This document shows, in pieces, positions 1 through 64,000 of a stretch of DNA of 64,000 bases; position 1 is the first letter of the stretch; the number at the start of each line of letters is the position of its first letter. The notes beneath the pieces are model-generated. The model was not told the origin of the DNA, did no database searches, and saw only the letters and a list, made by a program, of their open reading frames with translations. Both the position numbers and the translations under genes were made by a program. The stretch covers positions 4-64,003 of the forward strand of contig JAZGEW010000068.1 of the NCBI GenBank assembly GCA_036478875.1, written 5' to 3'. The DNA comes from Promethearchaeia archaeon. GTDB taxonomy: Archaea > Asgardarchaeota > Lokiarchaeia > Sigyniarchaeales > SOKP01.

Positions 1-6
1 AAGGAT

Positions 7-1407
7 TTGAGTAATTTGAGTGATTTAGAAGGATTGACCCGGAATTTAATAAAAAAGGGGTGTTCTGAACAACAGATTCTTGAAAGAATAGTACAAGAAT
101 ATCATGATTTTAAAGATATTGATAATTCATTAGCAATGAAATTTGCTAAAGCAATTTTTGAAGAATGTAGAAGAAGTGATATTAGATCTGTATCAGAGCT
201 TTTTGTAAAAGAATTACTTGATGTTAATAAGGCAAATGTCTCAATGGGAAAACAAGGTGTTGGTTGTAGAGGTGCAGGAGATTTTTTTGTCCATAAATTA
301 ATCACAGAATTAGCAGAAACGGAGTATAAAGCATTTTTATCACCAACTTCACTAGATGATGCAGGAGCAGTTCGTATGATAGATATTAAAGGTTTTAAAG
401 ATCACCCTTATGAAATTGAGGATTTAATTATTGTATCAAAAATGGAAGGCATTCACTCGCGTCTTAGCGATTTCCCATTTATATGTGGATTTCATGTAAC
501 TCGCGCTGCCTTAAGAGATTTATACGTTAAGGGTGCAAAACCTATTTCTATAATGATTGACACCCATCTAGGGGATGATGCAGATGTAGGCAAGTTATTT
601 GATTTCATAGCAGGTGTATCCGTAGTTTCTGATTTAGCTAAAGTGCCAATAACAGCGGGTTCAACTTTAAGGATTGGAGGCGATATGGTAATTGGGGAAA
701 GATTAGTAGGTGGAATAAGTGCAGTTGGAGTTTGCAATAAATTATTAGCGAGGAGAAATATTCAGAATGGAGATAAAATCTTGATGACTGAAGGTGCAGG
801 TGGTGGAACTATTACCACTACCGCTATTTATTCTGGAAGCCATGAAGTCGTCAAGGAAACGATGAATATTAAATTCTTAAAAGCTTGTGAAAAGATTTTA
901 AACTCAGATTACATTGATGAGATTAGAGCTATGTGTGATGTTACAAATGGAGGGTTAAGAGGAGATTTATATGAAATTAATTATGAAGCTAATTGTGGTG
1001 TTAATCTTTTTGAGGAAAAAGTAAGAAAACTAGTAAATCCAAATGTTTTAAACATGTTAGAAAATGTTGGAGTTGATTATTTAGGAGTTTCCTTAGATGC
1101 GCTATTAATATACTGTACTGAATCTGTATCAGAAAAAATTATTTCTGATCTTAAAAGAATTAATATAAAATGTGATGAAATAGGGTATGTAGATGATTCA
1201 AACAAAGTTTTTCTAACTTATAAAGGTCAAGAAAAAAAAGAGATACTTCCAAAATTTAGAGAATCTGCTTATACTAAGATAAAGCAAGAGGTAGGGGAAG
1301 AGACACCTGAAACTCTTGATCTAATGGAAAAAAACATAGAAAAGGCAGCTTTAGAAGCGTTAAAGAAGCGAAAGAAAATAATTAAATATATTAAAAATCA
1401 GAACTAG
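7..1407 (+). CDS. AIR synthase-related protein (PurM/ThiL/HypE superfamily), specific function unassigned
   Basis: 466-aa ORF. It has the PurM-superfamily 'LDDAGAV' motif and the Gly-rich 'TEGAGGGT' segment. TTG at 7 is the first start in frame, but the frame is open to the window edge, so the 5' end may be truncated. Confidence 0.6.
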   Translation: MSNLSDLEGLTRNLIKKGCSEQQILERIVQEYHDFKDIDNSLAMKFAKAIFEECRRSDIRSVSELFVKELLDVNKANVSMGKQGVGCRGAGDFFVHKLITELAETEYKAFLSPTSLDDAGAVRMIDIKGFKDHPYEIEDLIIVSKMEGIHSRLSDFPFICGFHVTRAALRDLYVKGAKPISIMIDTHLGDDADVGKLFDFIAGVSVVSDLAKVPITAGSTLRIGGDMVIGERLVGGISAVGVCNKLLARRNIQNGDKILMTEGAGGGTITTTAIYSGSHEVVKETMNIKFLKACEKILNSDYIDEIRAMCDVTNGGLRGDLYEINYEANCGVNLFEEKVRKLVNPNVLNMLENVGVDYLGVSLDALLIYCTESVSEKIISDLKRINIKCDEIGYVDDSNKVFLTYKGQEKKEILPKFRESAYTKIKQEVGEETPETLDLMEKNIEKAALEALKKRKKIIKYIKNQN

Positions 1408-1419
1408 AACTATTGAATA

Positions 1420-2244
1420 TTAATTAAAATCTAGAACTTCATTCATTGAGCCTGATCTGAAACCTTCAATATCAATCGTGACAAATGTAAAACCTAGTTC
1501 TTTCAATTTACTTTTAATTAATTCCATATTTTTCTCTGTTAAAATTCTAACTAAATCTTCAGACAAAAATTCGATTCGGGCAAGATTTTCTTCATGTAAT
1601 CTTACCCTTAATTGCTTTAATCCAAAGTTTTTCTTAAGAAATTTTTCAGCCTTTCTAATCATATTTAACTTTTTTTCATTTATAATTTGGCCATAGGGAA
1701 TTCGAGATGAAAAACAAGCCATTGATGGCTTAGATTGGACATCTAGTTTATAAAATTTACAAATTTCTCTTATTTCATTTTTATTTATATTGAGATCAAT
1801 ATAAGGGGTGGAAATTTTTAATTCTTTTAAAGCTTGCATTCCTGGTCTATAATCCAAAAGATCATCAGCATTTGAACCATCTAAAACAATATCAAAATTC
1901 TTAGAATTCTTAATTTCAAGAATCTCACGATATAAACCAGTCTTACAGATATAACATCGATTTTCAGGATTGCATTGAAAATCTTCATCTTTTAGAGGAT
2001 CTCTTTCAATTATCATATGAGGGATATCATTTATATTTGCAAATTTACTTGCTTCTTCAATTTCTTCCTCAGGATAAAGAATAGAACGTTCTGTTATAAG
2101 TAAAGTATCTTTTGCATATTTTCGTGAAAGGAAAGCTAAAAGGGAGCTATCTACACCTCCTGAAAAAGCAACTATTATTTTTTTATCATCCATGAATGTA
2201 ATTAAACCCTTTAATTTTTTTTCTAGAATATCAGATAAACCCAT
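1420..2244 (-). CDS. larE: LarE-like ATP-dependent sulfur transferase (PP-loop ATP pyrophosphatase)
   Basis: 274 aa. It has the PP-loop 'FSGGVDSS' and the LarE-type 'SMACFSSRIPYG' segment containing the conserved Cys. Confidence 0.7.
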   Translation of the reverse strand: MGLSDILEKKLKGLITFMDDKKIIVAFSGGVDSSLLAFLSRKYAKDTLLITERSILYPEEEIEEASKFANINDIPHMIIERDPLKDEDFQCNPENRCYICKTGLYREILEIKNSKNFDIVLDGSNADDLLDYRPGMQALKELKISTPYIDLNINKNEIREICKFYKLDVQSKPSMACFSSRIPYGQIINEKKLNMIRKAEKFLKKNFGLKQLRVRLHEENLARIEFLSEDLVRILTEKNMELIKSKLKELGFTFVTIDIEGFRSGSMNEVLDFN

Positions 2245-2366
2245 AATTATATCACATCTATTAAAAACAATATCTAATAAAATGAAATCTAAGTTTATAA
2301 CTTATTATTTTTTAATAATTAAAGAAATTTACAAATAATCTTATAAAAATAGGTTTTAAACAAAAG

Positions 2367-2377
2367 TTTTATATATA
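2367..2377 (+). promoter_or_regulatory. candidate archaeal TATA box (TTTTATATATA) for the small ORF at 2401
   Basis: The TATA-like element is centred about 29 nt upstream of the ATG at 2401 and is preceded by an A-rich BRE-like stretch. That spacing fits a leaderless or short-leader archaeal transcript. Confidence 0.3.
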
Positions 2378-2400
2378 CATAGAAGAATTGGATATCTATC

Positions 2401-2559
2401 ATGGAAAAAAATACTATAATTATAATCAGTGTTGTTGCAATGATAATATTCGTTGTGCTTTTGCTTTTTGTTATTTTACCATTAGCAGGTTTTCCCGTTA
2501 TTCCTGGTACCGAAGACCTTTATAACGGTGGCGATGGCGGTGGTGGTATTTTTGGATAA
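2401..2559 (+). CDS. small (52 aa) single-pass membrane protein with Gly-rich tail
   Basis: Manual translation gives MEKNTIIIISVVAMIIFVVLLLFVILPLAGFPVIPGTEDLYNGGDGGGGIFG. It falls below the ORF-track length cutoff. It has one clear TM helix and an upstream TATA-like box. Confidence 0.3.
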   Translation: MEKNTIIIISVVAMIIFVVLLLFVILPLAGFPVIPGTEDLYNGGDGGGGIFG

Positions 2560-2672
2560 TGAAAGGGAATCTTATTATTCATAGAACTAGGATCAAAAAT
2601 ATTCAAAATTTCAATATTTCAGTTCTGATATATCCTAATAACCTATTTATCTATTAGTAAAAATAAAAAAAA

Positions 2673-3452
2673 TTACCATTTAAAATCGGGATTGAAAAAG
2701 AGAAGTGAATTTAATTTTTGTAAAGTAATGAAAACTATTACATAATACCACGCAACAGAAGAAAACATCATAATCCATTCAAGAAACTGTCTTGTTAATG
2801 GTGCTGGAGATATTATATACAGTAAAGCAGCTGTTGATGGTCCTAAAATCATAAAATACCCAATAGTTTTAGGAAATATTCTTTTCCTTAATACTATAGC
2901 TAAACCCGTGAAAAATGCACCAATAGCAAATCCACCAAATGCTGATGTAGTGAAATAGAAATGTAAATCAAATGGAGAACGATCTAAACTAAAAACTCCA
3001 ATAAAAAACATACCTATGACCCCTACAAAAAGACTAGCTACACCAATATAACCAAATATTCTTCTAAATAGAATAATATAGTGTTCTTTCTTAGAATTAT
3101 CTAATTTATAATTTTGATGTGAACTATATAATCGACTTAAATTTAAAATTAAAGGAATTATGAAAATAGAACTTAAAATACACGTGAGATCTAAAATAAA
3201 GGGTGCAGGTGTATATCTAGTAGTGCCCAAATCACTTATAAAATTATACCAAATACTATACTCAAAGCCTCCAAATCTAATTGCTATTATTAATCCAAAG
3301 ATTAATCCAGGTAAAAAAGTAAGTAAACTAATGTAAATTGAAATTTTAACAATTTTAGGCTCTGTGAGCTTATCATAAATGTATTTACTGTTTCTTCTCA
3401 TTTTTAAAAGAATTGGATCTATAAATTCCCTATATGAACTTTTTTGGCCCAT
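2673..3452 (-). CDS. multi-pass integral membrane protein, unknown function
   Basis: 259 aa with about 6-7 hydrophobic helices. No catalytic motif was recognised. Confidence 0.5.
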   Translation of the reverse strand: MGQKSSYREFIDPILLKMRRNSKYIYDKLTEPKIVKISIYISLLTFLPGLIFGLIIAIRFGGFEYSIWYNFISDLGTTRYTPAPFILDLTCILSSIFIIPLILNLSRLYSSHQNYKLDNSKKEHYIILFRRIFGYIGVASLFVGVIGMFFIGVFSLDRSPFDLHFYFTTSAFGGFAIGAFFTGLAIVLRKRIFPKTIGYFMILGPSTAALLYIISPAPLTRQFLEWIMMFSSVAWYYVIVFITLQKLNSLLFFNPDFKW

Positions 3453-3768
3453 ATTATTTTACCCTTGTTATTAATTTATTAACATTACGTAAATATAAAA
3501 TTTATTCTACCCGGAAACTAAATTCAAATTATTCTTAACCCGTCTCCTTAAATATTAAATCAAATTACCTTTATTTAATAGTTGTGATTTCGTTAATTCT
3601 TCTATAGTTTCGTACACAAAATTTGCATATCATGTAATATTATATTTTAAATATAATTAATCTAAAATCAAATTTTTTATTATAAATCATAATAAAGCAT
3701 AATTGAGCCAAGAGATTGAAAAAAAATAACTTCATTCTTGTTAAAAAAATTGTAGACTTATCTGCTCT

Positions 3769-4128
3769 TTAGAACGATTGTAATTGCTCTTGTAAGCCGA
3801 ATAACATCATTACTTTTCCTTTTTCGACCGTTATCTGCTCGCGGCTGATTGCATGGGTAAAGTCTCCCTTGCCCTCACAGATCCTTATGATTGCATTATT
3901 ATCACCGGACATTATAATTATCGCGTTTACCAATGTTCCTTGGACGAGATTTGCTTTACGTTCTTTAATTACCACATAGAAAGGATCTTCATTATCCAAG
4001 TTAAACTGAAATGTCATTTCCCAGTCTACCGGTTTTCCCTCAATATCTGTTACGAATACTGCTTGCGCCTTCTTGAGGGTGTTCATCTTCTCAATAACTT
4101 TTCCTAAATTCTCGCTTGCAATTCCCAT
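3769..4128 (-). CDS. SCP2 (sterol-carrier-protein-2)-like lipid-binding domain protein
   Basis: 119 aa. The C-terminal pattern 'IIIMSGDNNAIIRICEGKGDFTHAISREQITVEKGKVMML' resembles the SCP2 fold signature. It lies 2 nt downstream of the DUF35 gene in the same operon. Confidence 0.5.
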   Translation of the reverse strand: MGIASENLGKVIEKMNTLKKAQAVFVTDIEGKPVDWEMTFQFNLDNEDPFYVVIKERKANLVQGTLVNAIIIMSGDNNAIIRICEGKGDFTHAISREQITVEKGKVMMLFGLQEQLQSF

Positions 4129-4130
4129 CT

Positions 4131-4625
4131 TTACACACCTCCTTCGTATTCTGGCTTGCTAATCCACCGTTCATACTCGCCTTCAGGAACAAAGAAAAAA
4201 TCAGTCATTTTTCCCTCTCTTTCCTTCTGAAATACGGCTCTAACTCGTTGACCCTTTTTGACTTTAGAGGGAACTAAATTTTCTGAAAAAATACCTTGAT
4301 TAAATGCTGTATGAGTCCCATCTAGTTTAATGAAGGCAATTCCATAAGGTACCACCTGTATAAAAGCTGAAGTGGTATACCAAACAATGGTGCTAACTTG
4401 TATCGTTCCTGTTTGCTTTATTTCAACCCAATCGGTATCTTCATAACAATCAGAGCAATTTATTCTCGGTGGCATCCAGACTTTTCCGCATTTTTTACAT
4501 TTGGTTCCTAAAATCTTTTTATTATTCATAAGTTCTATGAAAAATTTGCTTTGACCGCCCATAGTATACTTGTAATTTATTCCAATTTTATCTCTTATTT
4601 GGTGGTCTTGAAACTCTCCGCTCAT
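4131..4625 (-). CDS. DUF35 family OB-fold / zinc-ribbon protein (thiolase-associated)
   Basis: 164 aa with the rubredoxin-like knuckles 'CKKCGKVWMPPRINCSDC' followed by an OB-fold-like region. It overlaps the thiolase stop by 4 nt. Confidence 0.75.
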   Translation of the reverse strand: MSGEFQDHQIRDKIGINYKYTMGGQSKFFIELMNNKKILGTKCKKCGKVWMPPRINCSDCYEDTDWVEIKQTGTIQVSTIVWYTTSAFIQVVPYGIAFIKLDGTHTAFNQGIFSENLVPSKVKKGQRVRAVFQKEREGKMTDFFFVPEGEYERWISKPEYEGGV

Positions 4626-5845
4626 TTTTTCAACCCTTCACCGTTTGCCATTACAATAATAGCTGCATATGCAGCTCCTGGCCCTCCAATTGAATGAGCT
4701 AGGGCTCGACCATTTTCAGTCGTTTTCACTTGATGTTTTCCAGCATCCCCTCTTAATTGCAGAGCCGCTTCACCTGTCGACATAATTCCCGTAGCGCCTA
4801 CAGCGTGACCACATCCAATCAATCCTCCTGATGGATTGCAAGGTAATTCACCATCCATCATTGGACCTCCATCTTCTATCCATTTACCTCCTTCTCCAAA
4901 AGGAACAAATCCTAATTCTTCGTATGATATTACTTCTTGTCCAGAAAATGCATCGTGTAATTCTGCAAGATCTATTTGCTCTTTTATCTTATTATAATCA
5001 AGCCCTGCCATTTTATAAGCAGCTTTAGCAGCGTAAATATTAGAATATAATCTAGAAATGCTTTCCCGATTACCGATAAAGCAATCGGCATTTGCAGCAC
5101 CAATCCCTTTAATCCAAATAGGGTTTTCGATTTTTAATTCCTTAACTTTTTGTTCACTGGCTAAAATCAACGCTGCTGATGCTTCCGAATATAAACAACA
5201 ATCTAAAAGTTTAAATGGATAACAAATAATTCGCGAATTAATTACATCTTCTACTGTTATTTTCATTGGTGATTGAGCCTTTGGATTTAACATTGCATTT
5301 CCATGATTTTTTACAGATACTAAAGCCATTTGTTCTTCTGTTGGATTACCATATTCTTCGTAATGGGCATTTACCATAGTCACATAAGAACTAGCAGCCA
5401 TCATTCCCATTGGGTATTCATAGGTCATGTCAACAGAATAAGCAATTGCGTTTAAAACCGCTGGGGTTGTTGTACCGGTTAGTTCATCGTAACAATCATT
5501 ACATTTTTCTACGCCTATACAAAGGCTTAAGTCTGATAAGCCCGATGCTATTTCAGAATAGGCCATTCTAACAGTATATCCACCTGTAGCACCCCCGCTT
5601 GCTATCCTAGTCCCTGGTTTGTTATTAAGTCCGAGATAACTATTTATAAATATATCAGGCATGAATTGTCTTTCGAAAAGCTCGTTATAAATGCCATAAA
5701 CAGTTGATTCTATCTCATTATGAGTGATTCCAGCATCTTTAAGCGCTATATCTGCAGCATCGTAGGCCAATTCAAAATAAGTTTTATCTAAATACCTTGT
5801 TTTAAAGGGTGTAATTCCTACACCTATTATTGCTACTTTCCTCAA
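4622..5845 (-). CDS. thiolase (acetyl-CoA acetyltransferase / SCP-x-type thiolase family)
   Basis: 407 aa with a TTG start giving the typical N-terminus 'MRKVAIIGVG'. Thiolase-like 'GGATGG', 'CNPSGGL' and 'GHAVGATG' segments are present. Confidence 0.85.
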   Translation of the reverse strand: MRKVAIIGVGITPFKTRYLDKTYFELAYDAADIALKDAGITHNEIESTVYGIYNELFERQFMPDIFINSYLGLNNKPGTRIASGGATGGYTVRMAYSEIASGLSDLSLCIGVEKCNDCYDELTGTTTPAVLNAIAYSVDMTYEYPMGMMAASSYVTMVNAHYEEYGNPTEEQMALVSVKNHGNAMLNPKAQSPMKITVEDVINSRIICYPFKLLDCCLYSEASAALILASEQKVKELKIENPIWIKGIGAANADCFIGNRESISRLYSNIYAAKAAYKMAGLDYNKIKEQIDLAELHDAFSGQEVISYEELGFVPFGEGGKWIEDGGPMMDGELPCNPSGGLIGCGHAVGATGIMSTGEAALQLRGDAGKHQVKTTENGRALAHSIGGPGAAYAAIIVMANGEGLKK

Positions 5846-6139
5846 ATCTTTTTCACTTTATTAAAGGTTTTCTTAATTATTTTATCGATTATATATAAAA
5901 ATTAAAAATGCATTATTTTACAGACTCCTGTCTTTTTAAGAGAATCCTGGCATGTTTTTACTATTAAATTAAGAGGATCAAGAGGCTTATCCACATCTTT
6001 TCAATGTATATTTGAGCTGCTCCTATAATAACGAGAGTATTAATAACCATTTTAACCATCTTAAATATTTCTTATCTTAAAATGCTATTGGAAACTTAAA
6101 ACTAAAAATAATACTGGGCATCACAATGCAAAGACCTAA

Positions 6140-6175
6140 ATACTATGTATAATATAGTATTCATAGAATACTATA
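6140..6175 (+). promoter_or_regulatory. candidate PadR operator: three ATACTAT/ATAGTAT half-sites spaced by 7 nt, including a 10-3-10 perfect palindrome
   Basis: ATACTAT(6140-6146) N7 ATAGTAT(6154-6160) N7 ATACTAT(6168-6174). TATAGTATTC ata GAATACTATA (6153-6175) is a perfect inverted repeat about 30 nt upstream of the padR ATG. Confidence 0.35.
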
Positions 6176-6203
6176 TTTAATAAAAAATTACGAAAATGAA
6201 CTT

Positions 6204-6761
6204 ATGGAGTTAAAAAATATGATAAAACGTGTTAAAGAATTAGATCCAAATGCATTAATAGCATCAAAAGAGTTCAGAGATTATGTAGAGAAGCAAGAAA
6301 CTGAGATTAATCGGGGTATAAGTGTTCTTTGTATCTTATCAATACTTACACAAGCAGGTGAAGAAGGTTTGCATGGGTATAAAATCTTAAAAGATTTAAC
6401 AGTTCAAACAAATGAGATGTTAGTTATTGAAGAAGGCACAATTTATCCCATTTTGAGAAAATTAGAAGATGAAAATATAATAAAATCTAAAAAAGAAGAA
6501 TCAGGACGAAAGAGAAAGTTTTATAGTGTTAATGTGTATGGGAAAAAGATATTTAATCACCTTGCGGGTTATTACAGTAAACTAACGGAAGCTATTGCAC
6601 CACTATTTGACGTAAATGTTAACTTAAAATCAGAAAAATATTTATTTTGCCCAATGTGTGCTAATAAAATTGACCTTATAAATGTAGAACTTCGTTTTTG
6701 TGATGTATGCGGTCATAATATAGAAAAAGAATTAAAAGAAAGAGGTTTAAAGAATGAGTGA
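6204..6761 (+). CDS. padR: PadR-family winged-helix transcriptional regulator with C-terminal zinc ribbon
   Basis: The PadR signature is 'LHGYKILKDL...EGTIYPILRKLEDENIIKS...RKFYSVN'. The C-terminal zinc ribbon is 'CPMCANK...CDVCGHN'. Confidence 0.8.
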   Translation: MELKNMIKRVKELDPNALIASKEFRDYVEKQETEINRGISVLCILSILTQAGEEGLHGYKILKDLTVQTNEMLVIEEGTIYPILRKLEDENIIKSKKEESGRKRKFYSVNVYGKKIFNHLAGYYSKLTEAIAPLFDVNVNLKSEKYLFCPMCANKIDLINVELRFCDVCGHNIEKELKERGLKNE

Positions 6762-7809
6762 AAAAGATATGCAGAATATAATAAAGGAATACTTGAAAGA
6801 AGTAAAATCAAAATTACCTGAATGGTTGAAAGATAAAAAAGAGCATAAGGAAATCTTGGCAGAACTTGAGGAACATATTTGGAGTAAGGCAGAAGAATTA
6901 TCAGGAATGGGGCAACCAACAATACAATCTGTACAGATGGCGATTACTCATATGGGAAAACCAGGGAGTATTGCCAGAGAATACAAGCGACGAGGAACCC
7001 CAAAATTTTATATCACCAAAGAAATGTGGCCATCTTATTTAAAAGTATTAGGAATTGTATTTGCTGTGATAATCGGAATTAGCATCGTTTCACAAGTGAT
7101 AGACTTCGTTTTTGGGAATGTTAATGTAGGTGAATTCATCGGAAATATAATTACAGGTATACAGATTGGATGCCTTTCAACCTTTGCTGTAATCACTATA
7201 ATTTTTGTAGCCTTATCAATGGAGGGTTATTTTCCCGAAGATTTTAAATCTAAGAAAATACGTGAGGAGGAAAAACAGCAACTTGAGATTGCTAGAGAAA
7301 AAGGAATTCCGATTTCAGAAATAAAGAAAAAGCCATTAAAGCCATATATAAAACCAGTAGGAGAAATCATTGGTGGATTCATAGCAATTATAGGTGGGAT
7401 TTTTTTAATAATATTACCCATTCCAGCCATAACAAACTTAGTTGATCCTGAATTTCTTTTATACATTCAATTCGCTGGTGTTTTCATCTTAATTGAAGGA
7501 ATCTTAGATTTGAACCGGGGATTAATAGGAAATAGGCAGATGCTAACTCATCAGATTATTCATGGGATTACGATAGTTGTAAAATTAGCTTCAATATCAG
7601 TAGTAATCTTGATGATGAGTAGACCCGAAATATTCCCAATCTTACTCGTTAATGACCCTACAGAAGCTCTTATCAATATAGGAATTGCTCCAGAATATTA
7701 TACTCTTTTTAGAGGAATTGCGGCTTTGATAATTGCCTTAGTAGCACTTAGTACGATTGAGGACTTCTACAGAATCTATAAAGCTGAAAGATACAAATCC
7801 AAATATTAA
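6754..7809 (+). CDS. HAAS/DUF1700-type membrane protein (PadR-associated sensor-like)
   Basis: It overlaps padR by 8 nt. The N-terminal 'IKEYLKEVKSKLPEWLKDKKEHKEILAELEEHIWSKAEE' is typical of DUF1700/HAAS, and about 6 TM helices follow. Confidence 0.6.
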   Translation: MSEKDMQNIIKEYLKEVKSKLPEWLKDKKEHKEILAELEEHIWSKAEELSGMGQPTIQSVQMAITHMGKPGSIAREYKRRGTPKFYITKEMWPSYLKVLGIVFAVIIGISIVSQVIDFVFGNVNVGEFIGNIITGIQIGCLSTFAVITIIFVALSMEGYFPEDFKSKKIREEEKQQLEIAREKGIPISEIKKKPLKPYIKPVGEIIGGFIAIIGGIFLIILPIPAITNLVDPEFLLYIQFAGVFILIEGILDLNRGLIGNRQMLTHQIIHGITIVVKLASISVVILMMSRPEIFPILLVNDPTEALINIGIAPEYYTLFRGIAALIIALVALSTIEDFYRIYKAERYKSKY

Positions 7810-7913
7810 AATTAAAACTTTTTTTTTATTTATTTCTTAAGAGAATATTTTTTATTCGTGGTTGGGTGTTAAATTCAATAAATTAAAAAAAAATAGATTA
7901 GAATTAAAACAGA

Positions 7914-10160
7914 TTAATATTCTGTATGAGTACTGCTAATATTAACTAATCTTGGTAAAATTATGCACGATGGAAAATCTAAACCTGTTATTAAAGTATT
8001 ATTTGCAATATTATATTTCAAATAGGCATTTGCTAATGGTGCGCCTGTATTTGGGTTTGCAGCATATCGTGGATAATTCGAGCTTGATATTGCTACTCTA
8101 ATTTTATGACCTGGTGCAAAAACGTAGGCACTTGTCCAACAATCAACAAATAATTCATAAACATCTTTTTGACTGCCTGACATAAAATCTTCAGTAGTAT
8201 AACCATTCCTAGATCTTACGGTTAGTGATCCATCAGTTATTAGCATTGAACGCCCATCTGGGTAAACATCAGTTAATTTTATAGTAAAATCTGTATCGGT
8301 ACAGTTAGAAGTTATAAATAAATTTCCCCAAATTCTTCCTACAACTTCTATTGTTTCTGTTAATTCTGATGTTTCAAATATCAATATATCTGATCTGTCC
8401 TCTACTGGTCTCTGATCCATTGGACCATAAAGATCAAATGGTTGATTCTGTCCCCCTAAGTTTGGCACTGGATCTCTTGGATCATATAAGTAAGTAAAAT
8501 TTTTATTGATGGATGGAAGTGTGTTATTGATTAAACCTCCTGTTGAAGTAAAATACCATTTGTCATCCACATAATCAAGAGGCCAATCATACGCATATCG
8601 CCAGTAATTCCATTCATCTGAAGGGATATCAACATCTCCCATTAAATAGTAGGCAACTCTCGCCCCATCCCAATTTATTGATTTACCTAGGAGGGCTGCA
8701 TCGAAAACTTCTTGTTCCCATTTTAGAGTTAGATCAAATCCATCTGAGTTTTTTGGATATTTTAATTCTCCTTGTTTTGTTGACATATGGTTCACGTGTG
8801 TCCAGGGACCCATAATTAATTTTTGATGACCTTTTGCAAATTCAGTCCCCAAATCATCGTATCCAACATACCCATCAATTGTTCCTTGAAGAAAATGGTC
8901 ATACCATCCTCCTACATGAATTCCATATACAGAGATGTTAGAATAATGAGGTCCTATTGGTATTGATAAAGATGTCGAGTTATATAACGTCTCATTTTTA
9001 GGAAAATAGTTAAACAATGTGTTTATCTGGTATTGGTAATTTTCAGGAGCCGTACTTTCAATCCAAGTTTCTACTGAAGATTTATGAAAAGAACCTTGAT
9101 ATATTGCATGATCAAACATTTCTGGAGTGCCATACCATAACTGTTGAGCGACTAATCCTTCAGGAGCCATCCCAGCATAATAATATTGATTTAAACAGAG
9201 AGCTGATGGTCCAGCGCTAGCTATTTTACCATTACACCAACTTTGATCTAAAATCCAATTAATTGTATCCACACCATCTAGATATGATTTAGTGAATAGT
9301 AGAAATCTATTACCTCCTTCTGAATCATATGTTCCTCTTAAATCTTGTATTACAACATGATATTCTTGAGTTGAATAAAGTTGTAAAGCAAGATCATCTG
9401 CCCAACCTAATTTACCATAAGGTGTTCTTATAAGAACAACAGGTTTTGGGCTTCCAAATGAACCAGGGGCGAAATAAATATCAGTAGCCAATCTCACTTC
9501 ATCCCTCATCTCAATCATGTACGTTTTTTTATTTGGAGGGGCATAAACTGCGGATAATGATAAAATTGTAGTTGGTAATGCAATTAATAAAACCATTAAT
9601 GCAATTTTAGCCGCTTTCGGAAATTTATTAAAATACCGTTTATCATATTTATTAATCAATTTAGAGCGTGTGAGAGAAGAGGTTTTTAATCCATAATGCA
9701 TATAAGCTAATAGACTTAATCCTACTGCCGCAATTGAATAATAATCTACTTCAATAAACAGAAACCAGATAATACCTATTAATGGTGTGAGAATATTAAT
9801 GGTTTTTCCACAAAGATTTATTGGTTTTAATCGATTATTTTCTCCAATTTGTTTAATATAGTTGCTGCTGACTAAAAGTGAATAAAAACAGATAAAAATA
9901 GTAATTGGGAAAAAAATCATTCCAAAAAGTATTATTGAAACCTGTTTAATACTAAAGTAGATAATCTCATTCTTTGTAAAGAGATTTGTACCTTCTCCAA
10001 GTTCTTTATTGTAATCTTTATAATAATTGAAATAATAGGTAACAATGTATATTGCCCGGAAGATTATTAATAACAGCAAATTTGTAATAAAGATTTGTTC
10101 AAGATCCAGGTACCCTAAAGTATATAGTTGATAAAATATCATTATAATCCAATTAATCAT
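7914..10160 (-). CDS. CocE/NonD family hydrolase (S15 X-Pro dipeptidyl-peptidase-like) with N-terminal multi-TM domain
   Basis: 748 aa. The first ~200 aa are hydrophobic helices. They are followed by 'VVLIRTPYGK', typical of CocE/NonD, and a long C-terminal beta-domain. Confidence 0.7.
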   Translation of the reverse strand: MINWIIMIFYQLYTLGYLDLEQIFITNLLLLIIFRAIYIVTYYFNYYKDYNKELGEGTNLFTKNEIIYFSIKQVSIILFGMIFFPITIFICFYSLLVSSNYIKQIGENNRLKPINLCGKTINILTPLIGIIWFLFIEVDYYSIAAVGLSLLAYMHYGLKTSSLTRSKLINKYDKRYFNKFPKAAKIALMVLLIALPTTILSLSAVYAPPNKKTYMIEMRDEVRLATDIYFAPGSFGSPKPVVLIRTPYGKLGWADDLALQLYSTQEYHVVIQDLRGTYDSEGGNRFLLFTKSYLDGVDTINWILDQSWCNGKIASAGPSALCLNQYYYAGMAPEGLVAQQLWYGTPEMFDHAIYQGSFHKSSVETWIESTAPENYQYQINTLFNYFPKNETLYNSTSLSIPIGPHYSNISVYGIHVGGWYDHFLQGTIDGYVGYDDLGTEFAKGHQKLIMGPWTHVNHMSTKQGELKYPKNSDGFDLTLKWEQEVFDAALLGKSINWDGARVAYYLMGDVDIPSDEWNYWRYAYDWPLDYVDDKWYFTSTGGLINNTLPSINKNFTYLYDPRDPVPNLGGQNQPFDLYGPMDQRPVEDRSDILIFETSELTETIEVVGRIWGNLFITSNCTDTDFTIKLTDVYPDGRSMLITDGSLTVRSRNGYTTEDFMSGSQKDVYELFVDCWTSAYVFAPGHKIRVAISSSNYPRYAANPNTGAPLANAYLKYNIANNTLITGLDFPSCIILPRLVNISSTHTEY

Positions 10161-10223
10161 AAATTTATATTGAGATTAGGTTATTAATAAAATTATCTAT
10201 AAGTTGAACAGAGATAATCTCAT

Positions 10224-11672
10224 ATGGGAAATATACTACAAGACTTGGATAAGAATAAACATCGAAGAACTTTAGGAGTTCATTTGACCTCAAGAGATAT
10301 TTTTCTAAAATACATATTTCCCGAAATTAAAGATAAACTATGGGAATATACATGGATAGATTTATACGCCGGAGAAGGAAATTTAATTTTACCTATTTTA
10401 AATTCAATTTTGATTGAAAAAAGAATTCAATTTTTCATGGAGCATATTTTTTTATTTGATATTCAACCAGAAATGATACAAAAATGCATTAATAATGCTG
10501 AAAAATATGGTATCCCTCCAAAAATAGCTATTAAGAATATACAATTACGAGATAACTTAGAAACTTTTCCTAAATTTTTGATTAACACTCAATTCCCTTT
10601 ATACCATATAACTAATCCACCTTATCTCTATTTAGGATATATTAGAAAGCATAATGAGACTCAAAAATACCTAGAATTTTTCAAAGGTAAAAATGAGGGG
10701 TACCAAGATTTATACCAAATTGCTATGATAAATGATTTGAGGAATGGAATTAAGAAGTTGATTTACATAATTCCATCAAACTTCTTATATGGTGCATCTG
10801 TTTCAAATAAATTTCGCAAAGATTTTCTCAAATACTATAATATTAGTAAAATGATTATATTTGAAACAAAAATATTTGAATTCACAGGAACTAACATTTG
10901 TATTGGTTTTTTTAGTAGAAAAGAAGTACCCAAGACTGAATATATAGCATTTGAAGGAGTTAAAATAAAAAAATCTAATAGAACGATTGAAAAAAGATAT
11001 GTTCTTAAACCAGAATTTAAATACCGTGCTGGTTCTGAATTTGAGGAGTTTCTTAAAGAATACTATGCTCAAAAACCCTTAAAAGTTAATTATTATCTAT
11101 TAAAAGCAGATGTCCTAAAAAATGAAGGATATAATGAAATTAAGGTAATTGATGCTAACAATTATCAAAATAATGAATATAAGAAGTTAAACCTTCATAT
11201 TAATGATAAATTCAAAAAAAAAGTTAAATCGAACATTTTATATGTTAGAACTGTTGATACAGGTTCATACGATGGTAGGGTTGGATTAGGAATTATTAAT
11301 GAAGATTTTAAAGTTGATGGAATTTATGTCTCAGGAAACACGTATAGGACTCATCCAATTCAAATTTTTTTAGAACCGATAATTACTCAACAAGATCAAA
11401 TATTATTAAAAAACTACCTGAATTTCGTATTAGAAAGGTTTAGAGAAAAGTTAGATAGTGAATTTTTAACAACCTATAAATATTCTAATGCTGATTATAC
11501 TAGAAAATATTTAGGATTGACACAGGTAAGATCTTTAATAGAGACTCTTCCGATTATTAATATGGATTCAGAAAGTAAAATTATCTTAAATGATCTAGTA
11601 ACTAATGAGAAATTTGATGAAATACTTTTACTTTTAAAGAAATTCAAAAAAAAAGAAGATGACTATTCTTAA
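10224..11672 (+). CDS. N6-adenine-type DNA methyltransferase-like protein (orphan)
   Basis: 482 aa. It has the motif-I-like 'IDLYAGEGNL' and motif IV 'ITNPPYLY'. The large C-terminal region is unassigned, and no adjacent endonuclease-like gene is present. Confidence 0.55.
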   Translation: MGNILQDLDKNKHRRTLGVHLTSRDIFLKYIFPEIKDKLWEYTWIDLYAGEGNLILPILNSILIEKRIQFFMEHIFLFDIQPEMIQKCINNAEKYGIPPKIAIKNIQLRDNLETFPKFLINTQFPLYHITNPPYLYLGYIRKHNETQKYLEFFKGKNEGYQDLYQIAMINDLRNGIKKLIYIIPSNFLYGASVSNKFRKDFLKYYNISKMIIFETKIFEFTGTNICIGFFSRKEVPKTEYIAFEGVKIKKSNRTIEKRYVLKPEFKYRAGSEFEEFLKEYYAQKPLKVNYYLLKADVLKNEGYNEIKVIDANNYQNNEYKKLNLHINDKFKKKVKSNILYVRTVDTGSYDGRVGLGIINEDFKVDGIYVSGNTYRTHPIQIFLEPIITQQDQILLKNYLNFVLERFREKLDSEFLTTYKYSNADYTRKYLGLTQVRSLIETLPIINMDSESKIILNDLVTNEKFDEILLLLKKFKKKEDDYS

Positions 11673-11673
11673 G

Positions 11674-12546
11674 TTAAATACTTGCTAAAAGGAAAGCAAT
11701 TAATCCTAAAAAGGCACCTACTTTTAATAATAAGCTTATTTTTGAAAAATCTTTTTTATCTAAATTTTTATTAATCATTAATATTGCTGCGTAAAAAACC
11801 ACCAAAATTCCAAAAATCATTGAAATTGAAAAAGCTATCGGATTCAATAGTTCAGTGAAAGCAGCAAGTATGAAGAATAATATAGCTAAAAATGCAAAAG
11901 TCATAGAAAAGTAAGGTGTTCGTTTTAAACCGATTTTAATAGCTAATGTATTTACGCCTAGTGTTTTATCACCCTCGATATCTTCGCATCCTTTTATAAC
12001 CTCCCGAGATAACAAAAGAAAAAAGCTATTGAAAAAGAAAAAATAGATATAAATTGGAATTAATGAGCTATTAAGAATTGCTCCATATACTAAACCGATT
12101 GAAAAAGAAAAACTAACGATTAAATTACCAAAAAAACCACTTCTTTTACCCCATTTTGCATATACCCAACCCATAAAACCAAAAAAGATCGCAACAATTA
12201 CATTTAGAAAACCCAGTTCAAAAAGTAAGCTATGAATTATAGCAACAATAACGCCAAAAATCAATGTTCCGCAAAACAAATATTTTGCTTGAGATAAAGT
12301 TATTGCTCCCCTAGGAATCGGTCGCTCTGGTCTATTAATTTTATCAATCTCAATATCATAAATATCGTTAATGACCATACTTGAACCAGCAATAAAAAAA
12401 TAGGTTAAAACTCCAAGAATTATGTTAATGATGATTCTTTCAAACCCTATCCCTGTTCTAGTATTTAAGATTCCTATAATAACGGTTAAACTTCCCATAA
12501 TATCATTAATTGGGCGAAGAATCCCGATCGCATCTTTAATTTTCAT
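11674..12546 (-). CDS. digeranylgeranylglyceryl phosphate synthase (UbiA prenyltransferase family)
   Basis: 290 aa and multi-TM. It has the UbiA Asp-rich motif 'NDIYDIEIDKINRPERPIPRG' and lies in the ether-lipid cluster. Confidence 0.8.
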   Translation of the reverse strand: MKIKDAIGILRPINDIMGSLTVIIGILNTRTGIGFERIIINIILGVLTYFFIAGSSMVINDIYDIEIDKINRPERPIPRGAITLSQAKYLFCGTLIFGVIVAIIHSLLFELGFLNVIVAIFFGFMGWVYAKWGKRSGFFGNLIVSFSFSIGLVYGAILNSSLIPIYIYFFFFNSFFLLLSREVIKGCEDIEGDKTLGVNTLAIKIGLKRTPYFSMTFAFLAILFFILAAFTELLNPIAFSISMIFGILVVFYAAILMINKNLDKKDFSKISLLLKVGAFLGLIAFLLASI

Positions 12547-12559
12547 TAAAATTCACAAT

Positions 12560-13396
12560 TCATCTAATATTAAATTTTTTTTTCTGAATTTTACCAGTAT
12601 TTTTAATTTCATCAATAATTTCTTTTAAAGAGTTTCCATTATCTTTAAGGATGTGATTTTCGATGAAAGTACCCATTACAATAATATTTGCTCCAGCATC
12701 CACGAAAGCTCTCGCATCTTCTTTATTATCAACTCCCCCTCCAGTAATTATTGGAATATTTAAGATTGATGAGCAAGTTTTTATGTGTTCTGTTGGAATT
12801 TTTTCACCACCAGATCCCGCCTCTAAGTATATAATTTTGAAACCAAACATTTCTGCTGCTAGAGCATAAGCAGCTGTTAATTTAGGTTTATTTCTAGGTA
12901 GTAATTTGGCATTTCCAATCCACCCCGCACTCCCTCCAGGTTCTATTATTAAATATGCCATCGAGATATATTCTAGGTTAAATGATTTAATTGTATATGA
13001 AGCAAGTGCTTGTTGACCTACTATCGAATAAGGATCTGATGAATTTAATAAAGACATGAAAAAAATTGCATCAGCGTACTGAGAGATATTACTAATTCCT
13101 CCAGGAAAAATAATAATAGGCACTTCAACTTTACTTTGTATAGCTTGAATTGTTTTGTCAACAAAGGTTTGATCAAAAACGGTACTTCCACCGATTAGGA
13201 TGGCATCAGTCCCAGCATCTTCCGCATATTTTGCCATTTTTGCAGCTTTAATTGGCCCTTGTCTTAATGGATCAGGATCTATTAAAGAAAATTGCAGAGT
13301 ACCTTCATCATTGATTTTTTTAATTAAATACTCATAAGTACTTTTTTCAATATATTCATCAATTACAATATCGACCATATCTTTCACATCTTTCAA
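12560..13396 (-). CDS. geranylgeranylglyceryl phosphate synthase (PcrB/GGGPS family)
   Basis: 278 aa. The PcrB-type TIM-barrel motifs 'LIDPD', 'ILIGGS', 'YLEAGSGG' and 'GGGV' are present. Confidence 0.8.
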   Translation of the reverse strand: MKDVKDMVDIVIDEYIEKSTYEYLIKKINDEGTLQFSLIDPDPLRQGPIKAAKMAKYAEDAGTDAILIGGSTVFDQTFVDKTIQAIQSKVEVPIIIFPGGISNISQYADAIFFMSLLNSSDPYSIVGQQALASYTIKSFNLEYISMAYLIIEPGGSAGWIGNAKLLPRNKPKLTAAYALAAEMFGFKIIYLEAGSGGEKIPTEHIKTCSSILNIPIITGGGVDNKEDARAFVDAGANIIVMGTFIENHILKDNGNSLKEIIDEIKNTGKIQKKKFNIR

Positions 13397-13397
13397 T

Positions 13398-14792
13398 CTA
13401 TTTACTTTTTTTAGTACTTACAATCAATTTTTTAATCTGATCATAAATTTTAATAATTTTTTCTTTCCAATTGGAAAATTGATTTAAATTTTTAGGGAAA
13501 TTTTTATAAAGTTTAGATATCTCGTTCATTCTTATTCTAAGATAATTTAGATCTAATAATAAATTCGGACGCGAAATTCCCTTAAAAGCTTTAACTGCCA
13601 TATTAACTAATGATAAGTTTAATCCACCTTTAGAGGAAATTTCTAAAAGTTCTTCTCCACTTAATAAGTCACGTTCTAATCCAAAATTTAGATCTTCATT
13701 TGAAAGTGATTGAAGGACAATTCTTAATAAATCTAATGAAGCAAATTCTGCTCCAAAACTTGTCATTACATTATAATTATAATCCCATAATTCATTTATG
13801 GAATAATTATTATTTTCTATAGCATGTACCGCTGAATTTGCAGCGTGATATCCTGCCCGCATGGATGGATCTATTCCACCACCGTGAAGTGGATTAACTT
13901 GGCATGCAGCATCTCCAATTAACATAAAACCATTGTCAGCACACGACCATATTGGTCTTCTCACAGGAACTACACCACCTCCAGAGGAGAGAATATCAAA
14001 ATTAGATGTTTTAATAAATTCGTGAAAGACATGTGTTTTATAGAGATCTTTAACTTTACCTTTGTAATCCATGAATGTCCCGATTCCGATGTTAACTGAA
14101 GATTCATTTTTAGGAAAATACCAGATATAACCCCCTGGTGCTTTTTCTTGATCAAGAATAAGTGTAATATATTCAGGATCTTGGACCTCTTGATCTGTTG
14201 GTGAAAATCTCACTATTTCACGATAACATAAAATACTATCTTCTTTTAAAATATTCTTTTCAATTAAGGAACTTTTTACTTTTTTTCTTAAAGGGGAATA
14301 AAAACCACTGGCATCAATAACGATTTTCGCATTAAGACCCACCTTTTCTCCATTATTTAATTTGACTTGAACTCCATTTACAGTACCATTTTTATATAAT
14401 AAATCTAAAACCATAGTCTTATCTAAAAATTGTTTTACACCAGCATCGAGAGCTTCATTTAATAATCTCTGTCCAAATTCTAATCTATTTACAATATAAC
14501 CAGCTTGTTTTGGATCTATAAGAGTAATACATTTCTTAAGATTTGGCGAATATAATTTCGCTCCTTTTATATGGCACGATAGTTCTTCATTTTTTGGATG
14601 ATTTATCTTTAAAATATCAAAAATTTCATTTCCTACGGCATCACCACATATCTTATCTCCAATATCTCCTCTCTGTTTTCTATCAATCAAACATACATTT
14701 AAACCCTTCTTTGCTGTAAATCTTGCAGCGGTGGTTCCGCCTGTACCAGCTCCGACTATTATAACATCAAAGGATTTTTCTATGTTTTCCAT
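13398..14792 (-). CDS. geranylgeranyl reductase (digeranylgeranylglycerophospholipid reductase family flavoprotein)
   Basis: 464 aa with the FAD-binding 'FDVIIVGAGTGGTTAA' and the GGR-type 'GDAACQVNPLHGGGI'. Confidence 0.85.
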   Translation of the reverse strand: MENIEKSFDVIIVGAGTGGTTAARFTAKKGLNVCLIDRKQRGDIGDKICGDAVGNEIFDILKINHPKNEELSCHIKGAKLYSPNLKKCITLIDPKQAGYIVNRLEFGQRLLNEALDAGVKQFLDKTMVLDLLYKNGTVNGVQVKLNNGEKVGLNAKIVIDASGFYSPLRKKVKSSLIEKNILKEDSILCYREIVRFSPTDQEVQDPEYITLILDQEKAPGGYIWYFPKNESSVNIGIGTFMDYKGKVKDLYKTHVFHEFIKTSNFDILSSGGGVVPVRRPIWSCADNGFMLIGDAACQVNPLHGGGIDPSMRAGYHAANSAVHAIENNNYSINELWDYNYNVMTSFGAEFASLDLLRIVLQSLSNEDLNFGLERDLLSGEELLEISSKGGLNLSLVNMAVKAFKGISRPNLLLDLNYLRIRMNEISKLYKNFPKNLNQFSNWKEKIIKIYDQIKKLIVSTKKSK

Positions 14793-14850
14793 AATTAAGG
14801 ATTGTATATTTTTAATAAATTTTTGAGATGAAATAAAAGATTTTTTGATG

Positions 14851-15600
14851 TCAGAGTAAAGTTAAAAGGTAAATTATTATTGTACTGCCAATAGGAACAG
14901 TTAAATCATCATATGTGCTTGGAGAAACAAGTTCAATAATAGTTGCGATTGCACTGGTAATTAATGAATAAATCAAAATCGTAGTAAAAGGTAAAGGTTC
15001 TTGAAATGTTGGAATAAGAGTACCAAATAGGAAAAAGGATAGAGAACATACTATAAATGCAGTAACAAAGAATGTAAGAGAACCCGCAAGTGTCCTTTTT
15101 GAATTTGTCCAAGGTAAACTTAAGCTTATTTTTCCCCAACGTTTTCCTATTACTGAAGCTAAAGTATCAGCGACAATCATTATTAACACTCCGGCTATTG
15201 GAAAATAAAATTGGTCTGGGGCAAATATCGCAAATATAAATACTAATAATGTGATAGAAACACAATAAAAAAATGGACCTTGAAGAAAAGCCCTTTTTAA
15301 TCCTTCTTCTTGTTCCTCAGATATTGCATCATATAAATCTTTTAATTGTTTCACTTTTGATTCTTTTGAGCTTAAATAAACAAACACTGTTAAAGTGCCT
15401 GCAACAATAGTGGACCAAAATGGCCAAAAATAAAATGGTGAGCTTAAAATTGCTAATCCTGCGAACATATGAATTGCTTTTCTAGCTCCAAATTTAGAAA
15501 TTTTTTCTTTTTTATATAAGATAAGAGGGATAAAAATTGTTAAAATAACGTAAAAGAATGTAATTCCGACAATTCCAAGATCAGTGAAGATGTTACTCAT
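14851..15600 (-). CDS. polyprenol/phytol/dolichol kinase-like CTP-dependent membrane enzyme (CdsA superfamily)
   Basis: 249 aa and multi-TM. 'ARKAIHMFAG', 'ADTLASVIGKRWGK' and 'NSKRTLAGSLTFF' resemble VTE5/dolichol-kinase motifs. A divergent CDP-archaeol synthase cannot be excluded. Confidence 0.5.
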   Translation of the reverse strand: MSNIFTDLGIVGITFFYVILTIFIPLILYKKEKISKFGARKAIHMFAGLAILSSPFYFWPFWSTIVAGTLTVFVYLSSKESKVKQLKDLYDAISEEQEEGLKRAFLQGPFFYCVSITLLVFIFAIFAPDQFYFPIAGVLIMIVADTLASVIGKRWGKISLSLPWTNSKRTLAGSLTFFVTAFIVCSLSFFLFGTLIPTFQEPLPFTTILIYSLITSAIATIIELVSPSTYDDLTVPIGSTIIIYLLTLL

Positions 15601-15754
15601 TTTAGTATCAATTTGTTTAATTAATAAACCAAAAAAGTATTCTTACTTTAAAGACTTTATTACGACGTAGAATTTTATTACAAATAAGAATATGAAAGTT
15701 CTTATATTAGCGGGAATTTATTATAAAACACTAATTATGATTATCTTCTGAAAA

Positions 15755-18424
15755 ATGTCAAAAAAATCATTTGGTTCTGGTTATTTTGGTGAATGGATTG
15801 AAGATGAATTCGGATTACCTGCTTACCGTTATACTTGCGACCAAATAAATGATCCTAAAGCAATTATTCCTTTAAATGAAAAGTTGCGCTCTAATAAAGA
15901 ACACTTACACCAAATTGGAAATGATCGCTTAGTCGGAGTTGCTTCAAATTTTGGTTATGTTCAAGTTCGTCAAGACGAAGGATGTCCAAAATTCCTTAAT
16001 GATTATGATCCCGAGCAAAATCAGTTCGCAGGAGGGTTTGGATATTTAGTTGATGGAGAAAATCTATTAAGTACATTTTATTCAGGAAACGGAGACTCAT
16101 TTAATCGAATTTTTGGGATTGGTTACTTACGTAAAATTGTTAAAGGGCATGATTTATCAGTGGATCAAGTTATTTTTGCACCTTATGGAGATGATCCTTT
16201 ACTTATTTCTCAAGTTACAATTTCAAATAATACTGAACAATCGAAAAATTTACGGTGGATAGAATATTGGGGATGTAAAATGTTTCAATTTTCGGCACTT
16301 GCATATTATACAGCTTTTGGGCAAAAAGATCTTTCATTAATGAATAAAAAGCGAAGAGAATTTAGTTCAAAATTTTCACATGAATTTTCATTAATAGGTA
16401 ATTCTGGTTTATTAGAAGCTAAATATTTTCAAGGTCGGAAAGATGAAAACAAAAGAGAAATACCCAAACCTGTATATGAAAGCAAAAAGTCCCCTAAGAC
16501 ATTTCTTGTTTCATTAAATGGTCCTATTGAAGGTTTTAGTACTAATGGGTTTGATTTTTTTGGAAAAGGAGGCGTTGAGCTTCCTGATGGAGTTAAAGGA
16601 ACTCTTCCTTCTAATTTAGATACTGTAGACGATAAAAGTGCAATGATAGTAGAACAACGAGTTCATTTAAAACCAAAAGAGAGTCGAACTTTATATTTTG
16701 CATATGGTTATTTGCCTAAAGGCGTTTATCTCGATCAAGTTTTAAAAGATTATAAAAAAGAAATTGATAATCAATGGGATTATTCCTCTGAAAGTTGGAA
16801 AAGAAATATAGTTAAATTGTCTATTTCTAAAGAAGCGTGGGTAGAACGTGAAATTATATGGCATAATTATTATTTACGTAGTGCGATGACTTATGATGAT
16901 TATTTCAATGAGCACATTCTTTCTCAAGGACATGTCTATCAATATATAATGGGAGTTCAAATAGCGGCACGAGATCCACTACAGCATATATTACCTTTTA
17001 TTTTTTGCGAACCCAAAATTGTTAAAGAAATTATTAGATACATTTTAAAAACGGTTAAAGAAGATGGAGAAATTCCGTATGGGGTCATTGGTAATGGAAA
17101 GATTATACCATTGCCATTTTTTCCTAGTGATCTTGAATTATGGTTATTATGGGTTACTAGTGAATATATACTAGCTACAAGAGATAAAGAATTTTTAGAG
17201 GAAGTAATTCCGACTTATCCTCTTTATGGTAAAGAAGCTAATACATCAACAGTTTTAAAAATGCTAATATTGTGTTATAACCATTTTACAGAAATTACTG
17301 GAACTGGAAAGCATGGACTCCAAAGACTCTCAACAGGTGATTGGAATGATGGTGCTGTAATGGGACATGTTCCAGAAGAAAAACATGAGGAGGTGAGAAT
17401 TCATGGAGAAAGTATTCTTAATACTACTATGGCAATTTATGTTCTCAGTAAATTTGCGGATTTATTGAGTATTATTGAAAACTATGATATGGTTGATGAG
17501 GTCATTAAGTATGCCGAATCTTTGAAAAAAGCTGTTAAAGCTCAGTGGAATGGACAATGGTTTAAGCGAGCGTGGTTTAACGACGATCTTGGCTGGATTG
17601 GAGATGAAATATTATGGTTAGAACCTCAACCATGGGCTATTATAGGAGATGCTGTTGATAATGACTGGATTCCAATTTTAATAAATAATATTGACAAGTT
17701 GTTACGAAATTCATCAAAGATTGGAGCGAGGCTACTAAGCAAAGGCATTGATGTAATGAAAAAAGAAGTTGGTGTGCGAGCGAATGGGGGAATTTGGCCA
17801 TCCATTAATGGAACATTAATATGGGCCTTATCCTGTGTAAATAGTGAAATGGCTTGGGATGAATGGAAAAAAAATACACTTGCATTTCACGCAGAGGCTT
17901 TTCCTGATATATGGTATGGAATTTGGAGCGGACCAGATACATATAACTCTGATCTCTCAATATACCATGGACAAACTCACTTTTTTGAATATTTTATTAC
18001 AGGAGATCCAAAAGATAAAAAAATTATGTTAGAAGACCCATTCGGAGTAAACTGGACAGATTTTCCTGTTATGAATTTACATCCACATGCTTGGCCATTA
18101 TATAATATAATACATTTGATAGGAGCGAAATTCACTGAAGAAGGTATAGAATTTTCACCAATTTTACCAAAAGAAAAATATAATTTCTCTTCTCCAATAT
18201 TGGGTTTTAAAAAAACAAAAGAAGGATATTCTGGTTGGTATGCTCCTCTTGTTGAAGGAAATTGGAAAGTTACATTGAATCTAGATAAAGATGAATTAAA
18301 GCAATTTATAAGGTTAGAAATAAATGAGAAAGAAAATGAAATTAGCTTTATAGAAGATCAGATAGTTTTTTATGGTAGAAGTGAACAAAATAAACCATTA
18401 AGATGGAAAATAAAAAAGTCTTAA
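15755..18424 (+). CDS. large (alpha/alpha)6-barrel glycoside hydrolase/phosphorylase-like protein (GH94 / 'GH36-superfamily'-like)
   Basis: 889 aa. The 'LSTGDWNDG' motif is characteristic of cellobiose-phosphorylase-like catalytic domains. The exact family was not determined. Confidence 0.5.
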   Translation: MSKKSFGSGYFGEWIEDEFGLPAYRYTCDQINDPKAIIPLNEKLRSNKEHLHQIGNDRLVGVASNFGYVQVRQDEGCPKFLNDYDPEQNQFAGGFGYLVDGENLLSTFYSGNGDSFNRIFGIGYLRKIVKGHDLSVDQVIFAPYGDDPLLISQVTISNNTEQSKNLRWIEYWGCKMFQFSALAYYTAFGQKDLSLMNKKRREFSSKFSHEFSLIGNSGLLEAKYFQGRKDENKREIPKPVYESKKSPKTFLVSLNGPIEGFSTNGFDFFGKGGVELPDGVKGTLPSNLDTVDDKSAMIVEQRVHLKPKESRTLYFAYGYLPKGVYLDQVLKDYKKEIDNQWDYSSESWKRNIVKLSISKEAWVEREIIWHNYYLRSAMTYDDYFNEHILSQGHVYQYIMGVQIAARDPLQHILPFIFCEPKIVKEIIRYILKTVKEDGEIPYGVIGNGKIIPLPFFPSDLELWLLWVTSEYILATRDKEFLEEVIPTYPLYGKEANTSTVLKMLILCYNHFTEITGTGKHGLQRLSTGDWNDGAVMGHVPEEKHEEVRIHGESILNTTMAIYVLSKFADLLSIIENYDMVDEVIKYAESLKKAVKAQWNGQWFKRAWFNDDLGWIGDEILWLEPQPWAIIGDAVDNDWIPILINNIDKLLRNSSKIGARLLSKGIDVMKKEVGVRANGGIWPSINGTLIWALSCVNSEMAWDEWKKNTLAFHAEAFPDIWYGIWSGPDTYNSDLSIYHGQTHFFEYFITGDPKDKKIMLEDPFGVNWTDFPVMNLHPHAWPLYNIIHLIGAKFTEEGIEFSPILPKEKYNFSSPILGFKKTKEGYSGWYAPLVEGNWKVTLNLDKDELKQFIRLEINEKENEISFIEDQIVFYGRSEQNKPLRWKIKKS

Positions 18425-18428
18425 TCTA

Positions 18429-19652
18429 TTATCTCATACAGCAATTTTTATATTTTTTTTCACTTCCACAGGGACATGGAGAATTTCGTCCAACCTTTTT
18501 AGATTTAATTTGAACCATTGAAGTAATTTTTTGCCTACTTCTTAATTTTTCAGCAATAATTTTAAAGCTGGGTAGAGCATGTGTGTAAAATTTTTTCCAC
18601 CCCTTACATAAGACGCTCAATCCATTTGAGCTTTGAAGGTTTCCTATACGGAATTTTTGACAATCTCCATGGCACAAATTAATGAAAGGACATGAATTAC
18701 ATTTTGGATGCCAATTAGATTTTTCTTTCCCAAATTTATGATAAATTGGAGATTTTAGAATATCTTCCCATTTGTCTTCAAGTATATTCCCTAGTAATAA
18801 GTCTTCTCGAACAAAAAAATCACAAGGATAAATACTTCCATCATACTCAACTACAAAATATTGGCAACAATCTTTACCCATATGGCATACATTATAGTGT
18901 CCATATACCAAATATTCCAAGATTGAATCGAAAAGTCGAATTGAAATTTTATTTATATCTTCCTTTATCCATTGGTCAAATAGATCACAGAGAAAATCCC
19001 CCCATTCTTCTCCTGTTATTGAAAATGACTCTGGATTATTTTTTTCATTAAATTCAACACACGGGATGTATTGATGGTAATTAAAACCTTGTTCTCTTAG
19101 GTAATGATAGATTTCATTCGCTTTCCTCACATTTTCATTGTTTACAAGAATTAGAATATTGAATTCAACCTTAATCTGTCTCAAACATTCAATACCGCGC
19201 ATAACTAAGTTATGAGTTGGTTTTTTACCTATAGTTTTTCTATAATAATCATGTATATAGGCAGGTCCATCAAGGCTTACTCCAAGTAGAAATTTATATT
19301 CTCCAAAAAAGCGTGTGAAATCATCAGTTATAAGAGTACCATTGGTTTGAAGCCCATTACTTATAACAGCTTTAGGAGGAGCATAATATTTTTGAAATTC
19401 TACAGCTTTTTGAAAGAAATCTAATCCCATTATCATTGGTTCCCCTCCCTGCCACCCAAACGCATAATTATTGTTTTGATTTGTTTGCATAAAGCTTGCT
19501 ATCATTGTTTCTAATACTTTATCTGACATTCGAGGAGTACTTTTAATTTTTTCAAGGTGGTCTATATAGAAACAGTATTCACATCTTAGATTACAATCTG
19601 CCGATGCTGGTTTTATTAATAATGAAAAAGTTTTCATATTCTTACATATCAA
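18429..19652 (-). CDS. anaerobic sulfatase-maturating enzyme-like radical SAM/SPASM protein with C-terminal SEC-C zinc motif
   Basis: 'LLIKPASADCNLRCEYCFY' is the anSME-type CxxxCxxC motif. Cys-rich SPASM region follows, and the C-terminus 'SPCPCGSEKKYKNCC' is a SEC-C motif. Confidence 0.8.
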   Translation of the reverse strand: MICKNMKTFSLLIKPASADCNLRCEYCFYIDHLEKIKSTPRMSDKVLETMIASFMQTNQNNNYAFGWQGGEPMIMGLDFFQKAVEFQKYYAPPKAVISNGLQTNGTLITDDFTRFFGEYKFLLGVSLDGPAYIHDYYRKTIGKKPTHNLVMRGIECLRQIKVEFNILILVNNENVRKANEIYHYLREQGFNYHQYIPCVEFNEKNNPESFSITGEEWGDFLCDLFDQWIKEDINKISIRLFDSILEYLVYGHYNVCHMGKDCCQYFVVEYDGSIYPCDFFVREDLLLGNILEDKWEDILKSPIYHKFGKEKSNWHPKCNSCPFINLCHGDCQKFRIGNLQSSNGLSVLCKGWKKFYTHALPSFKIIAEKLRSRQKITSMVQIKSKKVGRNSPCPCGSEKKYKNCCMR

Positions 19653-19804
19653 GATTATATATTTTTTTGTCTAAAACTTTTCAAAATAGCTTTTATCTGT
19701 TATTAATTTCTAATTTTAATAATCAAAGCAAATTAAATATAATTTTTATAATTATTTTACTTGATTAAATATTAATAGATTTATTAACCAGAAGTCTCAT
19801 TATC

Positions 19805-21241
19805 ATGAAAATTTTTTTAATAATATTTGATACGTTGAGGAAAGATCACACTGGAAGGACTTATGGAAATGAATGGATAAAAACACCAAATTTTGATGAA
19901 TTTGCTAAAGATAGCATTGTATTTGATAAAACATATCCTGAATCACTGCCAACAATACCTGTACGTAGAGCTATTCATACAGGAATCCGTACTTTTCCAT
20001 TTAACCATCAGAGACCAAAGCTTCGAACTGATGATGTAGTTAAGGCTCCAGGATGGTATCCGATCCCTCCTCAACAGAAACATCTTTCTGAATACTTAAA
20101 TAGTTTTGGATATAAAACAGCATTTATAACAAGCACATATCATCAATTTAAACCTAATATGAATTTTCATCTTGGGTATGATCAATGGAATTGGATTAGA
20201 GGTCATGAAAACGATAAATTTAGAGCAATTTTGAGAGAAGGGAAATCCGAACTTGATAAAATGATGAAAGAACATATTGTTAGTGGAGACCTTGCTGGTA
20301 GATGGTATCAAAAACTTATATTAAATAGATATTTTCCAAATATTCAAAATAGAAAAACAGAGGAAGATTATTTTCCAGCTAAAACTTTCAAAAAAGCTAT
20401 TGAATTTACTAAAGACACTCAGGGAATTAGAAAGACTTTTTGCTTAATTGATGAATTTGATCCACATGAACCCTGGGATCCTCCTGAAAAATACCTTGAT
20501 CTTTATGTAGATAAGAATTACACTGGTAGAAAAGTAATTACACCTGCTTATCGTCATGATATCGATTATCTTACTGAAGGGGAATTGAAATATATGAGAG
20601 CTTGTTATGCAGGAGAAGTATCGTTATGTGATGCGTGGTTTGGATATTTTATAAATGAATTAAAAAGTATGGAATTATATGAAGATTCTTTGATAATACT
20701 TATAAGTGATCATGGACATTCCATAGGAGAGCATAACGCAACAGGAAAAATTCCTTATTATATGTATCCTGAATTGGTTGATATACCTTTTATGATTAAA
20801 CCACCTTATAGTATTAATGGTCCTAAGCGAATAAAAGAGCCATACGTTTATGATTTTGATATATTACCTACAATTTTTGGCTTCTTGAATAAAGAGAAAC
20901 CCAATGTCTTTGAGGGTATAGATCTTTCAGAATTTACAGAGGAAAATGATCAAATTATTAAAGATCGTAATTATATTACATGTGGTTTTCATGCATGTAC
21001 TTTATATAAAGATGATAATTTTGCTCTTATTACTTCTAACGACAGATCTTATCAACGACTATATGATTTATCGAAAGATCCAGAGTGGAATATAAATATA
21101 GCTGAAAGTAATCAAGATATTTGTAATAATATTTTTAATATAATTAAAAAAGATGCTAAAGGAAGGCTCCTCATAGAAGATGATACTCAATTATATAAGA
21201 TGAAAGATTGGTATGAAATGAAAGCAAAATCAAAAAAATAA
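19805..21241 (+). CDS. sulfatase-like hydrolase/transferase (alkaline phosphatase superfamily)
   Basis: 478 aa with the N-terminal metal-ligand 'IIFDTLRKDH'. The nucleophile motif reads 'LPTIPVRRAIHTG', so Thr occupies the position of the Cys/Ser in C/S-x-P-x-R. 'ISDHGHSIGEH' is also present. Confidence 0.75.
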   Translation: MKIFLIIFDTLRKDHTGRTYGNEWIKTPNFDEFAKDSIVFDKTYPESLPTIPVRRAIHTGIRTFPFNHQRPKLRTDDVVKAPGWYPIPPQQKHLSEYLNSFGYKTAFITSTYHQFKPNMNFHLGYDQWNWIRGHENDKFRAILREGKSELDKMMKEHIVSGDLAGRWYQKLILNRYFPNIQNRKTEEDYFPAKTFKKAIEFTKDTQGIRKTFCLIDEFDPHEPWDPPEKYLDLYVDKNYTGRKVITPAYRHDIDYLTEGELKYMRACYAGEVSLCDAWFGYFINELKSMELYEDSLIILISDHGHSIGEHNATGKIPYYMYPELVDIPFMIKPPYSINGPKRIKEPYVYDFDILPTIFGFLNKEKPNVFEGIDLSEFTEENDQIIKDRNYITCGFHACTLYKDDNFALITSNDRSYQRLYDLSKDPEWNINIAESNQDICNNIFNIIKKDAKGRLLIEDDTQLYKMKDWYEMKAKSKK

Positions 21242-21295
21242 TTTTTATATTTAAATTTAATAGACTTATAATTACTATTTAGCAATTTTAGAAAA

Positions 21296-22561
21296 ATGCT
21301 AAGAGTTGGAATAATAGGCTGTGGCGATATCGCCAATTTAAACGTTTTAGGTTATATTCATTCACAAGATTCAGAAATTGTTGCTGTATCTGATACAGAT
21401 ATTAAAAAAGCGGGAAATAAATTAGAACAATGGGGCTTAAGAACTCTAAAGATTTACCCAGACTATCGTGAAATGATTGATCATGAAGATTTAGATATAG
21501 TAGAAATTTTAACTCCACATCATCTTCATGGACCAATGACAGAGTATTGCGCCAAAGCGGGAATTGCAGGGATTTCAGTTCAAAAACCTATGGCTCATAC
21601 AATAACAGATTGTGAAAAAATGATAAGGGTTTGTGAAGAAGAGAAAGTGAAATTAAAAATATATGAGAATTTTCGATTCTACCCTATATACTTAAAAGCA
21701 AAAGAATTGTTGGATAATGGAATTATTGGCGAATTGTTGAATTTTAGAATTAATTCTATAATGGCTGGGGGGCCGAGTATGCTTAGAGATCTTAAATCAA
21801 CTGGATGGCGCCAAAATTTTGATATTTGCGGTGGTGGACCATGGGTTTATGATGACGGTATTCATAAATTTTCAATGGCTCTTTGGTTAATGGATCAAGA
21901 ACAAGTTGAAAAAGTATATGGTTGGATTGATTATTTTGCAGCAGTTTTTGATGGACCAAGTTATATATTTTGGAAATATCCAAGTGGAAAAGTTGATGAG
22001 CCTCCTAAATTTGGCATTATGGAGATTACTTTAGCTTCAAATCTATATTACCCTAGCAACTATTATATGTGTGATGAGTATATTGAAATATCTGGTACAA
22101 AAGGATTAATGTGGATAAATCAATGTACGTGCGGTGGCAATTTTATTTCAAAAAGTCCCCAGTTCCCTCCTATTATAATATATACTAATGGAGAAGCAAA
22201 CGCATATGGAAATGATCTCCCAAGAGATTGGAGATATTCCTTCATAAATTCAACTGAACATTTTATTGATATTATGAAGAGGGGAGGAGCCCCTATTTAT
22301 AACGGTGAACAAGGAAAAAGCCTATCTATTTTTGCTAAAATGGCACACCTCTCAGATCAGCAAAAAAGAGCTGTTAATTGGGAAGAAATTACTTCTGAAA
22401 ATGAAAAAAACCGATCCTGCTTAGTTGAGACTCCTAAAGATATTAATGGGGCAGGATTACATAAATATTTTATGAGGATAAGAAAAGATTTAAAAAAAGG
22501 TATTAATCAAGGTTTAATTCATAAGGAATTGAAATATGATAAAGATTTATTATTAGAATAA
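21296..22561 (+). CDS. Gfo/Idh/MocA family NAD(P)-dependent oxidoreductase
   Basis: 421 aa with the N-terminal Rossmann 'LRVGIIGCGDIA', then 'ILTPHHLH' and 'ISVQKPMA'. Confidence 0.8.
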   Translation: MLRVGIIGCGDIANLNVLGYIHSQDSEIVAVSDTDIKKAGNKLEQWGLRTLKIYPDYREMIDHEDLDIVEILTPHHLHGPMTEYCAKAGIAGISVQKPMAHTITDCEKMIRVCEEEKVKLKIYENFRFYPIYLKAKELLDNGIIGELLNFRINSIMAGGPSMLRDLKSTGWRQNFDICGGGPWVYDDGIHKFSMALWLMDQEQVEKVYGWIDYFAAVFDGPSYIFWKYPSGKVDEPPKFGIMEITLASNLYYPSNYYMCDEYIEISGTKGLMWINQCTCGGNFISKSPQFPPIIIYTNGEANAYGNDLPRDWRYSFINSTEHFIDIMKRGGAPIYNGEQGKSLSIFAKMAHLSDQQKRAVNWEEITSENEKNRSCLVETPKDINGAGLHKYFMRIRKDLKKGINQGLIHKELKYDKDLLLE

Positions 22562-22565
22562 TTCG

Positions 22566-23666
22566 TTAATCAAGAGATATCTCTTTTCCTTGCTCTACGG
22601 ACTTAATAGCAGCTAGATTAAATTTTAATATAGATCTTGCTTGTTCACCTGAGAGTAAAGGTTCTTTATTATCTCTTACAGCATCTATAAAATAATTAGT
22701 TGCATTAATAAAACTATATTTCCAGTCTTTTTTAAAATCCTTATAAGTTTCTACTTTCCCATCTCTAATAATTACGATTGGAGGAAAGATTTCAGAATCT
22801 GACATTTTATTTCCTATTGATGTACATTGATTTATCTTTATTATTCCACGACTAGCTATGATTTCAATAAATTCATCAACAGGATAGTATTTTGAATCTG
22901 AAAAATTCATTTCTGGCAGTAAAGCAAATTCCATATTCCCATATTGAGGAACTACATGCTCTTTACTTTGCTTATATTTAAACACCACATAAGCAGGAGC
23001 ATCGAGACCTTGAAAATCCCCTGTCCATGTAAAAACTTTTTCAATTTCTTCGTTAAAAAACCACCATGCTAAAGAAAATGCGTGCCATCCATTATCAAAA
23101 AGAATTGGAGACCCATCGCGCCCTCCACCAATTTTTTTTGGATCTTTTCTCCATTTTTCTGCGCTTTCTGGGATTTTCCAACCACCTTTAGCACCTATTG
23201 CTATCTTAATTCGAATTGATGAGGGATCACCAATGTAGTCATTGTCTAATAATTCCTTTGCTTTAATAATATGAGGAGCAAATACAAAATTCTCATAAAT
23301 AGAAAGGATTGATCCTGATTTTTTACAAGCATTAATCATATTATCAGCTTCTTCTAAAGTTAAAGCCATTGGTTTTTGAACAGAAATTCCTTTTATTCCT
23401 TTCTGAGCAGCATGAATAGTAGCATCAGCGTGAAGATGATGGGGTAAAAGTATCTCTAAAATATCTAAATCCTCCTTATCTATCATCTCTTTATAATCAG
23501 AGTATATTGGAATATTTTTATTTAAATTAAATTTTTCAATCTTTTGTTTGGGTTTATCAATGGTTCTATTACATAAGCATGTGATTTCTACATCATCTCG
23601 ATTTAAATATCCTAAAATATTCAGATCAAAAATAACACCCGTTCCAATTAACCCAACTTTTAACAT
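22566..23666 (-). CDS. Gfo/Idh/MocA family NAD(P)-dependent oxidoreductase (paralog of 21296..22561)
   Basis: 366 aa with 'LKVGLIGTGVI', 'ILLPHHLH' and 'ISVQKPMA'. It is clearly paralogous to the neighbouring gene. Confidence 0.8.
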   Translation of the reverse strand: MLKVGLIGTGVIFDLNILGYLNRDDVEITCLCNRTIDKPKQKIEKFNLNKNIPIYSDYKEMIDKEDLDILEILLPHHLHADATIHAAQKGIKGISVQKPMALTLEEADNMINACKKSGSILSIYENFVFAPHIIKAKELLDNDYIGDPSSIRIKIAIGAKGGWKIPESAEKWRKDPKKIGGGRDGSPILFDNGWHAFSLAWWFFNEEIEKVFTWTGDFQGLDAPAYVVFKYKQSKEHVVPQYGNMEFALLPEMNFSDSKYYPVDEFIEIIASRGIIKINQCTSIGNKMSDSEIFPPIVIIRDGKVETYKDFKKDWKYSFINATNYFIDAVRDNKEPLLSGEQARSILKFNLAAIKSVEQGKEISLD

Positions 23667-23759
23667 GAAATATTCAAAAGGAGAATAATTAATTAAATTT
23701 ATATAATTTCTATTGGTAAATATAGTTATCTAAAGAAGAATTTGAGGTAAATACTGCTG

Positions 23760-24659
23760 ATTTATGATTTACTTCCGTATCTTAAATCGTTTTTTGAAAG
23801 GAGTGAACTGAATCGTCTTCATGAAAATTATGGTGGATCGAGAATCTTTTCTGATCCCATAATTGGCGTTGCTCAAGGAGATGATCTAATTTTTCAGAAA
23901 TTTAAAGAGGTTGTTGGACCAGATCATTTAACTCCTCTTGAGTTATGGCTAGCAGAAGGTCAAGAAAGGATACTAGATTCAAAACTACGAGTAATTTCGA
24001 TAGTTTTTCCTTATGTTGATAAAATCCGCAATAAAAGTAAAAATATAAAAAAGATATCGGGAGTAATACTTCCTGCGGAAATTTATTCTGTAGGAAGGAA
24101 TTATGCTAATCCTTTTAAGCAAGAAGCATGTAGACAAATAATTAGTTTTTTTAATAGAAAAGGTTATAGAGCTGTAGCTGGTATGCTAAGTGAATCATTT
24201 TCCATAATGGCAAAGGGAAATTTTTACTCTACATGGTCAGAACGCCATATAGGATTTGCTGCAGGTTTAGGAACTTTTAGTTTACATGAAGGTTTGATTA
24301 CTGAGATAGGTTGTAATATTAGGTTAGCTTCAATTGTGACTGATGCCCCTCTTAAAATTACTCCAAGAAAGAGTGATAATCCTTACGGAAATTGCTTGTA
24401 TTATTCTAAAGGTACTTGTAGAAAATGCGAAGAGAGATGTCCTGGTAATGCTATTAATGAAAATGGTCATGATAAAAATAAATGTTATGAATACGGACAA
24501 AAAATAGCAAGAAAAGTAATAATTCGAGTAGGTCCAATTTTAAAACCTCATACTCGTCGTGTAAATTGGAAATTAAGACCTCCGACATATCCTGTCGGAT
24601 GTGCATTTTGTCAATTTGGAGTTCCATGTATGGATAAAAATCCAACAGCAAAAATGTAA
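23760..24659 (+). CDS. epoxyqueuosine-reductase/reductive-dehalogenase-like 4Fe-4S protein; start codon unresolved (possible frameshift)
   Basis: The reading frame is open from 23751 to 24659. The protein-like sequence 'DLLPYLKSFFE...FSDPIIGVAQGDDLIFQKFKEVVGPDHLTPLELW' precedes the first in-frame ATG (24183). A Cys-rich 'CRKCEERCPGNAI' ferredoxin motif is present. No ATG, GTG or TTG lies between 23751 and 24183. Confidence 0.55.
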   Translation: MYDLLPYLKSFFERSELNRLHENYGGSRIFSDPIIGVAQGDDLIFQKFKEVVGPDHLTPLELWLAEGQERILDSKLRVISIVFPYVDKIRNKSKNIKKISGVILPAEIYSVGRNYANPFKQEACRQIISFFNRKGYRAVAGMLSESFSIMAKGNFYSTWSERHIGFAAGLGTFSLHEGLITEIGCNIRLASIVTDAPLKITPRKSDNPYGNCLYYSKGTCRKCEERCPGNAINENGHDKNKCYEYGQKIARKVIIRVGPILKPHTRRVNWKLRPPTYPVGCAFCQFGVPCMDKNPTAKM

Positions 24660-24690
24660 ATAAGATAACTTAAATCATAATAGAGTCATC

Positions 24691-25452
24691 ATGTTTAAAC
24701 ATGCAATTGTGAGAAACTTAGCAGGAAATTTTCAAGATGGTATAACATCTTGCAATTTAGGGAAACCAGATTATAATAAGGCAGTTATTCAGTATTCGGA
24801 TTATATTAAAGCATTGAAAAAATGTGGTCTAAGAATCATTCAATTGGATGCTGATGAAAGATTTCCTGATTCTGCTTTTGTTGAAGATACTACTATTGTT
24901 AATAAAGATGTAGCAATAATCACTAATTTAGGTGTATCAAGTAGAAAAGGTGAAGAATTAACAATAAAAAAAGTTATAAAGAGATTCTACGATAATATTG
25001 AATATATCAAGAATCCTGGAACACTTGAAGGTGGAGATATCTTAAAAGTAGATAATCAATATTATATAGGACTTTCTAAGCGAACAAATAAAGATGGGGC
25101 AAAACAATTAACAGAGATCTTAGAAAAATATGACTATTCATGCTCAACTATAAAATTAGTTAACTTCCTTCATTTAAAAACTGGAGTGGCATATATTGGG
25201 GATGATAATTTAATTGTATCTGGAGAACTTATTGATAATCTCATCTTCAAGAAATATAATATAATCAGAGTTGATGTTGATGAGAGTTATGCTGCAAATT
25301 GTATAAGAGTAAATAAGTATGTCCTAATCGCAAAAGGTTTTAAGAAGCTAAAAAATTCAATATCAAATTTAGGATACAAAATTCTTGAAATCGATGTGTC
25401 AGAATTTAGAAAGATGGATGGAGGACTCTCTTGTTTATCTATTAGATTCTAA
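24691..25452 (+). CDS. dimethylarginine dimethylaminohydrolase / amidinotransferase-superfamily protein
   Basis: 253 aa. It has the DDAH-like N-terminus 'FKHAIVRNLAGNF' and the C-terminal catalytic-Cys motif 'MDGGLSCLSIRF'. Confidence 0.7.
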   Translation: MFKHAIVRNLAGNFQDGITSCNLGKPDYNKAVIQYSDYIKALKKCGLRIIQLDADERFPDSAFVEDTTIVNKDVAIITNLGVSSRKGEELTIKKVIKRFYDNIEYIKNPGTLEGGDILKVDNQYYIGLSKRTNKDGAKQLTEILEKYDYSCSTIKLVNFLHLKTGVAYIGDDNLIVSGELIDNLIFKKYNIIRVDVDESYAANCIRVNKYVLIAKGFKKLKNSISNLGYKILEIDVSEFRKMDGGLSCLSIRF

Positions 25453-25536
25453 GAGTATTTTAATAAGGAGGGATATATTCTCTCTATATTTTATCAATTA
25501 ATTTTAAATAATCTCTATATGTAAAATTAATTAATA

Positions 25537-27204
25537 ATGTCAACTAAGAAAGAAGAATTGGATCCTAGAAGAGCTTATGAAAGGGCATTATTTATAGGAT
25601 GTGGATATTCCTATGAGGATTTAGAAAAGCCAAAAATTGCTATAGTAAATTCTTGGAATTCTATTAATCCAGGTCATATACACTTGCATAGATTAGCTCA
25701 AATTGTTAAAGAGGGTGTTAGAGATGCTGGTGGCACACCTATGGAATTTAATGCAATTGCTATTTGTGACGGTATTGCTAATTCGGGAAATTCCTCTAAA
25801 TTTGTCTTACCCTCTCGAGAGATAATTGCGGCTTCTATTGAGTGCACTATAAAAGCTTACAATTTCGATGGAATGGTTATGTTATGTTCTTGTGATAAGA
25901 TAATTCCAGGGATGCTTTTAGCAGCAGCCAGATGCAACATTCCTACAATCTTTTTAACAGGTGGTATTATGCGCCCTAAGACTTTTCAAGATGGACCGTT
26001 GAAAGGAAAAACCTTTGTAACTTCAGATATTAAAGAAGCAATTGGAAAATATAATGCAGGTTTCATAACAAAAGAAATGTTGTTTCTTATTGAATCAGAA
26101 ACTTGCTGTTCTCCTGGAGCTTGTAATATGATGGGCACCGCAAATACTATGGCTTGTATTGTTGAAGCAATGGGGCTTTCTTTACCTGATTGCGCAACAA
26201 TGAGTGCTGTTAGTAAGGAAAGAGAGAAATTATGTAGGGATACGGGAAAAATAATAATGAAATTAATTGAAAAAGGTATAAAGGCTTTAGATATAATCAC
26301 TCATGATTCAATTGAAAATGCCATTAAGGTTGCATTATCATTTGGTGGATCTACTAACATGATACTACATGTATGTGCGTTATCACATGAGATAGGAGGT
26401 AATTTAAACCATTTTGATTTTGATAGAATTAGCAAATCTGTCCCTCTATTAGCCAAATTCAAACCAAGTTCGGAATATACTCTCTCAGAGTTTCATGAAG
26501 CGGGTGGTGTTAAAGTAATAATGAAAAAATTATCAAACTTATTGAATTTATCAACTAAAACCGTTTTGGACTTAAGTCTTAAAGAATCTCTTGATAATGT
26601 AGAAATTGTTGATTACCAAATAATTAGGAATTTAGAAGATCCAATTTCAAGTGAAGGAGGAATTGCTGTATTAAAAGGAAGTTTAGCTCCTGAAGGGCCA
26701 ATTATAAAACAAAGTGCTCTTGCCCCCGAAATGAGATATTTTAAGGGATCTGCTAAAGTTTTTGAATGTGAAGAAGATTTAAAAGATACTCTATTCTCAA
26801 AAAAAGTTGATAAAGGAGATATATTAGTTATTCGCTATGAAGGGCCTAAAGGTTCTCCAGGGATGAGAGAACTCTCAGTTCCTGCGGCGATTTTAGTTGG
26901 TATGGGATTAGAAAGTTCAGTAGCAATGATAACTGATGGGAGGTATTCTGGAGCCACAAGAGGGCCTTGCATTGGACATGTATGTCCTGAAGCAATTGAA
27001 GGAGGTCCTATCGCAATTGTTCAAGATGGAGATTTAATAGAAATTGATATTGATAATCGAAAAATAGACTTATTAATTCCTCAAGAAGAGATAGAGAAAC
27101 GATTAAATGATTGGAAAAGACCTAAAACAGTTATTAAAAATGGTTACTTAAATATTTATAGAAAAATCGTAAGCTCTGCGAAATATGGAGCATATTTACA
27201 ATAA
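25537..27204 (+). CDS. ilvD: dihydroxy-acid dehydratase
   Basis: 555 aa with the IlvD/Edd signatures 'CDGIANSG', 'CDKIIPGM' and '[22 protein letters not shown]'. Confidence 0.9.
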
Positions 27205-27215
27205 AATTTTGAATT

Positions 27216-28367
27216 ATGATTGATAACAACCGAATATTACAAAATCTAAAAGATTTTTCTTTTCCAAGATTATCTGGAACCGAATTTGAGAAAAAATCTT
27301 TTAATATTGCCAAAAAGAAAATAGAAGATTTAAATCTGACTCCAACAGTCCAAGAATTTTCATTTAGTACGTTTTATTCAAGAATCTATCCAAAACTGTC
27401 TTTAACCTTATTATGTTGGCTCCTAATAGTCTTATTAATAAATATCCACACTATTTTTGTCATAATTAATTTATCTCTAATATTTATTTTAATTTTAGTT
27501 CTAATTATCTTTACAAGGAATCCAGAGAAAATTAAAATAGGGCGAGAATTTCATTCTCAAAATTTATTTGTAAAAATATCATCTCAACCTAAGAATAAAA
27601 TCTCCGATAATAATATTTTTCTCTTTTCACATTTAGATTCAAAAGGACAAGTATTTTCAATAAAAATACGTATCCAATTGTATTATATATGGATATTCTC
27701 TTTTCTTTTGGGTCTTTTAATTAACATTCTCAATTCATTTTTTTTTACTGAAGCTATTTTACTATTATATGTACTAGCATTTTTGATCTTAATTATTAAT
27801 TGTATGGCAACGGTAGTAATTTGGCTGAATAACACTAATAATAAGTCAAAAGGAGCAGTAGATAACGCTTCTGGAATATCGTGTGTTTTAGAATTGCTAC
27901 ATTATTATTCAAAACCGAAGAATAAACTTCAAAATTATGATTTGTGGTTTGTATTTACAGGCGCAGAAGAATCAGGCACCATGGGAGTAAGAAATTTTTA
28001 CAAATATATAAAAGATTATGATAGAAATAAGACTTTTATAGCCAATTTTAATTCGATCGCTAATAGAATAAATTTATGGGATCATGGCCTGCTAAATAAT
28101 AAATATATACAATCTTTCAGATATATTTTAGAAAATAAAGATATAATGAGTATAGAAAAGACACGAAGAATTTCCATTGGTATATATAGTGACGGGTTAT
28201 TTCTTTCAAATAAAAAATTCCCAGGGCTAGGTAATGGAGATAAAAGCTCTTATAATTATGTACATTCTGTTAATGATGATCTGGACAAAATTAATATTAA
28301 AATATTGAAAAAACTCTGTCAATTCTATACAATTCTATTTAATGAAGTTGATATTAATTTAAAATAA
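27216..28367 (+). CDS. M28-family metallopeptidase with membrane-spanning insert
   Basis: 383 aa with 'FSFPRLSGT', 'FSHLDSK', 'VDNASG' and 'TGAEESGTMG'. Hydrophobic helices lie between the HxD and DNASG ligand motifs. Confidence 0.6.
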   Translation: MIDNNRILQNLKDFSFPRLSGTEFEKKSFNIAKKKIEDLNLTPTVQEFSFSTFYSRIYPKLSLTLLCWLLIVLLINIHTIFVIINLSLIFILILVLIIFTRNPEKIKIGREFHSQNLFVKISSQPKNKISDNNIFLFSHLDSKGQVFSIKIRIQLYYIWIFSFLLGLLINILNSFFFTEAILLLYVLAFLILIINCMATVVIWLNNTNNKSKGAVDNASGISCVLELLHYYSKPKNKLQNYDLWFVFTGAEESGTMGVRNFYKYIKDYDRNKTFIANFNSIANRINLWDHGLLNNKYIQSFRYILENKDIMSIEKTRRISIGIYSDGLFLSNKKFPGLGNGDKSSYNYVHSVNDDLDKINIKILKKLCQFYTILFNEVDINLK

Positions 28368-28377
28368 TAATATATGA

Positions 28378-29922
28378 GTGCGGATAGTAATCGAGTATAA
28401 TAGTAAGGAATTAGGAGTTGTATTAACCCCCCCTCAAACAGTTGAATATATAATATCAAGATTAGGGGAGATTAAGGATGAACAGAAAATTTTAGATCCT
28501 TGCGTTGGACCAGGAATTTTTATTAAAAAACTAATAGAATCTGGAGTTGGTAAGAATCAAATATTTGCTTATGATATTAATTCAAGTTTTCAAAAAGAAA
28601 TTGAAAAACTGGGAATTTTTTTTAAAAGGCAAGATACACTTATAGCTTTATACCCTGATTCTTATAAAGAATTCGATTATATTGTTGGAAATCCACCATA
28701 TCTAAATAAAGCAAGTGCTTATGTTCGAAAAAACAAACTAAAACTAAGAAAGATCTATGGAAATATAAATGCTCATGAAACATATGCAATGTTTATTGTA
28801 AATAGCATTTGGCGATTAAAAGAAGGAGGAAAATTAGGTTTTATAACTAGTGATTCATTTTTAACACTAAGTACTCATAAAAAACTAAGGAGATTTATCC
28901 TTAATAATTGTAAAATTAATGAAATTCTTTTAGCACCAAAAAATTTGTTTTCTAATCAAAATGTAAGTACAAGTCCAGTAATTATTATTTTGACAAAATG
29001 TTCTGGTCAGAAAAATAGAAAGTTAAGGGAAAACAATAAAATGATAATAATTCCTAGAGTAAACAGCGAGGATGATTATTATACACCTCAGATTCTCTAT
29101 GAAAATGAGCAATTAAAATATAATTCTTTACCATTTAACATATTTTTTACTGATGTAGAAGATGAAGTTATAGATTTATTTGAAAAAGCACCCAAATTAG
29201 AAGATTTCATTCAAGGATATATTGGGATGCATACTCATGATAATAGGAGGTTTATAGCTGCTATTGAAGGTACTGAACTAGCTAAGATCTTTAGAAAGAG
29301 AAATATGAAAATAATTGATTCTGATAGGAGGTATCGTATTATTGAAAGAGAAAATTTAAAATCAAATCAGTGGAAACCTTATTTAAAGCGAGGAGGCGCA
29401 GATCAGTATTATAGACCAATAATGGAAGCATTAGATTGGAATAAAGAATCATTAGATAAGTATGATATTCCGAAAAATGTGCCCTTTGAAAAGGAGGGTA
29501 TCATAATAAGTGGAGTAAGTACAAGATTAGCTGCGCGTTATATGCCAAGAGGATGCTATTGGGATTCTAATAAAGCTATTGGATTTATAATTAAGGAAAA
29601 AACTATTTCCACTCCTTATATTTTGGGTCTGCTAAATAGTTCCTTATATAACTACTTAGCAAAGGGAATTATCAATAATACTAGCAGTATACAAATTTCA
29701 GGGATCCATGCTTTGCCTTTTGTGTTACCTGATAATGAAACTAAAGAAAAAATAGAAAATCTTGTCAATACAATAGTTAACAGTAAAAGAGAAGATGAAA
29801 ATTATAATTATGTTTTAGAACAACAGGAAATTGATAAAATTATTTTTAATTTCTATGCTAATAGATTCAATTTTTCAATGAGTTTAAAAGATAGAATGGA
29901 TCAATTTTTTTCTATTTATTGA
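28378..29922 (+). CDS. N6-adenine DNA methyltransferase (Eco57I/TaqI-like gamma class), orphan
   Basis: 514 aa with a GTG start. It has 'GVVLTPPQTVEYI', motif I 'ILDPCVGPGIF' and motif IV 'VGNPPYLNKA', plus a C-terminal TaqI-like specificity-domain-like region. Confidence 0.75.
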   Translation: MRIVIEYNSKELGVVLTPPQTVEYIISRLGEIKDEQKILDPCVGPGIFIKKLIESGVGKNQIFAYDINSSFQKEIEKLGIFFKRQDTLIALYPDSYKEFDYIVGNPPYLNKASAYVRKNKLKLRKIYGNINAHETYAMFIVNSIWRLKEGGKLGFITSDSFLTLSTHKKLRRFILNNCKINEILLAPKNLFSNQNVSTSPVIIILTKCSGQKNRKLRENNKMIIIPRVNSEDDYYTPQILYENEQLKYNSLPFNIFFTDVEDEVIDLFEKAPKLEDFIQGYIGMHTHDNRRFIAAIEGTELAKIFRKRNMKIIDSDRRYRIIERENLKSNQWKPYLKRGGADQYYRPIMEALDWNKESLDKYDIPKNVPFEKEGIIISGVSTRLAARYMPRGCYWDSNKAIGFIIKEKTISTPYILGLLNSSLYNYLAKGIINNTSSIQISGIHALPFVLPDNETKEKIENLVNTIVNSKREDENYNYVLEQQEIDKIIFNFYANRFNFSMSLKDRMDQFFSIY

Positions 29923-29981
29923 TAAAATACTTCTACTGAAGTATTCAGTTCCAATTCCTTTTATCAATTTTGAATTGATCT

Positions 29982-31799
29982 TTATAGTTTTTCTCCTTTA
30001 ATTTCTTCTTCATATTTTTTTCTTCGTTCTTTTAAATAAGTTGGTATGGGAACATCCCACCAACCGAATGCTGGAGAGCCGGTAAAAGGAAAAGTCCTGT
30101 TTACTAAGATTTCTATTACTGCTGGTTTTCTTGATTCACTTGCTCTTTTCAATGCAGGAAATATATCTTCTCGTTTCGAGATTTTTTCAGCATAACATCC
30201 AAATCCCTCTGCGATTTTAGCAAAATCAGGGGAATAGGTATTTCCATCCTTATCTTCGAAAGCTGTAGCATAGCCTCGATCTTCTCCAAATGCTGCTTGC
30301 TGTAAATCTTTAATTGCAATCCATCCATGATTATTAAGTACAATAAAGAAAATGTTATCCAAACCAAGTTGAACAGCTATAGATAACTCCGATATCGTCA
30401 TCATAAAATCACCATCACCTACAAGAGCAATAACTTGACGGTTTTTCTTGCCAATATCAATTGACCCTAGTTTAGCTCCGATGGTAGCAGGAACACTGTA
30501 TCCCATTGTAGAAAACCCTCCCGCAGTTAAACAAGTTTTAGGTTCATAAAACTCTAATTCTTGAATCATCTGAGCTTGTATATTGCCAGAACTTGTTACT
30601 ATGACAGCATCTCTATCGAAAAATTTTCTTAACTCTTTTAAAACTGTAGAAATCATTACAGGAACTTTTGTATCATCTCGATGTTTTTCAAGGAGCTCAA
30701 ACCATTTTTTCTTTTCTTCTTGAATTTCTTTAAAATAATCACTACTTTTATACTCATTTGAATAGTCTCCTAATTCATCGATAATTTGTTGAAGACACGC
30801 TTTTGCATCGCCAATAATCCCAACTTCGACGGGATAATTCTTACCAATTTCATGTGGATCAATATCAATTTGGATAAGTTTTGTAGGAGGAATGGAAAAA
30901 CTTACTCCATCTTTATAAGAGCTTGCAGTTTCATCAGCAAAACGACAACCAATAGCGAAAATTACATCTGCAGTTGATGTCATCTTCAATCCTACAGTAG
31001 TACCTTTCGAGCCACTACTCCATGCAAATAAAGGATGATCGTTTGGAAATGCTGATTTAGCCATCATTGTTACTACAACTGCAGCACCAATTTTTTCTGC
31101 TAACTCTTTGACTTCTTTAAAAGCTTCAGCAGCAACAACTCCACCGCCTAAAAGTATAACAGGTCTATTTGCGTCTTTTAATAATTGAGTTGCTTTTATA
31201 ACAAAAATAGGATCTCCTAAAATTTTTCCAGTTGATCTCCTTTTCATGGGCTCAGGTATGATAATTTCGGCATCAGATGCTTGAACATCCATAGGAAGAT
31301 CGATCATAGTAGGACCTTTTCTTCCTGTCATCATTTGATTAAAAGCTCGTTGCATTATTGAGGGGAGTTGACTTACGGAATCAACATGGAAACTACGTTT
31401 AACAATTGGTTCCAAAACTCTTAGCATGTCAGAATCCCTTCTTCTCTCAATTTCCTGAAGAACTCCCTTTCCACGCATATGAGTGTGGGTTGTTCCGGTT
31501 AAACATAAAACAGGGAAACTATCCACATAAGCATCAGCCAATCCAATTGCTGTATTCATCGCTCCTGGTCCAATTGAAGTAAAAACACATAAAGGCTGCC
31601 CCGTGATCCTATAATAGCCTACAGCAAGGTGAATACCGGCATTTTCAGTTTTTGGCTGAATAATGTGTAGTTTATCTTTATCTCTGTAAAATGCGTCAGT
31701 TAATGGTAAATTTCCATGCCCGGGAATCCCTATAACATATTTTACTCCTTCTTTTATTAAATATTTGGAGATAACCTCTCCACCAGTATACTTTGGCAT
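29982..31799 (-). CDS. thiamine-diphosphate-dependent enzyme, acetolactate synthase large-subunit-like
   Basis: 605 aa with the TPP-binding motif 'GDGDFMM...NN' and an N-terminal pyrimidine-binding domain. The specific activity (ALS versus sulfoacetaldehyde acetyltransferase and similar) cannot be resolved by eye. Confidence 0.75.
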   Translation of the reverse strand: MPKYTGGEVISKYLIKEGVKYVIGIPGHGNLPLTDAFYRDKDKLHIIQPKTENAGIHLAVGYYRITGQPLCVFTSIGPGAMNTAIGLADAYVDSFPVLCLTGTTHTHMRGKGVLQEIERRRDSDMLRVLEPIVKRSFHVDSVSQLPSIMQRAFNQMMTGRKGPTMIDLPMDVQASDAEIIIPEPMKRRSTGKILGDPIFVIKATQLLKDANRPVILLGGGVVAAEAFKEVKELAEKIGAAVVVTMMAKSAFPNDHPLFAWSSGSKGTTVGLKMTSTADVIFAIGCRFADETASSYKDGVSFSIPPTKLIQIDIDPHEIGKNYPVEVGIIGDAKACLQQIIDELGDYSNEYKSSDYFKEIQEEKKKWFELLEKHRDDTKVPVMISTVLKELRKFFDRDAVIVTSSGNIQAQMIQELEFYEPKTCLTAGGFSTMGYSVPATIGAKLGSIDIGKKNRQVIALVGDGDFMMTISELSIAVQLGLDNIFFIVLNNHGWIAIKDLQQAAFGEDRGYATAFEDKDGNTYSPDFAKIAEGFGCYAEKISKREDIFPALKRASESRKPAVIEILVNRTFPFTGSPAFGWWDVPIPTYLKERRKKYEEEIKGEKL

Positions 31800-32006
31800 T
31801 TTATAATCTATTTAATTTGTAAGTTTTTATTGAATATAATGTGATATACTAAAAATAGATATAAGTTTGATATTCTATGAAACTGTTTAAGAAAAAATAA
31901 TATTTATACAAAAATTAATTTGAAAATTTAGTATCCCCCTTCTTTTTATAAGGAAAATATCAAGGATTAAACATATATAAAGTAAAAAGTTATGTTATTC
32001 TTTTAA

Positions 32007-33356
32007 TTGTTGGGTAAAGTGCCTTCTATCTTAGAAAAGATTCGAGTCTTGGGAGAAAATTCTAAATATGATATTTGTGCCAGTACTGCTTCCAGTCGTA
32101 CAGCTAAATATCCAAAACTTTTTGGAGATTCAAAAAAATGGATAGGAACTACAGCAAGTGCCGGAATTTGTCATAGTTATACCCCAGATGGTCGATGCAT
32201 GAGTCTCTTTAAAACTCTATACACTAACAAATGTATATACAGTTGCAAGTATTGCTTTTCCCATAATTGTAGGCAGAAGATGAGCTTTACACCAGAAGAA
32301 TATGCACGTACGTTTATGAAACTCTATTCGATGAATGTAGTTGAAGGGGTATTCATCTCATCCGCAATTTGCCGTAGTGCCGATGAAACAACTGAAGAAA
32401 TGTTGGAAGCAATTCGGCTTCTTCGATTTAAATATAATTTTCGCGGTTATGTACATTTTAAGTGTTTACCTGGCGTGAGCCAATATCTTCTTAAAGAAGC
32501 AATAAGTCTGTCAGATCGTATTTCCATCAATTCAGAAGCATCTACTAAAGATCATCTTGCTGAAATTGCAGAACAAAAAGATTTTATGAACGATATCATA
32601 ATGCGTCAGCGCTGGTTAAAACAAATTCGCGTCAGACATAATGATGAAACACTTAAAATATTGAAAGATTTGAAACAAGATAATCACCTAAACTATCAAG
32701 AAAAGATGATTAAAGATAGAAGAGAAGATGGGTATAAAAAATTTAGATGGGATGACGCTCCAATTCTTAATAGTGGACAAACAACCCAGTTTGTAGTGGG
32801 GGCTGCGGAAAATGAAAGCGATTACGACCTACTTAAAAGAATTGATTGGGGATATAAAGAAATTGATCTTAGGCGAGCACATTTTTCTTCTTTCATCCCA
32901 ATCGAAGGGACACCCCTAGCTGGTAAACAAGCAGCACCTTTAGCAAGAGAACATCAATTATATCAAAGTGATTGGTTATTGCGAATCTATCATTATAAAC
33001 TCAAAGATTTGAGAGAAATATTAACGGAGGAGGACAATTTACCTATAGGTGATCCAAAAATTCACTTAGCAAGACAATATTTTAAAGATCATGGACCAGT
33101 GGATCCAAATCAAGCATCTTATCATGATTTAATAAGAGTTCCGGGGATTGGTCCAATTTCAGCTAAGCGGATAATTAATTTGCGATCCAAAAAATTTGTA
33201 TTTAAACGTAGACAAGATTTAAAATCTGTTGGTGTTGTGTTGAAACGAGCTGATCCTTACCTTTTAATTGGTGGTAAAAATCAAACAACCCTTCAAAATT
33301 TCATCGATCTTAATAATATTAAAAACACACAGAGGGAAATCGTATGGGAAAGTTAG
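32007..33356 (+). CDS. 'putative DNA modification/repair' radical SAM protein (TIGR03916-like) with C-terminal helix-hairpin-helix
   Basis: 449 aa with a TTG start. It has the radical SAM cluster 'CIYSCKYC' and the C-terminal HhH 'LIRVPGIGPISAKRII'. It overlaps the downstream DUF4130-like gene by 13 nt. Confidence 0.7.
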   Translation: MLGKVPSILEKIRVLGENSKYDICASTASSRTAKYPKLFGDSKKWIGTTASAGICHSYTPDGRCMSLFKTLYTNKCIYSCKYCFSHNCRQKMSFTPEEYARTFMKLYSMNVVEGVFISSAICRSADETTEEMLEAIRLLRFKYNFRGYVHFKCLPGVSQYLLKEAISLSDRISINSEASTKDHLAEIAEQKDFMNDIIMRQRWLKQIRVRHNDETLKILKDLKQDNHLNYQEKMIKDRREDGYKKFRWDDAPILNSGQTTQFVVGAAENESDYDLLKRIDWGYKEIDLRRAHFSSFIPIEGTPLAGKQAAPLAREHQLYQSDWLLRIYHYKLKDLREILTEEDNLPIGDPKIHLARQYFKDHGPVDPNQASYHDLIRVPGIGPISAKRIINLRSKKFVFKRRQDLKSVGVVLKRADPYLLIGGKNQTTLQNFIDLNNIKNTQREIVWES

Positions 33357-34006
33357 TGGATACAAAAGATCCATTAGAAGTCGTTGGATGTGCTAAAGGC
33401 CACTCACATGAAGAAATAATAAATAATCTACCCCGACATTGTAAATTTACTCCTATTCTAATAAAACATGTTAAAAAAATACCAGAAGCAATCTTACGCA
33501 ATTCAGGCACTCCAATCGCAAAGAAAATCAATCGTATGATGAGAGAAGTGACTACTGAAGCATATCGTGCTAAACAGTTTACTCGAACTGAGATTAATAA
33601 TCGGGGTGTACTATTTGGAGTTGTTTTGCTAAAACATCGAGTAATGGATTTGGTTTTAAATTATTTTCACGAGAGATGGCCAGAGTGTATAATTTGCTTG
33701 TATAATGAGCATTCTGGTAAAACCGGGATAATTAATGAAAAAGGAAGGATTCAAGAGATTGATGCTACTCTGAAAAGTGTTGTAAAAAAAGTTAGTAAAA
33801 ATCGACCTGTCATACCATATTTCGACGACATCCAGTTTTCTGGTGGAGAAATCTTCGAGACACTTTATAAGTCACAGTTTATTTCTGAAAGAGAAAACCA
33901 AAATTACTTTAAGCGGATGATTCCTGATAAATGTTTTGAATTGCCAGGAATGAGAAGTGGTGTAGAAAAGCGTTTTCGAAATAAAAAGATCAATGATTAT
34001 ATTTAA
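33344..34006 (+). CDS. DUF4130-like 'probable DNA metabolism protein' (TIGR03915-like), partner of the radical SAM protein
   Basis: 220 aa. The 'VLLKHRVMDLVLNYFHERWPECIICLYNEH' region resembles the DUF4130 core. It appears translationally coupled to the upstream gene. Confidence 0.55.
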   Translation: MGKLVDTKDPLEVVGCAKGHSHEEIINNLPRHCKFTPILIKHVKKIPEAILRNSGTPIAKKINRMMREVTTEAYRAKQFTRTEINNRGVLFGVVLLKHRVMDLVLNYFHERWPECIICLYNEHSGKTGIINEKGRIQEIDATLKSVVKKVSKNRPVIPYFDDIQFSGGEIFETLYKSQFISERENQNYFKRMIPDKCFELPGMRSGVEKRFRNKKINDYI

Positions 34007-34008
34007 TT

Positions 34009-34788
34009 TCAAATTATTTTGGCAAATAATTCTTTACCTGTTTTATATGCTTCGCTTTCATTAGGCAGTTGTAATAAATTTTCTCCGATTATATTCATTC
34101 TACTGATTTCATCGCTGTTTACAATAAAACCGAGGAGCTTTACATACTCTTTTTTAATACTAGCTACTTCTTTTTCTAAAATATCTCTTAAGGAGTTCTC
34201 TGGAAACCTATTCCCGAGTATCCAAATATTTTCAAACCTTAAATCCACTTCTTTAGTTATTTCTAATATACGTTTCATGGTATGGATGCCCATCTTGCTT
34301 GGATCAGAGACTATTATCAAGTCAGTAACATTACGACCAGTTTTTCTGGCAAAAAATTCCAATCCCGCAGGAGCATCAATAAGTACGACGTCATAATTCT
34401 TAGATAATACATCAATGATGCGTTTCAAATAATTATTGATGCTGCAATAGCATCCCTCTCCTTCTCCTCGACCCATTTCTAGAATATCGAACATATCCAT
34501 TTCAATTAGAGCATCAAATACCTCGGATTCGACGATCTGATCCTTAGACACTTCGAGAGGTATTTGTCTTTTTTGGATTTTATGTTTCAGCTCAGCCATT
34601 TTTCCCCCAACAGTTTCCTTAAAATGGATTTCTTTCCCTATAAGATCTGCAATATTTGCATCTGGATCGGCATCAATTACGAGGATGTTAAGATCTTTAA
34701 ATTTTTCAAGGAGATACTTGAGCATTAAGACGAGGAGCGTAGATTTTCCAACCCCGCCCTTTCCAGAAAAAGAGATGATTTTTTTCAT
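34009..34788 (-). CDS. CooC/MinD-type P-loop ATPase (Ni-insertion accessory protein-like)
   Basis: 259 aa with the deviant Walker A 'GKGGVGKST' and the 'GEGCYCSIN' CxC motif typical of CooC-type maturation ATPases. Confidence 0.7.
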   Translation of the reverse strand: MKKIISFSGKGGVGKSTLLVLMLKYLLEKFKDLNILVIDADPDANIADLIGKEIHFKETVGGKMAELKHKIQKRQIPLEVSKDQIVESEVFDALIEMDMFDILEMGRGEGEGCYCSINNYLKRIIDVLSKNYDVVLIDAPAGLEFFARKTGRNVTDLIIVSDPSKMGIHTMKRILEITKEVDLRFENIWILGNRFPENSLRDILEKEVASIKKEYVKLLGFIVNSDEISRMNIIGENLLQLPNESEAYKTGKELFAKII

Positions 34789-34948
34789 GAGAATTAACTT
34801 AAAACTAGTGTTTATTCTTTATGTAAAGAAAATTGAATTAAGATTAAAAATTTATTATAAATAATTAAAAAGATTAAGTTGCGTTCTAATAAGAAAAATA
34901 AACTTGTTTAACAGAGAAATTAATAATAAATAGATAAATTTATAGAAA

Positions 34949-35803
34949 TCATCTTCTTGATTGCTGTTGTTGTCGTTGTTGTCGTGGTTGTCGTTGTTGT
35001 TCTGGACGGTAAACCGGAACTATCTTTGAGGTAAATTCTTCTAAAGTATGAGGAAACTCGTCTTCACTTGAGATTTTACCTAATTCTAACATAATTTGCC
35101 TTGCTAAGAGCCAGAATGCTAAACCTAATGCTTTTTTACCTCGATTATTGGCCGGGATCGCAAGATCTATACCTGTAAGAGTATCGTCGGTATCGAATAG
35201 AGAAACTACTGGAATTCGTGCCAATTTAGCTTCTTGTAAAATTACTTTATCAGCATGAGGATCTACAATTACTACAACGCTCGCATCTTTAATATATGTA
35301 TCAATAATAGGATTTGTAAGTGATCCTGGAATAAATCTTGTGGTTATTGCTCTGCAACCTAATACTTGACAGAATTTTTTTACTGGTTCTTTTCCATATC
35401 GACGAACAGAAGTAACAATAACTCTATCACTTCCTTCTTCAACATATTTACTTAGATATTTAGATGCGATCAGAAGTCGTTCATCTGTTTGTGTTAAATC
35501 AATAACATATAATCCATAATTAGTTTGTCTATAAATAAATCTTCGAGCATCTCCCGTCAATAATTTTGTTCCAATATGTATACCGCAGCTTAAGTAGAGT
35601 TGTTTTCTTTCCTCATCTTTATCGACCAATTCCTCTTTAACTTCGATTCCTGCTTCAATATCTTCAGTATCTAATAAGTCAAGTTCTTCTTCTAGATCTA
35701 GGTCTTCTTCAAAATCTATCTCAAAATCATCGCTAAAATCCTCATTATCATCGTTTTTTTTCTTAGTTTCGGATTCTTCAGTTTTCTTTTTCTTTCGAGC
35801 CAA
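34949..35803 (-). CDS. rps2: 30S ribosomal protein uS2 with acidic N-terminal and Gln/Arg-rich C-terminal extensions
   Basis: The core 'LSCGIHIGT...YGLYVIDL...VVIVDPHADKVILQEAKLARIPVVSLFDTD' is uS2. It carries a ~65-aa Lys/Asp/Glu-rich N-terminal tail and a 'RPEQQRQPRQQRQQQQSRR' C-terminal tail. Confidence 0.85.
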   Translation of the reverse strand: MARKKKKTEESETKKKNDDNEDFSDDFEIDFEEDLDLEEELDLLDTEDIEAGIEVKEELVDKDEERKQLYLSCGIHIGTKLLTGDARRFIYRQTNYGLYVIDLTQTDERLLIASKYLSKYVEEGSDRVIVTSVRRYGKEPVKKFCQVLGCRAITTRFIPGSLTNPIIDTYIKDASVVVIVDPHADKVILQEAKLARIPVVSLFDTDDTLTGIDLAIPANNRGKKALGLAFWLLARQIMLELGKISSEDEFPHTLEEFTSKIVPVYRPEQQRQPRQQRQQQQSRR

Positions 35804-36026
35804 AATAGTAGCCTTTTTTCTAATATTAACTAGATTATGATAATTTTGAGTTTATCAATCTAGTGAATATATTTTTGAATACATGATAACTTTAATATTT
35901 TATTGAGTAGATTTTTCTAAAACCTTGAGATCTAAAGTTTTAATATAGCATAATGATTTTAATTAGTAATATAACTTATGGAATATAATTATAATATAAA
36001 ATTTTAATTCTGTAACGGTTTGAATT

Positions 36027-36521
36027 ATGGCGTCCTATCGATTAATTATTGGTATCATTGTTGGTATCATATTTAGTTTTTTTACGGTTTTTTTCTTTAA
36101 TATGACGGTTATCATAACCCAAATTGAATTGCACGCTGGTGGTAATGTATTAAAAATAGCTGCATTATTAGTTGGGGCTAATTTTGATTTTAATATGATT
36201 TCATTTATCATAGACCCCCTTCAATCCCCTTCAATCTTAGGATTTTTTGCGCCAGAGATATTAGCATGGATTTTCATCGGTTACATCACGGGGTCAATAG
36301 CAAAAGGTTTAAGACGAGGAACAATAGCGAGTTCATTAGTAGTTATTATAGTTTTATTGTTTTGGATAATACTAAGCATTATATCCGGTGTAGATTTAAT
36401 GGCTTTATTCCAAGGAACTCAATTAACTGAAACATTAGGGGGAATAATTAGTGCATTTATAGGAGTCTTAATAGGAGGAGTAGTTGGTGGGTTAGTAAGC
36501 GGCCCTTATGAAGAATTCTAA
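36027..36521 (+). CDS. small multi-pass membrane protein, unknown function
   Basis: 164 aa with about 4-5 TM helices and a Gly-rich last helix. Confidence 0.5.
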   Translation: MASYRLIIGIIVGIIFSFFTVFFFNMTVIITQIELHAGGNVLKIAALLVGANFDFNMISFIIDPLQSPSILGFFAPEILAWIFIGYITGSIAKGLRRGTIASSLVVIIVLLFWIILSIISGVDLMALFQGTQLTETLGGIISAFIGVLIGGVVGGLVSGPYEEF

Positions 36522-36694
36522 TAAGAATCTGGTAGGATAATTTTCTTCTCATACATTTTAAGAATCATTTCCTATTCTTTAGCAATCAATTAATATCGAT
36601 ATATTAAATATTGCATATCTCTTACTTAGAACAGCGATTTACGGAAATAGATGATATCTAAAACTTAAAGATTATTAGTAAATTATAAAAAATA

Positions 36695-37231
36695 ATGGTT
36701 AAAAAAGAAGAAATTTTGCCCGATCGGGAATTTGTATTAGAATTATTAAAGACATTAAAAATCCCACTTTCAGTTCGACGCCATTCAGAAAAAGTTGCAG
36801 TTAAAGCTATGCAAATTGCAAATAAAATAAAAAAAGCTCAAGTAGATATGAATTTAGTTGAGATTGGTGCCTTGCTACACGATGTGGGGAGAACAAAAAC
36901 TCATGGCTTTAAGCATGCTTTAATTGGGGGTAAAACCCTAAGACAGAAAGGGTTTTCTGAAAAACTTGCAAGAATTTGTGAAACTCATATTCTAGGAGGA
37001 TTAGACAAAGAAGATGCTAAAAAATTTGGATTACCAGTAAAAAATTATTTACCTGCGACTTTAGAAGAAAAAATAATATGTTTAGCAGATAAGCATATGG
37101 CCGGTACCAGAGAAGTAACAATTCAGGAAAGATTTAATCGATGGTTTCATAAATATGGTAGAAGTAAGATCTTAATAAAATCAAAAAAAAGAATCGAAAA
37201 GATTCAAAAAGAAATTGAAAGGTTAATATAG
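36695..37231 (+). CDS. HD-domain phosphohydrolase (TIGR00295-like)
   Basis: 178 aa with the 'H...HDVGR' HD motif ('GALLHDVGRTKTHG') and a later 'CLADKH'. Confidence 0.75.
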   Translation: MVKKEEILPDREFVLELLKTLKIPLSVRRHSEKVAVKAMQIANKIKKAQVDMNLVEIGALLHDVGRTKTHGFKHALIGGKTLRQKGFSEKLARICETHILGGLDKEDAKKFGLPVKNYLPATLEEKIICLADKHMAGTREVTIQERFNRWFHKYGRSKILIKSKKRIEKIQKEIERLI

Positions 37232-37263
37232 TAAGTTATTCTATTGTTTTATTCTTTAATTGA

Positions 37264-38553
37264 TTAATCTATATCACATATTAATTCTTTACTTTTACAT
37301 AAAATATCATAATCTCTATCTAATGAGAGAATTACCCTTTTTATTATCAAACACGCTTCCCTTAATATTTCGGGATCTACTTTATCAGGCGTATCAACTT
37401 TATTATGAGTATATTTACCACCTGCTCTTGTAACAATATCAATAGAATCATATCCCCTTAAATGAAATGGAACAGAATCTGTATGAGCACCTGTAGATAA
37501 ATGAAATCCTTTTATATTTATATTCTCTTCTTTAGCTGCGCTATCTAAGTATTTACTTAGTAAAGGAGCAATTTTTTTCCGAGGTAATACACCATAAGAT
37601 TTTAGATACTCTACTTGATTTTTCGATTCACATATACAAGATATGATATCTAAATTAATTTGAAATACTCTACCTTTTATAAATTCCCCTTCATGATTGT
37701 TTACAAATACTCTCGAACCCATGGTTCCTAGTTCTTCAGCAGAGAATTGGCAAAACCAAATATTAAAGTTATCAAGTGCCTTTTCTTTAAAATAATCGCT
37801 TAGTTCAAAAACCACTGCCATTCCAGAAGCATTATCTAAAGCTCCCAGTGAATTATTATGAGTGTTTAAAAACATTAAAAAAATATTTGAGATTGAAATA
37901 ATTATTGTAAAGGTCCATATTCCACTCCCTACTACCAAAAGATTTATCTTTATTATTGTATATGTGCGAATAAACAAAAGTATAAAAAATATACCGAGAA
38001 AAATCCCACCATATAACCAAACTCTATAAAAAAATACTCTCCAATAAGTTTTAAAAGTTTGAGACTTAGAATCTAAATGTGCGGAAATTATTATATCTCC
38101 TGCGTGTTCTACTGATAATTTTTTTGCCGGTAATTTTACAAAAACATTAGTAGCGGAAATAGTCTTTCCATAATATTCTCCCCAAAACCCCGGATCTTCA
38201 GGATGTTTTAAACCTTTAATAATTAAGAGAATTACAAAAGCCATTATTCCCCCGATAAAAATCGTGAAATATAGGTTGATATATGTGAACATCAAGACAA
38301 ACAATGAGAAGGTTAAGTTAATTACCATCATTAATTTTATAAGTGTAGTAGAGTAAAAATCAGAAAACTCGAATAGTTCTTTCTGGATTTTTAGTTCCTC
38401 ATAACCAATATCATTAAATGTCTTTATTGTTAAGTTAACAGCTTTTTGTTCTCCAATTGTTCCAGCAAGGCGAGGAAAGCTAAATTTTTTAACATAATTA
38501 AATAGTCTATCATCATTAAATGATTGTTTTTGTTTGGAATTTTCAGTGTTCAA
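37264..38553 (-). CDS. M28-family metallopeptidase with membrane-spanning insert (paralog of 27216..28367)
   Basis: 429 aa with 'FSFPRLAGT', 'ISAHLDSK', 'LDNASG' and 'SAEELGTMGS'. About 70 hydrophobic residues separate HLDS from DNASG. Confidence 0.65.
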   Translation of the reverse strand: MNTENSKQKQSFNDDRLFNYVKKFSFPRLAGTIGEQKAVNLTIKTFNDIGYEELKIQKELFEFSDFYSTTLIKLMMVINLTFSLFVLMFTYINLYFTIFIGGIMAFVILLIIKGLKHPEDPGFWGEYYGKTISATNVFVKLPAKKLSVEHAGDIIISAHLDSKSQTFKTYWRVFFYRVWLYGGIFLGIFFILLFIRTYTIIKINLLVVGSGIWTFTIIISISNIFLMFLNTHNNSLGALDNASGMAVVFELSDYFKEKALDNFNIWFCQFSAEELGTMGSRVFVNNHEGEFIKGRVFQINLDIISCICESKNQVEYLKSYGVLPRKKIAPLLSKYLDSAAKEENINIKGFHLSTGAHTDSVPFHLRGYDSIDIVTRAGGKYTHNKVDTPDKVDPEILREACLIIKRVILSLDRDYDILCKSKELICDID

Positions 38554-38642
38554 TTTTATCTAATATAATTTGAATTTTGAATAAATTATCTCTATCTTTA
38601 TTATAGTATTAAAAATTTATGTTTTATTATTTGATTTTAAAT

Positions 38643-39248
38643 TTAGCTCAAATTCTTTAATTTATCAATGACCATTTTTTGAATATTTTCTTGTACAATC
38701 TCTATTATATCATCTGAGCTAATAATATGATAATTTTCTTCTTTAGCACGTATAAGATAAAGATTTCTTACTTTATCTAAGAAAGTACTAACTTCAAATT
38801 TTTCCAATTCTTCAGTTTCTTTTCTCGCTAACGCAATATTTGGGTCTATATCTAAAATTATTGTAATATCTGGTAACCCAACAAATTTATTTATTTCTTT
38901 AACCCAATCAACAGTAATATTATCAGATTGTACTGACTGGTATACGATTGATGATTCAATATATCTATCAGAAATAACAATATAACTCTCATCGAGTTTC
39001 TTCTTTATTTCATTTCTATAATGGAGATCTCTATCAGCAGCAAATAGTAGTGCATCTGTAGTAGGTGGAATATCCTTATTTTTCAAAAATTCTCTTATTA
39101 ATATTCCAATTTTATTACTTGATGGTTCTTGCGTTAAATAAACTTTGAATCCTTTACTCTCTAAAAAACCTTTAAGGAGGTGACTATGAGTTGTAGTTCC
39201 TGCCGCATCTCCGCCTTCCAGTGCAATAAATAAAGACTTGTCCATCAA
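38643..39248 (-). CDS. tmk: thymidylate kinase
   Basis: 201 aa with the P-loop 'IALEGGDAAGTTT', 'DRY' and a lid region typical of dTMP kinase. Confidence 0.85.
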   Translation of the reverse strand: MMDKSLFIALEGGDAAGTTTHSHLLKGFLESKGFKVYLTQEPSSNKIGILIREFLKNKDIPPTTDALLFAADRDLHYRNEIKKKLDESYIVISDRYIESSIVYQSVQSDNITVDWVKEINKFVGLPDITIILDIDPNIALARKETEELEKFEVSTFLDKVRNLYLIRAKEENYHIISSDDIIEIVQENIQKMVIDKLKNLS

Positions 39249-39439
39249 TTTAATTCTAGAAATTAATTTTTTGTTGAAGAAATTTCAAATTCGATTTAAT
39301 AAATAATTATCAATAAGGACTTATTTTTTTTATTTTTAATTAACTTAAATTATTAAAAATTTAACAAAATTAGACATATCAAAGTCATTTTTTTAAAACT
39401 CACTAGTAAAGTTAAAATGAATAAATTTTCTTATTTAAA

Positions 39440-39832
39440 ATGAGAAAAATGGGTAAAAAATGGAGATTTGCTTACTGCAGTAATTGTGAGAAAGAAATTG
39501 ACAAACCAAAAAGAAAATTATTTGATAGTATGTATTATAATGTCTGGATTCTAGTGATTATAGCTTCATTAGGGCTTGGAATTATAGCTTTTCTGGTTTA
39601 TCACTATGTAATTATAAAGAAGAATCTTTGTCCAAATTGCCAGAATCAATTAAAGTTCTATAGCTCTCGAGACGAAATTCCAGAACCAAAAGCTGAAATC
39701 ACCCGAATTCTGCAAACTATCGAACAAGAAAAACAATTAAGAACCAATAGTGGAAATTGCCCATTTTGTCAAGAAGAAATAAGTAACCAAGACCCCATTT
39801 GCCCAAAATGCGGGGCTTCTCTTAAAGAATAA
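39440..39832 (+). CDS. LITAF-like split zinc-knuckle membrane protein with C-terminal zinc ribbon (paralog 1 of 3)
   Basis: 130 aa. Architecture: CSNC, ~17 aa, ~23-aa hydrophobic helix, CPNC, linker, then 'CPFC...CPKCG'. Confidence 0.6.
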   Translation: MRKMGKKWRFAYCSNCEKEIDKPKRKLFDSMYYNVWILVIIASLGLGIIAFLVYHYVIIKKNLCPNCQNQLKFYSSRDEIPEPKAEITRILQTIEQEKQLRTNSGNCPFCQEEISNQDPICPKCGASLKE

Positions 39833-39885
39833 AAATATATATGATTATTACTATTCATTATTTTAAAATTGGAAGTGAAAAAAAA

Positions 39886-40263
39886 ATGACAACTTTAAAC
39901 CCAACTGGATGGTGTCCACGGTGCCAGCAGAATGTATTATTAAAACGTGAAGAAATTGATACTTGTCTTGCAATAATACTATTAATTTTTACTGCAGGAA
40001 TTGGTTTAATAATATATCTTGCTGTTTATTATTCTCGCCCAGAGCAGAATTGTATACACTGTGGTTATAAAATCACAGCTCTTCAAACTCAGAGTCCTTA
40101 TACATCTCAACCTCAAATTCAGCAATCTTCATATCCTACACCAGCTAATATATCTGAAGAGGTAACAGGTGTTAAGCCTAATTTTTGTGCACTATGTGGA
40201 GAAAAATTAGACATGGGAATAAAATTTTGCCCGAATTGTGGGAGCCAAATTACAGAAAATTAA
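39886..40263 (+). CDS. LITAF-like split zinc-knuckle membrane protein with C-terminal zinc ribbon (paralog 2 of 3)
   Basis: 'WCPRCQQNV...TCLAIILLIFTAGIGLIIYLAVYY...NCIHCG' followed by 'FCALCGEKL...FCPNCG'. I prefer the ATG at 39886 over the track start at 39841, because the earlier codons add only a non-conserved leader. Confidence 0.6.
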   Translation: MTTLNPTGWCPRCQQNVLLKREEIDTCLAIILLIFTAGIGLIIYLAVYYSRPEQNCIHCGYKITALQTQSPYTSQPQIQQSSYPTPANISEEVTGVKPNFCALCGEKLDMGIKFCPNCGSQITEN

Positions 40264-40398
40264 TTTCTTTTTATATTCTTTTTATATTTTAGAAACGTTT
40301 TTACTTCTTAAATTTAAAAATTGGACTCCAAATTTTTTTAATTCAATTAAGATCTCCTATAAATTAAATAATAAAAAGCAATTTGGAGTGATAGAAAA

Positions 40399-40767
40399 AT
40401 GTATTGTCCAAAATGTAATAAAAATGTATATACTAAAAAGAATGATTTTAATATTGGTCTAGCCATATTTTTAGCTATATTTACTGGTGGTATTGGCTTA
40501 TTAATTTATGTTGCTGTTTATTTAGATAGGGAACATAAACCTCGTTGTATCCATTGTGAATCAATCTGTTATAAACAAATGGAAATTAATCAACCAGTTT
40601 CAAATTATCAGGTGATTACTACCTCTAATCAAGGGCAAAGTCAAGAATTCATCTTAGAATCACATAAAAGTAAAGGAAATTCAAGGTTTTGTCATAATTG
40701 TGGATCTGAGCTAGATCTAAGTGAAAATGCTAAATTCTGTGCACTTTGTGGGAACTCAACACAATAA
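40399..40767 (+). CDS. LITAF-like split zinc-knuckle membrane protein with C-terminal zinc ribbon (paralog 3 of 3)
   Basis: 'YCPKCNKNVYTKKNDFNIGLAIFLAIFTGGIGLLIYVAVYL...RCIHC' followed by 'FCHNCGSEL...FCALCGN'. Confidence 0.6.
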   Translation: MYCPKCNKNVYTKKNDFNIGLAIFLAIFTGGIGLLIYVAVYLDREHKPRCIHCESICYKQMEINQPVSNYQVITTSNQGQSQEFILESHKSKGNSRFCHNCGSELDLSENAKFCALCGNSTQ

Positions 40768-40781
40768 ATACTTATTTTTTT

Positions 40782-41690
40782 TTATTCTTTTTTTTCTTTT
40801 AAAATCTTCATAAATTCATAAAAATATTCATAAGAATCTTTAAAATGATTATCTTCTTTAGAATATTCTAAAGCTTCAAAAAATAGTTTTTTAAAGCCCT
40901 CTAAATCTTTATTTTTAATTATACTTCTATAATCTTTAATTAAATCTTCGAAAATATCCAAAATTTCATGAAATTTATCATTTTCTATTTGAATTTCACC
41001 ACACATTTCCATCTCACTTTGAATAATACTCTCTGCAAAAACTTTTTGTAATAGAAATGTAGAACCAGTAAAACGTGTTAATTCATTTAAAGGTTCATTT
41101 ATCCTCTTGAGTAAATTTAAGAATAAGATGTTAAACATATGTGGAACGCCAAGCGTTAAAGCAATCTTTGAATCATGAATGTCAGGTGTAGTTTCTACAA
41201 TAATAAATCCATCCGATCTAAATATCTCTAGAAGTTCATTTATAATTTGATCGTATTGGTTTGTTCCACCTATTCTTATTACAATGATAATGTAGTTTTT
41301 CATATTCTTAATTCCTGGTCCAAACATCGGGTGGATTGATAAACAGTTAATAGGGTAAATCTTATGAACCTCATGTAGGATTCTTGAGGTTTCTAGTTTT
41401 AGAGAAGTTATATCAAAAATTAGCGAGTTTTCTTTCATCATAGGTGCGATTTTTTCTATCATACCTGATGTAGAATGGATTGGGATTGAAATTATTACAA
41501 TATCAGCATTTTCGACACTTTTTTTGAGATCTAACTCATATTCAACTTTAAAATTTTCAGCAATAACTTTTAATTTTTTTTCATTTCGTGCAAAAAATGT
41601 AAGTTTGAAACCATGCTGCTTGAAATATCTCCCAAAAACTTGACCCATGGCACCCGAGCCTCCAATAATAGTTATATTTTTACCTAACAT
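40782..41690 (-). CDS. tyrA: prephenate dehydrogenase
   Basis: 302 aa with the N-terminal NAD-binding 'ITIIGGSGAMGQ' and the 'HPMFGP' motif typical of prephenate/arogenate dehydrogenases. It overlaps aroE by 1 nt. Confidence 0.75.
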   Translation of the reverse strand: MLGKNITIIGGSGAMGQVFGRYFKQHGFKLTFFARNEKKLKVIAENFKVEYELDLKKSVENADIVIISIPIHSTSGMIEKIAPMMKENSLIFDITSLKLETSRILHEVHKIYPINCLSIHPMFGPGIKNMKNYIIIVIRIGGTNQYDQIINELLEIFRSDGFIIVETTPDIHDSKIALTLGVPHMFNILFLNLLKRINEPLNELTRFTGSTFLLQKVFAESIIQSEMEMCGEIQIENDKFHEILDIFEDLIKDYRSIIKNKDLEGFKKLFFEALEYSKEDNHFKDSYEYFYEFMKILKEKKE

Positions 41691-42592
41691 TATACCATCC
41701 CAAGAACTTCAATGATTTTATTTTTCATTAATTCAATATTTGGTTTTCTATTAGTCCACCATTCAAAAGCTAATGCACCTTGATTTACTAACATATCTAA
41801 TCCCCCAAGTGTGTTGCATCCTTTTTCAGTTGCCTCTTTTATCAATTTCGTCTTTATTGGATTATACACTATATCAAAAACTAACATGTCCTTATGTAAA
41901 AATTCAGCTGGAATTGGTGATTTTTCAACATTAGGGTACATTCCTAAAGGAGTAGTATTAACTAAAATATCAGCTTTCTTAGATTCTTCTTTTAAAACGC
42001 GAATACTATTATTTTTTCCTTCGATATTTATCCCAAATTTCATTTTTATTTCATTGGCAAGCTTTTCTGCTCTTTTTTCTGTTCTATTTGCTATTACTAT
42101 CTTATTTGAATCTTTAGCCATAATAAAAGCTAGCGCTCTTGCTGCTCCACCAGCTCCTAATAATAAGATATTTTTTCCAGAAACCTTATATCCTGCATTT
42201 AATAACGCCCTCTTAGCTCCTTCTGCATCTGTATTTCTACTACTTAAATATCCTCCATCATTTTTTATTGTGTTAACTGCACCGATTTCTTGTGCTAAAG
42301 GGTCGACTTCATCTAAATATTCCATAATTATTTGTTTAAATGGGATTGTTATATTTATTCCTTTAATATCAAATGTCTTAATTCCGTCTACAGCAAGCCT
42401 TAACTTTGTAGGCAAAATATTAAAAGCTAAATAAATATAACTAAGGTTTAATTCACGGATCGCAGCATTATGCATTATTGGACTCATAGAATGCTCAATT
42501 GGATACCCAATCACGCAAAGAACTTTTGTATGGGGAGAAATGTAATCTTTCTCTGACATATCAAATAATTTTCCACTTAATTTTCTATTCAA
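41690..42592 (-). CDS. aroE: shikimate dehydrogenase
   Basis: 300 aa with 'GVIGYPIEHSMSPIMHNAA', 'NITIPFK', 'NTD' and 'LLGAGGAARA'. Confidence 0.85.
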   Translation of the reverse strand: MNRKLSGKLFDMSEKDYISPHTKVLCVIGYPIEHSMSPIMHNAAIRELNLSYIYLAFNILPTKLRLAVDGIKTFDIKGINITIPFKQIIMEYLDEVDPLAQEIGAVNTIKNDGGYLSSRNTDAEGAKRALLNAGYKVSGKNILLLGAGGAARALAFIMAKDSNKIVIANRTEKRAEKLANEIKMKFGINIEGKNNSIRVLKEESKKADILVNTTPLGMYPNVEKSPIPAEFLHKDMLVFDIVYNPIKTKLIKEATEKGCNTLGGLDMLVNQGALAFEWWTNRKPNIELMKNKIIEVLGMV

Positions 42593-42737
42593 AAATATTG
42601 ATTATATATGAATTGATAATAATTTTACTAGTTTTATTTGAAAAAGTGAGATTATTTAATTTAAAACTATTTAATATGCTTAAGATTAATAGCAATTTTA
42701 AGATATATTATTAAAATATAAAAAATACGACTGAAAA

Positions 42738-43292
42738 ATGAAAAAAGCATCTTTAAATCCAAAAATCTCTACTTTTCCAATGCCTGTAGCAGTAATTTCG
42801 GTAGGCACAGGAGAAGAAGCAAATTTAATCACATTAGCCTATGTAGGAAAAGTTTGCGCTGATCCCCCCATTGTTGTTGTTTCTATTCGACCTACACGAC
42901 ATTCATATCAATTGATTGAAAAACATAGCGAGTTTGTAATTAATTATCCAACAATAGAGCAATTAAAAGAAGCAGATTATTGTGGTACGCGTTCTGGAAG
43001 GGATGTTAATAAATGGAAGGAGTTAAACTTAACAAGAGAAGAAGCTACAGTAGTAAAAGTTCCTATGATAAAAGAGTTTCCGTGGAATATGGAATGCAAA
43101 GTAATAAATAAAATAGAATTAGGAACACATGTCTGTTATTTTGGTAAGGTTGTTGTAACACACTCAGATCCTAAGTATCTTAAAGAAGATTCTTTAGATC
43201 CAGAAAAATTTAATTTTCCCGCATATATTGCAGGTAATTACATCGAACTTAATAAAGGAATTTTAGAACAACAGGGATTTTCGGTAGAATAA
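42738..43292 (+). CDS. flavin reductase-like FMN-binding split-barrel protein
   Basis: 184 aa. 'FPMPVAVISV...NLITLAYVG...PPIVVVSIRPTRHSYQLI' is typical of the flavin reductase domain. Confidence 0.7.
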   Translation: MKKASLNPKISTFPMPVAVISVGTGEEANLITLAYVGKVCADPPIVVVSIRPTRHSYQLIEKHSEFVINYPTIEQLKEADYCGTRSGRDVNKWKELNLTREEATVVKVPMIKEFPWNMECKVINKIELGTHVCYFGKVVVTHSDPKYLKEDSLDPEKFNFPAYIAGNYIELNKGILEQQGFSVE

Positions 43293-43359
43293 ATATTTAT
43301 TTTATTTTTTTGCTATTAATTACTTTTGGTAAGTAATAAGATATAGAAATCAATTTAAC

Positions 43360-43890
43360 ATGTCTAAAAATTCCATTGCTCTTATTGGTTTTATGGCGAC
43401 TGGAAAAACAACCGTAGGTAGAGCGTTAGCTAAATATATTGGTGATGATTATCAATTTATTGAAACTGATCAATTAATAATTCAAGAAACTGGTAAAGCA
43501 ATTCCGAGTATTTTCACTGAAGAAGGAGAAGATAAATTCAGAGAATATGAAAGTGATGTATGTGAAAAAGTCTCGAAATTAAATAAAGTGGTTATTTCTT
43601 GTGGAGGAGGAATAGTCTTAAATAAGAAAAATGTTGAAAGTATAAAGAAAAATTGTCACATTGTCTTACTAAGGGCATCTCCGAAGGAAATTTATGAACG
43701 AATAAAAAAAAATGGAAAAACATCAAGACCTGTCATTAATATAAAAGATTCTAAAAGAGATATTAAAGAAATTCTGAAATTTCGAAAACCTTATTACAAA
43801 GAAGCAGCGGAAATTATTATTGATACATACAAAAAAAATATTGAGAATATTGTGAGAGAGATTGCTATAAAAACTCTACTAAAAACCTAA
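43360..43890 (+). CDS. aroK: shikimate kinase, P-loop AroK/AroL type
   Basis: 176 aa with 'IALIGFMATGKTTVGRALA', 'DTD', 'FREYE' and 'ISCGGGIV'. Confidence 0.85.
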   Translation: MSKNSIALIGFMATGKTTVGRALAKYIGDDYQFIETDQLIIQETGKAIPSIFTEEGEDKFREYESDVCEKVSKLNKVVISCGGGIVLNKKNVESIKKNCHIVLLRASPKEIYERIKKNGKTSRPVINIKDSKRDIKEILKFRKPYYKEAAEIIIDTYKKNIENIVREIAIKTLLKT

Positions 43891-43949
43891 ATTTAAATTT
43901 ATCAATTTTACTAAATATTTAATTTATTATATATGATAATTTGGTTAAC

Positions 43950-44149
43950 ATGACGGAATTTAAAAGAGTTAAATGTCCCCAATGTGGCAATGAGAATCCA
44001 CGTAAGCTTTATGAAGAGCCGGACAGGAATAACGTGCTTTACTACAGTATAGGCAAAGCTATTTCAGCTAACCGCTGAAGCAGGGCACTCCCGTTTATGC
44101 GAAAACTATGAAGTGTGGAAATTGCGGAAATCTTTTTAAAAAGAGTTAA
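43950..44149 (+). pseudogene. disrupted small zinc-ribbon gene (two CxxC halves in different frames)
   Basis: Frame A reads MTEFKRVKCPQCGNENPRKLYEEPDRNNVLYYS... and stops at 44076-44078. A second frame continues ...QGTPVYAKTMKCGNCGNLFKKS to a stop at 44147-44149. Together they would form a four-Cys zinc ribbon. Confidence 0.3.
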
Positions 44150-44188
44150 TTTATTAAAAAAAAAGTTTTTTTATTTATTTTTTTATTT

Positions 44189-44809
44189 TCACATCAAGGA
44201 TAACACTATTTTATTTTGAGCTTTTAACATGTCTTCCATAATAAGCTCCATAGCATCTTTAATATCCGGGTTATTATCAGGAATACTACGTTTAGCGTTC
44301 ACACTTGCCATTAAAACTTCATTCAATCCACGTAAGATCATATCAGGACTGTACCAAGGGCGTTTCGAAGCCCACCATTGCTGACAGCTGTGAATTCCCC
44401 GATCTAACAGATTTCTTGCGTTATCAAATATCCTTTTCTTCTCATCATCCATTCCATCCCGATATTTATCAGAGAGATGGATTAACGTAAGGGCGTACAT
44501 GAAAAACCGGTGTTGTTCAAGGTGAATTTCATTGTTAGGGTCGAGCCAGAGAGGAAATGGCACATCTGAAGCAATATCGTAGGGCATTGTCGACCAACTG
44601 GAATCTCGTGGGACTTGATTAAAGCCTTTAGGAAATTTATCAACTATTTCCGAGACAGTACATAATTTCACGTCGTCTCTATGTGGCAACGCACCAAATA
44701 GGGGTATGAGGAAATCCTTTATAGCGTGTTTTTTGGAAGTTTTTCGAATCTTTTCCCACTTTCGTATAATATTACAAAGATACAAAGGGGTTTTCGTGAT
44801 ACGGTACAT
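44189..44809 (-). CDS. hypothetical protein, possibly a C-terminal fragment of a larger (GH57-like?) enzyme
   Basis: 206 aa with clearly higher GC than its surroundings. 'DSSWSTMPYD...FPLWLDPNNE...IHSCQQWWASKRPWYSPDMI' loosely recalls GH57 C-terminal regions. No credible N-terminal catalytic part lies upstream. Confidence 0.3.
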   Translation of the reverse strand: MYRITKTPLYLCNIIRKWEKIRKTSKKHAIKDFLIPLFGALPHRDDVKLCTVSEIVDKFPKGFNQVPRDSSWSTMPYDIASDVPFPLWLDPNNEIHLEQHRFFMYALTLIHLSDKYRDGMDDEKKRIFDNARNLLDRGIHSCQQWWASKRPWYSPDMILRGLNEVLMASVNAKRSIPDNNPDIKDAMELIMEDMLKAQNKIVLSLM

Positions 44810-44928
44810 ATATTTCGTGATACGCTATTTTGGGGGAATTTAGATTAATTGAGAATTTTAAAAGTGTGGTTTTTAAGATAGTTTTATAGGATTTTTTTTG
44901 AGGAATCGCTAGTTGGAGACGTAAGTTC

Positions 44929-45174
44929 ATGGGGAGGAAGAGGAAATTCGGGGAAGAGTCGGATTTTGTAAGCGTTCGTGTTCCAAAGAGCAAGAGAAAG
45001 GAGTACAGAAATGCAATTCGAGATTTTGTAGAAAAGAAGTTTGCGAGTGATTCTACTGCTGATAGTGAAGTTTCCAAAGTCAAGATTAATAAAAAGGATT
45101 TAAACGGATTTCGGAAATTTGAGAAGTTTTTAAAGGATGTTAAGAGGCAGGATGACAGGGAAGAACAGGAATAA
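44929..45174 (+). CDS. small basic protein, possible ribbon-helix-helix-like DNA binder
   Basis: 81 aa. 'FVSVRVPKSKRKEYRNAIRDFVEKK' has a beta-strand-then-helix pattern like CopG/RHH proteins. Its stop overlaps the next ATG (TAATG). Confidence 0.35.
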   Translation: MGRKRKFGEESDFVSVRVPKSKRKEYRNAIRDFVEKKFASDSTADSEVSKVKINKKDLNGFRKFEKFLKDVKRQDDREEQE

Positions 45175-45416
45175 TGGGTTGTAATAAGCTAAATTATTTA
45201 TATTCGAACCTCTTAGTATTTTTTATGGGAAAGTGTCCATATTGCAGTAAAGAACTTCATATAGAGGATTTCTATGAATCTATTACAAAAGAGACGAAAA
45301 AAGGAGAGGTTAAAACAAGATTAGGACCGTTTATAGGGGAGACAACACCTGGAGGATTTGCTTATATGTGGGTTTGTCCATCCTGTGATACCATTTTGGG
45401 ATTTACAGGACATTAA
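45174..45416 (+). CDS. small zinc-ribbon protein
   Basis: 80 aa, or 63 aa from the internal 'MGKCPYC' at 45225. It has CPYC ... CPSC knuckles and is coupled to the upstream ORF by an overlapping stop/start. Confidence 0.4.
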   Translation: MGCNKLNYLYSNLLVFFMGKCPYCSKELHIEDFYESITKETKKGEVKTRLGPFIGETTPGGFAYMWVCPSCDTILGFTGH

Positions 45417-45530
45417 TGGTATTAGCTATGTACTTAAAGTATCTTTACTCATAAGGGAATTAAGGAGAAATGCAAGGAAAAGAGGAAGAGAAGGAGTAGT
45501 GGATAGTAGGTTAGTTTATATTTATTTTGC

Positions 45531-45553
45531 GAAACCACCCCTTCGGTGGTTTC
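45531..45553 (+). other. perfect 9-bp stem / 5-nt loop hairpin (GAAACCACC-CCTTC-GGTGGTTTC)
   Basis: Read directly from the sequence. It is GC-rich relative to the genome and sits in a ~400-nt region without a convincing ORF. It could be a terminator or part of an ncRNA. Confidence 0.3.
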
Positions 45554-45819
45554 TGCTGCTTCCGACTGCTCATTTTCAAAGGGTACTCGGTTCTTTTGCT
45601 CATTTCATATCGCTTCAGAACCGTCGCTCCTTTAAAAATTCGATTGTGTGTAAGAAAAGCGCCTTATTTCTAGACCTGTATAGGAGATTGGGTAACTGGT
45701 TTTTTGCATAAATGTAAAATATTTATAAATCCATTAATTTTCTAATTTAAAGAGGTAGAAAGTACAATAAATTAATATTTAAAGAAAGGTAACTGTACCT
45801 GTACTTAAAAACCATTATT

Positions 45820-46827
45820 ATGTCAGAGAAAAAGGATATGAAAAAACGAGTTAAAGAATTTTTAAATGGTAATGAAAATGATTTTTATTCCCAAATTAAA
45901 GATAAGTCATATTTAGAATATCACTTCGGAGATATTGAAGAACAAGCAGACTTATTAAAGGACATAAATAAGTTACGAGAAATTGTTCATTTGTTTACTG
46001 ATAATTTTGATAAATTAGCAATTGGTACAGGAATGATTGATAAGGATTTATATCAACAAATAAACAACATTATAAAAGTTTCCTTTGAATTCAATACTAA
46101 AAAATTCTATATATTAGTGGGATTGTTTTTATCTCACATCGAAACAAAATACCCGTTCCATAAGTTAACGTACAATCTACTATTCATCCGAGAAAATTAT
46201 CCAGAATTTTACAAATTATTTAAAGAAACACCATTATCTGGACTACAAAACCAAATTGTCTCTACGCTATATAAATTGATTGAAGAAAAGCAAGAAGATC
46301 AATTTTATGACTATTTTTTTGATTGGGTACTTAAATTTGGTTACTTAATCGAAGCCTATGTGAAGGAAATTTTGATATTTCATCAAGGATTGGATTATCT
46401 TCTAAAAAATAAGAATTTTAATGAAATTAAAAAAAAGGATTTAACTGTAGGAAATCTAGTTAGGAATTTAAAGGCTGATAAGACAATCGCATTATATCGG
46501 AATTCAATATTCCATACAAGCTTTCTCCTACATTATAATATTAATCTTGAAGAGAAAAAGATTACTTTTCTAGATTTATATGGTAAATCTAAAATTATTA
46601 CCATAGAAGAGTTTATTGCAGGTTATTTTAAATTACTCAAGGTTGTATTTACTTACATCTGTGCAATAATATTCCATCCTTTTATCGTTTATAAAGAAAC
46701 AATCAAAACTTATTTAAAAAAGAAAATCGATCCTTTTCTCCGAGAATTAACTAAAATTGACAAGGATGATTTTATTAAGAAAATGAAAGAAATCCAAGAA
46801 GATCTCGATAAAAGATTTAACAAATAG
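45820..46827 (+). CDS. hypothetical protein with HEPN-like R-N-x3-H motif
   Basis: 335 aa, predicted all-helical. 'ALYRNSIFH' (46498-46515) matches the Rx4-6H HEPN RNase motif. Confidence 0.45.
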   Translation: MSEKKDMKKRVKEFLNGNENDFYSQIKDKSYLEYHFGDIEEQADLLKDINKLREIVHLFTDNFDKLAIGTGMIDKDLYQQINNIIKVSFEFNTKKFYILVGLFLSHIETKYPFHKLTYNLLFIRENYPEFYKLFKETPLSGLQNQIVSTLYKLIEEKQEDQFYDYFFDWVLKFGYLIEAYVKEILIFHQGLDYLLKNKNFNEIKKKDLTVGNLVRNLKADKTIALYRNSIFHTSFLLHYNINLEEKKITFLDLYGKSKIITIEEFIAGYFKLLKVVFTYICAIIFHPFIVYKETIKTYLKKKIDPFLRELTKIDKDDFIKKMKEIQEDLDKRFNK

Positions 46828-47093
46828 ACGATGTTATACTATAATCTATTTCTTTAAATTAGATCTCAGAATCGAAGGAAAGTCTACAACATTAAAGAAA
46901 TATTTGGATAATTTGTCAGCATCTGATATATTTGAGGAAAGGGAGGGGACAAGGCTTAAGGTTCGAAAAATTTTGTAGTTTCGCTTATTATAAATATAAT
47001 AGATATTGGTATTGATGAGCATGAAGTTTGTGGTTAATTGTGCTTGACGCTGAAAGTCTTTAATCTAATTAGGTTTTTGCTTCGCGACTGTAC

Positions 47094-47108
47094 GGGGGAC
47101 AAGCCCCC
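47094..47108. terminator. GC hairpin GGGGG-ACAAG-CCCCC between convergent genes
   Basis: It lies 20 nt downstream of the stop of the minus-strand gene 47128..48141 and downstream of the plus-strand gene ending at 46827. The stem is unusually GC-rich for this genome. Confidence 0.35.
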
Positions 47109-47127
47109 GCTATCTATAATTTAATGA

Positions 47128-48141
47128 CTACTCTAAAAATAATTTCTTAAGATCTTCTTGATCAGAATCTTCATTTAACACAAGTTCTAAAAAAGATAAC
47201 ATGAATTCAGACATTTCACTTTCTTTAGGGGAATACTCTTTCATACGTTCAGTCCGATATTTTATAATTTCTTTATCCCTCTTAGATTTAAAGATTGGTT
47301 TTAGTTTATCTTGAAAATTTTTAAGAAATTCAAATAACCCTATCATGAATATATTAGCTATATTTTGCTCGTTTAATTCCTCACCAATTTCAAGGTTGAG
47401 TTGTTCATGCTTTATTGGAAAATTATCTAAAAGCATATTAATAAAAAAATCCTTTAATTCAGGAGTCACATTTTGAAGTTTGTTAATTTTTTCAAGTGAA
47501 TCTTCGTCGAAAGCTTCCATACATTCTACTAAGCCTGATAGAGTCTTAATTAAGATTTCGAAATTTTCAGAATCTATTTGTTCGGGTTCGCCAAATTTCT
47601 TATAGACGTCTCTCTCAACTTGGAGATATGGAATTGCTTTTTCTAATTTAATTTTAAGACTTTCAGCATGTCTTTTAGTAATATGAGTAGGGCTTAAAAA
47701 GTTAGTCTTGGCGTTATTTAGAGACACATAGATACCATGAATCCGTAAATACCATAGATTTTCTGCTTTTTGTATTTCTTCTGAGAACTTATGTACTTCT
47801 GTTTTGTTTATCTTATTCTTACTTTGGAGTAATAGTTCATATAATTTGCTTAGATACCCGAATGGCTCTTGAGTTGTAAATAAACTTATTATATTTGGAA
47901 TAACAAGCTTTTTTCTATGATTAAGGAATTTTTCAAGCTTTTGTGGTTTGGGTGTATCATAATTCTTTAAAATAAAATATGCTACACCCATTTCTTCAAA
48001 GGCAGTTATAAAAGAAAAACAAGCATGCCCGTATGAGCCGTTTTCCATTAATAATTTTCCATCCTCATATAATTGAATAACATTTCCAATAGAAATATCG
48101 ATTCCCTTTTGCCACGTTTCTACATTCAAAAACTCACACAC
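47128..48141 (-). CDS. AbiV-like (HEPN-superfamily) abortive-infection-type protein
   Basis: 337 aa. The N-terminal 'NVIQLYEDGKLLMENGSYGHACFSFITAFEEMGVAYFILK...FLNHRKKL' resembles the AbiV-family helical domain. Confidence 0.4.
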   Translation of the reverse strand: MCEFLNVETWQKGIDISIGNVIQLYEDGKLLMENGSYGHACFSFITAFEEMGVAYFILKNYDTPKPQKLEKFLNHRKKLVIPNIISLFTTQEPFGYLSKLYELLLQSKNKINKTEVHKFSEEIQKAENLWYLRIHGIYVSLNNAKTNFLSPTHITKRHAESLKIKLEKAIPYLQVERDVYKKFGEPEQIDSENFEILIKTLSGLVECMEAFDEDSLEKINKLQNVTPELKDFFINMLLDNFPIKHEQLNLEIGEELNEQNIANIFMIGLFEFLKNFQDKLKPIFKSKRDKEIIKYRTERMKEYSPKESEMSEFMLSFLELVLNEDSDQEDLKKLFLE

Positions 48142-48300
48142 CTCAAACTTAATTTAATTATAAATCTGAAATTTTGCCTACTTAATATGATCATAAAAAT
48201 ATCAAGATATAAATAATACTGTCAACCTTAAAATTGAAATTAAAACTGGAAGATGAAGGATGGCTTAGTATGAATACCTTTAGTCCTTTTTAATTTTTGA

Positions 48301-48447
48301 TTATGAAATGGTGAAAATCTGGAGTTCATAATCTTTATCTGGGTTTATTTTACCTGAGCGAATATATTCAATGGGGATATTGAAATAATAGTTCTTTCCT
48401 TTCTTTGTGGGTTTTTTTATGAGCGTGGTAACTAATCTTGATTCCAT
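48301..48447 (-). CDS. small (48 aa) AbrB/SpoVT-like DNA-binding protein candidate
   Basis: Manual translation gives MESRLVTTLIKKPTKKGKNYYFNIPIEYIRSGKINPDKDYELQIFTIS. The 'yyfnIPieyir...i...d.eL.i' pattern resembles swapped-hairpin AbrB domains. It is divergent from the 48587 operon and below the ORF-track cutoff. Confidence 0.3.
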   Translation of the reverse strand: MESRLVTTLIKKPTKKGKNYYFNIPIEYIRSGKINPDKDYELQIFTIS

Positions 48448-48471
48448 AGTATACTATTAAGTAATATACTA
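48447..48471. promoter_or_regulatory. imperfect inverted repeat TAGTATACTA-ttaag-TAATATACTA at the divergent promoter region
   Basis: The 10-nt arms carry one mismatch. The repeat overlaps the start codon of the small minus-strand ORF and is followed by the TATA-like ACTATATATAT. Confidence 0.25.
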
Positions 48472-48586
48472 TATATATGTTTTGATATAATACACAAAAT
48501 CAACTGGGTCTAAGGAGATATAAGGGCAATAAATATTATTCTAAGTATAACACTTGATCTAACACTAATAAAAGATGTGAATCAAA

Positions 48587-48901
48587 ATGAGCATAATAGT
48601 TGGCAGAAAGCACGGGAATGGGTATCATGATAGTGTTTACTGCAGAATAAACGTTGAATATTCTGAGAAATTTAAGGATCTGCTAGACTATGAACAGCGT
48701 CAACTAAAAGAGCATTCGGGAGTCATTTATGAACGGGAATTTATAGCTTCGTGGATTAAAAGAATTTGTATTAAATGTCCTTTAACGTATCCTAGGAAAT
48801 ATTTGGAAAAACAAGGTAATATTTTTGTATGTCCAGAGTGCGGATTGAAAAAAATACCTAAAGGGGTAGCATATAGAGAGGGGAAGAAAGCAAATGGTTA
48901 A
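48587..48901 (+). CDS. zinc-ribbon protein, first gene of the island module
   Basis: 104 aa with 'CIKCPLTY...VCPECG'. It overlaps the next ORF by 8 nt. Confidence 0.45.
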   Translation: MSIIVGRKHGNGYHDSVYCRINVEYSEKFKDLLDYEQRQLKEHSGVIYEREFIASWIKRICIKCPLTYPRKYLEKQGNIFVCPECGLKKIPKGVAYREGKKANG

Positions 48902-49097
48902 AGTTACAATTCTGGAACGGAATAAGGACTTTCTTATAAAGGAAATAAGGTATAAAAAAGCCCGTTTTAATAGAAAATTCAGAGATAAAACAGTAATTTT
49001 AGCATATGTTAATGAGAACCTTAACAACATATTAAATAATAGAAATCTGAAAGAAATTGAGAATACCGATAAATTAACTAACTCCTTTTTTTTATAA
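48894..49097 (+). CDS. small basic hypothetical protein
   Basis: 67 aa and Lys/Arg/Asn-rich. It overlaps the upstream ORF, and its coding status is uncertain. Confidence 0.3.
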   Translation: MVKVTILERNKDFLIKEIRYKKARFNRKFRDKTVILAYVNENLNNILNNRNLKEIENTDKLTNSFFL

Positions 49098-49143
49098 CTT
49101 TTAATAAATTAATGAACAATGAAAATAAGAATTAAAAAAAGTC

Positions 49144-51483
49144 GTGATCAAAATTATGGATGTTTCAGTAAAAAATCAATGTAAGTATAAGCAGTGGTTA
49201 TTAAAAAAACCATTTCAAAAAGACTATGAAGATAAGCTATTGAACTTTTTAGACGATTATATTAAAAAGCTTACCCTTCCAGCGACTTACAAGAGATTAT
49301 CATTTACTATTTATAGAGATATTTTACATTCAATTGAGAGTACTCCTGAAGAGTCTAAATTTAATGTATTTTATGAAAATCTTGATATAATTAAAGGAGC
49401 TAGATATATATCAGCTTCCTTATTATTGCTTGCCCTTTTAAAAAATGAAATAACCATTAAACAGCAAGATTTAGCTCTATTGTTAAATTTAAATAATCAA
49501 TTTAATATTAGCAGAACTTTCAATAGTTTAATCACCTACTTAAAGCGACTCCCAAGCTATTCATACATTTATAGGTTTATTTCTGTTAGAAATCTATCGA
49601 AGCAGGAATATAAAAATGCATGTTTAGAAAATATTAATTATTTTTCTAATCTTTTAATTAGGCAAAATCTAATTAATGAAAATGAGGTTGATGCCATTGT
49701 ATTGTTGTTTACCACGCTTTATGATAAAATTATTGAAGAATTAAATAGTGTAATGCTAAAGCATCCTAAATATATAGCTTCTACAATTTGCTGGATTTAT
49801 TTAACCTATTATAAGGATTTTGATATCACAGGCACTCAATTTGTAAGCATAATTCATTTGAGAAAAGATACCAGATTTAAAGGAAACAACAAATTGACTG
49901 AAGATATACTTATAACCGATCCCCGATTATTATCAAAAATTAAGAACGATTTTATTCGAAAAATTTTCGAGTTAGATTTGAATTTATATAAATCTAAAGT
50001 AAAAACCTGCTTAGATGATTATATATTTAAAATAAAGCTTTGGTTTATTCACTCTTTTCCAAATAAAGTTCAACTCAAACATATTTTAAACCTGTTAGGT
50101 CAAAAGTTCTTGACAGAGAGTTTTGAATTATTTGACAGAGCAATTGAAAATGGGTTTCAAATAAATTATTTTGCTAAAACGAATAAGCATTATTACTATT
50201 TTCCGCAAACGATGGCACTTTCTTTAATTTTTTATACTTCAAGAAGCGATAAAGCCCTTCAAGAAATATTAAATGTCAAATTTTTCGAAGCGGTATTTAA
50301 ATCAGATCCGAGTCTGCTTTATTTTAAAAGATCTTTTAGGTATATTACTGAAAAGGAGAATCGCTTATATTCGTTCATTAAAGAGGAGATCGGACGATAT
50401 AAAGGACAAGTCTATTCAAAAGACTCATTTAAGAAAAAATTAACTCATGAGTTAAAACGATTTTATCATTTAGAAACTGATTTCTTGCTTAAACTATACA
50501 ATAAGACTAATCTTTCCCCTTTTGAATTCGGAAAAAAATTAAATATTCACAGCGGACGTGGGGTTACGAGTATTTTACAAGTGGTAGAGAACAAATCTAA
50601 ATTCACAGAACCAAAAACCTTTTTGAACATTAGGAAATTCATCATAAAGTATCTTGAACCTAAAGAACAAAAAAAAGCATTAATATGGCTGAAGAATATT
50701 AGAAATTTACGTTATAATGACTTTCGGCATGGAAGTATCACGTATTCTTTTAAATGGATTAGAACGAGATTTACCAAATTTTTAAATAATTCCCTCTATC
50801 GATACCTTTTTAAACTTTGGAAAGGGAATTATCCAAGGCATATTTTTGTAGATCCTAACAACACCCGTGCTTCAAATCTAAAATTTCACGGAACAAAAGA
50901 AGAACACGTTAAGACTGACATAATAGAGCAGTATTTTTATAATTTTCTTGAAATTTATGATTCTAATTATTATTTATGTCGTCATGCTAGAAGTGTATTT
51001 AGCCATTACAGAATCAATAAGATAGGTAAACAGCCAGATCATCCCCCTATTTTAAATTATATTCTATCCGAAGAAAAGAAAGCTTTAGCTATAGAGATTC
51101 CCGTATGGAAAGAAAGTAATAATCTTGGAAATACTGAATATTTTATTGGTCATATTGATTTGTTGTTAGTAGAGGGTGATACTTTAGTAATTGCTGATTA
51201 TAAGCCAAAATTACGGGAAATTTATAAATCCTTACTGCAAATTACCGCATATGCCATCTTCTTAAGAGATAGATTAGAAAATTACAGTGAAAATGCGAAT
51301 ATTAAGATAAAGTGTGTTGGTTTCACAAAAGATCAGGCAATCGAATGGAATCCAGAGACAATATTTCCTAAAATAATAGAATATGTTGAAAAAGAAAATG
51401 AAAACCGAAAAAATATTCTGTTAACCGCTAGTAGAAAAATTAAAAAAGATTTATTAAATGAATTAAGAAAAATAAAACAATAA
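49144..51483 (+). CDS. large helical-repeat protein with C-terminal RecB-family PD-(D/E)xK nuclease domain
   Basis: 779 aa, starting at GTG 49144 or ATG 49156. The C-terminal motifs are 'AIEIPV', 'GHIDLLLVEGDTLVIADYKPK' (51148-51210; D672 with D685-x-K687) and 'LLQITAYAIFL' (the QxxxY motif of RecB/Cas4-like nucleases). Confidence 0.6.
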   Translation: MIKIMDVSVKNQCKYKQWLLKKPFQKDYEDKLLNFLDDYIKKLTLPATYKRLSFTIYRDILHSIESTPEESKFNVFYENLDIIKGARYISASLLLLALLKNEITIKQQDLALLLNLNNQFNISRTFNSLITYLKRLPSYSYIYRFISVRNLSKQEYKNACLENINYFSNLLIRQNLINENEVDAIVLLFTTLYDKIIEELNSVMLKHPKYIASTICWIYLTYYKDFDITGTQFVSIIHLRKDTRFKGNNKLTEDILITDPRLLSKIKNDFIRKIFELDLNLYKSKVKTCLDDYIFKIKLWFIHSFPNKVQLKHILNLLGQKFLTESFELFDRAIENGFQINYFAKTNKHYYYFPQTMALSLIFYTSRSDKALQEILNVKFFEAVFKSDPSLLYFKRSFRYITEKENRLYSFIKEEIGRYKGQVYSKDSFKKKLTHELKRFYHLETDFLLKLYNKTNLSPFEFGKKLNIHSGRGVTSILQVVENKSKFTEPKTFLNIRKFIIKYLEPKEQKKALIWLKNIRNLRYNDFRHGSITYSFKWIRTRFTKFLNNSLYRYLFKLWKGNYPRHIFVDPNNTRASNLKFHGTKEEHVKTDIIEQYFYNFLEIYDSNYYLCRHARSVFSHYRINKIGKQPDHPPILNYILSEEKKALAIEIPVWKESNNLGNTEYFIGHIDLLLVEGDTLVIADYKPKLREIYKSLLQITAYAIFLRDRLENYSENANIKIKCVGFTKDQAIEWNPETIFPKIIEYVEKENENRKNILLTASRKIKKDLLNELRKIKQ

Positions 51484-51590
51484 TCCTCCACTAAATATTT
51501 AAGATAGTAAGGGGATTAAAATCGCAGAATAATAAATTAATTTAAAAATTTCTAATCTTTTTCAATATATAAGAATTAATTTTTAAAAAA

Positions 51591-52445
51591 GTGGTGAAAT
51601 TAGGAATGCCAAATGCAATATTTTTAGAAGAATACTCATTATATAGAAAATTTGACTATAATCTCCCTCCTATTGTAAGTTTTCCTAAGTTAAGTATTAA
51701 TATGAAATGTCATAATTGCAATGATAAAAGGACATTTATTGGTATGAATGCTTTTTACATAGAGCAAAGTGAAAATATTGATTGTGATCGGTATAGGGAA
51801 ACTAATAGGATGCCGAAAGAAAATAGTCATTATATTTTAAGATATGTTTGCGCTTCTTGTAAAAAGTTCGAACGTTTTTTCATATTAAGAGTTGGTAAAA
51901 ATTTAAAACAAATTTTGAAGATTGGTCAATATCCTCCAAGGGATATTACAATATCTAAAGATCTAGAAAAGATCATGGGTGTTTTTTCTGAGTATTATAA
52001 AAAAGGTTTAATTTGTGAATTTCAAGGTTATGGGATTGGTGCTAATGCTTATTTTAGAAGAATAGTTGAAGGAATTATTGATGATTTATTGGTACAAATC
52101 CCTGATCTAATGAGTGGTGAAGAAAGAGCCCTATATGAAAATGCTTTAGAAGAATCGAGAAAAGCAAAAAACACTCAGGAAAAAATTGCCTTAGTAAAAG
52201 ATTTACTCCCTCCTATTTTAATGCCAGAAAGATATAATCCTTTAAAGACGTTACATGAGGTATTAAGTAAGGGTATACATAACCTTACAGATGAAGAATG
52301 TTTGGAGAACGCTCAAATTATAAAAGACACGTTGATTTTCCTTATAAATAGCATTTTAAAAAGAAAGAAAGAGCAACAAGAATTTTCAGAAGGAATGAAA
52401 AAACTTTTAGAGAAGAAGAAAAAAACAACAGAAATTAAAAAATAA
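51591..52445 (+). CDS. zinc-finger protein with DUF4145-like (HEPN-related) C-terminal helical domain
   Basis: 284 aa, starting at GTG 51591 or ATG 51606. It has 'CHNC ... CASC' knuckles. 'GANAYFRRIVEGIIDDLL ... LHEVLSKGIHNLTDEE' resembles DUF4145. Confidence 0.45.
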   Translation: MVKLGMPNAIFLEEYSLYRKFDYNLPPIVSFPKLSINMKCHNCNDKRTFIGMNAFYIEQSENIDCDRYRETNRMPKENSHYILRYVCASCKKFERFFILRVGKNLKQILKIGQYPPRDITISKDLEKIMGVFSEYYKKGLICEFQGYGIGANAYFRRIVEGIIDDLLVQIPDLMSGEERALYENALEESRKAKNTQEKIALVKDLLPPILMPERYNPLKTLHEVLSKGIHNLTDEECLENAQIIKDTLIFLINSILKRKKEQQEFSEGMKKLLEKKKKTTEIKK

Positions 52446-52490
52446 AATAAGATATTAAAGAAACCTAAAACTAAACTTTAAAAAAATTCA

Positions 52491-53660
52491 ATGAAAATCT
52501 TAGTTCCTGATACAAATCTTTTACTTCATGGAAAATTCATTTCTGAGATTAAATGGAGATCTATCCTTAGAGAGAAAAAGATATGTATATTAATACCACA
52601 TATGATTTTAAAAGAATTAGATAAAGCTAAATATTCAAGCAATACAAATCGTAAAAAAAGAGCAAGGAAATTGATATCTTTTTTCAAGAAATATGAAAAT
52701 AATGAGGAACTTCAGAGGGAAATACCTTTATTCTTTTCTTCTAAAAAGATTAATTGGAGTGATCTCCCCTTGAATTATGATTATTTGCTAGATGAAAATG
52801 AAGCAGATCACCATATACTTGCTGAAATTATACAATATTTCCTTGATCGCTTAGATGATGTATATTTAATTACTGGAGATTTTACACTTTCCAAATTTAC
52901 TTTAGAATTAGGAATAAAGGTAATAGATTGGCTAGAGGATGAAAAATATAAAGATATATTTACACTAGGGGACGAAAAAAAAGAAAAAATGCCTAAACTT
53001 CCTGATTTAGGTTTGTTTTTTGATGAACAATCAGCCAAAGAGTTAACTCTTAAAGAAAAAGATAAAAAACCGAAATTATTGAGTCGTGATGAATTAACTG
53101 AACCTAATGTCCAATATGATATTAAATGGGAACTTGAACATCCAGGAGTTATTAACAATCTGATAAAGTGTTATAATGAGCAATTACTCTTAATCAATAA
53201 ACATCAAGAAATCAATTTATTTGTATTCAACCATTGTGATCACCCATATAATGATATTGACATTTATATTACAGCAACTTTAGAAAAAAATTTCGTATTT
53301 ACTGTGCAACAATTAATAAAATTGCCCCGTAAACCCATAATACCCGAATTAAATGTTAGTTATGTAGGTGATATTCCCTTAAGCCCTCAAGAAGGAATTT
53401 ACAACACTGGAAGTAGTAAAAGGACTATACTAAATAATCTCGGTATGAGAATAGAGTCAGAAGAGAAAGAAAAGCATACTATTTGGAAAGTTATTTATCA
53501 TATGGATCGAATTAAACATAATACATCTATGGAACTCCATCCCCTATTACTATTTATTCCCGATTCATATAAAACCAAAAAAATTCAAATTAAGATTGCT
53601 TATACTCACGAGGAGATAGGTACAATTAAAGCACAGATAAGAACCATTACTCTAGCTTAA
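52491..53660 (+). CDS. PIN-domain nuclease (YlaK/PhoH-associated PIN type) fused to an unknown ~230-aa C-terminal domain
   Basis: 389 aa. The acidic residues fall in the canonical PIN pattern: 'ILVPDTNLLLHG', 'LIPHMILKELDKAK', 'ENEADHHILAEI' and 'YLITGDFTLSKFTLELGIKV'. Confidence 0.6.
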   Translation: MKILVPDTNLLLHGKFISEIKWRSILREKKICILIPHMILKELDKAKYSSNTNRKKRARKLISFFKKYENNEELQREIPLFFSSKKINWSDLPLNYDYLLDENEADHHILAEIIQYFLDRLDDVYLITGDFTLSKFTLELGIKVIDWLEDEKYKDIFTLGDEKKEKMPKLPDLGLFFDEQSAKELTLKEKDKKPKLLSRDELTEPNVQYDIKWELEHPGVINNLIKCYNEQLLLINKHQEINLFVFNHCDHPYNDIDIYITATLEKNFVFTVQQLIKLPRKPIIPELNVSYVGDIPLSPQEGIYNTGSSKRTILNNLGMRIESEEKEKHTIWKVIYHMDRIKHNTSMELHPLLLFIPDSYKTKKIQIKIAYTHEEIGTIKAQIRTITLA

Positions 53661-54034
53661 ATTAAATATATTCAATTGTATAACAGCAATAATAAAGAAA
53701 ATTAAATTTAAAAAATGATTATAAATGGATTTAAATATATGGCGGAAGGGATTAAAATTATCTAATGAAAATATTACACGCTTAAGAGATAATGGATTAA
53801 TTCTAATGGAAAATCATTTATGATTGTATATTATGCTTGTAAAAAATTTTATCTTTGTATAATATTATACAAGCTAAAAGGGTGTTTAAAATAAAATCCT
53901 CTTTTATTATAAAAAAATTAAAAGAAAAGTGATAAAATGAACGATTTAAAAAAACAAAATATACTACCATATAATAAACTAAAAATCCTACTTTTTTTAA
54001 TCTTTATAGTTCTAATTTTAGAAATTAGAAAATT

Positions 54035-54787
54035 TTAAAGAAAATTAGGAAATAAATGGTATATCTCTCTCATTTCATCAATATTTATTTGCCCAGGGGC
54101 AGTTTTTTCTTCTAGGGAAGCGTATGTTAAAAATGAACCAATAGTGACACACATAATCCGAGAGAAAATCCCTAGTGTCCCCATACAGAATGAAATTAGT
54201 TTTTGTGCTGAATTAGAGAATTCTTTACATAATCTTAATGGTATTATGTTATCTTCAAAGGTTTGAGCAGTAAAAACAACTTTATAAATATTATTTTGAT
54301 ATATTTTAGGGTTTAGAGATGACTCTTGATTTAATTTATTACTGAAATTTTGAATAAGCTTGATTGTTTCATCAAATTCTATTGTTTTTTCAAAATTATG
54401 GTATGAATAAATTATTTTTACTTCTTTTTCAGAAGCTAAATTAATGATTTCCCATAAGATGTTTTTATTAGTATTCATCTCAAAGTCAATATAATCAGGT
54501 TTAGCCTCTATAAACATTTTCAGGATTTTATAGCGTTCTTTTTGATTTATTTTGATTTGTCCACCTTCAGATGAGTCTCTGAAAGTAAATATCACAGGAA
54601 TATTAGAGGTAATAATAACCATTAATTCCTTTATAAAATCTAACGAAAGTGTTTGAGCATTATTTATATAATCAAATCGTAATTCAATCAGATTAGGATT
54701 TTTTTTTATTGTTTTATCCAAAATCGGTTTTATTTCACTTATATTCGCGGATTTAATTGGAATTGGAATGCAAATATTATATTTCAT
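54035..54787 (-). CDS. aroD: 3-dehydroquinate dehydratase, type I
   Basis: 250 aa with 'NLIELRFDY', 'PVIFTFR' and a later 'FCMG' region consistent with type I DHQase. Confidence 0.7.
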   Translation of the reverse strand: MKYNICIPIPIKSANISEIKPILDKTIKKNPNLIELRFDYINNAQTLSLDFIKELMVIITSNIPVIFTFRDSSEGGQIKINQKERYKILKMFIEAKPDYIDFEMNTNKNILWEIINLASEKEVKIIYSYHNFEKTIEFDETIKLIQNFSNKLNQESSLNPKIYQNNIYKVVFTAQTFEDNIIPLRLCKEFSNSAQKLISFCMGTLGIFSRIMCVTIGSFLTYASLEEKTAPGQINIDEMREIYHLFPNFL

Positions 54788-54823
54788 AATTACAAAATCA
54801 AAAGGGTTATAAAAAAGAAATTT

Positions 54824-55462
54824 CTATATTTCTACTATATTTTTAATATCATCATTAGTATATTTTAATGTGTCTGTGGCATCAACTTTTTTTAGTTTTC
54901 CTCTTTTCTTATAATATTTAATTATAGGTTTCGCATTTTTCTCGTATGCATCTAATCTATTTTTTAATGTTTCTTCATTATCATCACTTCTTTGTTCGAA
55001 TTTAATTTCAGCGCCACATTTATCACATTTTCCTTCCACTTTTGAAGGAAGAGTGTATTTATTGTATATTTCTCCACAGTTTTTACAGCCATATCTGCCC
55101 AATATTCTTTTAAATATAATATCTCTGGAAACTTGTAGTAACAAAAGTAGATCTATTTCAGTTATGTTCTCTAAGAACTCAACTTGATTCATATTTCTTG
55201 GGAACCCATCCAAAATCCATGATTTATCTTTGATCTGTTCTAATCTATCCTTAATTATTTCATTGGTTAGACTATCAGGAACTAATTCTCCCTTATCCAT
55301 ATATTCTTTAGCTTTTAATCCTAATGGAGTTTCATTTTTTAGGTTTTCTCGAAAAATATCTCCTGTACTTATGTGAGTGATATCTGGTAATATTTTTTTT
55401 ATTTGACCAGAAAAAGTTCCTTTACCAGCTCCAGGTGGTCCAAATAATATTATTTTCTTCAT
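54824..55462 (-). CDS. adk: adenylate kinase (long, Zn-lid bacterial/eukaryal type)
   Basis: 212 aa with 'LFGPPGAGKGT', 'ISTGDIFR' and the lid 'CKNCGEIY...CDKCG'. Confidence 0.9.
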   Translation of the reverse strand: MKKIILFGPPGAGKGTFSGQIKKILPDITHISTGDIFRENLKNETPLGLKAKEYMDKGELVPDSLTNEIIKDRLEQIKDKSWILDGFPRNMNQVEFLENITEIDLLLLLQVSRDIIFKRILGRYGCKNCGEIYNKYTLPSKVEGKCDKCGAEIKFEQRSDDNEETLKNRLDAYEKNAKPIIKYYKKRGKLKKVDATDTLKYTNDDIKNIVEI

Positions 55463-55550
55463 GAATTATCACAATATTTTATTTTTAATTTGTAGATAAT
55501 TTAATTAGACATTAATTAAAATTGTTTTGCCAAATTGGATTTACTAAGTT

Positions 55551-56138
55551 TTATCCTGTAAAATATGAATATTCTATTTTTCCTGCTAAATATTCAACAA
55601 TTCGTTTTTCTCTTCGGCTAAATAGGGTTATAAAATCACTCTTTATTGAAGATCCATAATATGAATTCCCAAAAAAAGTATTTGATTTTTTTATTGATTC
55701 AATTAATAATTTTTTATTTCCAATGTGAAGATAAATTGATATGTCATTGATAATTAATATTTTTGTTGGATTCTCGTTGAATAAATTTAATATTGAATAA
55801 GTTTTTTTAAAATTTTTACAAGCGTTATTATAAAGCTCTTTAATATTTTTAGCTTTAAGGCGGGGTGGGATAATTTCTCCTTCAAAGGAAAAGTTATTAC
55901 ATTTAATACAATTTTTATAGAAGTCTTTGATTTTTCCACCAATTTTGATATTATTAATATTACTTTGTGGCGGAGCAAAATCCAAGATACTAATTTCTTT
56001 TGGATCTAAATGCCTTGATTCTAAGAGGAATTGAATAAATTTTGCTGTGTAATAGGTCTTTTTAGTGTTAATTTCTCCGTAAAGAAAAGTCTGATGTCCA
56101 ATAAATTCCTCATAACGTAAAGATGAATTAAATTTCAT
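55551..56138 (-). CDS. hypothetical protein with degenerate P-loop-like N-terminus
   Basis: 195 aa. 'LYGEINTKKTYY' resembles a Walker A motif lacking the second Gly. No other motif was recognised. Confidence 0.4.
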   Translation of the reverse strand: MKFNSSLRYEEFIGHQTFLYGEINTKKTYYTAKFIQFLLESRHLDPKEISILDFAPPQSNINNIKIGGKIKDFYKNCIKCNNFSFEGEIIPPRLKAKNIKELYNNACKNFKKTYSILNLFNENPTKILIINDISIYLHIGNKKLLIESIKKSNTFFGNSYYGSSIKSDFITLFSRREKRIVEYLAGKIEYSYFTG

Positions 56139-56164
56139 AAAACTGAGCAGTTAAGTGTTAATTT

Positions 56165-56746
56165 TTAGAAAAAATCCTCCCATGTTATTCTTGCTTGTTT
56201 TAAAACCATTAGAATTATGAACCCAATAATACATCCCGGAATACAACTTAATGCAAATAATCCCCAATATGTATAAAGGCTCTCAATCGCAAAAATGCTA
56301 CCAATAGGAGCAATTAAATGCCCAATAGTTCCTCCTAAAAAAATTGTTCCCAATGGTTCTGTAAAAGCAGCGAATTCAACATATTTAGGAAATTTTTTAC
56401 GTAAAAAGTGAGATACAATTCCAACTACAAAAGCCCCGGTAATACCTCCATGAAACGCATGAATTGTCCCAATTGCGAATGAAAATCGAAGTATCGCAAT
56501 ACCTAATGCTGTTATACACGAAAAAATTAAACCAAGCAAAACACCAGTTATCGCGTTGATGAAGTGAGCAAAAGGGTTAATTTTTGTCCCGAATATTGTA
56601 AAATATCCAAATGGATTAAGATAACTTAAAACTAATCCAACTGCTATAAAAATTCCTGAAGTAGCTGTTTTTTTATTTATAGAACTTTTTAATGATTTTT
56701 TCTCTTTCTTATCATTGTAAGGTTTCTGTTCATTCATCGTTCTCAC
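56165..56746 (-). CDS. ThiW-like ECF-transporter S-component membrane protein
   Basis: 193 aa with ~5-6 TM helices. 'INPFAHFINAITGVLLG' and 'IHAFHGGITGAFVVG' resemble the ThiW family. Confidence 0.45.
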   Translation of the reverse strand: MRTMNEQKPYNDKKEKKSLKSSINKKTATSGIFIAVGLVLSYLNPFGYFTIFGTKINPFAHFINAITGVLLGLIFSCITALGIAILRFSFAIGTIHAFHGGITGAFVVGIVSHFLRKKFPKYVEFAAFTEPLGTIFLGGTIGHLIAPIGSIFAIESLYTYWGLFALSCIPGCIIGFIILMVLKQARITWEDFF

Positions 56747-56937
56747 TTGTTTTTATCAATTTTTCTTATGTTATTAATTTTGTTTACTTTAGTATTTTTC
56801 AATTAGTTAATAGTTAAATTTCATTAAAGAGATACGAAAGATCCAAGAAATTAAAGAGTTTTAATCTATTGAAGTATTTAAAATCATAAATAATTATTGA
56901 GAGTTTTTCGATTTTTTCAAAAAGCTGTGAATAAATA

Positions 56938-57612
56938 ATGAAAATAGGAACAGAAACAATAAATCCGACAAAGATTATCTGCATTGGCACAAATTACATG
57001 GATCATATAGAAGAAACCGGTTTGAACGTTCCGAAAGAACCAATTCTTTTTCCGAAAACATTAAATTGCTTAATTTCAAATAATGATCCTATAATTTATC
57101 CCAAATTTTTGTATACTCAACGTAAATATAATAGAGTTGATTACGAGGTAGAATTGGCATTTATCATAAAAGATAAATGTAAATACGTTCCAATAAATGA
57201 AGCATACAATCATATACTTGGATATACAGTATTTAATGATGTAACAGCAAGAAAAATGCAAGCTAAAGATATTGTATCAAAATTACCATGGTTTCGATCA
57301 AAATCTTTTGATACTTTTGGTCCAATTGGTCCTAAGATTGTTAATACGGGTGAAATCAAAGATCCACATAATTTGAAAATTGATTTAAAATTAAATGGAG
57401 AAATTAAACAATCATCTAACACTAAACATTTATTATTTAAAATTCCTAAACTCGTAGAGTACATTTCCACTTTTTTCACTCTTGAAGCAGGGGATATTGT
57501 AGCTACAGGGACACCCAGTGGAATTGGACCAATACAACCAGGTGATATCATTGAAGCAACAATAGAAAAAATTGGAACTCTTACAAATAGAGTTGTTTTG
57601 GAAGGTGAATAA
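56938..57612 (+). CDS. fumarylacetoacetate hydrolase (FAH) family protein
   Basis: 224 aa with 'IICIGTNYMDH', 'DYEVELAFII' and 'GDIVATGTPSGIGPIQPGD'. Confidence 0.85.
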   Translation: MKIGTETINPTKIICIGTNYMDHIEETGLNVPKEPILFPKTLNCLISNNDPIIYPKFLYTQRKYNRVDYEVELAFIIKDKCKYVPINEAYNHILGYTVFNDVTARKMQAKDIVSKLPWFRSKSFDTFGPIGPKIVNTGEIKDPHNLKIDLKLNGEIKQSSNTKHLLFKIPKLVEYISTFFTLEAGDIVATGTPSGIGPIQPGDIIEATIEKIGTLTNRVVLEGE

Positions 57613-57621
57613 AGAATTAAT

Positions 57622-58293
57622 ATTAAGATTGGAAATAAAACAATAGAACCAACGAAAATTATTTGTTTGGGGCGAAATTATATAGATCATGCAAAGGAGA
57701 TGAAAGCCCAAATACCAAAAAGTCCAGTTTTTTTCGTAAAAACTGTAAATACTTTGGTGACTGATGGAAATCCAATAATATATCCGAAGTTATTATATAA
57801 TGATACAGAATATAATCGAGTAGATCATGAAGTAGAATTAGCATTTGTAATTTCTAAGACTTGTAAAAATATTCAAGTTGAACATGGGTATGAATTTATT
57901 GAAGGATACTCTGTTTTTCTTGATATAACTGCAAGGAAAATGCAGATTAGTGATAGAAATATCAATTTACCATGGTATAGAAGCAAAAATTTTGATTCCT
58001 TTGGCCCTATTGGTCCGAGAATAGTACCTTTCGATGAGATAAAAGATCCTCATAATTTAAACATTCAGTTAAAAGTTAATGGGGAAACTCGTCAGGAATC
58101 AAATACGAAACATATGATTTTTAAAATTCCAGAAATGTTAGCTTATCTTTCCAAATTTATCACATTAGCCCCCGGAGATATTGTAGCAACAGGTACACCT
58201 AGTGGGGTAGGTCCAATTCAACCAGGAGATAATATTGAAGCTTCAATAGATCAAATTGGAACGATCATCCATAAGGTTATTTTGGAAGAATAA
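57622..58293 (+). CDS. FAH family protein, tandem paralog; conserved N-terminus begins at an ATT codon (first canonical start is TTG 57667)
   Basis: It aligns codon-for-codon with the upstream paralog from ATT AAG ATT GGA (compare ATG AAA ATA GGA). 'IICLGRNYIDH', 'DHEVELAFVI' and 'GDIVATGTPSGVGPIQPGD' are present. Confidence 0.75.
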   Translation: MKIGNKTIEPTKIICLGRNYIDHAKEMKAQIPKSPVFFVKTVNTLVTDGNPIIYPKLLYNDTEYNRVDHEVELAFVISKTCKNIQVEHGYEFIEGYSVFLDITARKMQISDRNINLPWYRSKNFDSFGPIGPRIVPFDEIKDPHNLNIQLKVNGETRQESNTKHMIFKIPEMLAYLSKFITLAPGDIVATGTPSGVGPIQPGDNIEASIDQIGTIIHKVILEE

Positions 58294-58403
58294 AAATAAG
58301 AGGCCTTTATTCAAGTTAACAAAAATTAAGATTTATTTTTATTATCAGAATTTATTTAAACGAGTATTTTCATTATTTTCAGTAGTAGAATATGAGATAA
58401 AAA

Positions 58404-59546
58404 ATGCCGAAAAAAGTATTAATAGCTTCTGAATCAGCTTATCGTAGGAATTTATTATCTGAAATGCTTTCTTCATATATTGATATAACAATAGCGGATA
58501 TTGCGCGAAATGGACAAGAAACAATCAAGATCATAGAAACAAAAGAACTTGATGTGTTAATTCTCGATATTGAGTACAAAAACAAAGAATGGTTAAAACC
58601 ATTTAATCTTTTTATAAAACATTTTAATATTCCAACTATTGTATTAACGGACATAAATCCGAAAGAGGTAAATTCTTTTGAAATACCTCTGATCTCAGAA
58701 TCTTATGATTATATCGTTAAACCTACTGGGGTATGGAAGGATGTACTCCCCGAAATCAAAGAAAAATTAATCTCTAAAGTGCGAACGATAGATATCTCTA
58801 AAATACAGAAAATTGACAGTAAATCAAGGTTATTAACCAAAAATACTTTTATTCAACAAAGTCAGAAAAAGAGAATGAAACCGGATGTTCAAATAAAAGA
58901 AAATCTTGAATCATCAATAGAACATAGAGCTGAAGAGTTTTTTTTAGAGATGACACCAACTACGATAACAAAATTACCTACGAGAGTCGTTGTTATTGGT
59001 GCTAGTGTAGGAGGGCCTAGAACCTTAAGGTCAATTTTAAGTGATATTCCTCGAAATTTTCCTGCCCCAATTTTAGTTGTTCAACATTTAAATCATCTTT
59101 TTATGCGTCAATTTGTGATGTCATTAAAAGATGTATGTAAAATCAATGTAAAAATCGGAATAAATTACGAAGTAATTAATCCTGGCACTATTTATTTTTC
59201 CCCAGGAGATAAACATATGCAAGTTAGTGTAAAAAACAACAAACCCTGCATTCGAACTTTTGAAGGAGAACCTGTCAATTTTTGTAGGCCTTCTGTTGAT
59301 GTATTGTTTCATTCAACAGCACGAGTATATAGGGATAAAACTCTTGGTATTCTATTAACTGGTATGGGATCTGATGGTGCTTCAGGATTGATGGCAATCA
59401 GACAAGGAGGAGGTAAGACAATCGCTGAATCTGAGGAAACGAGTATACTATACGGAATGCCTAAAGTTGCTGCTGAAACTGGTGCAGCAAACCTAATAAT
59501 ACCTAATTATAAAATTGTAGAAGAAATAATTAGATTTGTAAGTTAA
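58404..59546 (+). CDS. cheB: CheB-type protein-glutamate methylesterase with N-terminal receiver-like domain
   Basis: 380 aa. The esterase triad motifs 'IGASVGGP', 'VVQHL' and 'GMGSDGA' are present. The receiver retains 'LILDIEY' and 'VKP', but its first acidic pair reads 'SE'. Confidence 0.8.
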   Translation: MPKKVLIASESAYRRNLLSEMLSSYIDITIADIARNGQETIKIIETKELDVLILDIEYKNKEWLKPFNLFIKHFNIPTIVLTDINPKEVNSFEIPLISESYDYIVKPTGVWKDVLPEIKEKLISKVRTIDISKIQKIDSKSRLLTKNTFIQQSQKKRMKPDVQIKENLESSIEHRAEEFFLEMTPTTITKLPTRVVVIGASVGGPRTLRSILSDIPRNFPAPILVVQHLNHLFMRQFVMSLKDVCKINVKIGINYEVINPGTIYFSPGDKHMQVSVKNNKPCIRTFEGEPVNFCRPSVDVLFHSTARVYRDKTLGILLTGMGSDGASGLMAIRQGGGKTIAESEETSILYGMPKVAAETGAANLIIPNYKIVEEIIRFVS

Positions 59547-59578
59547 ATTTTATTAATGAATACAAATATTTTACCATA

Positions 59579-59764
59579 ATGACCTTAGAAGTTAGTGAAG
59601 AAGTTAAGAAAGAAATATTTCAATTAATAGCAACTCCTGGAATTGAAATTGAGGATATTAGTAAAAAGACCAATTTAGATCATGACACAATCTTAAAGAT
59701 ATTATCTGAAGAATATTTTAAATGTAATTTAGATCATGGTCGAAGATTATGTTGTAGATTTTAA
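59579..59764 (+). CDS. small hypothetical protein, possible winged-helix
   Basis: 61 aa. 'IEDISKKTNLDHDTILKILSE' is HTH-like. Coding status is moderately uncertain. Confidence 0.3.
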   Translation: MTLEVSEEVKKEIFQLIATPGIEIEDISKKTNLDHDTILKILSEEYFKCNLDHGRRLCCRF

Positions 59765-59980
59765 TCTATTCATATTTTAACAAAATTTTTTAACCTTCTT
59801 TCATTCATACAACTACTAAGTTCAAATAATTTTTAAAGGACTTAGGACGTAATAATAAAACGGTTTCAATATAATACAAGATATTGAAATAATTTAAAAA
59901 GATGATAGTGTTTATTTTTATGCTCCTTATCCTTTATAAATCAGAATTGAATTTAAGGATAATTTGAAGACTGAAATAAA

Positions 59981-60475
59981 ATGAGTGAAAAGGGAAAAAT
60001 TATTGTAAAAGCCTTAGTAACAGGAGGAAGTGCTAGTGGTGGACCTCCAATTGGTCCTGCCGTAGGACCTACAGGTATAAATATAAAAGATGTAGTCGAT
60101 GAAATTAACAAACAAACAACAGTATTCAAGGGTTTAACAGTTCCAGTTAGAATTGAATGCGATCCAGAGACAAAGCAATTTGAAATATTTATTGAAACAC
60201 CCTCCACAGCATCACTATTACTTAAAGAATTAGGTGTTGAAAAAGGAAGTTCTACTTGTTCTGAAGAAAAAATCGGTAATTTAACACTTGAACAAGTCCA
60301 GAATGTAGTTGATGCAAAAAAGGATAAATTCTTAGATAAAACATATAAAGCGGCGATAAAAACAGTTTTGGGTACTGCTTTATCAATAGGTTTGACAATT
60401 GAAGGAGAAGATCCAAGAGTTATTCAAAGTAAAATTGTTAATGGAGAATATGATGATAAAATAAGGGGTGAATAG
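59981..60475 (+). CDS. rpl11: 50S ribosomal protein uL11
   Basis: 164 aa. 'GGSASGGPPIGPAVGPTGINIKDVVDEINK' is the canonical uL11 N-terminal domain. Confidence 0.9.
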   Translation: MSEKGKIIVKALVTGGSASGGPPIGPAVGPTGINIKDVVDEINKQTTVFKGLTVPVRIECDPETKQFEIFIETPSTASLLLKELGVEKGSSTCSEEKIGNLTLEQVQNVVDAKKDKFLDKTYKAAIKTVLGTALSIGLTIEGEDPRVIQSKIVNGEYDDKIRGE

Positions 60476-60481
60476 TAAAGC

Positions 60482-61210
60482 TTGAAAGTAGATGATAAAT
60501 TATTAAAAAGATCATTAAATGCTGTTATTGATTTATCTGTAATGAAAAAAGAAGGGTTTAAAGATAAATTGAGAAAATTTGACGAATCAATTGATCTTAT
60601 TATAAATATTAAAGATATAAATCTAAATGATCCAAAAAACAGAATAGATAAAGAAATTATCTTATCGAATGAAGTAATTACAGGGGATAATCCTAATATT
60701 TGTGTAATCGCCTCAGATGAAATCTTGCTCGAAGCGAAAAAACTAGGTGTAGACACACTAGATTCAAATGGTTTGGTAAATTTAAATAATGAGGAGAAGA
60801 AATTCAAGAAAAAATTTGCTAAAAAATATGATTATTTTGTTGTTGAAGATAAAATGATGAGGGATGTTGCCCGATATTTAGCAAGATTTCTCGGACCTGT
60901 TGGTAAAATGCCAAAACCTTTCCCTACAGGATATGGAATTATTTCTAGTCCAGATGATTTAAAGGTGGCTCATGAACGTTATAAAAAGACAATTCGAGTT
61001 CAGATGAAGAAGCAACCTATTATTTTTGTTAAGATTGGTAAAAAATCTATGGACCAGGAAAAATTATATGAAAATATGAAAACAGTTATAAATTTTATCG
61101 CTGATAAAATGCCTCATAAATTCAACAATTTTAAATCTATGTATCTTAAAACAACCATGGGAAAACCTGTAAAAGTAACAGACCAATTCCTAAAAACTAT
61201 TGAGGTGTGA
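60482..61210 (+). CDS. rpl1: 50S ribosomal protein uL1
   Basis: 242 aa with a TTG start. It has 'FDESIDLIINIK' and 'LARFLGPVGKMPKP', and it occupies the operon position after uL11. Confidence 0.85.
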   Translation: MKVDDKLLKRSLNAVIDLSVMKKEGFKDKLRKFDESIDLIINIKDINLNDPKNRIDKEIILSNEVITGDNPNICVIASDEILLEAKKLGVDTLDSNGLVNLNNEEKKFKKKFAKKYDYFVVEDKMMRDVARYLARFLGPVGKMPKPFPTGYGIISSPDDLKVAHERYKKTIRVQMKKQPIIFVKIGKKSMDQEKLYENMKTVINFIADKMPHKFNNFKSMYLKTTMGKPVKVTDQFLKTIEV

Positions 61211-61214
61211 AATC

Positions 61215-62111
61215 ATGACTGAAAACAAACATATTCCACAATGGAAAATTGATGAGATCATTCATTTAATTGATTTATTTAAGACTTATAAAAATGTGGC
61301 GGTAATTGAAGTCGCTCATATAAATGATAAGCAAATTCAGACTATAAGGAGGCTTTTAAGAGATAAAGCAGTATTTCGAATGTCTAAAAAATCGCTACAA
61401 TTACGAGCAATAGAACAATTTAAAAATGAGTCAAAAAAGGAAAACCTTGATGAATTTGCTAACAATATTCCAGGTCAGTCTAGTTTAGTATTTACAAATA
61501 TTGATTTATTTGAATTAAAAAAGATTTTTCATGAAAATGAGTGGATGGTTCCAGCAAAACCAAATGAAATTACTCCAGTAGATATATGGGTTCCAGCAGG
61601 TGATACTGGATTACCTACAGGACAAGTTATTAGTGAATTGAATATGACTTTACGCTTGCCAACAAGAATTATGAATGACACGATACATATTCGAGAAGAT
61701 ACAAGAACCCATAAGGTAGGTGATTTAGTGGATGTTAAACAAGCAGCAGTTTTAAAAAAATTAGGAATTACTCCAATAGAATCATTAATAAAGATTTATT
61801 TTGCGTGGAGTGATGGAGAAATTATCCCCGAAGAAATCTTATATATGGATATGGAACAATTCAAACAAGATGTCGTTACAGCCTATAGACAAGCACTAGG
61901 AATTCTATTCGAAATGCCTAATTTCTTTGAAGATATGACGGAAGATTATATTCGAAAAGCAGCTTCTGAAGCCAATATTTTAAATACTATCATTTTCGGA
62001 GAAGGAATCATAGTTCCAACACAAGAGGAAGAGCCTCAAGTTGAAGAAAAAGAGCCAGAAGTGGAAAAAGAAGAGAAAGAATCTGTTGGTATTGGAGGTT
62101 TATTTGGATAA
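61215..62111 (+). CDS. rplP0: 50S ribosomal stalk protein uL10 (P0)
   Basis: I prefer the ATG at 61215 to the TTG at 61200. 'IPQWKIDEI' is present, along with the acidic/Glu-rich C-terminal tail ending 'GIGGLFG', which is typical of archaeal P0. Confidence 0.85.
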   Translation: MTENKHIPQWKIDEIIHLIDLFKTYKNVAVIEVAHINDKQIQTIRRLLRDKAVFRMSKKSLQLRAIEQFKNESKKENLDEFANNIPGQSSLVFTNIDLFELKKIFHENEWMVPAKPNEITPVDIWVPAGDTGLPTGQVISELNMTLRLPTRIMNDTIHIREDTRTHKVGDLVDVKQAAVLKKLGITPIESLIKIYFAWSDGEIIPEEILYMDMEQFKQDVVTAYRQALGILFEMPNFFEDMTEDYIRKAASEANILNTIIFGEGIIVPTQEEEPQVEEKEPEVEKEEKESVGIGGLFG

Positions 62112-62184
62112 AAATTAAGATTTTTTAAATTTCAATTAAATTAACAAATATAATGAGAAAAAAATATAAAAGAGGTTAGAAAAT

Positions 62185-62472
62185 ATGGAAAGTATTTATG
62201 CAGCTTTATTACTCCATAAAGTTGGAGGTAAAATTACCGAAACAAGCGTAGAAAAGGTATTAACTGCCGCAGGTGCAAAAGTTGATAAAGCAGAAATCAC
62301 CAAGCTGATCGGTGGATTAAAAGGAACAAAGATTGAGGATATTATAAAATCTGCTAGTGTTGTACCCGTAGCTGCTGCCCCAGTAGGAGGAGTTGTAGAG
62401 AAGAAAAAAGAAAAGAAGAAAAAAGAGGAACCAGTAGAAGAAGAACCTACGGGTATTGGAAGTCTTTTTTAG
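62185..62472 (+). CDS. rpl12: 50S ribosomal stalk protein P1 (aL12)
   Basis: 95 aa with 'MESIYAALLLH', an Ala/Pro/Val hinge, a Lys/Glu-rich region and a C-terminal 'GIGSLF'. Confidence 0.85.
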   Translation: MESIYAALLLHKVGGKITETSVEKVLTAAGAKVDKAEITKLIGGLKGTKIEDIIKSASVVPVAAAPVGGVVEKKKEKKKKEEPVEEEPTGIGSLF

Positions 62473-62473
62473 G

Positions 62474-62485
62474 TTTTTTTTTTTT
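62474..62485 (+). terminator. oligo-T (T12) archaeal-type terminator after the stalk operon
   Basis: A run of 12 T begins 2 nt after the P1 stop codon. Confidence 0.5.
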
Positions 62486-62806
62486 CAAATTGAATAATTT
62501 AGAAGAATAATGTAAAAAAGAAGGAAGTGCAATACAACCGATTTTAATATTAAAGTAAATCTTTAGAATTTTAATTAATTTTGATTTTATTCTAACAGAT
62601 AGAGAATTTTTTTTTATTTTCTTTTTTTTCAATGGATAATTCTATTATAAATATTTAAATCATTATCATATCATATGTCTTGTTAAAGCGCAAACTTTTT
62701 TTTAAATTCCATTTTTTTTATATTACATTTAAAATTTAAGAAGTTGATATTATCAACTTTATAAAATTATCATAAAATATTTAAAAACTCACACTGTTGA
62801 TGAAAT

Positions 62807-64000
62807 ATGACTGGAAAGTTCCTTCGATTCTTCTCACCTTTCGTAAGAGCAATGCCAGAAATCAAACGGCCACAGCGTGAGGTTTCTTTTAAAGAGAAGT
62901 TTATTTGGACAGCTGTAGTTCTTATTATTTATTTGGTATTAAGTAATATTCCTTTATATGGAGTAAACCTTGAAGAATCAACAGACTATTTTTATTGGCT
63001 ACGAGTTATTCTAGCAAGTCAGAGGGGTACTTTAACAGAATTAGGTATTGGTCCTATAGTCACATCTGGTCTTATCATGCAATTGCTTTTAGGTTCAAAA
63101 ATAATTAATGTAAACATGTCTGATCCATACGATAGAGCTATGTTTAGTGGAGCTCAAAAAGTGCTTTCTGTGTTTTTGACAATCTTTAATTCTCTTGCCT
63201 ATATTATGGGAGGTGCTTTTGGTTCATTATCAGAAATCGGGATAGATGGAGTATTTCTTATTTTTTTCCAATTATTATTTTCAGGAATAATAATTATTCT
63301 ATTAGATGAAATTCTTCAAAAAGGATGGGGTTTGGGTAGTGGAGTTTCCCTATTTATTGCTGCTGGTGTTGCTGGGCAAATATTTTGGAATAGTTTTAGT
63401 TTCATTGGATTTGGTGGTGAAGAAGGAGCAAGAGGAATTGTGATAGCGTTTTTTGAATCATTTTTTAATGACAATATAAATCTTGTTACTCTTTTTACCA
63501 GGGGAAATCTTCCGTCACTATTGGGTATAATTACAACAGTTCTCATATTCTTCATTGTGATTTGGTTCGAATCTACACGTGTTGAAATCCCACTTGCATA
63601 TCGAGGCTATCGAGGTTTTAAAGGGAAATATCCAATGAAACTACTTTATGTTTCAAATATTCCGGTTATTTTAGTCAATGCATTATATGCTAATGTTCTA
63701 TTTTTTGGGCAATTAATAGCCGGTCCTAATTCAGCATTGCGAGGGCCTGATTCTGATTTTTGGATTGATTTTATAGGGTCATTTGATGTTGTAGAGGGCG
63801 CAGGTGGTGCTATTGGAAATCAACTCATACCAAAAGGGGGCTTGATTTACTATCTTACTCCACCATTGGGCCTCGATCAGGTGGCAGCAGATCCATTTAG
63901 AGCAATCTTGTATCTGTTTATATTTATTTTTCTTTGTATAATGCTCGGTCGCGTGTGGGTCGAAGTGAGTGGTCTAGCGCCACGAGATATAGCTCAACAA
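62807..64000 (+). CDS. secY: preprotein translocase SecY / Sec61-alpha (3' end beyond window)
   Basis: The frame is open from the ATG at 62807 to the window end, so it is absent from the ORF track because it has no stop. 'FKEKFIWTAVVLIIYLVLSNIPLYG', 'RGTLTELGIGPIVTSGLIMQLL' and 'LLDEILQKGWGLGSG' are present. Confidence 0.9.
   Translation, partial: MTGKFLRFFSPFVRAMPEIKRPQREVSFKEKFIWTAVVLIIYLVLSNIPLYGVNLEESTDYFYWLRVILASQRGTLTELGIGPIVTSGLIMQLLLGSKIINVNMSDPYDRAMFSGAQKVLSVFLTIFNSLAYIMGGAFGSLSEIGIDGVFLIFFQLLFSGIIIILLDEILQKGWGLGSGVSLFIAAGVAGQIFWNSFSFIGFGGEEGARGIVIAFFESFFNDNINLVTLFTRGNLPSLLGIITTVLIFFIVIWFESTRVEIPLAYRGYRGFKGKYPMKLLYVSNIPVILVNALYANVLFFGQLIAGPNSALRGPDSDFWIDFIGSFDVVEGAGGAIGNQLIPKGGLIYYLTPPLGLDQVAADPFRAILYLFIFIFLCIMLGRVWVEVSGLAPRDIAQQ

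What the first reader, a model, noticed from the sequence alone, without database searches (positions are those of the whole stretch)
39440..40767. Three tandem paralogs with a LITAF/SIMPLE-like split zinc-knuckle membrane domain plus a second zinc ribbon
Each ~120-130-aa protein has CxxC, then 10-17 residues, then a ~23-residue hydrophobic segment, then 6-8 residues, then CxxC. Two copies read C-I-H-C at the second knuckle. This is the defining layout of the eukaryotic LITAF domain, a zinc ribbon interrupted by a membrane-embedded hydrophobic hairpin with (H)xCxxC as the second knuckle. Local similarity is visible, for example 'CPKCNKNVYTKKNDFNIG' compared with the LITAF-type 'CPxCxxxVxTxVxxxxG'. 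A low-complexity linker and a C-terminal 'FCxxCG...FCPxCG' ribbon follow. The LITAF domain is mainly eukaryotic and tied to endosomal membranes. A triplicated version in an archaeon that may be Asgard-like would bear on the origin of eukaryotic membrane-trafficking components.
Basis: inference. Interest (0 to 1): 0.6.

Follow-up and report, generated by a model that had tools for sequence, protein, structure and literature searches.

The report
Lokiarchaeal tandem LITAF-like membrane zinc proteins
Three neighbouring small genes of a Loki-type Asgard archaeon each encode a zinc finger split by a short greasy hairpin, the same layout as the human LITAF membrane anchor, plus a second zinc finger; the family is real and undescribed, but it is confined to one archaeal family, so it says little about how eukaryotic trafficking arose.

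Summary

- **Genes:** Three same-strand genes, A (39440-39832), B (39886-40263) and C (40399-40767), encode CxxC, a 24-25-residue hydrophobic segment, CxxC, a disordered linker and a 4-Cys ribbon.
- **Pfam match:** All three match PF10601 (zf-LITAF-like) almost end to end but below its 23.8-bit cut-off (18.3, 23.0 and 13.8 bits). Reversed sequences give no match. A fourth paralog, D, on another contig scores 27.2 bits, which is above the cut-off.
- **Predicted fold:** AlphaFold2 (pLDDT 87) gives two short helices broken at a conserved central G-x-G. Both flanks are positively charged. This fits a membrane-dipping hairpin and not a membrane-spanning helix.
- **Conservation:** The array sits at one syntenic site and is under purifying selection (dN/dS about 0.2).
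- **Distribution:** It is present in 68 of 68 genomes of its own family, 1 of 7 of the sister family and 0 of 225 other Asgard genomes.
- **Differences from LITAF:** There are no ESCRT or ubiquitin neighbours and no PPxY or PSAP motifs. The LITAF histidine is missing or displaced.
- **Link to animal LITAF:** It is weak (hhalign probability 47%).

This scan had already reported the same array on other genomes. I found no paper describing it.

The parts
39440..39832 (+). Gene A (130 aa): LITAF-like split zinc ribbon, linker and C-terminal zinc ribbon. It is the most divergent paralog (23% identical to B).
   Evidence: ORF. PF10601 18.3 bits over profile positions 7-69 of 70; DZR 28.5 bits. Orthologs found in 20 of 31 loci checked, dN/dS 0.21.
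39470..39661 (+). A: LITAF-like domain (residues 11-74): CSNC, hydrophobic hairpin with a central S-L-G-L-G, CPNC.
39755..39823 (+). A: C-terminal 4-Cys zinc ribbon (CPFC...CPKC).
   Evidence: DZR, DZR_2 and Zn_Ribbon_1 matches at residues 106-129
39871..39878 (+). Shine-Dalgarno-like GGAAGTGA, 7 nt upstream of the ATG at 39886. It supports the 125-aa form of B.
   Evidence: ortholog lengths 125-127 aa
39886..40263 (+). Gene B (125 aa; an upstream in-frame ATG at 39841 would give 140 aa): LITAF-like domain, Q/S/T/P-rich linker and zinc ribbon.
   Evidence: ORF. PF10601 23.0 bits over positions 8-67 of 70; Zn_Ribbon_1 28.6 bits. 195 homologs. dN/dS 0.16.
39907..40077 (+). B: LITAF-like domain (residues 8-64). 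Predicted beta strands, helix 26-35, break at T-A-G, helix 39-50, then the second knuckle CIHC.
   Evidence: AlphaFold2 pLDDT 85-92 in the full-length model and mean 87.2 in the domain-only model
40078..40176 (+). B: disordered low-complexity linker (residues 65-97).
   Evidence: pLDDT below 50 for residues 69-97; variable length and indels among orthologs
40177..40251 (+). B: C-terminal 4-Cys zinc ribbon (FCALCG...FCPNCG).
   Evidence: Zn_Ribbon_1 at residues 100-121, 28.6 bits, above the cut-off
40264..40398 (+). B-C spacer: a T-rich run directly after the B stop (looks like an archaeal oligo-T terminator), TATA-like boxes, and the Shine-Dalgarno-like GGAGTGA at 40385-40391.
   Evidence: read directly from the sequence; inference only, no transcript data
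40399..40767 (+). Gene C (122 aa): LITAF-like domain starting at residue 1, linker and zinc ribbon.
   Evidence: ORF. PF10601 13.8 bits for the whole protein and 17.4 bits for the domain alone, over positions 6-64 of 70. dN/dS 0.21.
40399..40563 (+). C: LITAF-like domain (residues 1-55): CPKC, hairpin with a central T-G-G-I-G, CIHC.
40678..40758 (+). C: C-terminal 4-Cys zinc ribbon (FCHNCG...FCALCG).
   Evidence: Zn_Ribbon_1 and DZR matches at residues 92-120, below the cut-off

Best explanation
A, B and C, together with an unlinked paralog D, belong to a vertically inherited family specific to one Lokiarchaeal family. They are small proteins that sit on the cytoplasmic face of the membrane.

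**Proposed mechanism**
1. The N-terminal ~58 residues form a LITAF-like (PF10601-type) zinc ribbon. Its two CxxC knuckles are separated by a 24-25-residue hydrophobic helix-turn-helix.
2. The hairpin turns at a conserved central G-x-G and dips into the cytoplasmic leaflet without crossing the membrane. That brings the four cysteines together to hold one zinc ion and pins the protein to the inner face of the membrane.
3. A disordered Q/S/T/P-rich linker then presents a second, soluble 4-Cys zinc ribbon to the cytoplasm. I infer that this ribbon binds a partner, either a protein or a nucleic acid, so the proteins act as membrane tethers or adaptors.
4. The tandem paralogs probably work together and may associate through their hairpins.

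**Shown here:** the genes, their conservation, purifying selection, the profile similarity to PF10601 and the distribution.

**Predicted only:** the hairpin fold and the location of both flanks in the cytoplasm.

**Inferred:** zinc binding, the adaptor role and hetero-association.

The family works like a LITAF anchor and falls in the broad PF10601 superfamily. It is most likely not the direct ancestor of eukaryotic LITAF.
For: **Profile similarity to PF10601**
- A, B and C match PF10601 nearly end to end. The match remains with the domain alone and vanishes for reversed sequences.
- 16 of 20 orthologs match, best E 4.8e-6.
- Paralog D scores 27.2 bits against a cut-off of 23.8. D-type genes reach 32 bits in sister genomes.
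- 54 of 144 representative relatives match PF10601 at E<=0.001, best 1.4e-9. It is the only Pfam family that consistently covers the N-terminal half.

**Link between paralogs and to animal LITAF**
- The A/B/C profile against the D profile gives hhalign 99.3%.
- The D profile against tetrapod LITAF aligns co-linearly over 61 columns, P=2e-4, against P=0.23 for the reversed control.
- The MAFFT alignment with LITAF domains is co-linear.

**Fold and topology**
- AlphaFold2 gives H26-35, a break, then H39-50 at pLDDT 85-92. The domain-only model has pLDDT 87.2 and the same break.
- G-x-G is central in 107 of 120 domains, leaving arms of 13 and 10-11 residues. The flanks carry 2.6 and 2.4 K/R on average.
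- One of the few full-length Foldseek matches is the LITAF-domain protein of Singapore grouper iridovirus, TM 0.47.

**Conservation and distribution**
- Synteny M28 peptidase, Tmk, array, PDH/SDH holds in about 46 of 50 loci. Arrays of 2-4 copies are seen.
- dN/dS is 0.16-0.21.
- The family is present in 68/68 genomes of its own family.
Against: - A, B and C are themselves below Pfam's gathering score.
- HMMs built from tetrapod LITAF alone give only 5-17 bits.
- hhalign of the A/B/C profile against tetrapod LITAF aligns a single knuckle only. The D alignment has 47% probability.
- Neither Foldseek search gives a significant match.
- I could not read model coordinates, so the distance between the four cysteines was not measured.
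- Zinc binding, membrane association and topology are untested.
- I do not know whether Pfam's seed alignment already includes prokaryotic sequences. If it does, the above-cut-off scores would be inflated.
- Nothing indicates what the C-terminal ribbon binds.
Confidence: 0.65

Rival explanations
1. Convergence. The split-ribbon and hairpin layout arose independently in this archaeal family, for example by insertion of a hydrophobic hairpin into an ordinary zinc ribbon. The PF10601 scores would then reflect a shared pattern (CPxC, hydrophobic stretch, CPxC) and not common descent with eukaryotic LITAF.
For: - The link to real animal LITAF is weak: at most 17 bits, and hhalign 47-65% with a partial alignment in one case.
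- The best 150 relatives of the Asgard profile are all small prokaryote-style proteins.
- The LITAF His two residues before the second knuckle is missing or displaced.
- The domain order is reversed relative to LITAF, and there is no PPxY or PSAP motif.
- The distribution is narrow.
Against: - Reversed sequences keep the same composition and the same CxxC-hydrophobic-CxxC pattern yet score nothing.
- The matches are co-linear over nearly the whole 70-position profile.
- D-type genes and many relatives pass Pfam's curated cut-off.
Confidence: 0.25
2. Ordinary bitopic membrane proteins. The hydrophobic segment would be one membrane-spanning helix, with the N-terminal knuckle in the cytoplasm and the second knuckle and C-terminal ribbon outside. 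Any zinc sites would form between subunits.
For: A 24-25-residue hydrophobic stretch is long enough for a single span. No experimental topology is available.
Against: - AlphaFold2 breaks the segment in the middle at high confidence in two independent runs.
- A central G-x-G is conserved in 107 of 120 domains.
- Both flanks are rich in K/R, and 99% of domains have at least one K/R on the C-flank.
- Eight invariant cysteines outside the cell of an anaerobe, with no signal for export of the C-terminal half, would be unusual. This last point rests on general knowledge.
Confidence: 0.07
3. Vertical eukaryotic signature protein. The family would descend from an Asgard-ancestral LITAF anchor that eukaryotes inherited, with loss in nearly all other Asgard lineages.
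For: The fold and profile resemble LITAF. The host is an Asgard archaeon. PF10601 was not found over its cut-off in 402 genomes of two other phyla, nor in 14 model genomes.
Against: - 0 of 225 genomes in 28 other Asgard families carry the family, and only 1 of 7 in the sister family.
- The carrier lineage is labelled Loki-type, not Heimdall/Hod-type.
- No ESCRT or ubiquitin genes lie nearby.
- The nearest relatives are prokaryote-style proteins.
Confidence: 0.08

Closest known systems
Eukaryotic LITAF/SIMPLE and CDIP1 (LITAF domain; Pfam PF10601 zf-LITAF-like). Topology and zinc binding were shown by Ho et al. 2016, PMC5142333.
   Same: - A CxxC knuckle and beta strands, a ~25-residue hydrophobic segment with a glycine-centred turn, and a second CxxC knuckle, with co-linear spacing.
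- A predicted hairpin that does not cross the membrane, matching the monotopic model of PMC5142333.
- CPxC in the first knuckle, and CPNC in the second knuckle of A and D.
   Different: - The domain is N-terminal here and C-terminal in LITAF.
- There is no proline-rich region and no PPxY or P(S/T)AP motif.
- A second zinc ribbon is added at the C-terminus.
- The His two residues before the second knuckle is absent (A, D) or moved inside the knuckle (B, C: C-I-H-C).
- The hydrophobic core is not cysteine-rich.
- The window's copies score below Pfam's cut-off.
- There is no link to endosomes or ESCRT.
Prokaryotic and phage LITAF-like split zinc-ribbon mini-proteins. They are unstudied and are seen here as P0257, P0243, P0221 and L081, and in earlier scan notes.
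   Same: The same CxxC, hydrophobic hairpin, CxxC module. They are retrieved by the Asgard profile at E<=2e-7, and many are recognised by PF10601.
   Different: - Most are domain-only proteins of 55-100 aa or have other fusions.
- They are sporadic: PF10601 reached E<=0.001 in only 2 of 201 genomes, none over the cut-off, in a Clostridia-type phylum.
- The Lokiarchaeal array is a fixed, syntenic, multi-copy feature carrying a C-terminal ribbon.
Generic double zinc ribbon / Zn_Ribbon_1 domains (Pfam PF12773, PF13240)
   Same: The C-terminal 25 residues of A, B and C match these families. A and B score above the cut-off.
   Different: These families describe only the soluble C-terminal ribbon and say nothing about the membrane-anchored N-terminal half.

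Membership tests
LITAF domain (Pfam PF10601 zf-LITAF-like) | Profile score at or above Pfam's gathering cut-off (23.8 bits) | tested here: not met
   Window genes: A 18.3, B 23.0 and C 13.8 bits, all nearly full-length on the profile. The feature is met by paralog D of the same genome (27.2 bits), by 57 of 301 Asgard genomes, and by some B orthologs (best E 4.8e-6).
LITAF domain (Pfam PF10601 zf-LITAF-like) | N-terminal CxxC knuckle followed by beta strands | tested here: met
   CSNC, CPRC and CPKC; invariant in 120 domains; strands predicted at residues 7-10 and 15-20.
LITAF domain (Pfam PF10601 zf-LITAF-like) | Hydrophobic segment of about 22-30 residues between the knuckles | tested here: met
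   24-25 residues in 114 of 120 domains, compared with 27-30 in the LITAF sequences measured the same way.
LITAF domain (Pfam PF10601 zf-LITAF-like) | Second knuckle of the form H-x-C-P-x-C | tested here: not met
   The CxxC is present and invariant. However, the His two residues before it is absent in A (NLCPNC) and D (NTCPNC), and in B and C the His lies inside the knuckle (C-I-H-C).
LITAF domain (Pfam PF10601 zf-LITAF-like) | The hydrophobic segment inserts as a hairpin, so that both knuckles lie on the cytosolic face (monotopic) | tested here: inconclusive
   The prediction agrees: helix-break-helix at pLDDT 85-94, a central G-x-G and K/R on both flanks. No coordinates were available and no experiment was done.
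LITAF domain (Pfam PF10601 zf-LITAF-like) | One zinc ion bound by the four cysteines | not testable with these tools
   Needs metal analysis of purified protein. Only the invariance of the four cysteines is shown.
LITAF/SIMPLE protein (endosomal adaptor) | N-terminal proline-rich region with PPxY and P(S/T)AP motifs that recruit WW-domain ligases and TSG101 | tested here: not met
   No such region or motif appears in A, B or C (sequences). The linkers are Q/S/T-rich and lie C-terminal to the domain.
Asgard eukaryotic signature protein (ESP) | Broad presence across Asgard lineages, or presence in the lineage closest to eukaryotes | tested here: not met
   68/68 genomes in the own family, 1/7 in the sister family and 0/225 in 28 other Asgard families sampled, at E<=1e-5.
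Double zinc ribbon / Zn_Ribbon_1 (PF12773, PF13240) | Profile score above the cut-off over the C-terminal 4-Cys module | tested here: met
   A: DZR 28.5 bits against 27.3. B: Zn_Ribbon_1 28.6 against 25 and DZR 28.1 against 27.3. C is below the cut-off at 21.6.

The most novel reading that the evidence does not exclude
The Lokiarchaeal proteins are true evolutionary relatives of the eukaryotic LITAF domain and share its zinc-clamped monotopic membrane anchor. The anchor would then either predate eukaryotes in Asgard archaea and survive in only one lineage, or have moved between an early eukaryote or virus and this lineage. This would give the first prokaryotic model for how a LITAF-type anchor inserts into a membrane.
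Probability: 0.2. Interest if true: 0.7.

Novelty: new variant of a known kind. Interest (0 to 1): 0.42.

Why it matters
Monotopic hairpin anchors are rare and poorly understood. [quoted passage not shown] No experimental structure of the intact domain was found in the PDB copy searched here.

A small archaeal version that is highly conserved and predicted confidently could serve as a tractable model for how such an anchor folds and inserts.

For eukaryogenesis the result is mainly a caution. A LITAF-like domain in an Asgard genome is not evidence of inherited trafficking machinery. Here it is confined to one Loki-type family, it lacks the adaptor motifs, and it has housekeeping neighbours.

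Tried and rejected
1. **hhalign of the A/B/C profile against tetrapod LITAF.** It aligned only one knuckle over 13 columns. The template was too narrow (Neff 1.9), so the result does not decide anything.
2. **Broadening the eukaryotic LITAF set.** I used the last two homolog searches for this. Both lists were filled with tetrapod orthologs plus one rotifer, so I could build neither a diverse eukaryotic profile nor a meaningful tree. I did not attempt a phylogeny on 58 columns with that sampling.
3. **Foldseek of the full-length model.** It was dominated by the floppy linker and was uninformative. The domain-only model gave no significant hit in BFVD or PDB, and the PDB sequence search found no relative.
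4. **Names for non-Asgard relatives.** Almost none carry a name, so their taxonomy stays unknown.
5. **Sigma-70 promoter and intrinsic terminator scan.** It found no more than chance, and it is not appropriate for an archaeon.
7. **Mobile-element or recent-acquisition idea.** Rejected, because the flanks are syntenic in about 46 of 50 loci.
8. **Pattern-only artefact idea.** Weakened by the reversed-sequence controls.

Full report
**1.

Window 39440-40767 carries three same-strand ORFs:
- A: 39440-39832, 130 aa.
- B: 39886-40263, 125 aa. An in-frame ATG at 39841 would give 140 aa, but orthologs are 125-127 aa and GGAAGTGA lies 7 nt before 39886.
- C: 40399-40767, 122 aa.

They are paralogs, 23-29% identical to A in the three-way alignment, and all eight cysteines are invariant. 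Each has CxxC, a spacer of 12-18 residues, a 24-25-residue hydrophobic segment, 4-7 further residues and a second CxxC. A low-complexity linker and a 4-Cys ribbon follow.

**2. Similarity to the LITAF profile**

- Against Pfam, all three match PF10601 (zf-LITAF-like) over almost the whole 70-position model but below the 23.8-bit cut-off: A 18.3, B 23.0 and C 13.8 bits.
- The C-terminal ribbons match DZR/Zn_Ribbon_1, above the cut-off for A and B.
- Reversed sequences keep the composition and the CxxC-hydrophobic-CxxC pattern, yet give no PF10601 match at E<=10. The N-terminal halves alone still match end to end.
- 16 of 20 orthologs match PF10601, best E 4.8e-6.
- The same genome encodes a fourth paralog, D, on contig C110. 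It is 88 aa and consists of the domain only. It scores 27.2 bits, above the cut-off.
- D-type genes in sister genomes reach 32 bits.
- A/B/C and D are one family: hhalign 99.3%, E 2e-20.

**3. How strong is the link to real eukaryotic LITAF?**

- An HMM built from these scores the Asgard A/B/C domains at a median of 5.4 bits (maximum 12.8). Reversed decoys score a median of -0.6 (maximum 4.7). The reciprocal test behaves the same way.
- D-type sequences reach 17.3 bits, against at most 3.0 for reversed ones.
- hhalign of the D profile against tetrapod LITAF gives a co-linear 61-column alignment covering both knuckles and the hairpin. P is 2e-4 and the probability 47%. The reversed control gives P=0.23.
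- The A/B/C profile aligned only one knuckle.

The signal is therefore directional and co-linear but modest. The stronger evidence is Pfam's own, more diverse model. I could not broaden the eukaryotic set, because the second search again listed tetrapods.

**4. Fold and topology (predicted only)**

- AlphaFold2 on B with 117 homologs gives beta 7-10, beta 15-20, helix 26-35, a break at T-A-G, helix 39-50 and short beta elements at the second knuckle. pLDDT is 85-92 in this part. The linker (69-97) is disordered.
- The domain alone, modelled with a 120-sequence alignment, has pLDDT 87.2 and the same break.
- Across 120 domains a G-x-G sits in the centre of the hydrophobic segment in 107 cases, leaving arms of 13 and 10-11 residues. 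Each arm is too short to span a bilayer.
- Both flanks are positively charged, with a mean of 2.6 and 2.4 K/R. 99% of domains have at least one K/R on the C-flank. This fits both flanks being cytoplasmic.
- This is the monotopic model shown experimentally for LITAF (PMC5142333).
- Foldseek found nothing significant. Among 12 BFVD matches, one of the full-length ones is the 'LITAF domain-containing protein' of Singapore grouper iridovirus (TM 0.47, E about 1). PDB holds no relative.
- I could not read coordinates, so the proximity of the four cysteines is not measured.

**5. Conservation, selection and distribution**

- B has 195 homologs, all labelled as Asgard MAGs.
- About 50 genomic loci carry arrays of 2-4 such genes.
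- The arrays lie between the same neighbours in about 46 of 50 loci: M28 peptidase and thymidylate kinase on one side, prephenate and shikimate dehydrogenases and flavin reductase on the other. The array is therefore a stable chromosomal feature and not mobile DNA.
- dN/dS against the window genes is 0.21 (A), 0.16 (B) and 0.21 (C).
- With the Asgard domain profile (A4), the family is present in 68/68 genomes of the window's own GTDB family, 1/7 of the sister family in the same order, and 0/225 genomes of 28 other Asgard families, at E<=1e-5.
- PF10601 gives the same picture: 61/68 in the own family and only weak partial hits elsewhere.
- Most MAG labels read Promethearchaeota or Promethearchaeia, NCBI's name for the Loki group. 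Some submitters' labels differ.
- Outside Asgard, PF10601 was over its cut-off in 0/201 genomes of a Clostridia-type phylum and 0/201 of a Bathyarchaeota-type phylum. A4 gave only hydrophobic-only fragments in 3/201 genomes of a Chloroflexota-type phylum.
- An exhaustive profile search of 1.84 billion representatives found 545 clusters at E<=0.001. The best 150 are all small prokaryote-style proteins, none of them LITAF-like eukaryotic proteins. 54 of 144 of them are recognised by PF10601.

**6. Interpretation**

The proteins most likely are cytoplasm-facing membrane tethers. A zinc-clamped hairpin anchor holds them on the membrane, followed by a flexible linker and a soluble zinc ribbon that binds an unknown partner.

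- They work like a LITAF anchor and fall in the broad PF10601 superfamily.
- They are not LITAF orthologs. The domain order is reversed, there is no PPxY or PSAP region, the characteristic His is missing or displaced, and no ESCRT or ubiquitin genes are nearby.
- The narrow distribution argues against vertical inheritance into eukaryotes.
- Convergence remains a serious rival (about 0.25).

**7. Novelty**

- No paper in the library mentions LITAF together with Asgard.
- PF10601 appears in two unrelated papers.
- The LITAF structural paper describes the domain as found throughout eukaryotes.
- A search for 'LITAF-like' with 'prokaryot' found nothing relevant.
- This scan has already reported the same tandem array on other genomes (e1-3560499, e1-3087290, e1-3954465) and LITAF-like mini-proteins in bacteria and phages.
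- My added results are the family-level restriction within Asgard, the above-cut-off paralog D, the reversed-sequence controls, the positive-inside analysis and the selection estimates.

**8. Limits**

- There were no model coordinates and no diverse eukaryotic profile.
- The taxonomy of the non-Asgard relatives is unknown.

Noticed in passing
G000 contig C110:18126-18305 (-), i.e. L076 1420-1686 (-): A fourth LITAF-like paralog, D (88 aa, domain only, second knuckle CPNC), scores 27.2 bits on PF10601, above the cut-off. A convergent neighbour (L076 1167-1433, +) encodes an 88-aa lysine-rich zinc-ribbon protein with a weak IBR (half-RING) match (E 1.2e-3, below the cut-off).
   Followed up: partly
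P0200, P0220, P0208 and P0258 (representative hits): Relatives with other architectures. P0200 (200 aa) and P0220 (147 aa) each have two LITAF-like domains in one protein. P0208 has a zinc ribbon first and the LITAF-like domain last, which is the eukaryote-like order. P0258 has a LITAF-like domain followed by several double zinc ribbons.
   Followed up: no
L081 1489-1686 (+) and 1686-2057 (+): A bacterial 65-aa LITAF-like protein from a genome of a Clostridia-type phylum (PF10601 22.8 bits, second knuckle preceded by D-H-Y-W-V). Its stop overlaps the start of a 123-aa polytopic membrane protein. Earlier scan notes describe this pairing as a LITAF-like gene plus a DUF2085 gene.
   Followed up: no
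window 40264-40290: A T-rich run (TTTCTTTTTATATTCTTTTTATATTTT) lies directly after the stop of B, and TATA-like boxes precede C. This suggests that B and C may be separate transcription units, despite the tandem arrangement.
   Followed up: no
window 36027-36521 (+): A 164-aa ORF between ribosomal protein S2 and an HD-domain gene has no Pfam match at E<=1e-5.
   Followed up: no
L032, L034, L035, L038 and L040 (about 4418-4792 in each): Some genera carry a fourth copy in the array. It is a B-like duplicate (about 124 aa, second knuckle C-I-N-C) whose start lies 3-4 nt after the stop of B, so array size varies from 2 to 4.
   Followed up: partly
P0242: A 619-aa highly repetitive protein (HTCRHSQQYPT repeats) appears among the profile hits. 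The match is probably spurious and driven by low complexity.
   Followed up: no

Follow-up and report, generated by a model that had tools for sequence, protein, structure and literature searches.

A truncated, probably defence-type island inside a broken GH57 gene between aroK and aroD of a Lokiarchaeia genome

What separates aroK from aroD in this Lokiarchaeia genome, and how did it come to lie there? We analysed a window of 64,000 nucleotides, in which an accessory island had been predicted between the two genes. The flanking core genes are those predicted, tyrA, aroE and aroK on the left and aroD and adk on the right, and Pfam searches add a flavin reductase and thiW. While the island is real, its limits and its history differ from those first proposed (Table 1).

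Table 1. Features in and around the interrupted GH57 gene, numbered from the first nucleotide of the window
Feature	Position	Strand	Basis or remark
Left flank: tyrA, aroE, flavin reductase, aroK (SKI)			Pfam
GH57 remnant, host DNA	44189..44809	-	codons 222-401 at 44192-44732, then 26 codons into the island end
Conserved non-coding left end	44733..44928	+	two TTTCGTGATACG boxes (44792-44803, 44813-44824) upstream of the 81-aa gene
81-aa scaffold gene	44929..45174	+	RHH-like DNA-binding by sequence pattern only
80-aa CxxC...CxxC zinc-ribbon protein, variable slot 1	45174..45416	+	weak zinc-ribbon Pfam matches only, E 1e-3 to 0.07
Structured non-coding element, candidate small RNA	45524..45645	.	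hairpin GAAACCACC-CCTTC-GGTGGTTTC
335-aa protein, HEPN-like by motif only, slot 1	45820..46827	+	rare family (18 members)
Conserved spacer between convergent genes	46843..47127	.	GC hairpin (GCGGGGGCTTGTCCCCCGT) just past the AbiV stop codon
AbiV-family HEPN protein, 337 aa	47128..48141	-	PF18728, TIGR04498, PADLOC
48-aa scaffold gene, absent from the NCBI record	48301..48447	-	AbrB/SpoVT-like by eye
104-aa protein, C-terminal zinc ribbon	48587..48901	+	sub-threshold zinc-ribbon Pfam matches only
67-aa scaffold protein	48894..49097	+	unusually conserved
779-aa core protein	49144..51483	+	~500 N-terminal aa helical, TFIIB-like cyclin-repeat fold; C-terminal PD-(D/E)xK nuclease domain
284-aa zinc-finger protein, slot 2	51591..52445	+	phrog_25239, 2.7e-41
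389-aa protein, N-terminal PIN nuclease domain, slot 2	52491..53660	+	PF13638 PIN_4, 2.3e-11, residues 4-146
Right deletion junction	53839..53962	+	promoter-like region and first 9 codons (MNDLKKQNI, from 53937) of a deleted island gene
Host DNA	53947..54034	-	GH57 codons 1-8 (53947-53970) and native 64-bp spacer to aroD
Right flank: type-I aroD, adk, thiW			Pfam

The broken GH57 gene and the limits of the island

The sole gene between aroD and aroK in about 30 related Asgard loci encodes a conserved GH57 glycoside hydrolase of 401 aa (PF03065 Glyco_hydro_57, 8.4e-40). The native order is aroD-(64 bp)-GH57-aroK (L005-L007, L009, L011, L012, L024, L029, L031-L035, L037, L040, L050 and others), and in L008 and L010 aroD directly adjoins aroK. 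No island ORF occurs in any of these listed loci or in the 11 loci of related genomes that were retrieved by way of aroD, and most of 80 metagenome loci are island-free. In the window, GH57 is split into a C-terminal remnant on the left and its first 8 codons on the right. When the intact 401-aa GH57 of L006 was compared by tblastn, only residues 222-401 matched the remnant ORF, with 89% amino acid identity, and nucleotide homology to island-free loci ended at 44732 and restarted at about 53930. The island proper, foreign to the locus, therefore extends from 44733 to about 53946 (9.2 kb). Its left limit had been placed at 43891; the 0.84 kb from 43891 to 44732 are instead native 3' spacer and GH57 codons 222-401. 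The GC-rich broken genes reported at this end are thus in part a remnant of the host gene.

The island enters GH57 at codon ~219-222, here and in three other genomes, and the left junction with its conserved left end is common to the window, L016, L018 and L020. On the right, the junction region is 89% identical to L016 12517-12647, which leads there into an intact 410-aa gene. The start of this gene shares a 16-nt A/T microhomology (53947-53962) with the start of GH57 (ORF MVVYFVFL..). A later deletion over this microhomology took the right part of the island together with GH57 codons 9-221, and the window island is demonstrably a truncated copy of a larger one; longer copies measure ~14.5 kb (L016) and ~17 kb (L018). 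The GH57 C-terminal remnant has neither stop nor frameshift, and its dN/dS against other copies (0.03-0.06) is like that of intact copies. This implies purifying selection, which counts against a passively carried pseudogene, and points either to very recent acquisition in each lineage or to a function for the fragment.

Since every related locus comes from a MAG or metagenome contig, assembly errors at repeated GH57 segments are possible. Related genomes do repeat GH57 segments in inverted orientation, and contig L088 begins exactly at codon 222, so that assemblers do break there. It is nevertheless highly improbable that a chimeric contig was joined at repeated GH57 sequence. Four assemblies made independently from different samples (NCBI MAGs, JGI metagenomes) share the left junction together with the conserved 200-bp end, the right junction is a clean microhomology followed by 91-96% identical host DNA, and the contig is 122 kb long.

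A fixed scaffold with two variable slots

While about 14 ORFs had been counted, about 11 are real genes, ten of them called by NCBI and one an uncalled 48-aa ORF. The window island is a member of a family of Lokiarchaeia islands that recur with the same fixed scaffold and two variable slots. The scaffold was found again in five other Lokiarchaeia contigs (L016/L017, L018/L025, L019, L020 and L104), in the order RHH-like gene, slot 1, 48-aa AbrB-like gene, zinc-ribbon gene, 67-aa gene, 779-aa gene and slot 2. It lies at the GH57 locus in L016, L018, L019 and L020 and at another site in L104, and adjoins the same GH57 break in three of the five other contigs. Slot 1 of the window holds the AbiV-HEPN protein, the HEPN-motif protein and a zinc ribbon, and slot 2 the phrog_25239 zinc-finger protein and the PIN protein.

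The left end is 82-85% identical at the nucleotide level to L016, L018 and L020 and 75% to L104. Its two TTTCGTGATACG boxes, 21 bp apart, occur nowhere else in the window (expected 0.07) and are likely to form an operator or promoter. The 81-aa gene that follows gave no match in Pfam, and its homologues occupy the same position in L016 (75%), L018 (71%), L020 (61%) and L104 (59%). For the 80-aa zinc-ribbon protein, no homologue was found in related islands. The structured element at 45524..45645 is 92.6% identical to L016 4547-4668, with fold z-scores of -4.05 (plus strand) and -5.31 (minus strand) and one compensatory pair, and had no Rfam match. The spacer at 46843..47127 is 82.5% identical to L018 2957-3238, where it is flanked by non-homologous genes; its overall fold is not significant (z -0.6).

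Of the two HEPN-like proteins originally predicted, one passes the Pfam cut-off. The 337-aa protein matches PF18728 HEPN_AbiV (6.4e-15; 56 bits, cut-off 27.1), TIGR04498 (3.8e-12) and PADLOC AbiV (1e-8), and is predicted to be an RNase toxin or abortive-infection effector. In the 335-aa family, FDWxLKFGYxxE..K and R227-N-x-I-F-H232 are invariant among 15 aligned members, the RN[AS]IFH motif being the sole basis for a HEPN assignment; the AF2 model (pLDDT 78) is all-helical and gave no significant PDB match. The slot-1 side of the 779-aa homologue is visible in six loci, and four of these have a HEPN-superfamily gene there: the window (AbiV), L016 (Ymh), L020 (DUF4145) and L023 (a weak HEPN_Swt1-STAND protein). 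Families of the AbiV/Ymh/DUF4145/Swt1 type are assigned to HEPN in PMC3710099. L104 has a 249-aa protein with a bare RNxxxH motif only.

In the core, the 48-aa gene is divergent from the 104/67/779 operon. It is kept in L016, L018 and L020, has a 49-aa ORF as its counterpart in L104, and its product had no match in Pfam. The 104-aa protein is 83% identical to its L018 homologue, and the 67-aa protein is identical by 98.5%, 94% and 77% to those of L018, L019 and L020, compared with 63-87% for the neighbouring 779-aa protein. The 779-aa protein has only six close homologues among 5.8e9 proteins. Foldseek searches retrieved TFIIB-repeat proteins from BFVD (E 1.1e-4 and 4.1e-4) and TFIIB cores or cyclins from the PDB (E 0.016-0.05). 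The RecB-type PD-(D/E)xK assignment made earlier for this ORF holds: the motif E651, D672, D685-x-K687, Q699..Y703 is invariant, and while the protein's own PDDEXK_1 match is sub-threshold (4.7e-4, 20.6 bits vs cut-off 22), 9 of 45 members of the C-terminal domain family, which comprises 280 representatives, match this model. The nuclease module is also found on its own and in fusions with many different N-terminal domains.

In slot 2, the predicted PIN domain was recovered; the C-terminal 230 aa of this protein have no family assignment. The DUF4145-like label given to the 284-aa protein was not borne out, as Pfam DUF4145 was unmatched in the protein and in 30 relatives and a phage family was matched instead. 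The protein has more than 960 homologues in archaea and bacteria, and is ~30% identical to proteins of a Rhizobium phage, Leptospira plasmids and Bacillus plasmids. In L019, a homologue 82% identical to the PIN protein adjoins a 284-aa homologue, as in the window.

The core genes (48-aa, 104-aa zinc ribbon, 67-aa, 779-aa and the adjacent HEPN gene) may instead constitute one new multi-gene immune system, with the rest as unrelated neighbours. The order and orientation of the 48-aa and 779-aa genes are kept in the window, L016, L018, L020 and L104, and the 67-aa gene, whose product is 98.5% conserved beside a 69%-identical partner, comes before the 779-aa gene in the window, L018, L019 and L020. 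The recurrent HEPN gene and a nuclease module that occurs alone or in many fusions, as often in defence effectors, agree with this proposal. However, PADLOC gave only weak Cas4-like matches for the core (2e-3), the 104-aa and 67-aa genes are absent from L016 and L104, the family is very rare, and the argument is guilt by association alone. We regard such a system as unlikely.

Origin and spread of the island

Searches of the island ORFs with Pfam, NCBIfam, PHROGs and PADLOC recovered no gene for an integrase or transposase and no viral hallmark gene, and repeat and tRNA searches revealed no att or flanking direct repeats around the island and no tRNA or Rfam family within the window, in agreement with the original prediction. 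The left 1.8 kb had been described as the part of the window richest in GC; the region 3801-5600 is richer (GC 0.381 vs 0.364), and the top 400-bp window is at 4601. The same genes in conserved order across distant relatives, with host-like composition, had been named in advance as evidence against an accessory island. We found a patchy rather than clade-wide distribution, but also the same-order scaffold in five other contigs and host-like composition (GC 0.284 for the whole island vs 0.302 for the window, tetranucleotide z below 2).

An origin from an integrated virus or plasmid, which would have lost its integrase and its replication or structural genes with the deleted part, is very unlikely. 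The truncation at the right would allow for such a loss, the 284-aa protein belongs to a phage family with phage and plasmid relatives, and viral TFB homologues exist, a rudivirus TFB being among the fold matches of the 779-aa protein. Furthermore, a classical integration site lies nearby, at the 3' end of aroD. Against this, genes for an integrase, capsid, terminase, primase or partition protein are missing from the longer copies too (L016, L018, L019 and L104), neither the 779-aa nor the 284-aa protein had a match in IMG/VR, the 779-aa protein had no phage match, and no att repeats surround the island.

Other inserts at the locus carry the defence-type families DUF4145, HerA/DUF87, AbiJ_NTD4, AAA_21, mad3/mad8 and PD-T7-4. 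Since further inserts consist of ordinary metabolic genes (GH20, DUF364, thiolase-like), the locus is not purely a defence hotspot. At the aroD 3' end, direct repeats of 139-226 nt bracket inserts in L003, L004 and L016.

A homing-like, self-propagating island was also considered, in which the 779-aa nuclease would cut the palindrome CATGT-AAA-ACATG (GH57 codons 219-223) of an empty allele, the island would be copied in as the break is repaired from an occupied one, and the inverted GH57 of full-length copies would replace the disrupted gene. Insertion points in the window, L016, L018 and L020 agree to within 8-11 nt, a complementary N-terminal remnant in L003 stops at codon 216, and the target is a perfect 5-nt inverted repeat directly after the conserved DGETFGHH stretch of GH57. 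The 779-aa family is tied to GH57 wherever context suffices (window, L016, L018, L019, L020, L073), and in L016, L018 and L019 the island is followed by an intact inverted GH57 that has a conserved upstream region of its own. The 779-aa homologue of L104 (28% identical) accompanies the same scaffold at a different site, and the C-terminal remnants have intact frames, in keeping with conversion that was recent and repeated. However, cleavage by the 779-aa protein is putative, and neither a homing unit of 10-15 kb nor a homing nuclease with a TFIIB fold has a precedent. The right-hand junction differs in every genome (codons 8, 28, 67, 155, 216), the inverted GH57 copies form no clade of their own, and L028 and L082 carry an inverted GH57 in another break (codon 338/339) on short contigs that show no 779-aa gene. 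One old insertion and ordinary recombination explain the shared junction equally well. We regard homing as quite unlikely.

Occupation of the site is recently polymorphic: the closest relative, L024, has an intact GH57 and an empty site. Its nucleotide identity to the window drops from 91-96% in the right flank to 83-88% in the GH57 remnant and 70-77% in aroK, which places the island at a recombination boundary; this mosaic, read against a single relative, suggests recombination in the flanks. L003 is 95-96% identical to L024, and its GH57 is broken at codon 216.

Taken all together, we consider it reasonably probable that the interval is a decayed, truncated, non-autonomous defence-type island inside host GH57, exchanged through flank recombination. 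The island is absent from close relatives, interrupts a conserved gene and, as far as its genes are recognisable, encodes nucleases of defence or toxin type (AbiV-HEPN, PIN, PD-(D/E)xK). Such an arsenal for defence or abortive infection would combine HEPN and PIN RNase toxins with a DNA nuclease, which small DNA-binding regulators may restrain until infection releases them. The island and its junctions would have moved between lineages by homologous recombination in aroK and the GH57 3' half on one side and the GH57 5' end and aroD on the other. Against this reading, AbiV alone belongs to a defence family that has been validated by experiment, no other gene reaches significance in PADLOC, and the conserved core (81, 48, 104, 67 and 779 aa) could serve mobility or regulation instead of defence. 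The original description, a defence island or decayed element of an undescribed type and not a provirus or IS, agrees with patchy, truncated, nuclease-type genes that lack a recombinase.

Comparison with known systems

Defence islands group immunity and toxin genes in variable genome regions (PMC3632139, PMC12988326), and are reported as one class of integrated element in Asgard archaea (PMC11529989). The window island resembles them in its patchiness among close relatives, nuclease- and toxin-type content, slot turnover, lack of mobility genes of its own, and other defence families in neighbouring inserts at the same locus. It differs from them in its fixed scaffold of five uncharacterised genes, again present in five other contigs, in its position, which in four genomes is one precise site within a conserved gene that is thereby disrupted, and in containing a single gene of a recognised defence family. 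In lactococcal AbiV, the HEPN RNase AbiV1 is paired with the RNA antitoxin abiV2 (bioRxiv 10.1101/2024.05.05.592566; PDB 9bj6). While the 337-aa protein scores above the curated cut-offs of AbiV HEPN models, it has a 180-aa C-terminal extension and an archaeal host, and its sequence gave no detectable match to that of the solved structure. An antitoxin RNA was not identified, the spacer 46843-47127 being a candidate whose fold is not significant.

As in homing endonuclease genes and other selfish elements that target genes, a precise palindromic target lies in a highly conserved stretch, a nuclease is encoded in the insert, and empty and occupied alleles occur among close relatives. In contrast with these, the insert is a multi-gene cargo of 9-17 kb instead of an intron or intein, the interrupted gene is destroyed rather than spliced, the right junctions vary, and the predicted TFIIB-fold/PD-(D/E)xK nuclease type is unprecedented. 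The signature of integrase-borne 3'-end elements such as proviruses and ICEs is seen at the neighbouring aroD 3' end (L003, L004, L016), whereas the window island, lacking integrase and direct repeats, lies mid-gene with no 3'-end restoration. Finally, the 779-aa protein resembles Cas4/RecB PD-(D/E)xK nucleases (PMC5704561) in its C-terminal E...D...D-x-K...Q-x3-Y motif and its weak PADLOC Cas4 and PDDEXK_1 matches. Unlike them, it scores below threshold, stands outside any CRISPR context, and carries its nuclease domain fused to ~500 aa of TFIIB-like helical repeats.

Native locus and junctions of the island

One genome per GTDB species was scanned for aroD protein, and the resulting 11 Asgard loci were searched by tblastn with all window proteins. 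The order adk-aroD-GH57-aroK-(flavin reductase)-aroE-tyrA, in which GH57 denotes a gene for a 401-aa glycoside hydrolase (Pfam Glyco_hydro_57, 8.4e-40), was found in L005, L006, L007, L009, L011 and L012, and in L004 adk-aroD-GH57 could be followed as far as the contig end. As to whether aroK and aroD are neighbours outside the window, they were directly adjacent in L008 and L010, and the GH57 gene alone intervened in L005-L007, L009, L011 and L012. When metagenome contigs were scanned with the GH57 alignment, the native order was also recovered in L024, L029, L031-L035, L037, L040 and L050, among others, and the GH57 copies across native-order contigs were 74-94% identical. Because the same order recurs in many contigs at this identity, the GH57 gene is a conserved host gene. 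No island ORF other than GH57 was found in the 11 genome loci, and the island was missing from all of these and from most of 80 metagenome loci, L024 included. It occurs patchily at a conserved locus among relatives, as a defence island does. Pfam agreed with the predicted flanks, with tyrA, aroE and aroK on the left and aroD and adk on the right. The aroK gene encodes a bacterial-type (SKI, AroK) shikimate kinase (Pfam 1e-43) and holds the same position across the Asgard loci seen; the shikimate kinase of most archaea is of the GHMP type. Upstream of tyrA, a tandem array encodes three small paralogues of 130, 140 and 122 aa with double zinc ribbons, of which one or more has a membrane segment; their order is kept in relatives. 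A partial second copy of the adk-adjacent 195-aa gene occurs in L004, ~1 kb from the first.

In the window, one ORF corresponds to residues 222-401 of the GH57 protein (89% identity), and the N-terminal 221 residues were not found. One of the broken genes noted at the left end is this ORF, which is a host GH57 remnant and not island DNA. Nucleotide homology to island-free relatives stops at 44732 and resumes at ~53930; the accessory island that the original prediction placed at 43891-54034 is real, but its left 0.84 kb is host DNA and its right end is a deletion scar. L016, L018 and L020 share with the window the left junction and ~200 bp of non-coding sequence at this end of the island. The GH57 remnant of L016 and L020 begins at CATCATGTAAAACATGC (H219), and that of the window and L018 begins 8 nt later. 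At the insertion point, the intact GH57 gene carries a perfect inverted repeat, CATGT-AAA-ACATG, directly after the conserved DGETFGHH stretch. L003, whose aroD is 91% identical to that of the window at the amino acid level (aroD-adk segment, 94% nt), has GH57 broken at this position too and keeps the other part, residues 1-216, which is fused to a truncated DUF87 gene. The C-terminal and N-terminal remnants together lack 6-9 nt of the target, and no target-site duplication was found at the island.

At the right end, window 53839-53962 matches L016 12517-12647 with 89% identity; in L016 this stretch runs into a 410-aa gene that is intact and starts MNDLKKQNI. Of that gene only nine codons remain in the window, from 53937, after which the sequence changes to GH57 via a 16-nt A/T microhomology (53947-53962); the native 64-bp spacer to aroD comes after the first eight GH57 codons (MVVYFVFL). 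Because the nine-codon gene start fuses to GH57 through the microhomology, the right edge is a lineage-specific deletion in which the remainder of a longer island and GH57 codons 9-221 were lost. A right junction at 'GH57 codon 12' common to the window and L016 was rejected, since L016 12609-12647 is the start of the intact 410-aa gene. We also rejected terminal repeats: a 34-nt similarity near the two ends proved to be a promoter-like motif that precedes two genes of the island, in direct orientation and 30-90 nt inside the ends, with both places conserved in L016.

The composition of the island is host-like (GC 0.284 vs 0.302 for the window; tetranucleotide z <2), so that the composition plot proposed as a check did not set it apart. 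Nor is its left part the GC-richest region, as had been claimed, because 3801-5600 is richer. Most of the GC excess at the left end comes from coding sequence of the GH57 remnant (GC 0.40). A structured RNA behind this excess was rejected; no tRNA or Rfam family was found within the window.

Coordinates of features in the window and in related Asgard loci
Feature	Locus	Coordinates	Strand	Remarks
Zinc-ribbon paralogues	window	39440-40767		three in tandem
tyrA	window	40782-41690	-	Pfam
aroE	window	41690-42592	-	Pfam
Flavin reductase	window	42738-43292	+	Pfam
aroK (SKI family)	window	43360-43890	+	Pfam
GH57 C-terminal remnant	window	44189-44809	-	
Promoter-like motif	window	44761-44794 / 53854-53887		
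Conserved non-coding segment	window	45524-45645		122 nt
335-aa protein	window	45820-46827	+	
Convergent spacer	window	46843-47127		
AbiV-like 337-aa protein	window	47128-48141	-	
67-aa ORF	window	48894-49097		
779-aa protein	window	49144-51483	+	
284-aa protein	window	51591-52445	+	
PIN 389-aa protein	window	52491-53660	+	
GH57 first 8 codons	window	53947-53970	-	
Type-I aroD	window	54035-54787	-	Pfam
adk	window	54824-55462	-	Pfam
Divergent segment inside adk	window	55057-55500		
thiW	window	56165-56746	-	Pfam
Intact inverted second GH57	L016	14425-15627		
Intact inverted second GH57	L018	10903-12105		
Intact inverted second GH57	L019	4987-6189		
Intact inverted second GH57	L027	1480-2664		
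Intact inverted second GH57	L028	423-1622		
Intact inverted second GH57	L082	1263-2096		
aroD 3'-end repeats	L003	862-1002 / 5947-6087		around 5.1 kb: 1192-aa ORF (no Pfam match), 75-aa zinc ribbon
aroD 3'-end repeats	L004	10676-10814 / 10974-11112		around 0.3 kb insert
aroD 3'-end repeats	L016	18016-18241 / 20211-20436		around 2.2 kb: HTH, Rce1-like protease
195-aa gene, partial duplicate	L004	6277-6858 / 7874-8125		
GH57 and 779-aa homologue	L073	119-1330 / 1335-3457		convergent

A recurrent island family and its genes

Homologues of the 779-aa protein were found only six times among 5.8e9 proteins, and a shared architecture was drawn from their contigs by tblastn and blastn maps. From the left, rightward aroK is followed by the leftward GH57 remnant (219/222-401), the conserved end, the rightward 81-aa gene and a variable slot 1; then come the leftward 48-aa gene, the rightward (104-aa and 67-aa) and 779-aa genes, and a variable slot 2. 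In L016, L018 and L019 this layout continues with an intact inverted GH57 copy that has its own conserved upstream region, and then with AbiJ_NTD4, HI_0787_N, DUF4145 and DUF87 genes, beyond which L016 holds remnants of the native GH57 5' end and of aroD. L104 carries the 81-aa and 48-aa genes, a 28%-identical 779-aa homologue and a 76%-identical 284-aa homologue, with the GH57 remnant absent from its left flank. The island is thus a member of a recurrent family with an uncharacterised core, which may act as an immune effector, as a nuclease for homing or mobility, or as a regulator. The slot-1 side holds AbiV (HEPN) and the RNxxxH 335-aa protein in the window, Hypoth_Ymh in L016, DUF4145 in L020, a 249-aa protein with an RNQASH motif in L104, and a weak HEPN_Swt1-STAND protein upstream of the 779-aa homologue in L023; AbiV, Ymh, DUF4145, AbiJ and Swt1-like are all families of the HEPN superfamily (PMC3710099).

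The inverted GH57 copies sit inside the broken native gene and share a conserved upstream sequence (..agtattatcaatattacaat..) unlike the native spacer. Those of L028 and L082 occupy a different break (codon 338/339), on short contigs lacking the 779-aa gene. A separate mobile paralogue clade was rejected, as the NJ tree gave it no support, though the distinct upstream region is shared nonetheless. We also rejected a shufflon-like inversion that would exchange the GH57 remnant for the full inverted copy: the orientation is the same in 3/3 two-copy loci and the two copies within one genome are only 82-88% identical, so there is no sign of frequent exchange. In L073, from a more distant lineage, a 779-aa homologue (45% identity over the last 51 residues) is convergent with an intact GH57 gene and lies 5 nt from its stop codon, which is another GH57-779 association, with the gene undisrupted.

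The RecB-type PD-(D/E)xK assignment of the 779-aa protein was borne out by the residues invariant in its family (E651, D672, D685-x-K687 and Q699..Y703) and by nine of 45 members that match PDDEXK_1, while the score of the protein itself was below threshold (20.6 bits vs a cut-off of 22); the one member score shown, for P0197, was 22.1 bits, above cut-off. A family profile recovered 280 representative proteins, many of which consist of the C-terminal ~250 aa alone or carry this part behind other N-terminal domains. The AlphaFold model (pLDDT 63, good for residues 20-520) matched TFIIB-repeat proteins in BFVD (E 1.1e-4 and 4.1e-4) and TFIIB cores and cyclins in PDB (E 0.016-0.05), which supports a predicted cyclin-repeat fold, and the nuclease part gave weaker RecB-like fold matches. 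TFIIB/TFB consists of a Zn ribbon and B-reader/linker followed by two cyclin-fold repeats, and binds TBP-DNA. In the 779-aa protein, for which the cyclin-repeat fold is predicted, neither a Pfam TFIIB match nor an N-terminal Zn ribbon was found; a Zn ribbon occurs in the separate 104-aa protein (TFIIB-ribbon model, E 0.21). Such a TFIIB-like fold joined to a RecB-type nuclease is not covered by the Pfam, NCBIfam, PADLOC and PHROGs models searched.

Of two HEPN-like proteins predicted, the AbiV-like one was recognised by family models (Pfam HEPN_AbiV, PF18728, 6.4e-15, 56.1 bits vs a cut-off of 27.1; TIGR04498, 3.8e-12, 46.7 bits vs 27; PADLOC AbiV, 1e-8). The other, the 335-aa protein, has an RN[AS]IFH motif that is invariant in 15 members among 18 relatives, and its AF2 model (pLDDT 78) had no informative match, with nothing significant in PDB and AbiV at E 3.4 only. 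The predicted PIN protein was sustained by a PIN_4 match (PF13638, 2.3e-11, 44.5 bits vs a cut-off of 21.9) that covers the domain (residues 4-146, profile positions 1-130 of 132). The DUF4145-like label of the 284-aa protein was not supported: DUF4145 (PF13643) matched neither the protein nor 30 diverse relatives at E<=0.1, and no similarity to the bona fide DUF4145 proteins of L018 was found by BLASTP; one relative is labelled 'DUF4145 domain-containing' in UniRef. The protein instead matches phrog_25239 (2.7e-41), has >960 relatives in archaea and bacteria, and shows ~30% identity to proteins from plasmids of Leptospira and Bacillus and from a Rhizobium phage. PDB sequence searches with the 779-aa family, AbiV and PIN proteins returned nothing useful. 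PADLOC recognised AbiV only, the remaining island genes being unmatched at a significant level, and PIN and PD-(D/E)xK are generic nuclease folds.

Pfam assigned no family to the 81-, 48-, 104- and 67-aa proteins; on our reading, the 81-aa protein may be RHH-like and the 48-aa protein AbrB-like. Upstream of the 81-aa gene are two TTTCGTGATACG boxes, 21 bp apart, which are unique within the window (expected 0.07) and kept in other islands. The 67-aa ORF is 98.5% identical between the window and L018 at the amino acid level (104-aa, 83%; 779-aa, 69%), which may reflect either unusually strong constraint on a small protein or a nucleic-acid signal embedded in the ORF. The conserved non-coding segment shares 92.6% identity with L016 4547-4668, much more than the sequence around it. 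Its fold has two hairpins (z -4.05 for the + strand and -5.31 for the - strand) and one compensatory pair, and the segment, which has no Rfam match, is a candidate small RNA; the fold of 45410-45720 entire was not significant (z -1.3), though that of the 122-nt core is. Between the 335-aa and AbiV genes, which converge, lies a spacer with 82.5% identity to L018 2957-3238, a stretch flanked in L018 by non-homologous genes. The spacer has a GC hairpin directly behind the stop codon of AbiV and, on its - strand, a 58-aa ORF. Because lactococcal AbiV has an RNA antitoxin, abiV2 (bioRxiv 10.1101/2024.05.05.592566), this spacer could by analogy encode an AbiV partner; its overall fold was not significant, and no RNA partner was identified.

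Spread of the island and the wider insertion hotspot

The window island contains no integrase, att direct repeats, tRNA or gene-3'-end target, or replication, structural or transfer genes, in line with the original prediction, and no integrase, transposase, replication or structural genes were found in the longer copies either. With no transposase domain and no target-site duplication, it does not qualify as an IS or transposon. IMG/VR scans with the 779-aa and 284-aa proteins returned nothing, and no phage match was found for the former. Because the longer copies have no mobility genes and no att repeats surround the island, we infer that it spread by homologous recombination in the conserved flanks. 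Nucleotide identity to L024, where the locus is intact and island-free, varies along the region (91-96% for the right flank, 83-88% for the GH57 remnant, 70-77% for aroK and about 90% for flavin reductase), which places the island at a recombination boundary. Although L003 and L024 are 95-96% identical, the GH57 gene of L003 is broken at codon 216 and has a premature stop at codon 17. The most divergent gene of the neighbourhood is aroK (68% aa vs L024; aroD, adk and flavin reductase 87-89%), and since the L018 and L024 aroK genes are 97% identical, this points to mosaic recombination around the island. A segment inside adk, with 79-83% identity to L024 vs 92-97% on either side, looks like a short recombination tract.

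In the window, L016 and L018, the GH57 C-terminal remnant is free of stops and frameshifts, and dN/dS is 0.03-0.06 (dS 0.8-1.5), the same level as in intact copies. Because the remnants are open and constrained like intact copies, either each lineage would have acquired the island recently, next to its own or a donor's freshly functional 3' half, or the fragment would still be used.

The aroD 3' end is itself a recurrent integration site, with imperfect direct repeats of 139-226 nt (71-91% identical) around inserts in L003, L004 and L016. The window aroD has no such repeat, and this duplication was rejected as the att sites of the island. Extra DNA also occupies the aroD/GH57 or GH57/aroK interval in L026, L030, L039, L047, L052, L060, L064, L071 and L084. 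The content of the inserts is mixed, with defence-type families (DUF4145, HerA/DUF87, AbiJ_NTD4, AAA_21, mad3/mad8, PD-T7-4 and AriA/Old/GajA-like) and ordinary genes (DUF364, GH20, TPR and thiolase-like). The aroD-GH57-aroK locus is a hotspot of recombination and insertion, which allows a systematic harvest of Lokiarchaeia accessory genes. Apart from CRISPR, restriction-modification, Argonautes and viperins, little of archaeal and notably of Asgard immunity has so far been mapped (PMC12988326).

A probable decayed defence element and a less likely gene-targeting reading

Taken together, the original prediction of a decayed defence-type element, and not a standard provirus or IS, stands: this is a real accessory island with defence-type genes and without standard mobility machinery. 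Should it prove to be no more than a decayed defence island, the case would be ordinary, if well documented. A plain defence island leaves the palindromic site and the inverted spare GH57 unexplained, and for this reason we keep a second reading alive, in which the family is a new kind of gene-targeting selfish element that cuts GH57, compensates the host with an inverted GH57 and pays for carriage with its cargo. We consider this improbable. Its suggestive evidence is the one precise palindromic insertion point in four genomes and the inverted spare GH57 in three. Under such a scheme, the TFIIB-fold/PD-(D/E)xK protein would recognise and cut the palindrome after the conserved DGETFGHH codons, with GGGCATCATGTAAAACATGCGATT as the cleavage target of the 779-aa protein, and an occupied allele would then serve as the template for copying the 10-17 kb island into the break. 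The intact inverted GH57 of complete copies, with its own promoter, would compensate the host for the destroyed gene, and the defence-type cargo slots would pay for carriage. Set against a homing endonuclease element, whose nuclease cuts the empty allele at one precise site, the island lies at a palindromic site that is the same in four genomes; its right junctions vary, and site-specific cutting by its nuclease is a prediction.

Follow-up and report, generated by a model that had tools for sequence, protein, structure and literature searches.

Do five closely spaced genes on one strand of an Asgard archaeal chromosome form a single defence system, or are they a mosaic of separate modules? The locus that raises this question lies in a 64,000-nucleotide stretch of a Promethearchaeia archaeon (the window), where the original prediction saw one multi-nuclease system, with a plasmid or virus replication-partition module as the alternative. 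All five + strand ORFs and the small divergent ORF upstream of them were present with the predicted coordinates and spacing: the 104-aa and 67-aa ORFs overlap by 8 nt, and gaps of 46, 107, and 45 nt follow. The true starts of the 779-aa and 284-aa genes are likely ATG 49156 (775 aa) and ATG 51606 (279 aa), as in public gene calls. Across all ORFs, dN/dS ranged from 0.06 to 0.33. Five genes share a direction by chance about once in 16 cases, so co-orientation is weak evidence on its own. The features are listed below, with the 779-aa protein denoted F779.

43360-43890, shikimate kinase, last housekeeping gene on the left side of the island
44189..44809, - strand, GH57 glycoside hydrolase fragment (C-terminal half, truncated), conserved left boundary of the variable island
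47128..48141, - strand, AbiV-like HEPN protein, 337 aa, within the variable stretch that precedes the core gene (Pfam, NCBIfam, PADLOC)
48301-48447, - strand, divergent small ORF, 48 aa
48587-48901, + strand, Zn-ribbon ORF, 104 aa
48894-49097, + strand, small ORF, 67 aa
49144-51483, + strand, F779 ORF, 779 aa, core gene, uncharacterised Asgard family
49216..49863, + strand, tandem TFIIB/TFB-like cyclin folds, F779 residues ~25-240 (predicted structure, Foldseek)
50971..51423, + strand, RecB/Cas4-type PD-(D/E)xK nuclease domain without Fe-S cysteines, F779 residues ~610-760
51591-52445, + strand, 284-aa ORF, Cys4 Zn ribbon and a helical, possibly divergent DUF4145/HEPN-like, domain
52491-53660, + strand, 389-aa ORF, PIN_4 RNase domain and C-terminal domain
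53839..53962, block whose blastn homologue in loci L001 and L015 lies shortly past the F779 gene

Gene neighbourhoods and the variable island

We analyzed the neighbours of F779 homologues in 28 loci. The 284 family was adjacent to F779 in 3 of these, the PIN gene in 2, the 104-aa Zn-ribbon ORF in 3, and the 48-aa ORF in 6. The 779-aa, 284-aa, and 389-aa genes occur together only in the window and in the relative L007 (87% identical). PIN homologues in L009-L014 and L019 have neither F779 nor the 284 family beside them, and L022 carries the 284 family without F779 or PIN. The conservation across divergent genomes expected of five co-operating genes is thus absent. The original prediction therefore stands in part: its defence-type logic and its nuclease and RNase signatures are supported, while the single five-gene system fails the neighbourhood comparison.

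Read as one defence system, the five genes and the divergent ORF would comprise a large sensor protein with HEPN-like and PIN effectors. The genes are indeed co-directional and tightly spaced, the 779-284-389 order is kept in L007, and in L021 a divergent 779-family gene (25-32% identity) is again followed directly by a 284 homologue. However, the 284 family is missing from 25 of the 28 loci and PIN from 26, PIN and 284 homologues each turn up by themselves in other places, among them bacteria, phages, and plasmids, and the cassettes have their own upstream regions. The one-system reading is largely refuted, and we consider it highly improbable. The 779-aa, 284-aa, and 389-aa genes may still be co-transcribed in the window genome. 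Tight co-directional clusters in such islands can be mosaics of independent cassettes, a point to bear in mind when defence systems are sought automatically.

The region 44151-54034 is a variable segment that splits a shikimate-pathway gene cluster of a Lokiarchaeial chromosome, with shikimate kinase on one side and 3-dehydroquinase (DHQ) on the other according to the flank annotation. The GH57 fragment at its left edge has 89-97% amino acid identity to the C-terminal 179 aa of full-length GH57 genes (L007, L006, L001). In L001 and L006, the fragment and the full gene form inverted repeats of 534-566 nt around about 11 kb. Gene content varies on both sides of the 779-aa gene between genomes whose F779 proteins are 63-87% identical. 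With respect to the right side, the block at 53839..53962 is 89% identical to positions 12526-12656 of L015 (blastn), where the F779 gene ends at 12334. The homology of this block to the sequence downstream of F779 in L001 and L015 identifies 51497-53838, with the 284-aa and PIN genes, as an insertion relative to those loci, placed 13 nt past the 779 stop codon.

Among the genes of the island are one for an AbiV-like HEPN protein, one whose Zn-ribbon/HEPN-like product resembles RAZR in architecture, and one for a PIN protein with an uncharacterised C-terminal domain. The 337-aa AbiV-like protein scores above threshold with Pfam HEPN_AbiV (56.1 bits, cut-off 27.1) and NCBIfam TIGR04498 (46.7, cut-off 27) and matches the PADLOC AbiV model at E 1e-8. 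Its gene is missing from the corresponding position in L001, L006, and L008, and it is a fourth independent module, of the abortive-infection type. No viral or plasmid matches and no integrase were found. Together with the vertical inheritance of the 779-aa gene, these results speak against the replication-partition alternative. An integron-like cassette array was also considered and rejected: there was no sign of a tyrosine recombinase, the motif at the junctions occurs at the frequency expected by chance, and the cassettes have their own upstream regions.

Based on these comparisons, the five ORFs are probably not one system. Instead, 44151-54034 would be a defence-island-like region in which F779 is a long-term resident and mostly single-gene conflict modules are exchanged independently.

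Independent cassettes and small ORFs

The 284 family comprises 961 homologues in archaea and bacteria, matches PHROG 25239 at E 3e-41, and occurs on 17 IMG/VR contigs; it is also found as a phage moron, in prophages, and on plasmids. Residues C40, C43, C87, C90, R156, R157, and H230 are invariant, with the four cysteines forming the Cys4 ribbon. The predicted DUF4145/HEPN assignment was not borne out, as PF13643 matched none of 27 family members at E<=1. A profile comparison by hhalign with three DUF4145 proteins aligned 39 columns around the motif (E 0.0014, probability 18%), and the canonical HEPN arginine is replaced in an H222-x7-H230 arrangement. One homologue with 50% identity carries the public label 'DUF4145 domain-containing', and PADLOC found nothing significant in the 27 members. 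The 284-aa gene brings its own upstream region and forms a mobile, self-contained cassette of one gene whose architecture resembles that of RAZR. RAZR (PD-T7-4) is a single-gene abortive-infection system that combines a Cys4 zinc finger with a DUF4145/HEPN RNase (PMC13017515). If the 284-aa protein works like RAZR, its Cys4 Zn ribbon would sense a viral protein, and its helical HEPN-like domain would then degrade RNA, leading to abortive infection.

The PIN domain of the 389-aa protein, as predicted, was clear in Pfam: PIN_4 matches residues 4-146 at E 2e-11 (44.5 bits, cut-off 21.9), and D7, E42, D106, and D130 are invariant in 12 homologues. The remainder is a conserved C-terminal domain of ~220 residues (~170-389) without a match in any database searched. 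We found 13 homologues with differing neighbours, the sole one with a source name being from Promethearchaeota. In L009, L010, L012, and L019, the neighbours are DUF87/AAA_22/methylase genes or SLFN_AlbA_2. The 389-aa PIN protein is therefore an independent cassette. It would combine a PIN RNase effector with a C-terminal domain that is presumably a sensor.

The smaller ORFs are less constant. The 104-aa protein has a CxxC-x17-CxxC Zn ribbon, for which all Pfam matches are sub-threshold; its gene is found only in the window, L006, and L024 and is missing from L008 and L015. No similarity was detected between the 104-aa protein and the Zn ribbons fused to the N-terminus of some 779-family members, and we infer that this protein is an optional accessory of the core gene. 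An intact 67-aa ORF exists only in the window and L007; L008 keeps 44 aa of it, in L006 it is disrupted, and L015 lacks it. It is therefore doubtful as a gene and may be a leader or regulatory sequence of the 779-aa gene. Both ORFs behave as indels even among close relatives. The 48-aa ORF is kept in 7 loci, in 6 of them divergently upstream of the 779-family gene and in L022 beside another gene, and has a dN/dS of 0.06. It had been called AbrB-like, which came down to a motif resemblance to AbrB/SpoVT, with no match in Pfam, NCBIfam, PHROGs, or PDB sequences. The 48-aa protein is probably a DNA-binding regulator.

Architecture and possible role of F779

F779 belongs to a family of about 280 cluster representatives in which every named one (all 11 named clusters) is Asgard. 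Its distribution is patchy, and it is not a universal Asgard gene. All members are annotated as "hypothetical", and none has an above-threshold match to a Pfam or PADLOC family. The absence of a database name for the family agrees with the prediction that the 779-aa protein is undescribed. Inheritance of the gene is vertical, and its chromosomal position is fixed within each of two clades: in the shikimate/GH57 region in clade 1 and beside a ferredoxin gene in clade 2. With a dN/dS of 0.21-0.30, it is under purifying selection and is more conserved than the neighbouring DHQ gene. Slow evolution, vertical inheritance, and fixed positions are less typical of defence genes and count against a defence role; they fit a housekeeping or regulatory one.

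The predicted PD-(D/E)xK nuclease with a QxxxY motif was supported by an alignment of 26 members, in which E651, H670-x-D672, D685-x-K687, and Q699xxxY703 are invariant or nearly so. K687, Q699, and Y703 are identical in all 26 sequences, and the D685 position varies within the (D/E)xK pattern. Pfam PDDEXK_1 matches 22 of the 26 at E<=1 (best 2e-5); on the window protein it scores 20.6 bits, just under the gathering cut-off of 22. PADLOC Cas4 models reach E 0.002. The AlphaFold (AF2) model of F779 has a pLDDT of 86, and the nuclease domain, with values >90, is predicted to adopt a restriction-endonuclease-like alpha/beta fold. For this domain, Foldseek returned Cas4 SSO0001, RecB, MGME1, RecE, and phage RecB-like exonucleases, with probabilities of 0.77-1.0 for chains 4ic1, 8b1t_B, 5zyu, and 4r5q (5zyu 0.63). 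We considered and rejected the possibility that F779 is Cas4 proper: in place of the four-cysteine Fe-S set, only C612 and C724 are conserved, and there are no cas genes in the 28 loci.

At the N-terminus, the predicted structure resembles TFB in the PDB (Foldseek; 1ais_B and 1d3u_B, TM 0.50-0.51, probability 1.0), and the E-values against the PDB are weak (>=0.01). Against BFVD, the match is a giant-virus TFIIB-repeat protein (E 1.2e-5). When the F779 profile was compared with PDB sequences, 5 of 7 weak matches were TFIIB/TFB cores (E 0.9-2.3), aligned over both TFB repeats and including the HTH-bearing helices. Of the 26 members, a single one matches the Pfam TFIIB repeat (E 0.016), so there is no significant membership at the sequence level. 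A minority of members carry fused N-terminal CxxC...CxxC Zn ribbons, as TFIIB does; the window protein has none. F779 also contains further helical and HTH-like domains, and across the family the C-terminal HTH and nuclease module is paired with varied N-termini. According to its predicted structure, F779 thus fuses TFIIB/TFB-like cyclin folds to a RecB/Cas4-type nuclease with an intact catalytic motif.

Elsewhere, the annotated subset of F779 neighbours includes the Pfam families AbiJ_NTD4, DUF4145, Hypoth_Ymh, AbiTii, HEPN_Apea, and DUF4062, as well as Eco57I/N6_Mtase, CHAT-NACHT-LRR, SLFN_AlbA_2, and DUF87. In this subset, F779 lies beside Abi, HEPN, restriction-modification, and STAND-like genes in many independent contexts. 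Guilt by association and the fold make F779 a candidate new single-gene defence nuclease. Its TFIIB-like and HTH part would recognize DNA, a TBP-promoter-type complex, or a virus-encoded factor, its nuclease would then cut the invading DNA, and the divergent 48-aa protein would regulate its expression.

Two other readings of F779 were weighed against a defence role. It could serve a housekeeping or regulatory function specific to its lineage, such as that of a TFB paralogue in transcription-coupled DNA processing or repair, and stand beside defence genes only by coincidence. The inheritance and selection described above (dN/dS 0.2-0.3), its stable position within each clade, and its predicted TFIIB-like fold are all consistent with this. 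However, the family is patchy rather than universal in Asgard, the conflict-gene neighbours recur independently, and the recombination of the C-terminal HTH and nuclease with different N-termini is a sensor/effector modularity typical of conflict genes; we regard a housekeeping function as unlikely.

F779 could also be the agent or target of cassette turnover, as a recombination or integration nuclease in a new cassette-capture or mobile element. Variable cassettes flank it on both sides in two unrelated chromosomal settings, those downstream are mostly co-oriented, and no integrase is seen. Moreover, cassettes are bounded by what is left of an F779 3' end in L021 (HMM positions 690-762), by ferredoxin fragments (L018, L019), by a DHQ 3' fragment, and by the GH57 inverted repeats (L001, L006). 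Yet no recombination-site motif is common to the junctions (a candidate 14-mer occurs at chance frequency), the cassettes, in contrast to those of integrons, come with promoters of their own, and viral and plasmid collections gave no matches. Ordinary replacement by homologous or illegitimate recombination can explain the remnants, and RecB-type QxxxY nucleases are, to our knowledge, not known as site-specific recombinases. This makes a part in cassette turnover very unlikely.

A further proposal is that F779 is an Asgard-specific immune nuclease: a TFB mimic that would bind TBP-promoter complexes on invading DNA, or would lure viral factors that hijack the transcription of the host, whereupon the nuclease would destroy the invader. 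Asgard wyrdviruses encode their own TFB. We regard this proposal as speculative and put its chances as low. If true, F779 would be the first case of a defence protein that arose from basal transcription machinery, and this in the archaeal lineage nearest to eukaryotes. Archaeal immunity, especially that of Asgard archaea, is poorly charted, and an immune F779 would add a new type of sensor and link an archaeal/eukaryotic basal transcription fold to genome defence. If F779 is not immune, it would still be an unrecognised TFB-derived nuclease.

Comparison with known systems

The C-terminal ~170 residues of F779, with D...(D/E)xK...QxxxY and a matching predicted fold, resemble the RecB/Cas4-family nucleases (Cas4 SSO0001, Pcal_0546, the RecB nuclease domain, MGME1, and phage RecB-like exonucleases). 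Unlike these, F779 lacks the Fe-S cysteine set and a CRISPR or helicase partner, and it adds an N-terminal TFIIB-like/HTH region of ~600 residues. F779 also resembles the core domain of TFIIB, archaeal TFB, and Brf, including virus-encoded TFBs: its predicted tandem cyclin folds superpose on Pyrococcus woesei TFB (TM 0.50-0.51) and on giant-virus TFIIB. In contrast to TFIIB/TFB, the window F779 has no fused Zn ribbon or B-reader/linker and carries extra domains and the nuclease fusion. No comparable TFIIB-nuclease fusion was found in the searchable literature.

With respect to the cassettes, the 389-aa protein is comparable to PIN_4/PhoH-associated PIN-domain RNases and the PIN toxins of defence islands: its N-terminal 146 residues match PIN_4, with the four acidic residues invariant. 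Its C-terminal fusion and the lack of an adjacent antitoxin set it apart. The 284-aa protein resembles RAZR in that a Cys4 Zn ribbon at its N-terminus precedes a helical domain bearing an RR helix and a conserved His motif, and in being a stand-alone mobile gene of prokaryotes, prophages, phages, and plasmids. It differs in that a sequence-level relationship to RAZR was not detected and the catalytic Arg is replaced (H-x7-H), and its RNase role is putative.

The region as a whole is comparable to defence islands with exchangeable cassettes, in which variable Abi, HEPN, restriction-modification, and STAND genes lie between conserved core genes; here too, the contents vary between close relatives. 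Unlike the usual defence islands, it is anchored by a conserved nuclease gene, that of F779, whose defence role is a candidate one, and the island boundaries bear partial duplicates of their neighbours, namely GH57, DHQ, ferredoxin, and F779 itself.

Genes of the block and their linkage

All five plus-strand ORFs of the original prediction are present where they had been placed, and so is the small ORF lying divergently upstream.

ORFs of the block, in order
48 aa, divergent: small upstream ORF
104 aa (+): Zn-ribbon protein
67 aa (+): small ORF, overlapping the preceding one by 8 nt
779 aa (+): protein with a RecB/Cas4-type C-terminus, after a gap of 46 nt
284 aa (+): Zn-ribbon protein, after a gap of 107 nt
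389 aa (+): PIN protein, after a gap of 45 nt

Public gene calls place the starts of the 779-aa and 284-aa ORFs at ATG 49156 (775 aa) and ATG 51606 (279 aa), suggesting that these are the true starts. A protein identical to the 284-aa product is annotated in a Candidatus Lokiarchaeia MAG. Comparison with relatives gave dN/dS values of 0.06-0.33 for all ORFs, indicating purifying selection, with the strongest constraint on the 48-aa ORF (0.06). The original description of the block was mostly right, but the DUF4145 assignment of the 284-aa protein is unproven, the "AbrB-like" label of the 48-aa ORF has no database support, and the 67-aa ORF appears to be a doubtful gene because it is whole in just the window and a single close relative; three other relatives have it truncated or disrupted, or lack it.

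A perfect 12-bp palindrome, ATAGTATACTAT (window 48440-48475), overlaps the start codon of the 48-aa ORF. The divergent intergenic region holding it is well conserved (87% identity to the comparison locus L008), and the palindrome may be an operator.

We gathered 28 distinct loci with a member of the 779 family and screened their ORFs with family HMMs and clustering.

Families adjoining a 779-family gene (28 loci; L numbers denote loci from other genomes)
284-aa family: 3/28 (window, L007, L021)
PIN family: 2/28 (window, L007)
104-aa Zn-ribbon ORF: 3/28 (window, L006, L024)
48-aa ORF: 6/28 (window, L006, L008, L015, L021, L024); a seventh copy, in L022, lies beside an unrelated gene

The 452-aa neighbour of the small ORF in L022 was considered as a hidden 779-family member and ruled out. 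Single-linkage BLAST clustering also drew LRR and STAND proteins into the 779 cluster; the family HMM does not match them, and we took these links as spurious.

That the five genes form one system is very improbable, and this reading is largely refuted. The original prediction drew on their co-directional, closely spaced order; among the 28 loci, the 284-aa gene adjoins the 779-family gene in only three and the PIN gene in two. Elsewhere, PIN homologues (45-61% identity) adjoin DUF87/AAA_22/DNA methylase genes, SLFN_AlbA_2 or a gene for a 1455-aa protein, and a 62%-identical homologue of the 284-aa protein is placed between unrelated genes. At the DNA level the region has a mosaic structure, with conserved blocks at 43543-45145 and 48305-51496 and variable stretches at 45146-48304 and 51497-53838. 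A further block, 53839-53962, matches DNA lying shortly past the 779 homologue in L001 and L015; the 284-aa and PIN genes are therefore an insertion, beginning 13 nt past the 779 stop codon. The 284 cassette common to the window and L021 runs from ~75 nt upstream of the start codon to the stop codon, and thus carries its own A/T-rich, promoter-like upstream region.

The 779-aa protein and its family

The PD-(D/E)xK/QxxxY motif predicted in the 779-aa protein is kept across 26 family members. Pfam PDDEXK_1 matches 22 of these 26, and the window protein itself scores slightly below the Pfam threshold. A word-indexed search found just six homologues; an exhaustive profile search yielded 280 cluster representatives, about 25 of them full-length. 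Many representatives consist of the C-terminal half only (HTH region and nuclease), alone or behind other N-termini.

An AlphaFold2 model built on a 26-sequence alignment was confident (pLDDT 86) and replaced an earlier 7-sequence run with a poor C-terminal model (pLDDT 63). Foldseek searches of the PDB returned two groups of matches. The first comprises TFIIB/TFB/Brf core domains and cyclins, including P. woesei TFB (1ais_B and 1d3u_B; target TM 0.50-0.51, probability 1.0), and the second comprises Cas4 SSO0001, the RecB nuclease domain, MGME1, Pcal_0546 and RecE. Among predicted viral structures, a giant-virus TFIIB-repeat protein ranked first (E 1.2e-5, 374 columns), ahead of a Brf1/TFIIB homologue (E 7e-4) and then a phage RecB-like exonuclease (E 3e-3). 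The TFIIB-like fold is independently supported by weak profile matches: the family profile gave seven against PDB sequences, five of them TFIIB/TFB cores, aligned over residues ~27-125 against both cyclin repeats. Direct sequence search of the 779-aa, 284-aa and PIN proteins against solved structures gave no significant match.

Several family members further resemble TFIIB in having an N-terminal CxxC...CxxC ribbon. In the window, a separate upstream gene encodes a Zn-ribbon protein. Homology between this 104-aa ribbon and the fused ribbons was considered and set aside, as no similarity was detected; the 104-aa protein is absent from close relatives.

The family is restricted to Asgard archaea. 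All 11 source-named clusters come from Asgard MAGs (Promethearchaeota/Lokiarchaeota, Thorarchaeota and Hermodarchaeota), and all 11 are annotated "hypothetical". We found no description of a TFIIB-like/nuclease fusion in the searchable literature. With its predicted folds and its conserved catalytic motifs, the 779-aa protein is, as modeled, a fusion of TFIIB-like and RecB-like parts, and the Asgard family to which it belongs is undescribed.

Island setting and cassette borders

The variable region (44151-54034) has housekeeping genes on both flanks: on the left those for shikimate dehydrogenase, prephenate dehydrogenase, flavin reductase and shikimate kinase, and on the right by type I 3-dehydroquinase and adenylate kinase. 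Upstream, a 337-aa minus-strand protein is an AbiV-family HEPN protein (Pfam, NCBIfam, PADLOC). In relatives, the slots around the 779 homologue hold AbiJ_NTD4, DUF4145 proteins and a Hypoth_Ymh HEPN protein; SLFN_AlbA_2/AAA_15 and DUF87; AbiTii, HEPN_Apea and DUF4062; an Eco57I-type restriction-modification enzyme; and CHAT-NACHT-LRR protein, TPR-phosphoesterase, kinase-HD and subtilase genes. In a second clade a ferredoxin gene adjoins the 779 homologue, again with variable inserts on both sides. The setting is thus a variable, defence-island-like region with a defence-gene neighbourhood. Between the window and L015, the 779 gene is 65% identical and the adjacent dehydroquinase 49%; the 779 gene itself is inherited vertically.

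Two other origins were rejected. Aloposons, Asgard transposons with giant genes, are unrelated to the locus (PMC8813620). Against integration of a virus or plasmid, neither IMG/VR nor PLSDB gave matches to the 779 family, IMG/VR gave none to the PIN family, the window has no tRNA genes, and no integrase was seen.

Repeated and conserved DNA in and around the island
L001 668-1233 / 13079-13644: GH57 (glycoside hydrolase) inverted repeats
L006 600-1133 / 11565-12098: GH57 inverted repeats
Window 44189-44809: truncated left GH57 copy only; the full gene is absent from this locus
L001 16016-16130 vs 18211-18325, and 14248-14314 vs 15937-16003: border direct duplicates
L018 4714-5244 and 16747-17115; L021 8450-8680: border duplicates
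Window 45524-45645 (= L001 2547-2668): conserved 122-nt block

In relatives, the GH57 3' half occurs twice, as 534-566-nt inverted repeats (83-88% complementary) that bracket an ~11-kb island with the 779 homologue. An invertible segment or old rearrangements might explain them. The partial direct duplicates at cassette borders include the dehydroquinase gene 3' end with downstream sequence, ferredoxin gene fragments (up to 96% identical) and a 76-aa remnant of a 779-family gene 3' end, which suggests repeated replacement or integration events.

The 122-nt block is 92.6% identical, against 73-82% in its surroundings, and G+C-rich within a 28% G+C genome (window ~28-30%). Strong folding is predicted for each strand (z -4.6 and -6.1), with a perfect 9-bp GC-rich hairpin, GAAACCACC/GGUGGUUUC, as part of the fold. 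The block belongs to no Rfam family, and the window as a whole gave no Rfam matches at gathering thresholds. Lying in the island's variable part, the block may encode a small RNA or act as a site for recombination or regulation.

Two further gene groups lie elsewhere in the window. At 39440-40767 (+) are three consecutive small genes (130, 140 and 122 aa); the products of the first two carry double-zinc-ribbon domains at their C-terminal ends, and the third has a sub-threshold zinc-ribbon (Zn_Ribbon_1) match only. At 56938-58293, two paralogous genes of the fumarylacetoacetate-hydrolase family (224 and 208 aa) lie side by side; next comes a CheB-like methylesterase, whose match to a receiver domain is weak and sub-threshold.

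The fusion protein itself could be read in several ways. It might drive, or be the target of, cassette turnover, as partial duplicates of GH57, dehydroquinase, ferredoxin and the 779 gene's own 3' end lie at cassette borders; however, no recombination site or recombinase was found, and we consider this highly unlikely. The 14-mer AAGGGGATTAAAAT, present at both edges of the 284 and PIN insertion, was rejected as a shared junction recombination site, being at chance frequency in the window (3 found, 3.4 expected). A housekeeping role as a TFB-derived factor, for which the TFIIB-like fold speaks and against which the defence-gene neighbourhood speaks, is somewhat less remote and still unlikely. 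We favor the 779-aa protein as a candidate defence-island nuclease with a new recognition module. It would act as a stand-alone nuclease: its TFIIB-like/HTH part may recognize DNA, a TBP-promoter-type complex or a viral factor, its RecB-type domain would degrade DNA, and the 48-aa protein may regulate it. The real interest is thus narrower than a five-gene system: an unnamed Asgard family, stable in defence islands, in which a TFIIB-like fold is fused to a RecB/Cas4-like nuclease.

The inserted PIN and 284-aa proteins

The PIN domain predicted in the 389-aa protein is confirmed by Pfam PIN_4 (E 2e-11), and D7, E42, D106 and D130 are invariant in 12 homologues. Its ~220 C-terminal residues are conserved and match nothing. 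The PIN family has no match in IMG/VR.

The 284-aa protein combines an invariant Cys4 ribbon with a conserved helical domain. Its DUF4145/HEPN label is plausible but unproven, because Pfam DUF4145 matches none of 27 family members, none has a significant PADLOC match, the GxH...(D/E)E...A region aligned to three DUF4145 proteins of related loci in a profile comparison at E 0.0014 but with a probability of only 18%, and His occupies the place of the usual catalytic Arg.

This family has the habits of a mobile single-gene module: at least 961 homologues are spread over archaea and bacteria, it matches PHROG 25239 along its full length, and it occurs on 17 IMG/VR contigs and on Leptospira and Bacillus plasmids. 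In the temperate Autographiviridae Rhizobium phage vB_RleA_TRX32-1 (MW023914.1, 18515-19384; our locus L057), the homologue is in a classic moron position: between the major capsid gene and that for the head-to-tail connector (collar, Gp8), it alone is on the opposite strand. The 284-aa and PIN proteins would act independently of each other as RNases of the abortive-infection type, both equipped with a sensor domain of their own.

DUF4145 Zn-ribbon fusions have been noted earlier (PMC3710099). In RAZR (PD-T7-4), a single-gene defence system, ring-shaped phage proteins are sensed by a Cys4 zinc finger, after which the DUF4145/HEPN domain cleaves RNA (PMC13017515). The 284-aa protein parallels RAZR in architecture and is at most a putative member of that family.

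Upstream of the 779 homologue in L008, from a Thorarchaeota MAG, lies a gene for a 209-aa protein (700-1329). Carrying both a CxxC...CxxC ribbon and a bona fide Pfam DUF4145 domain, it is a true RAZR-type architecture within the same island family.
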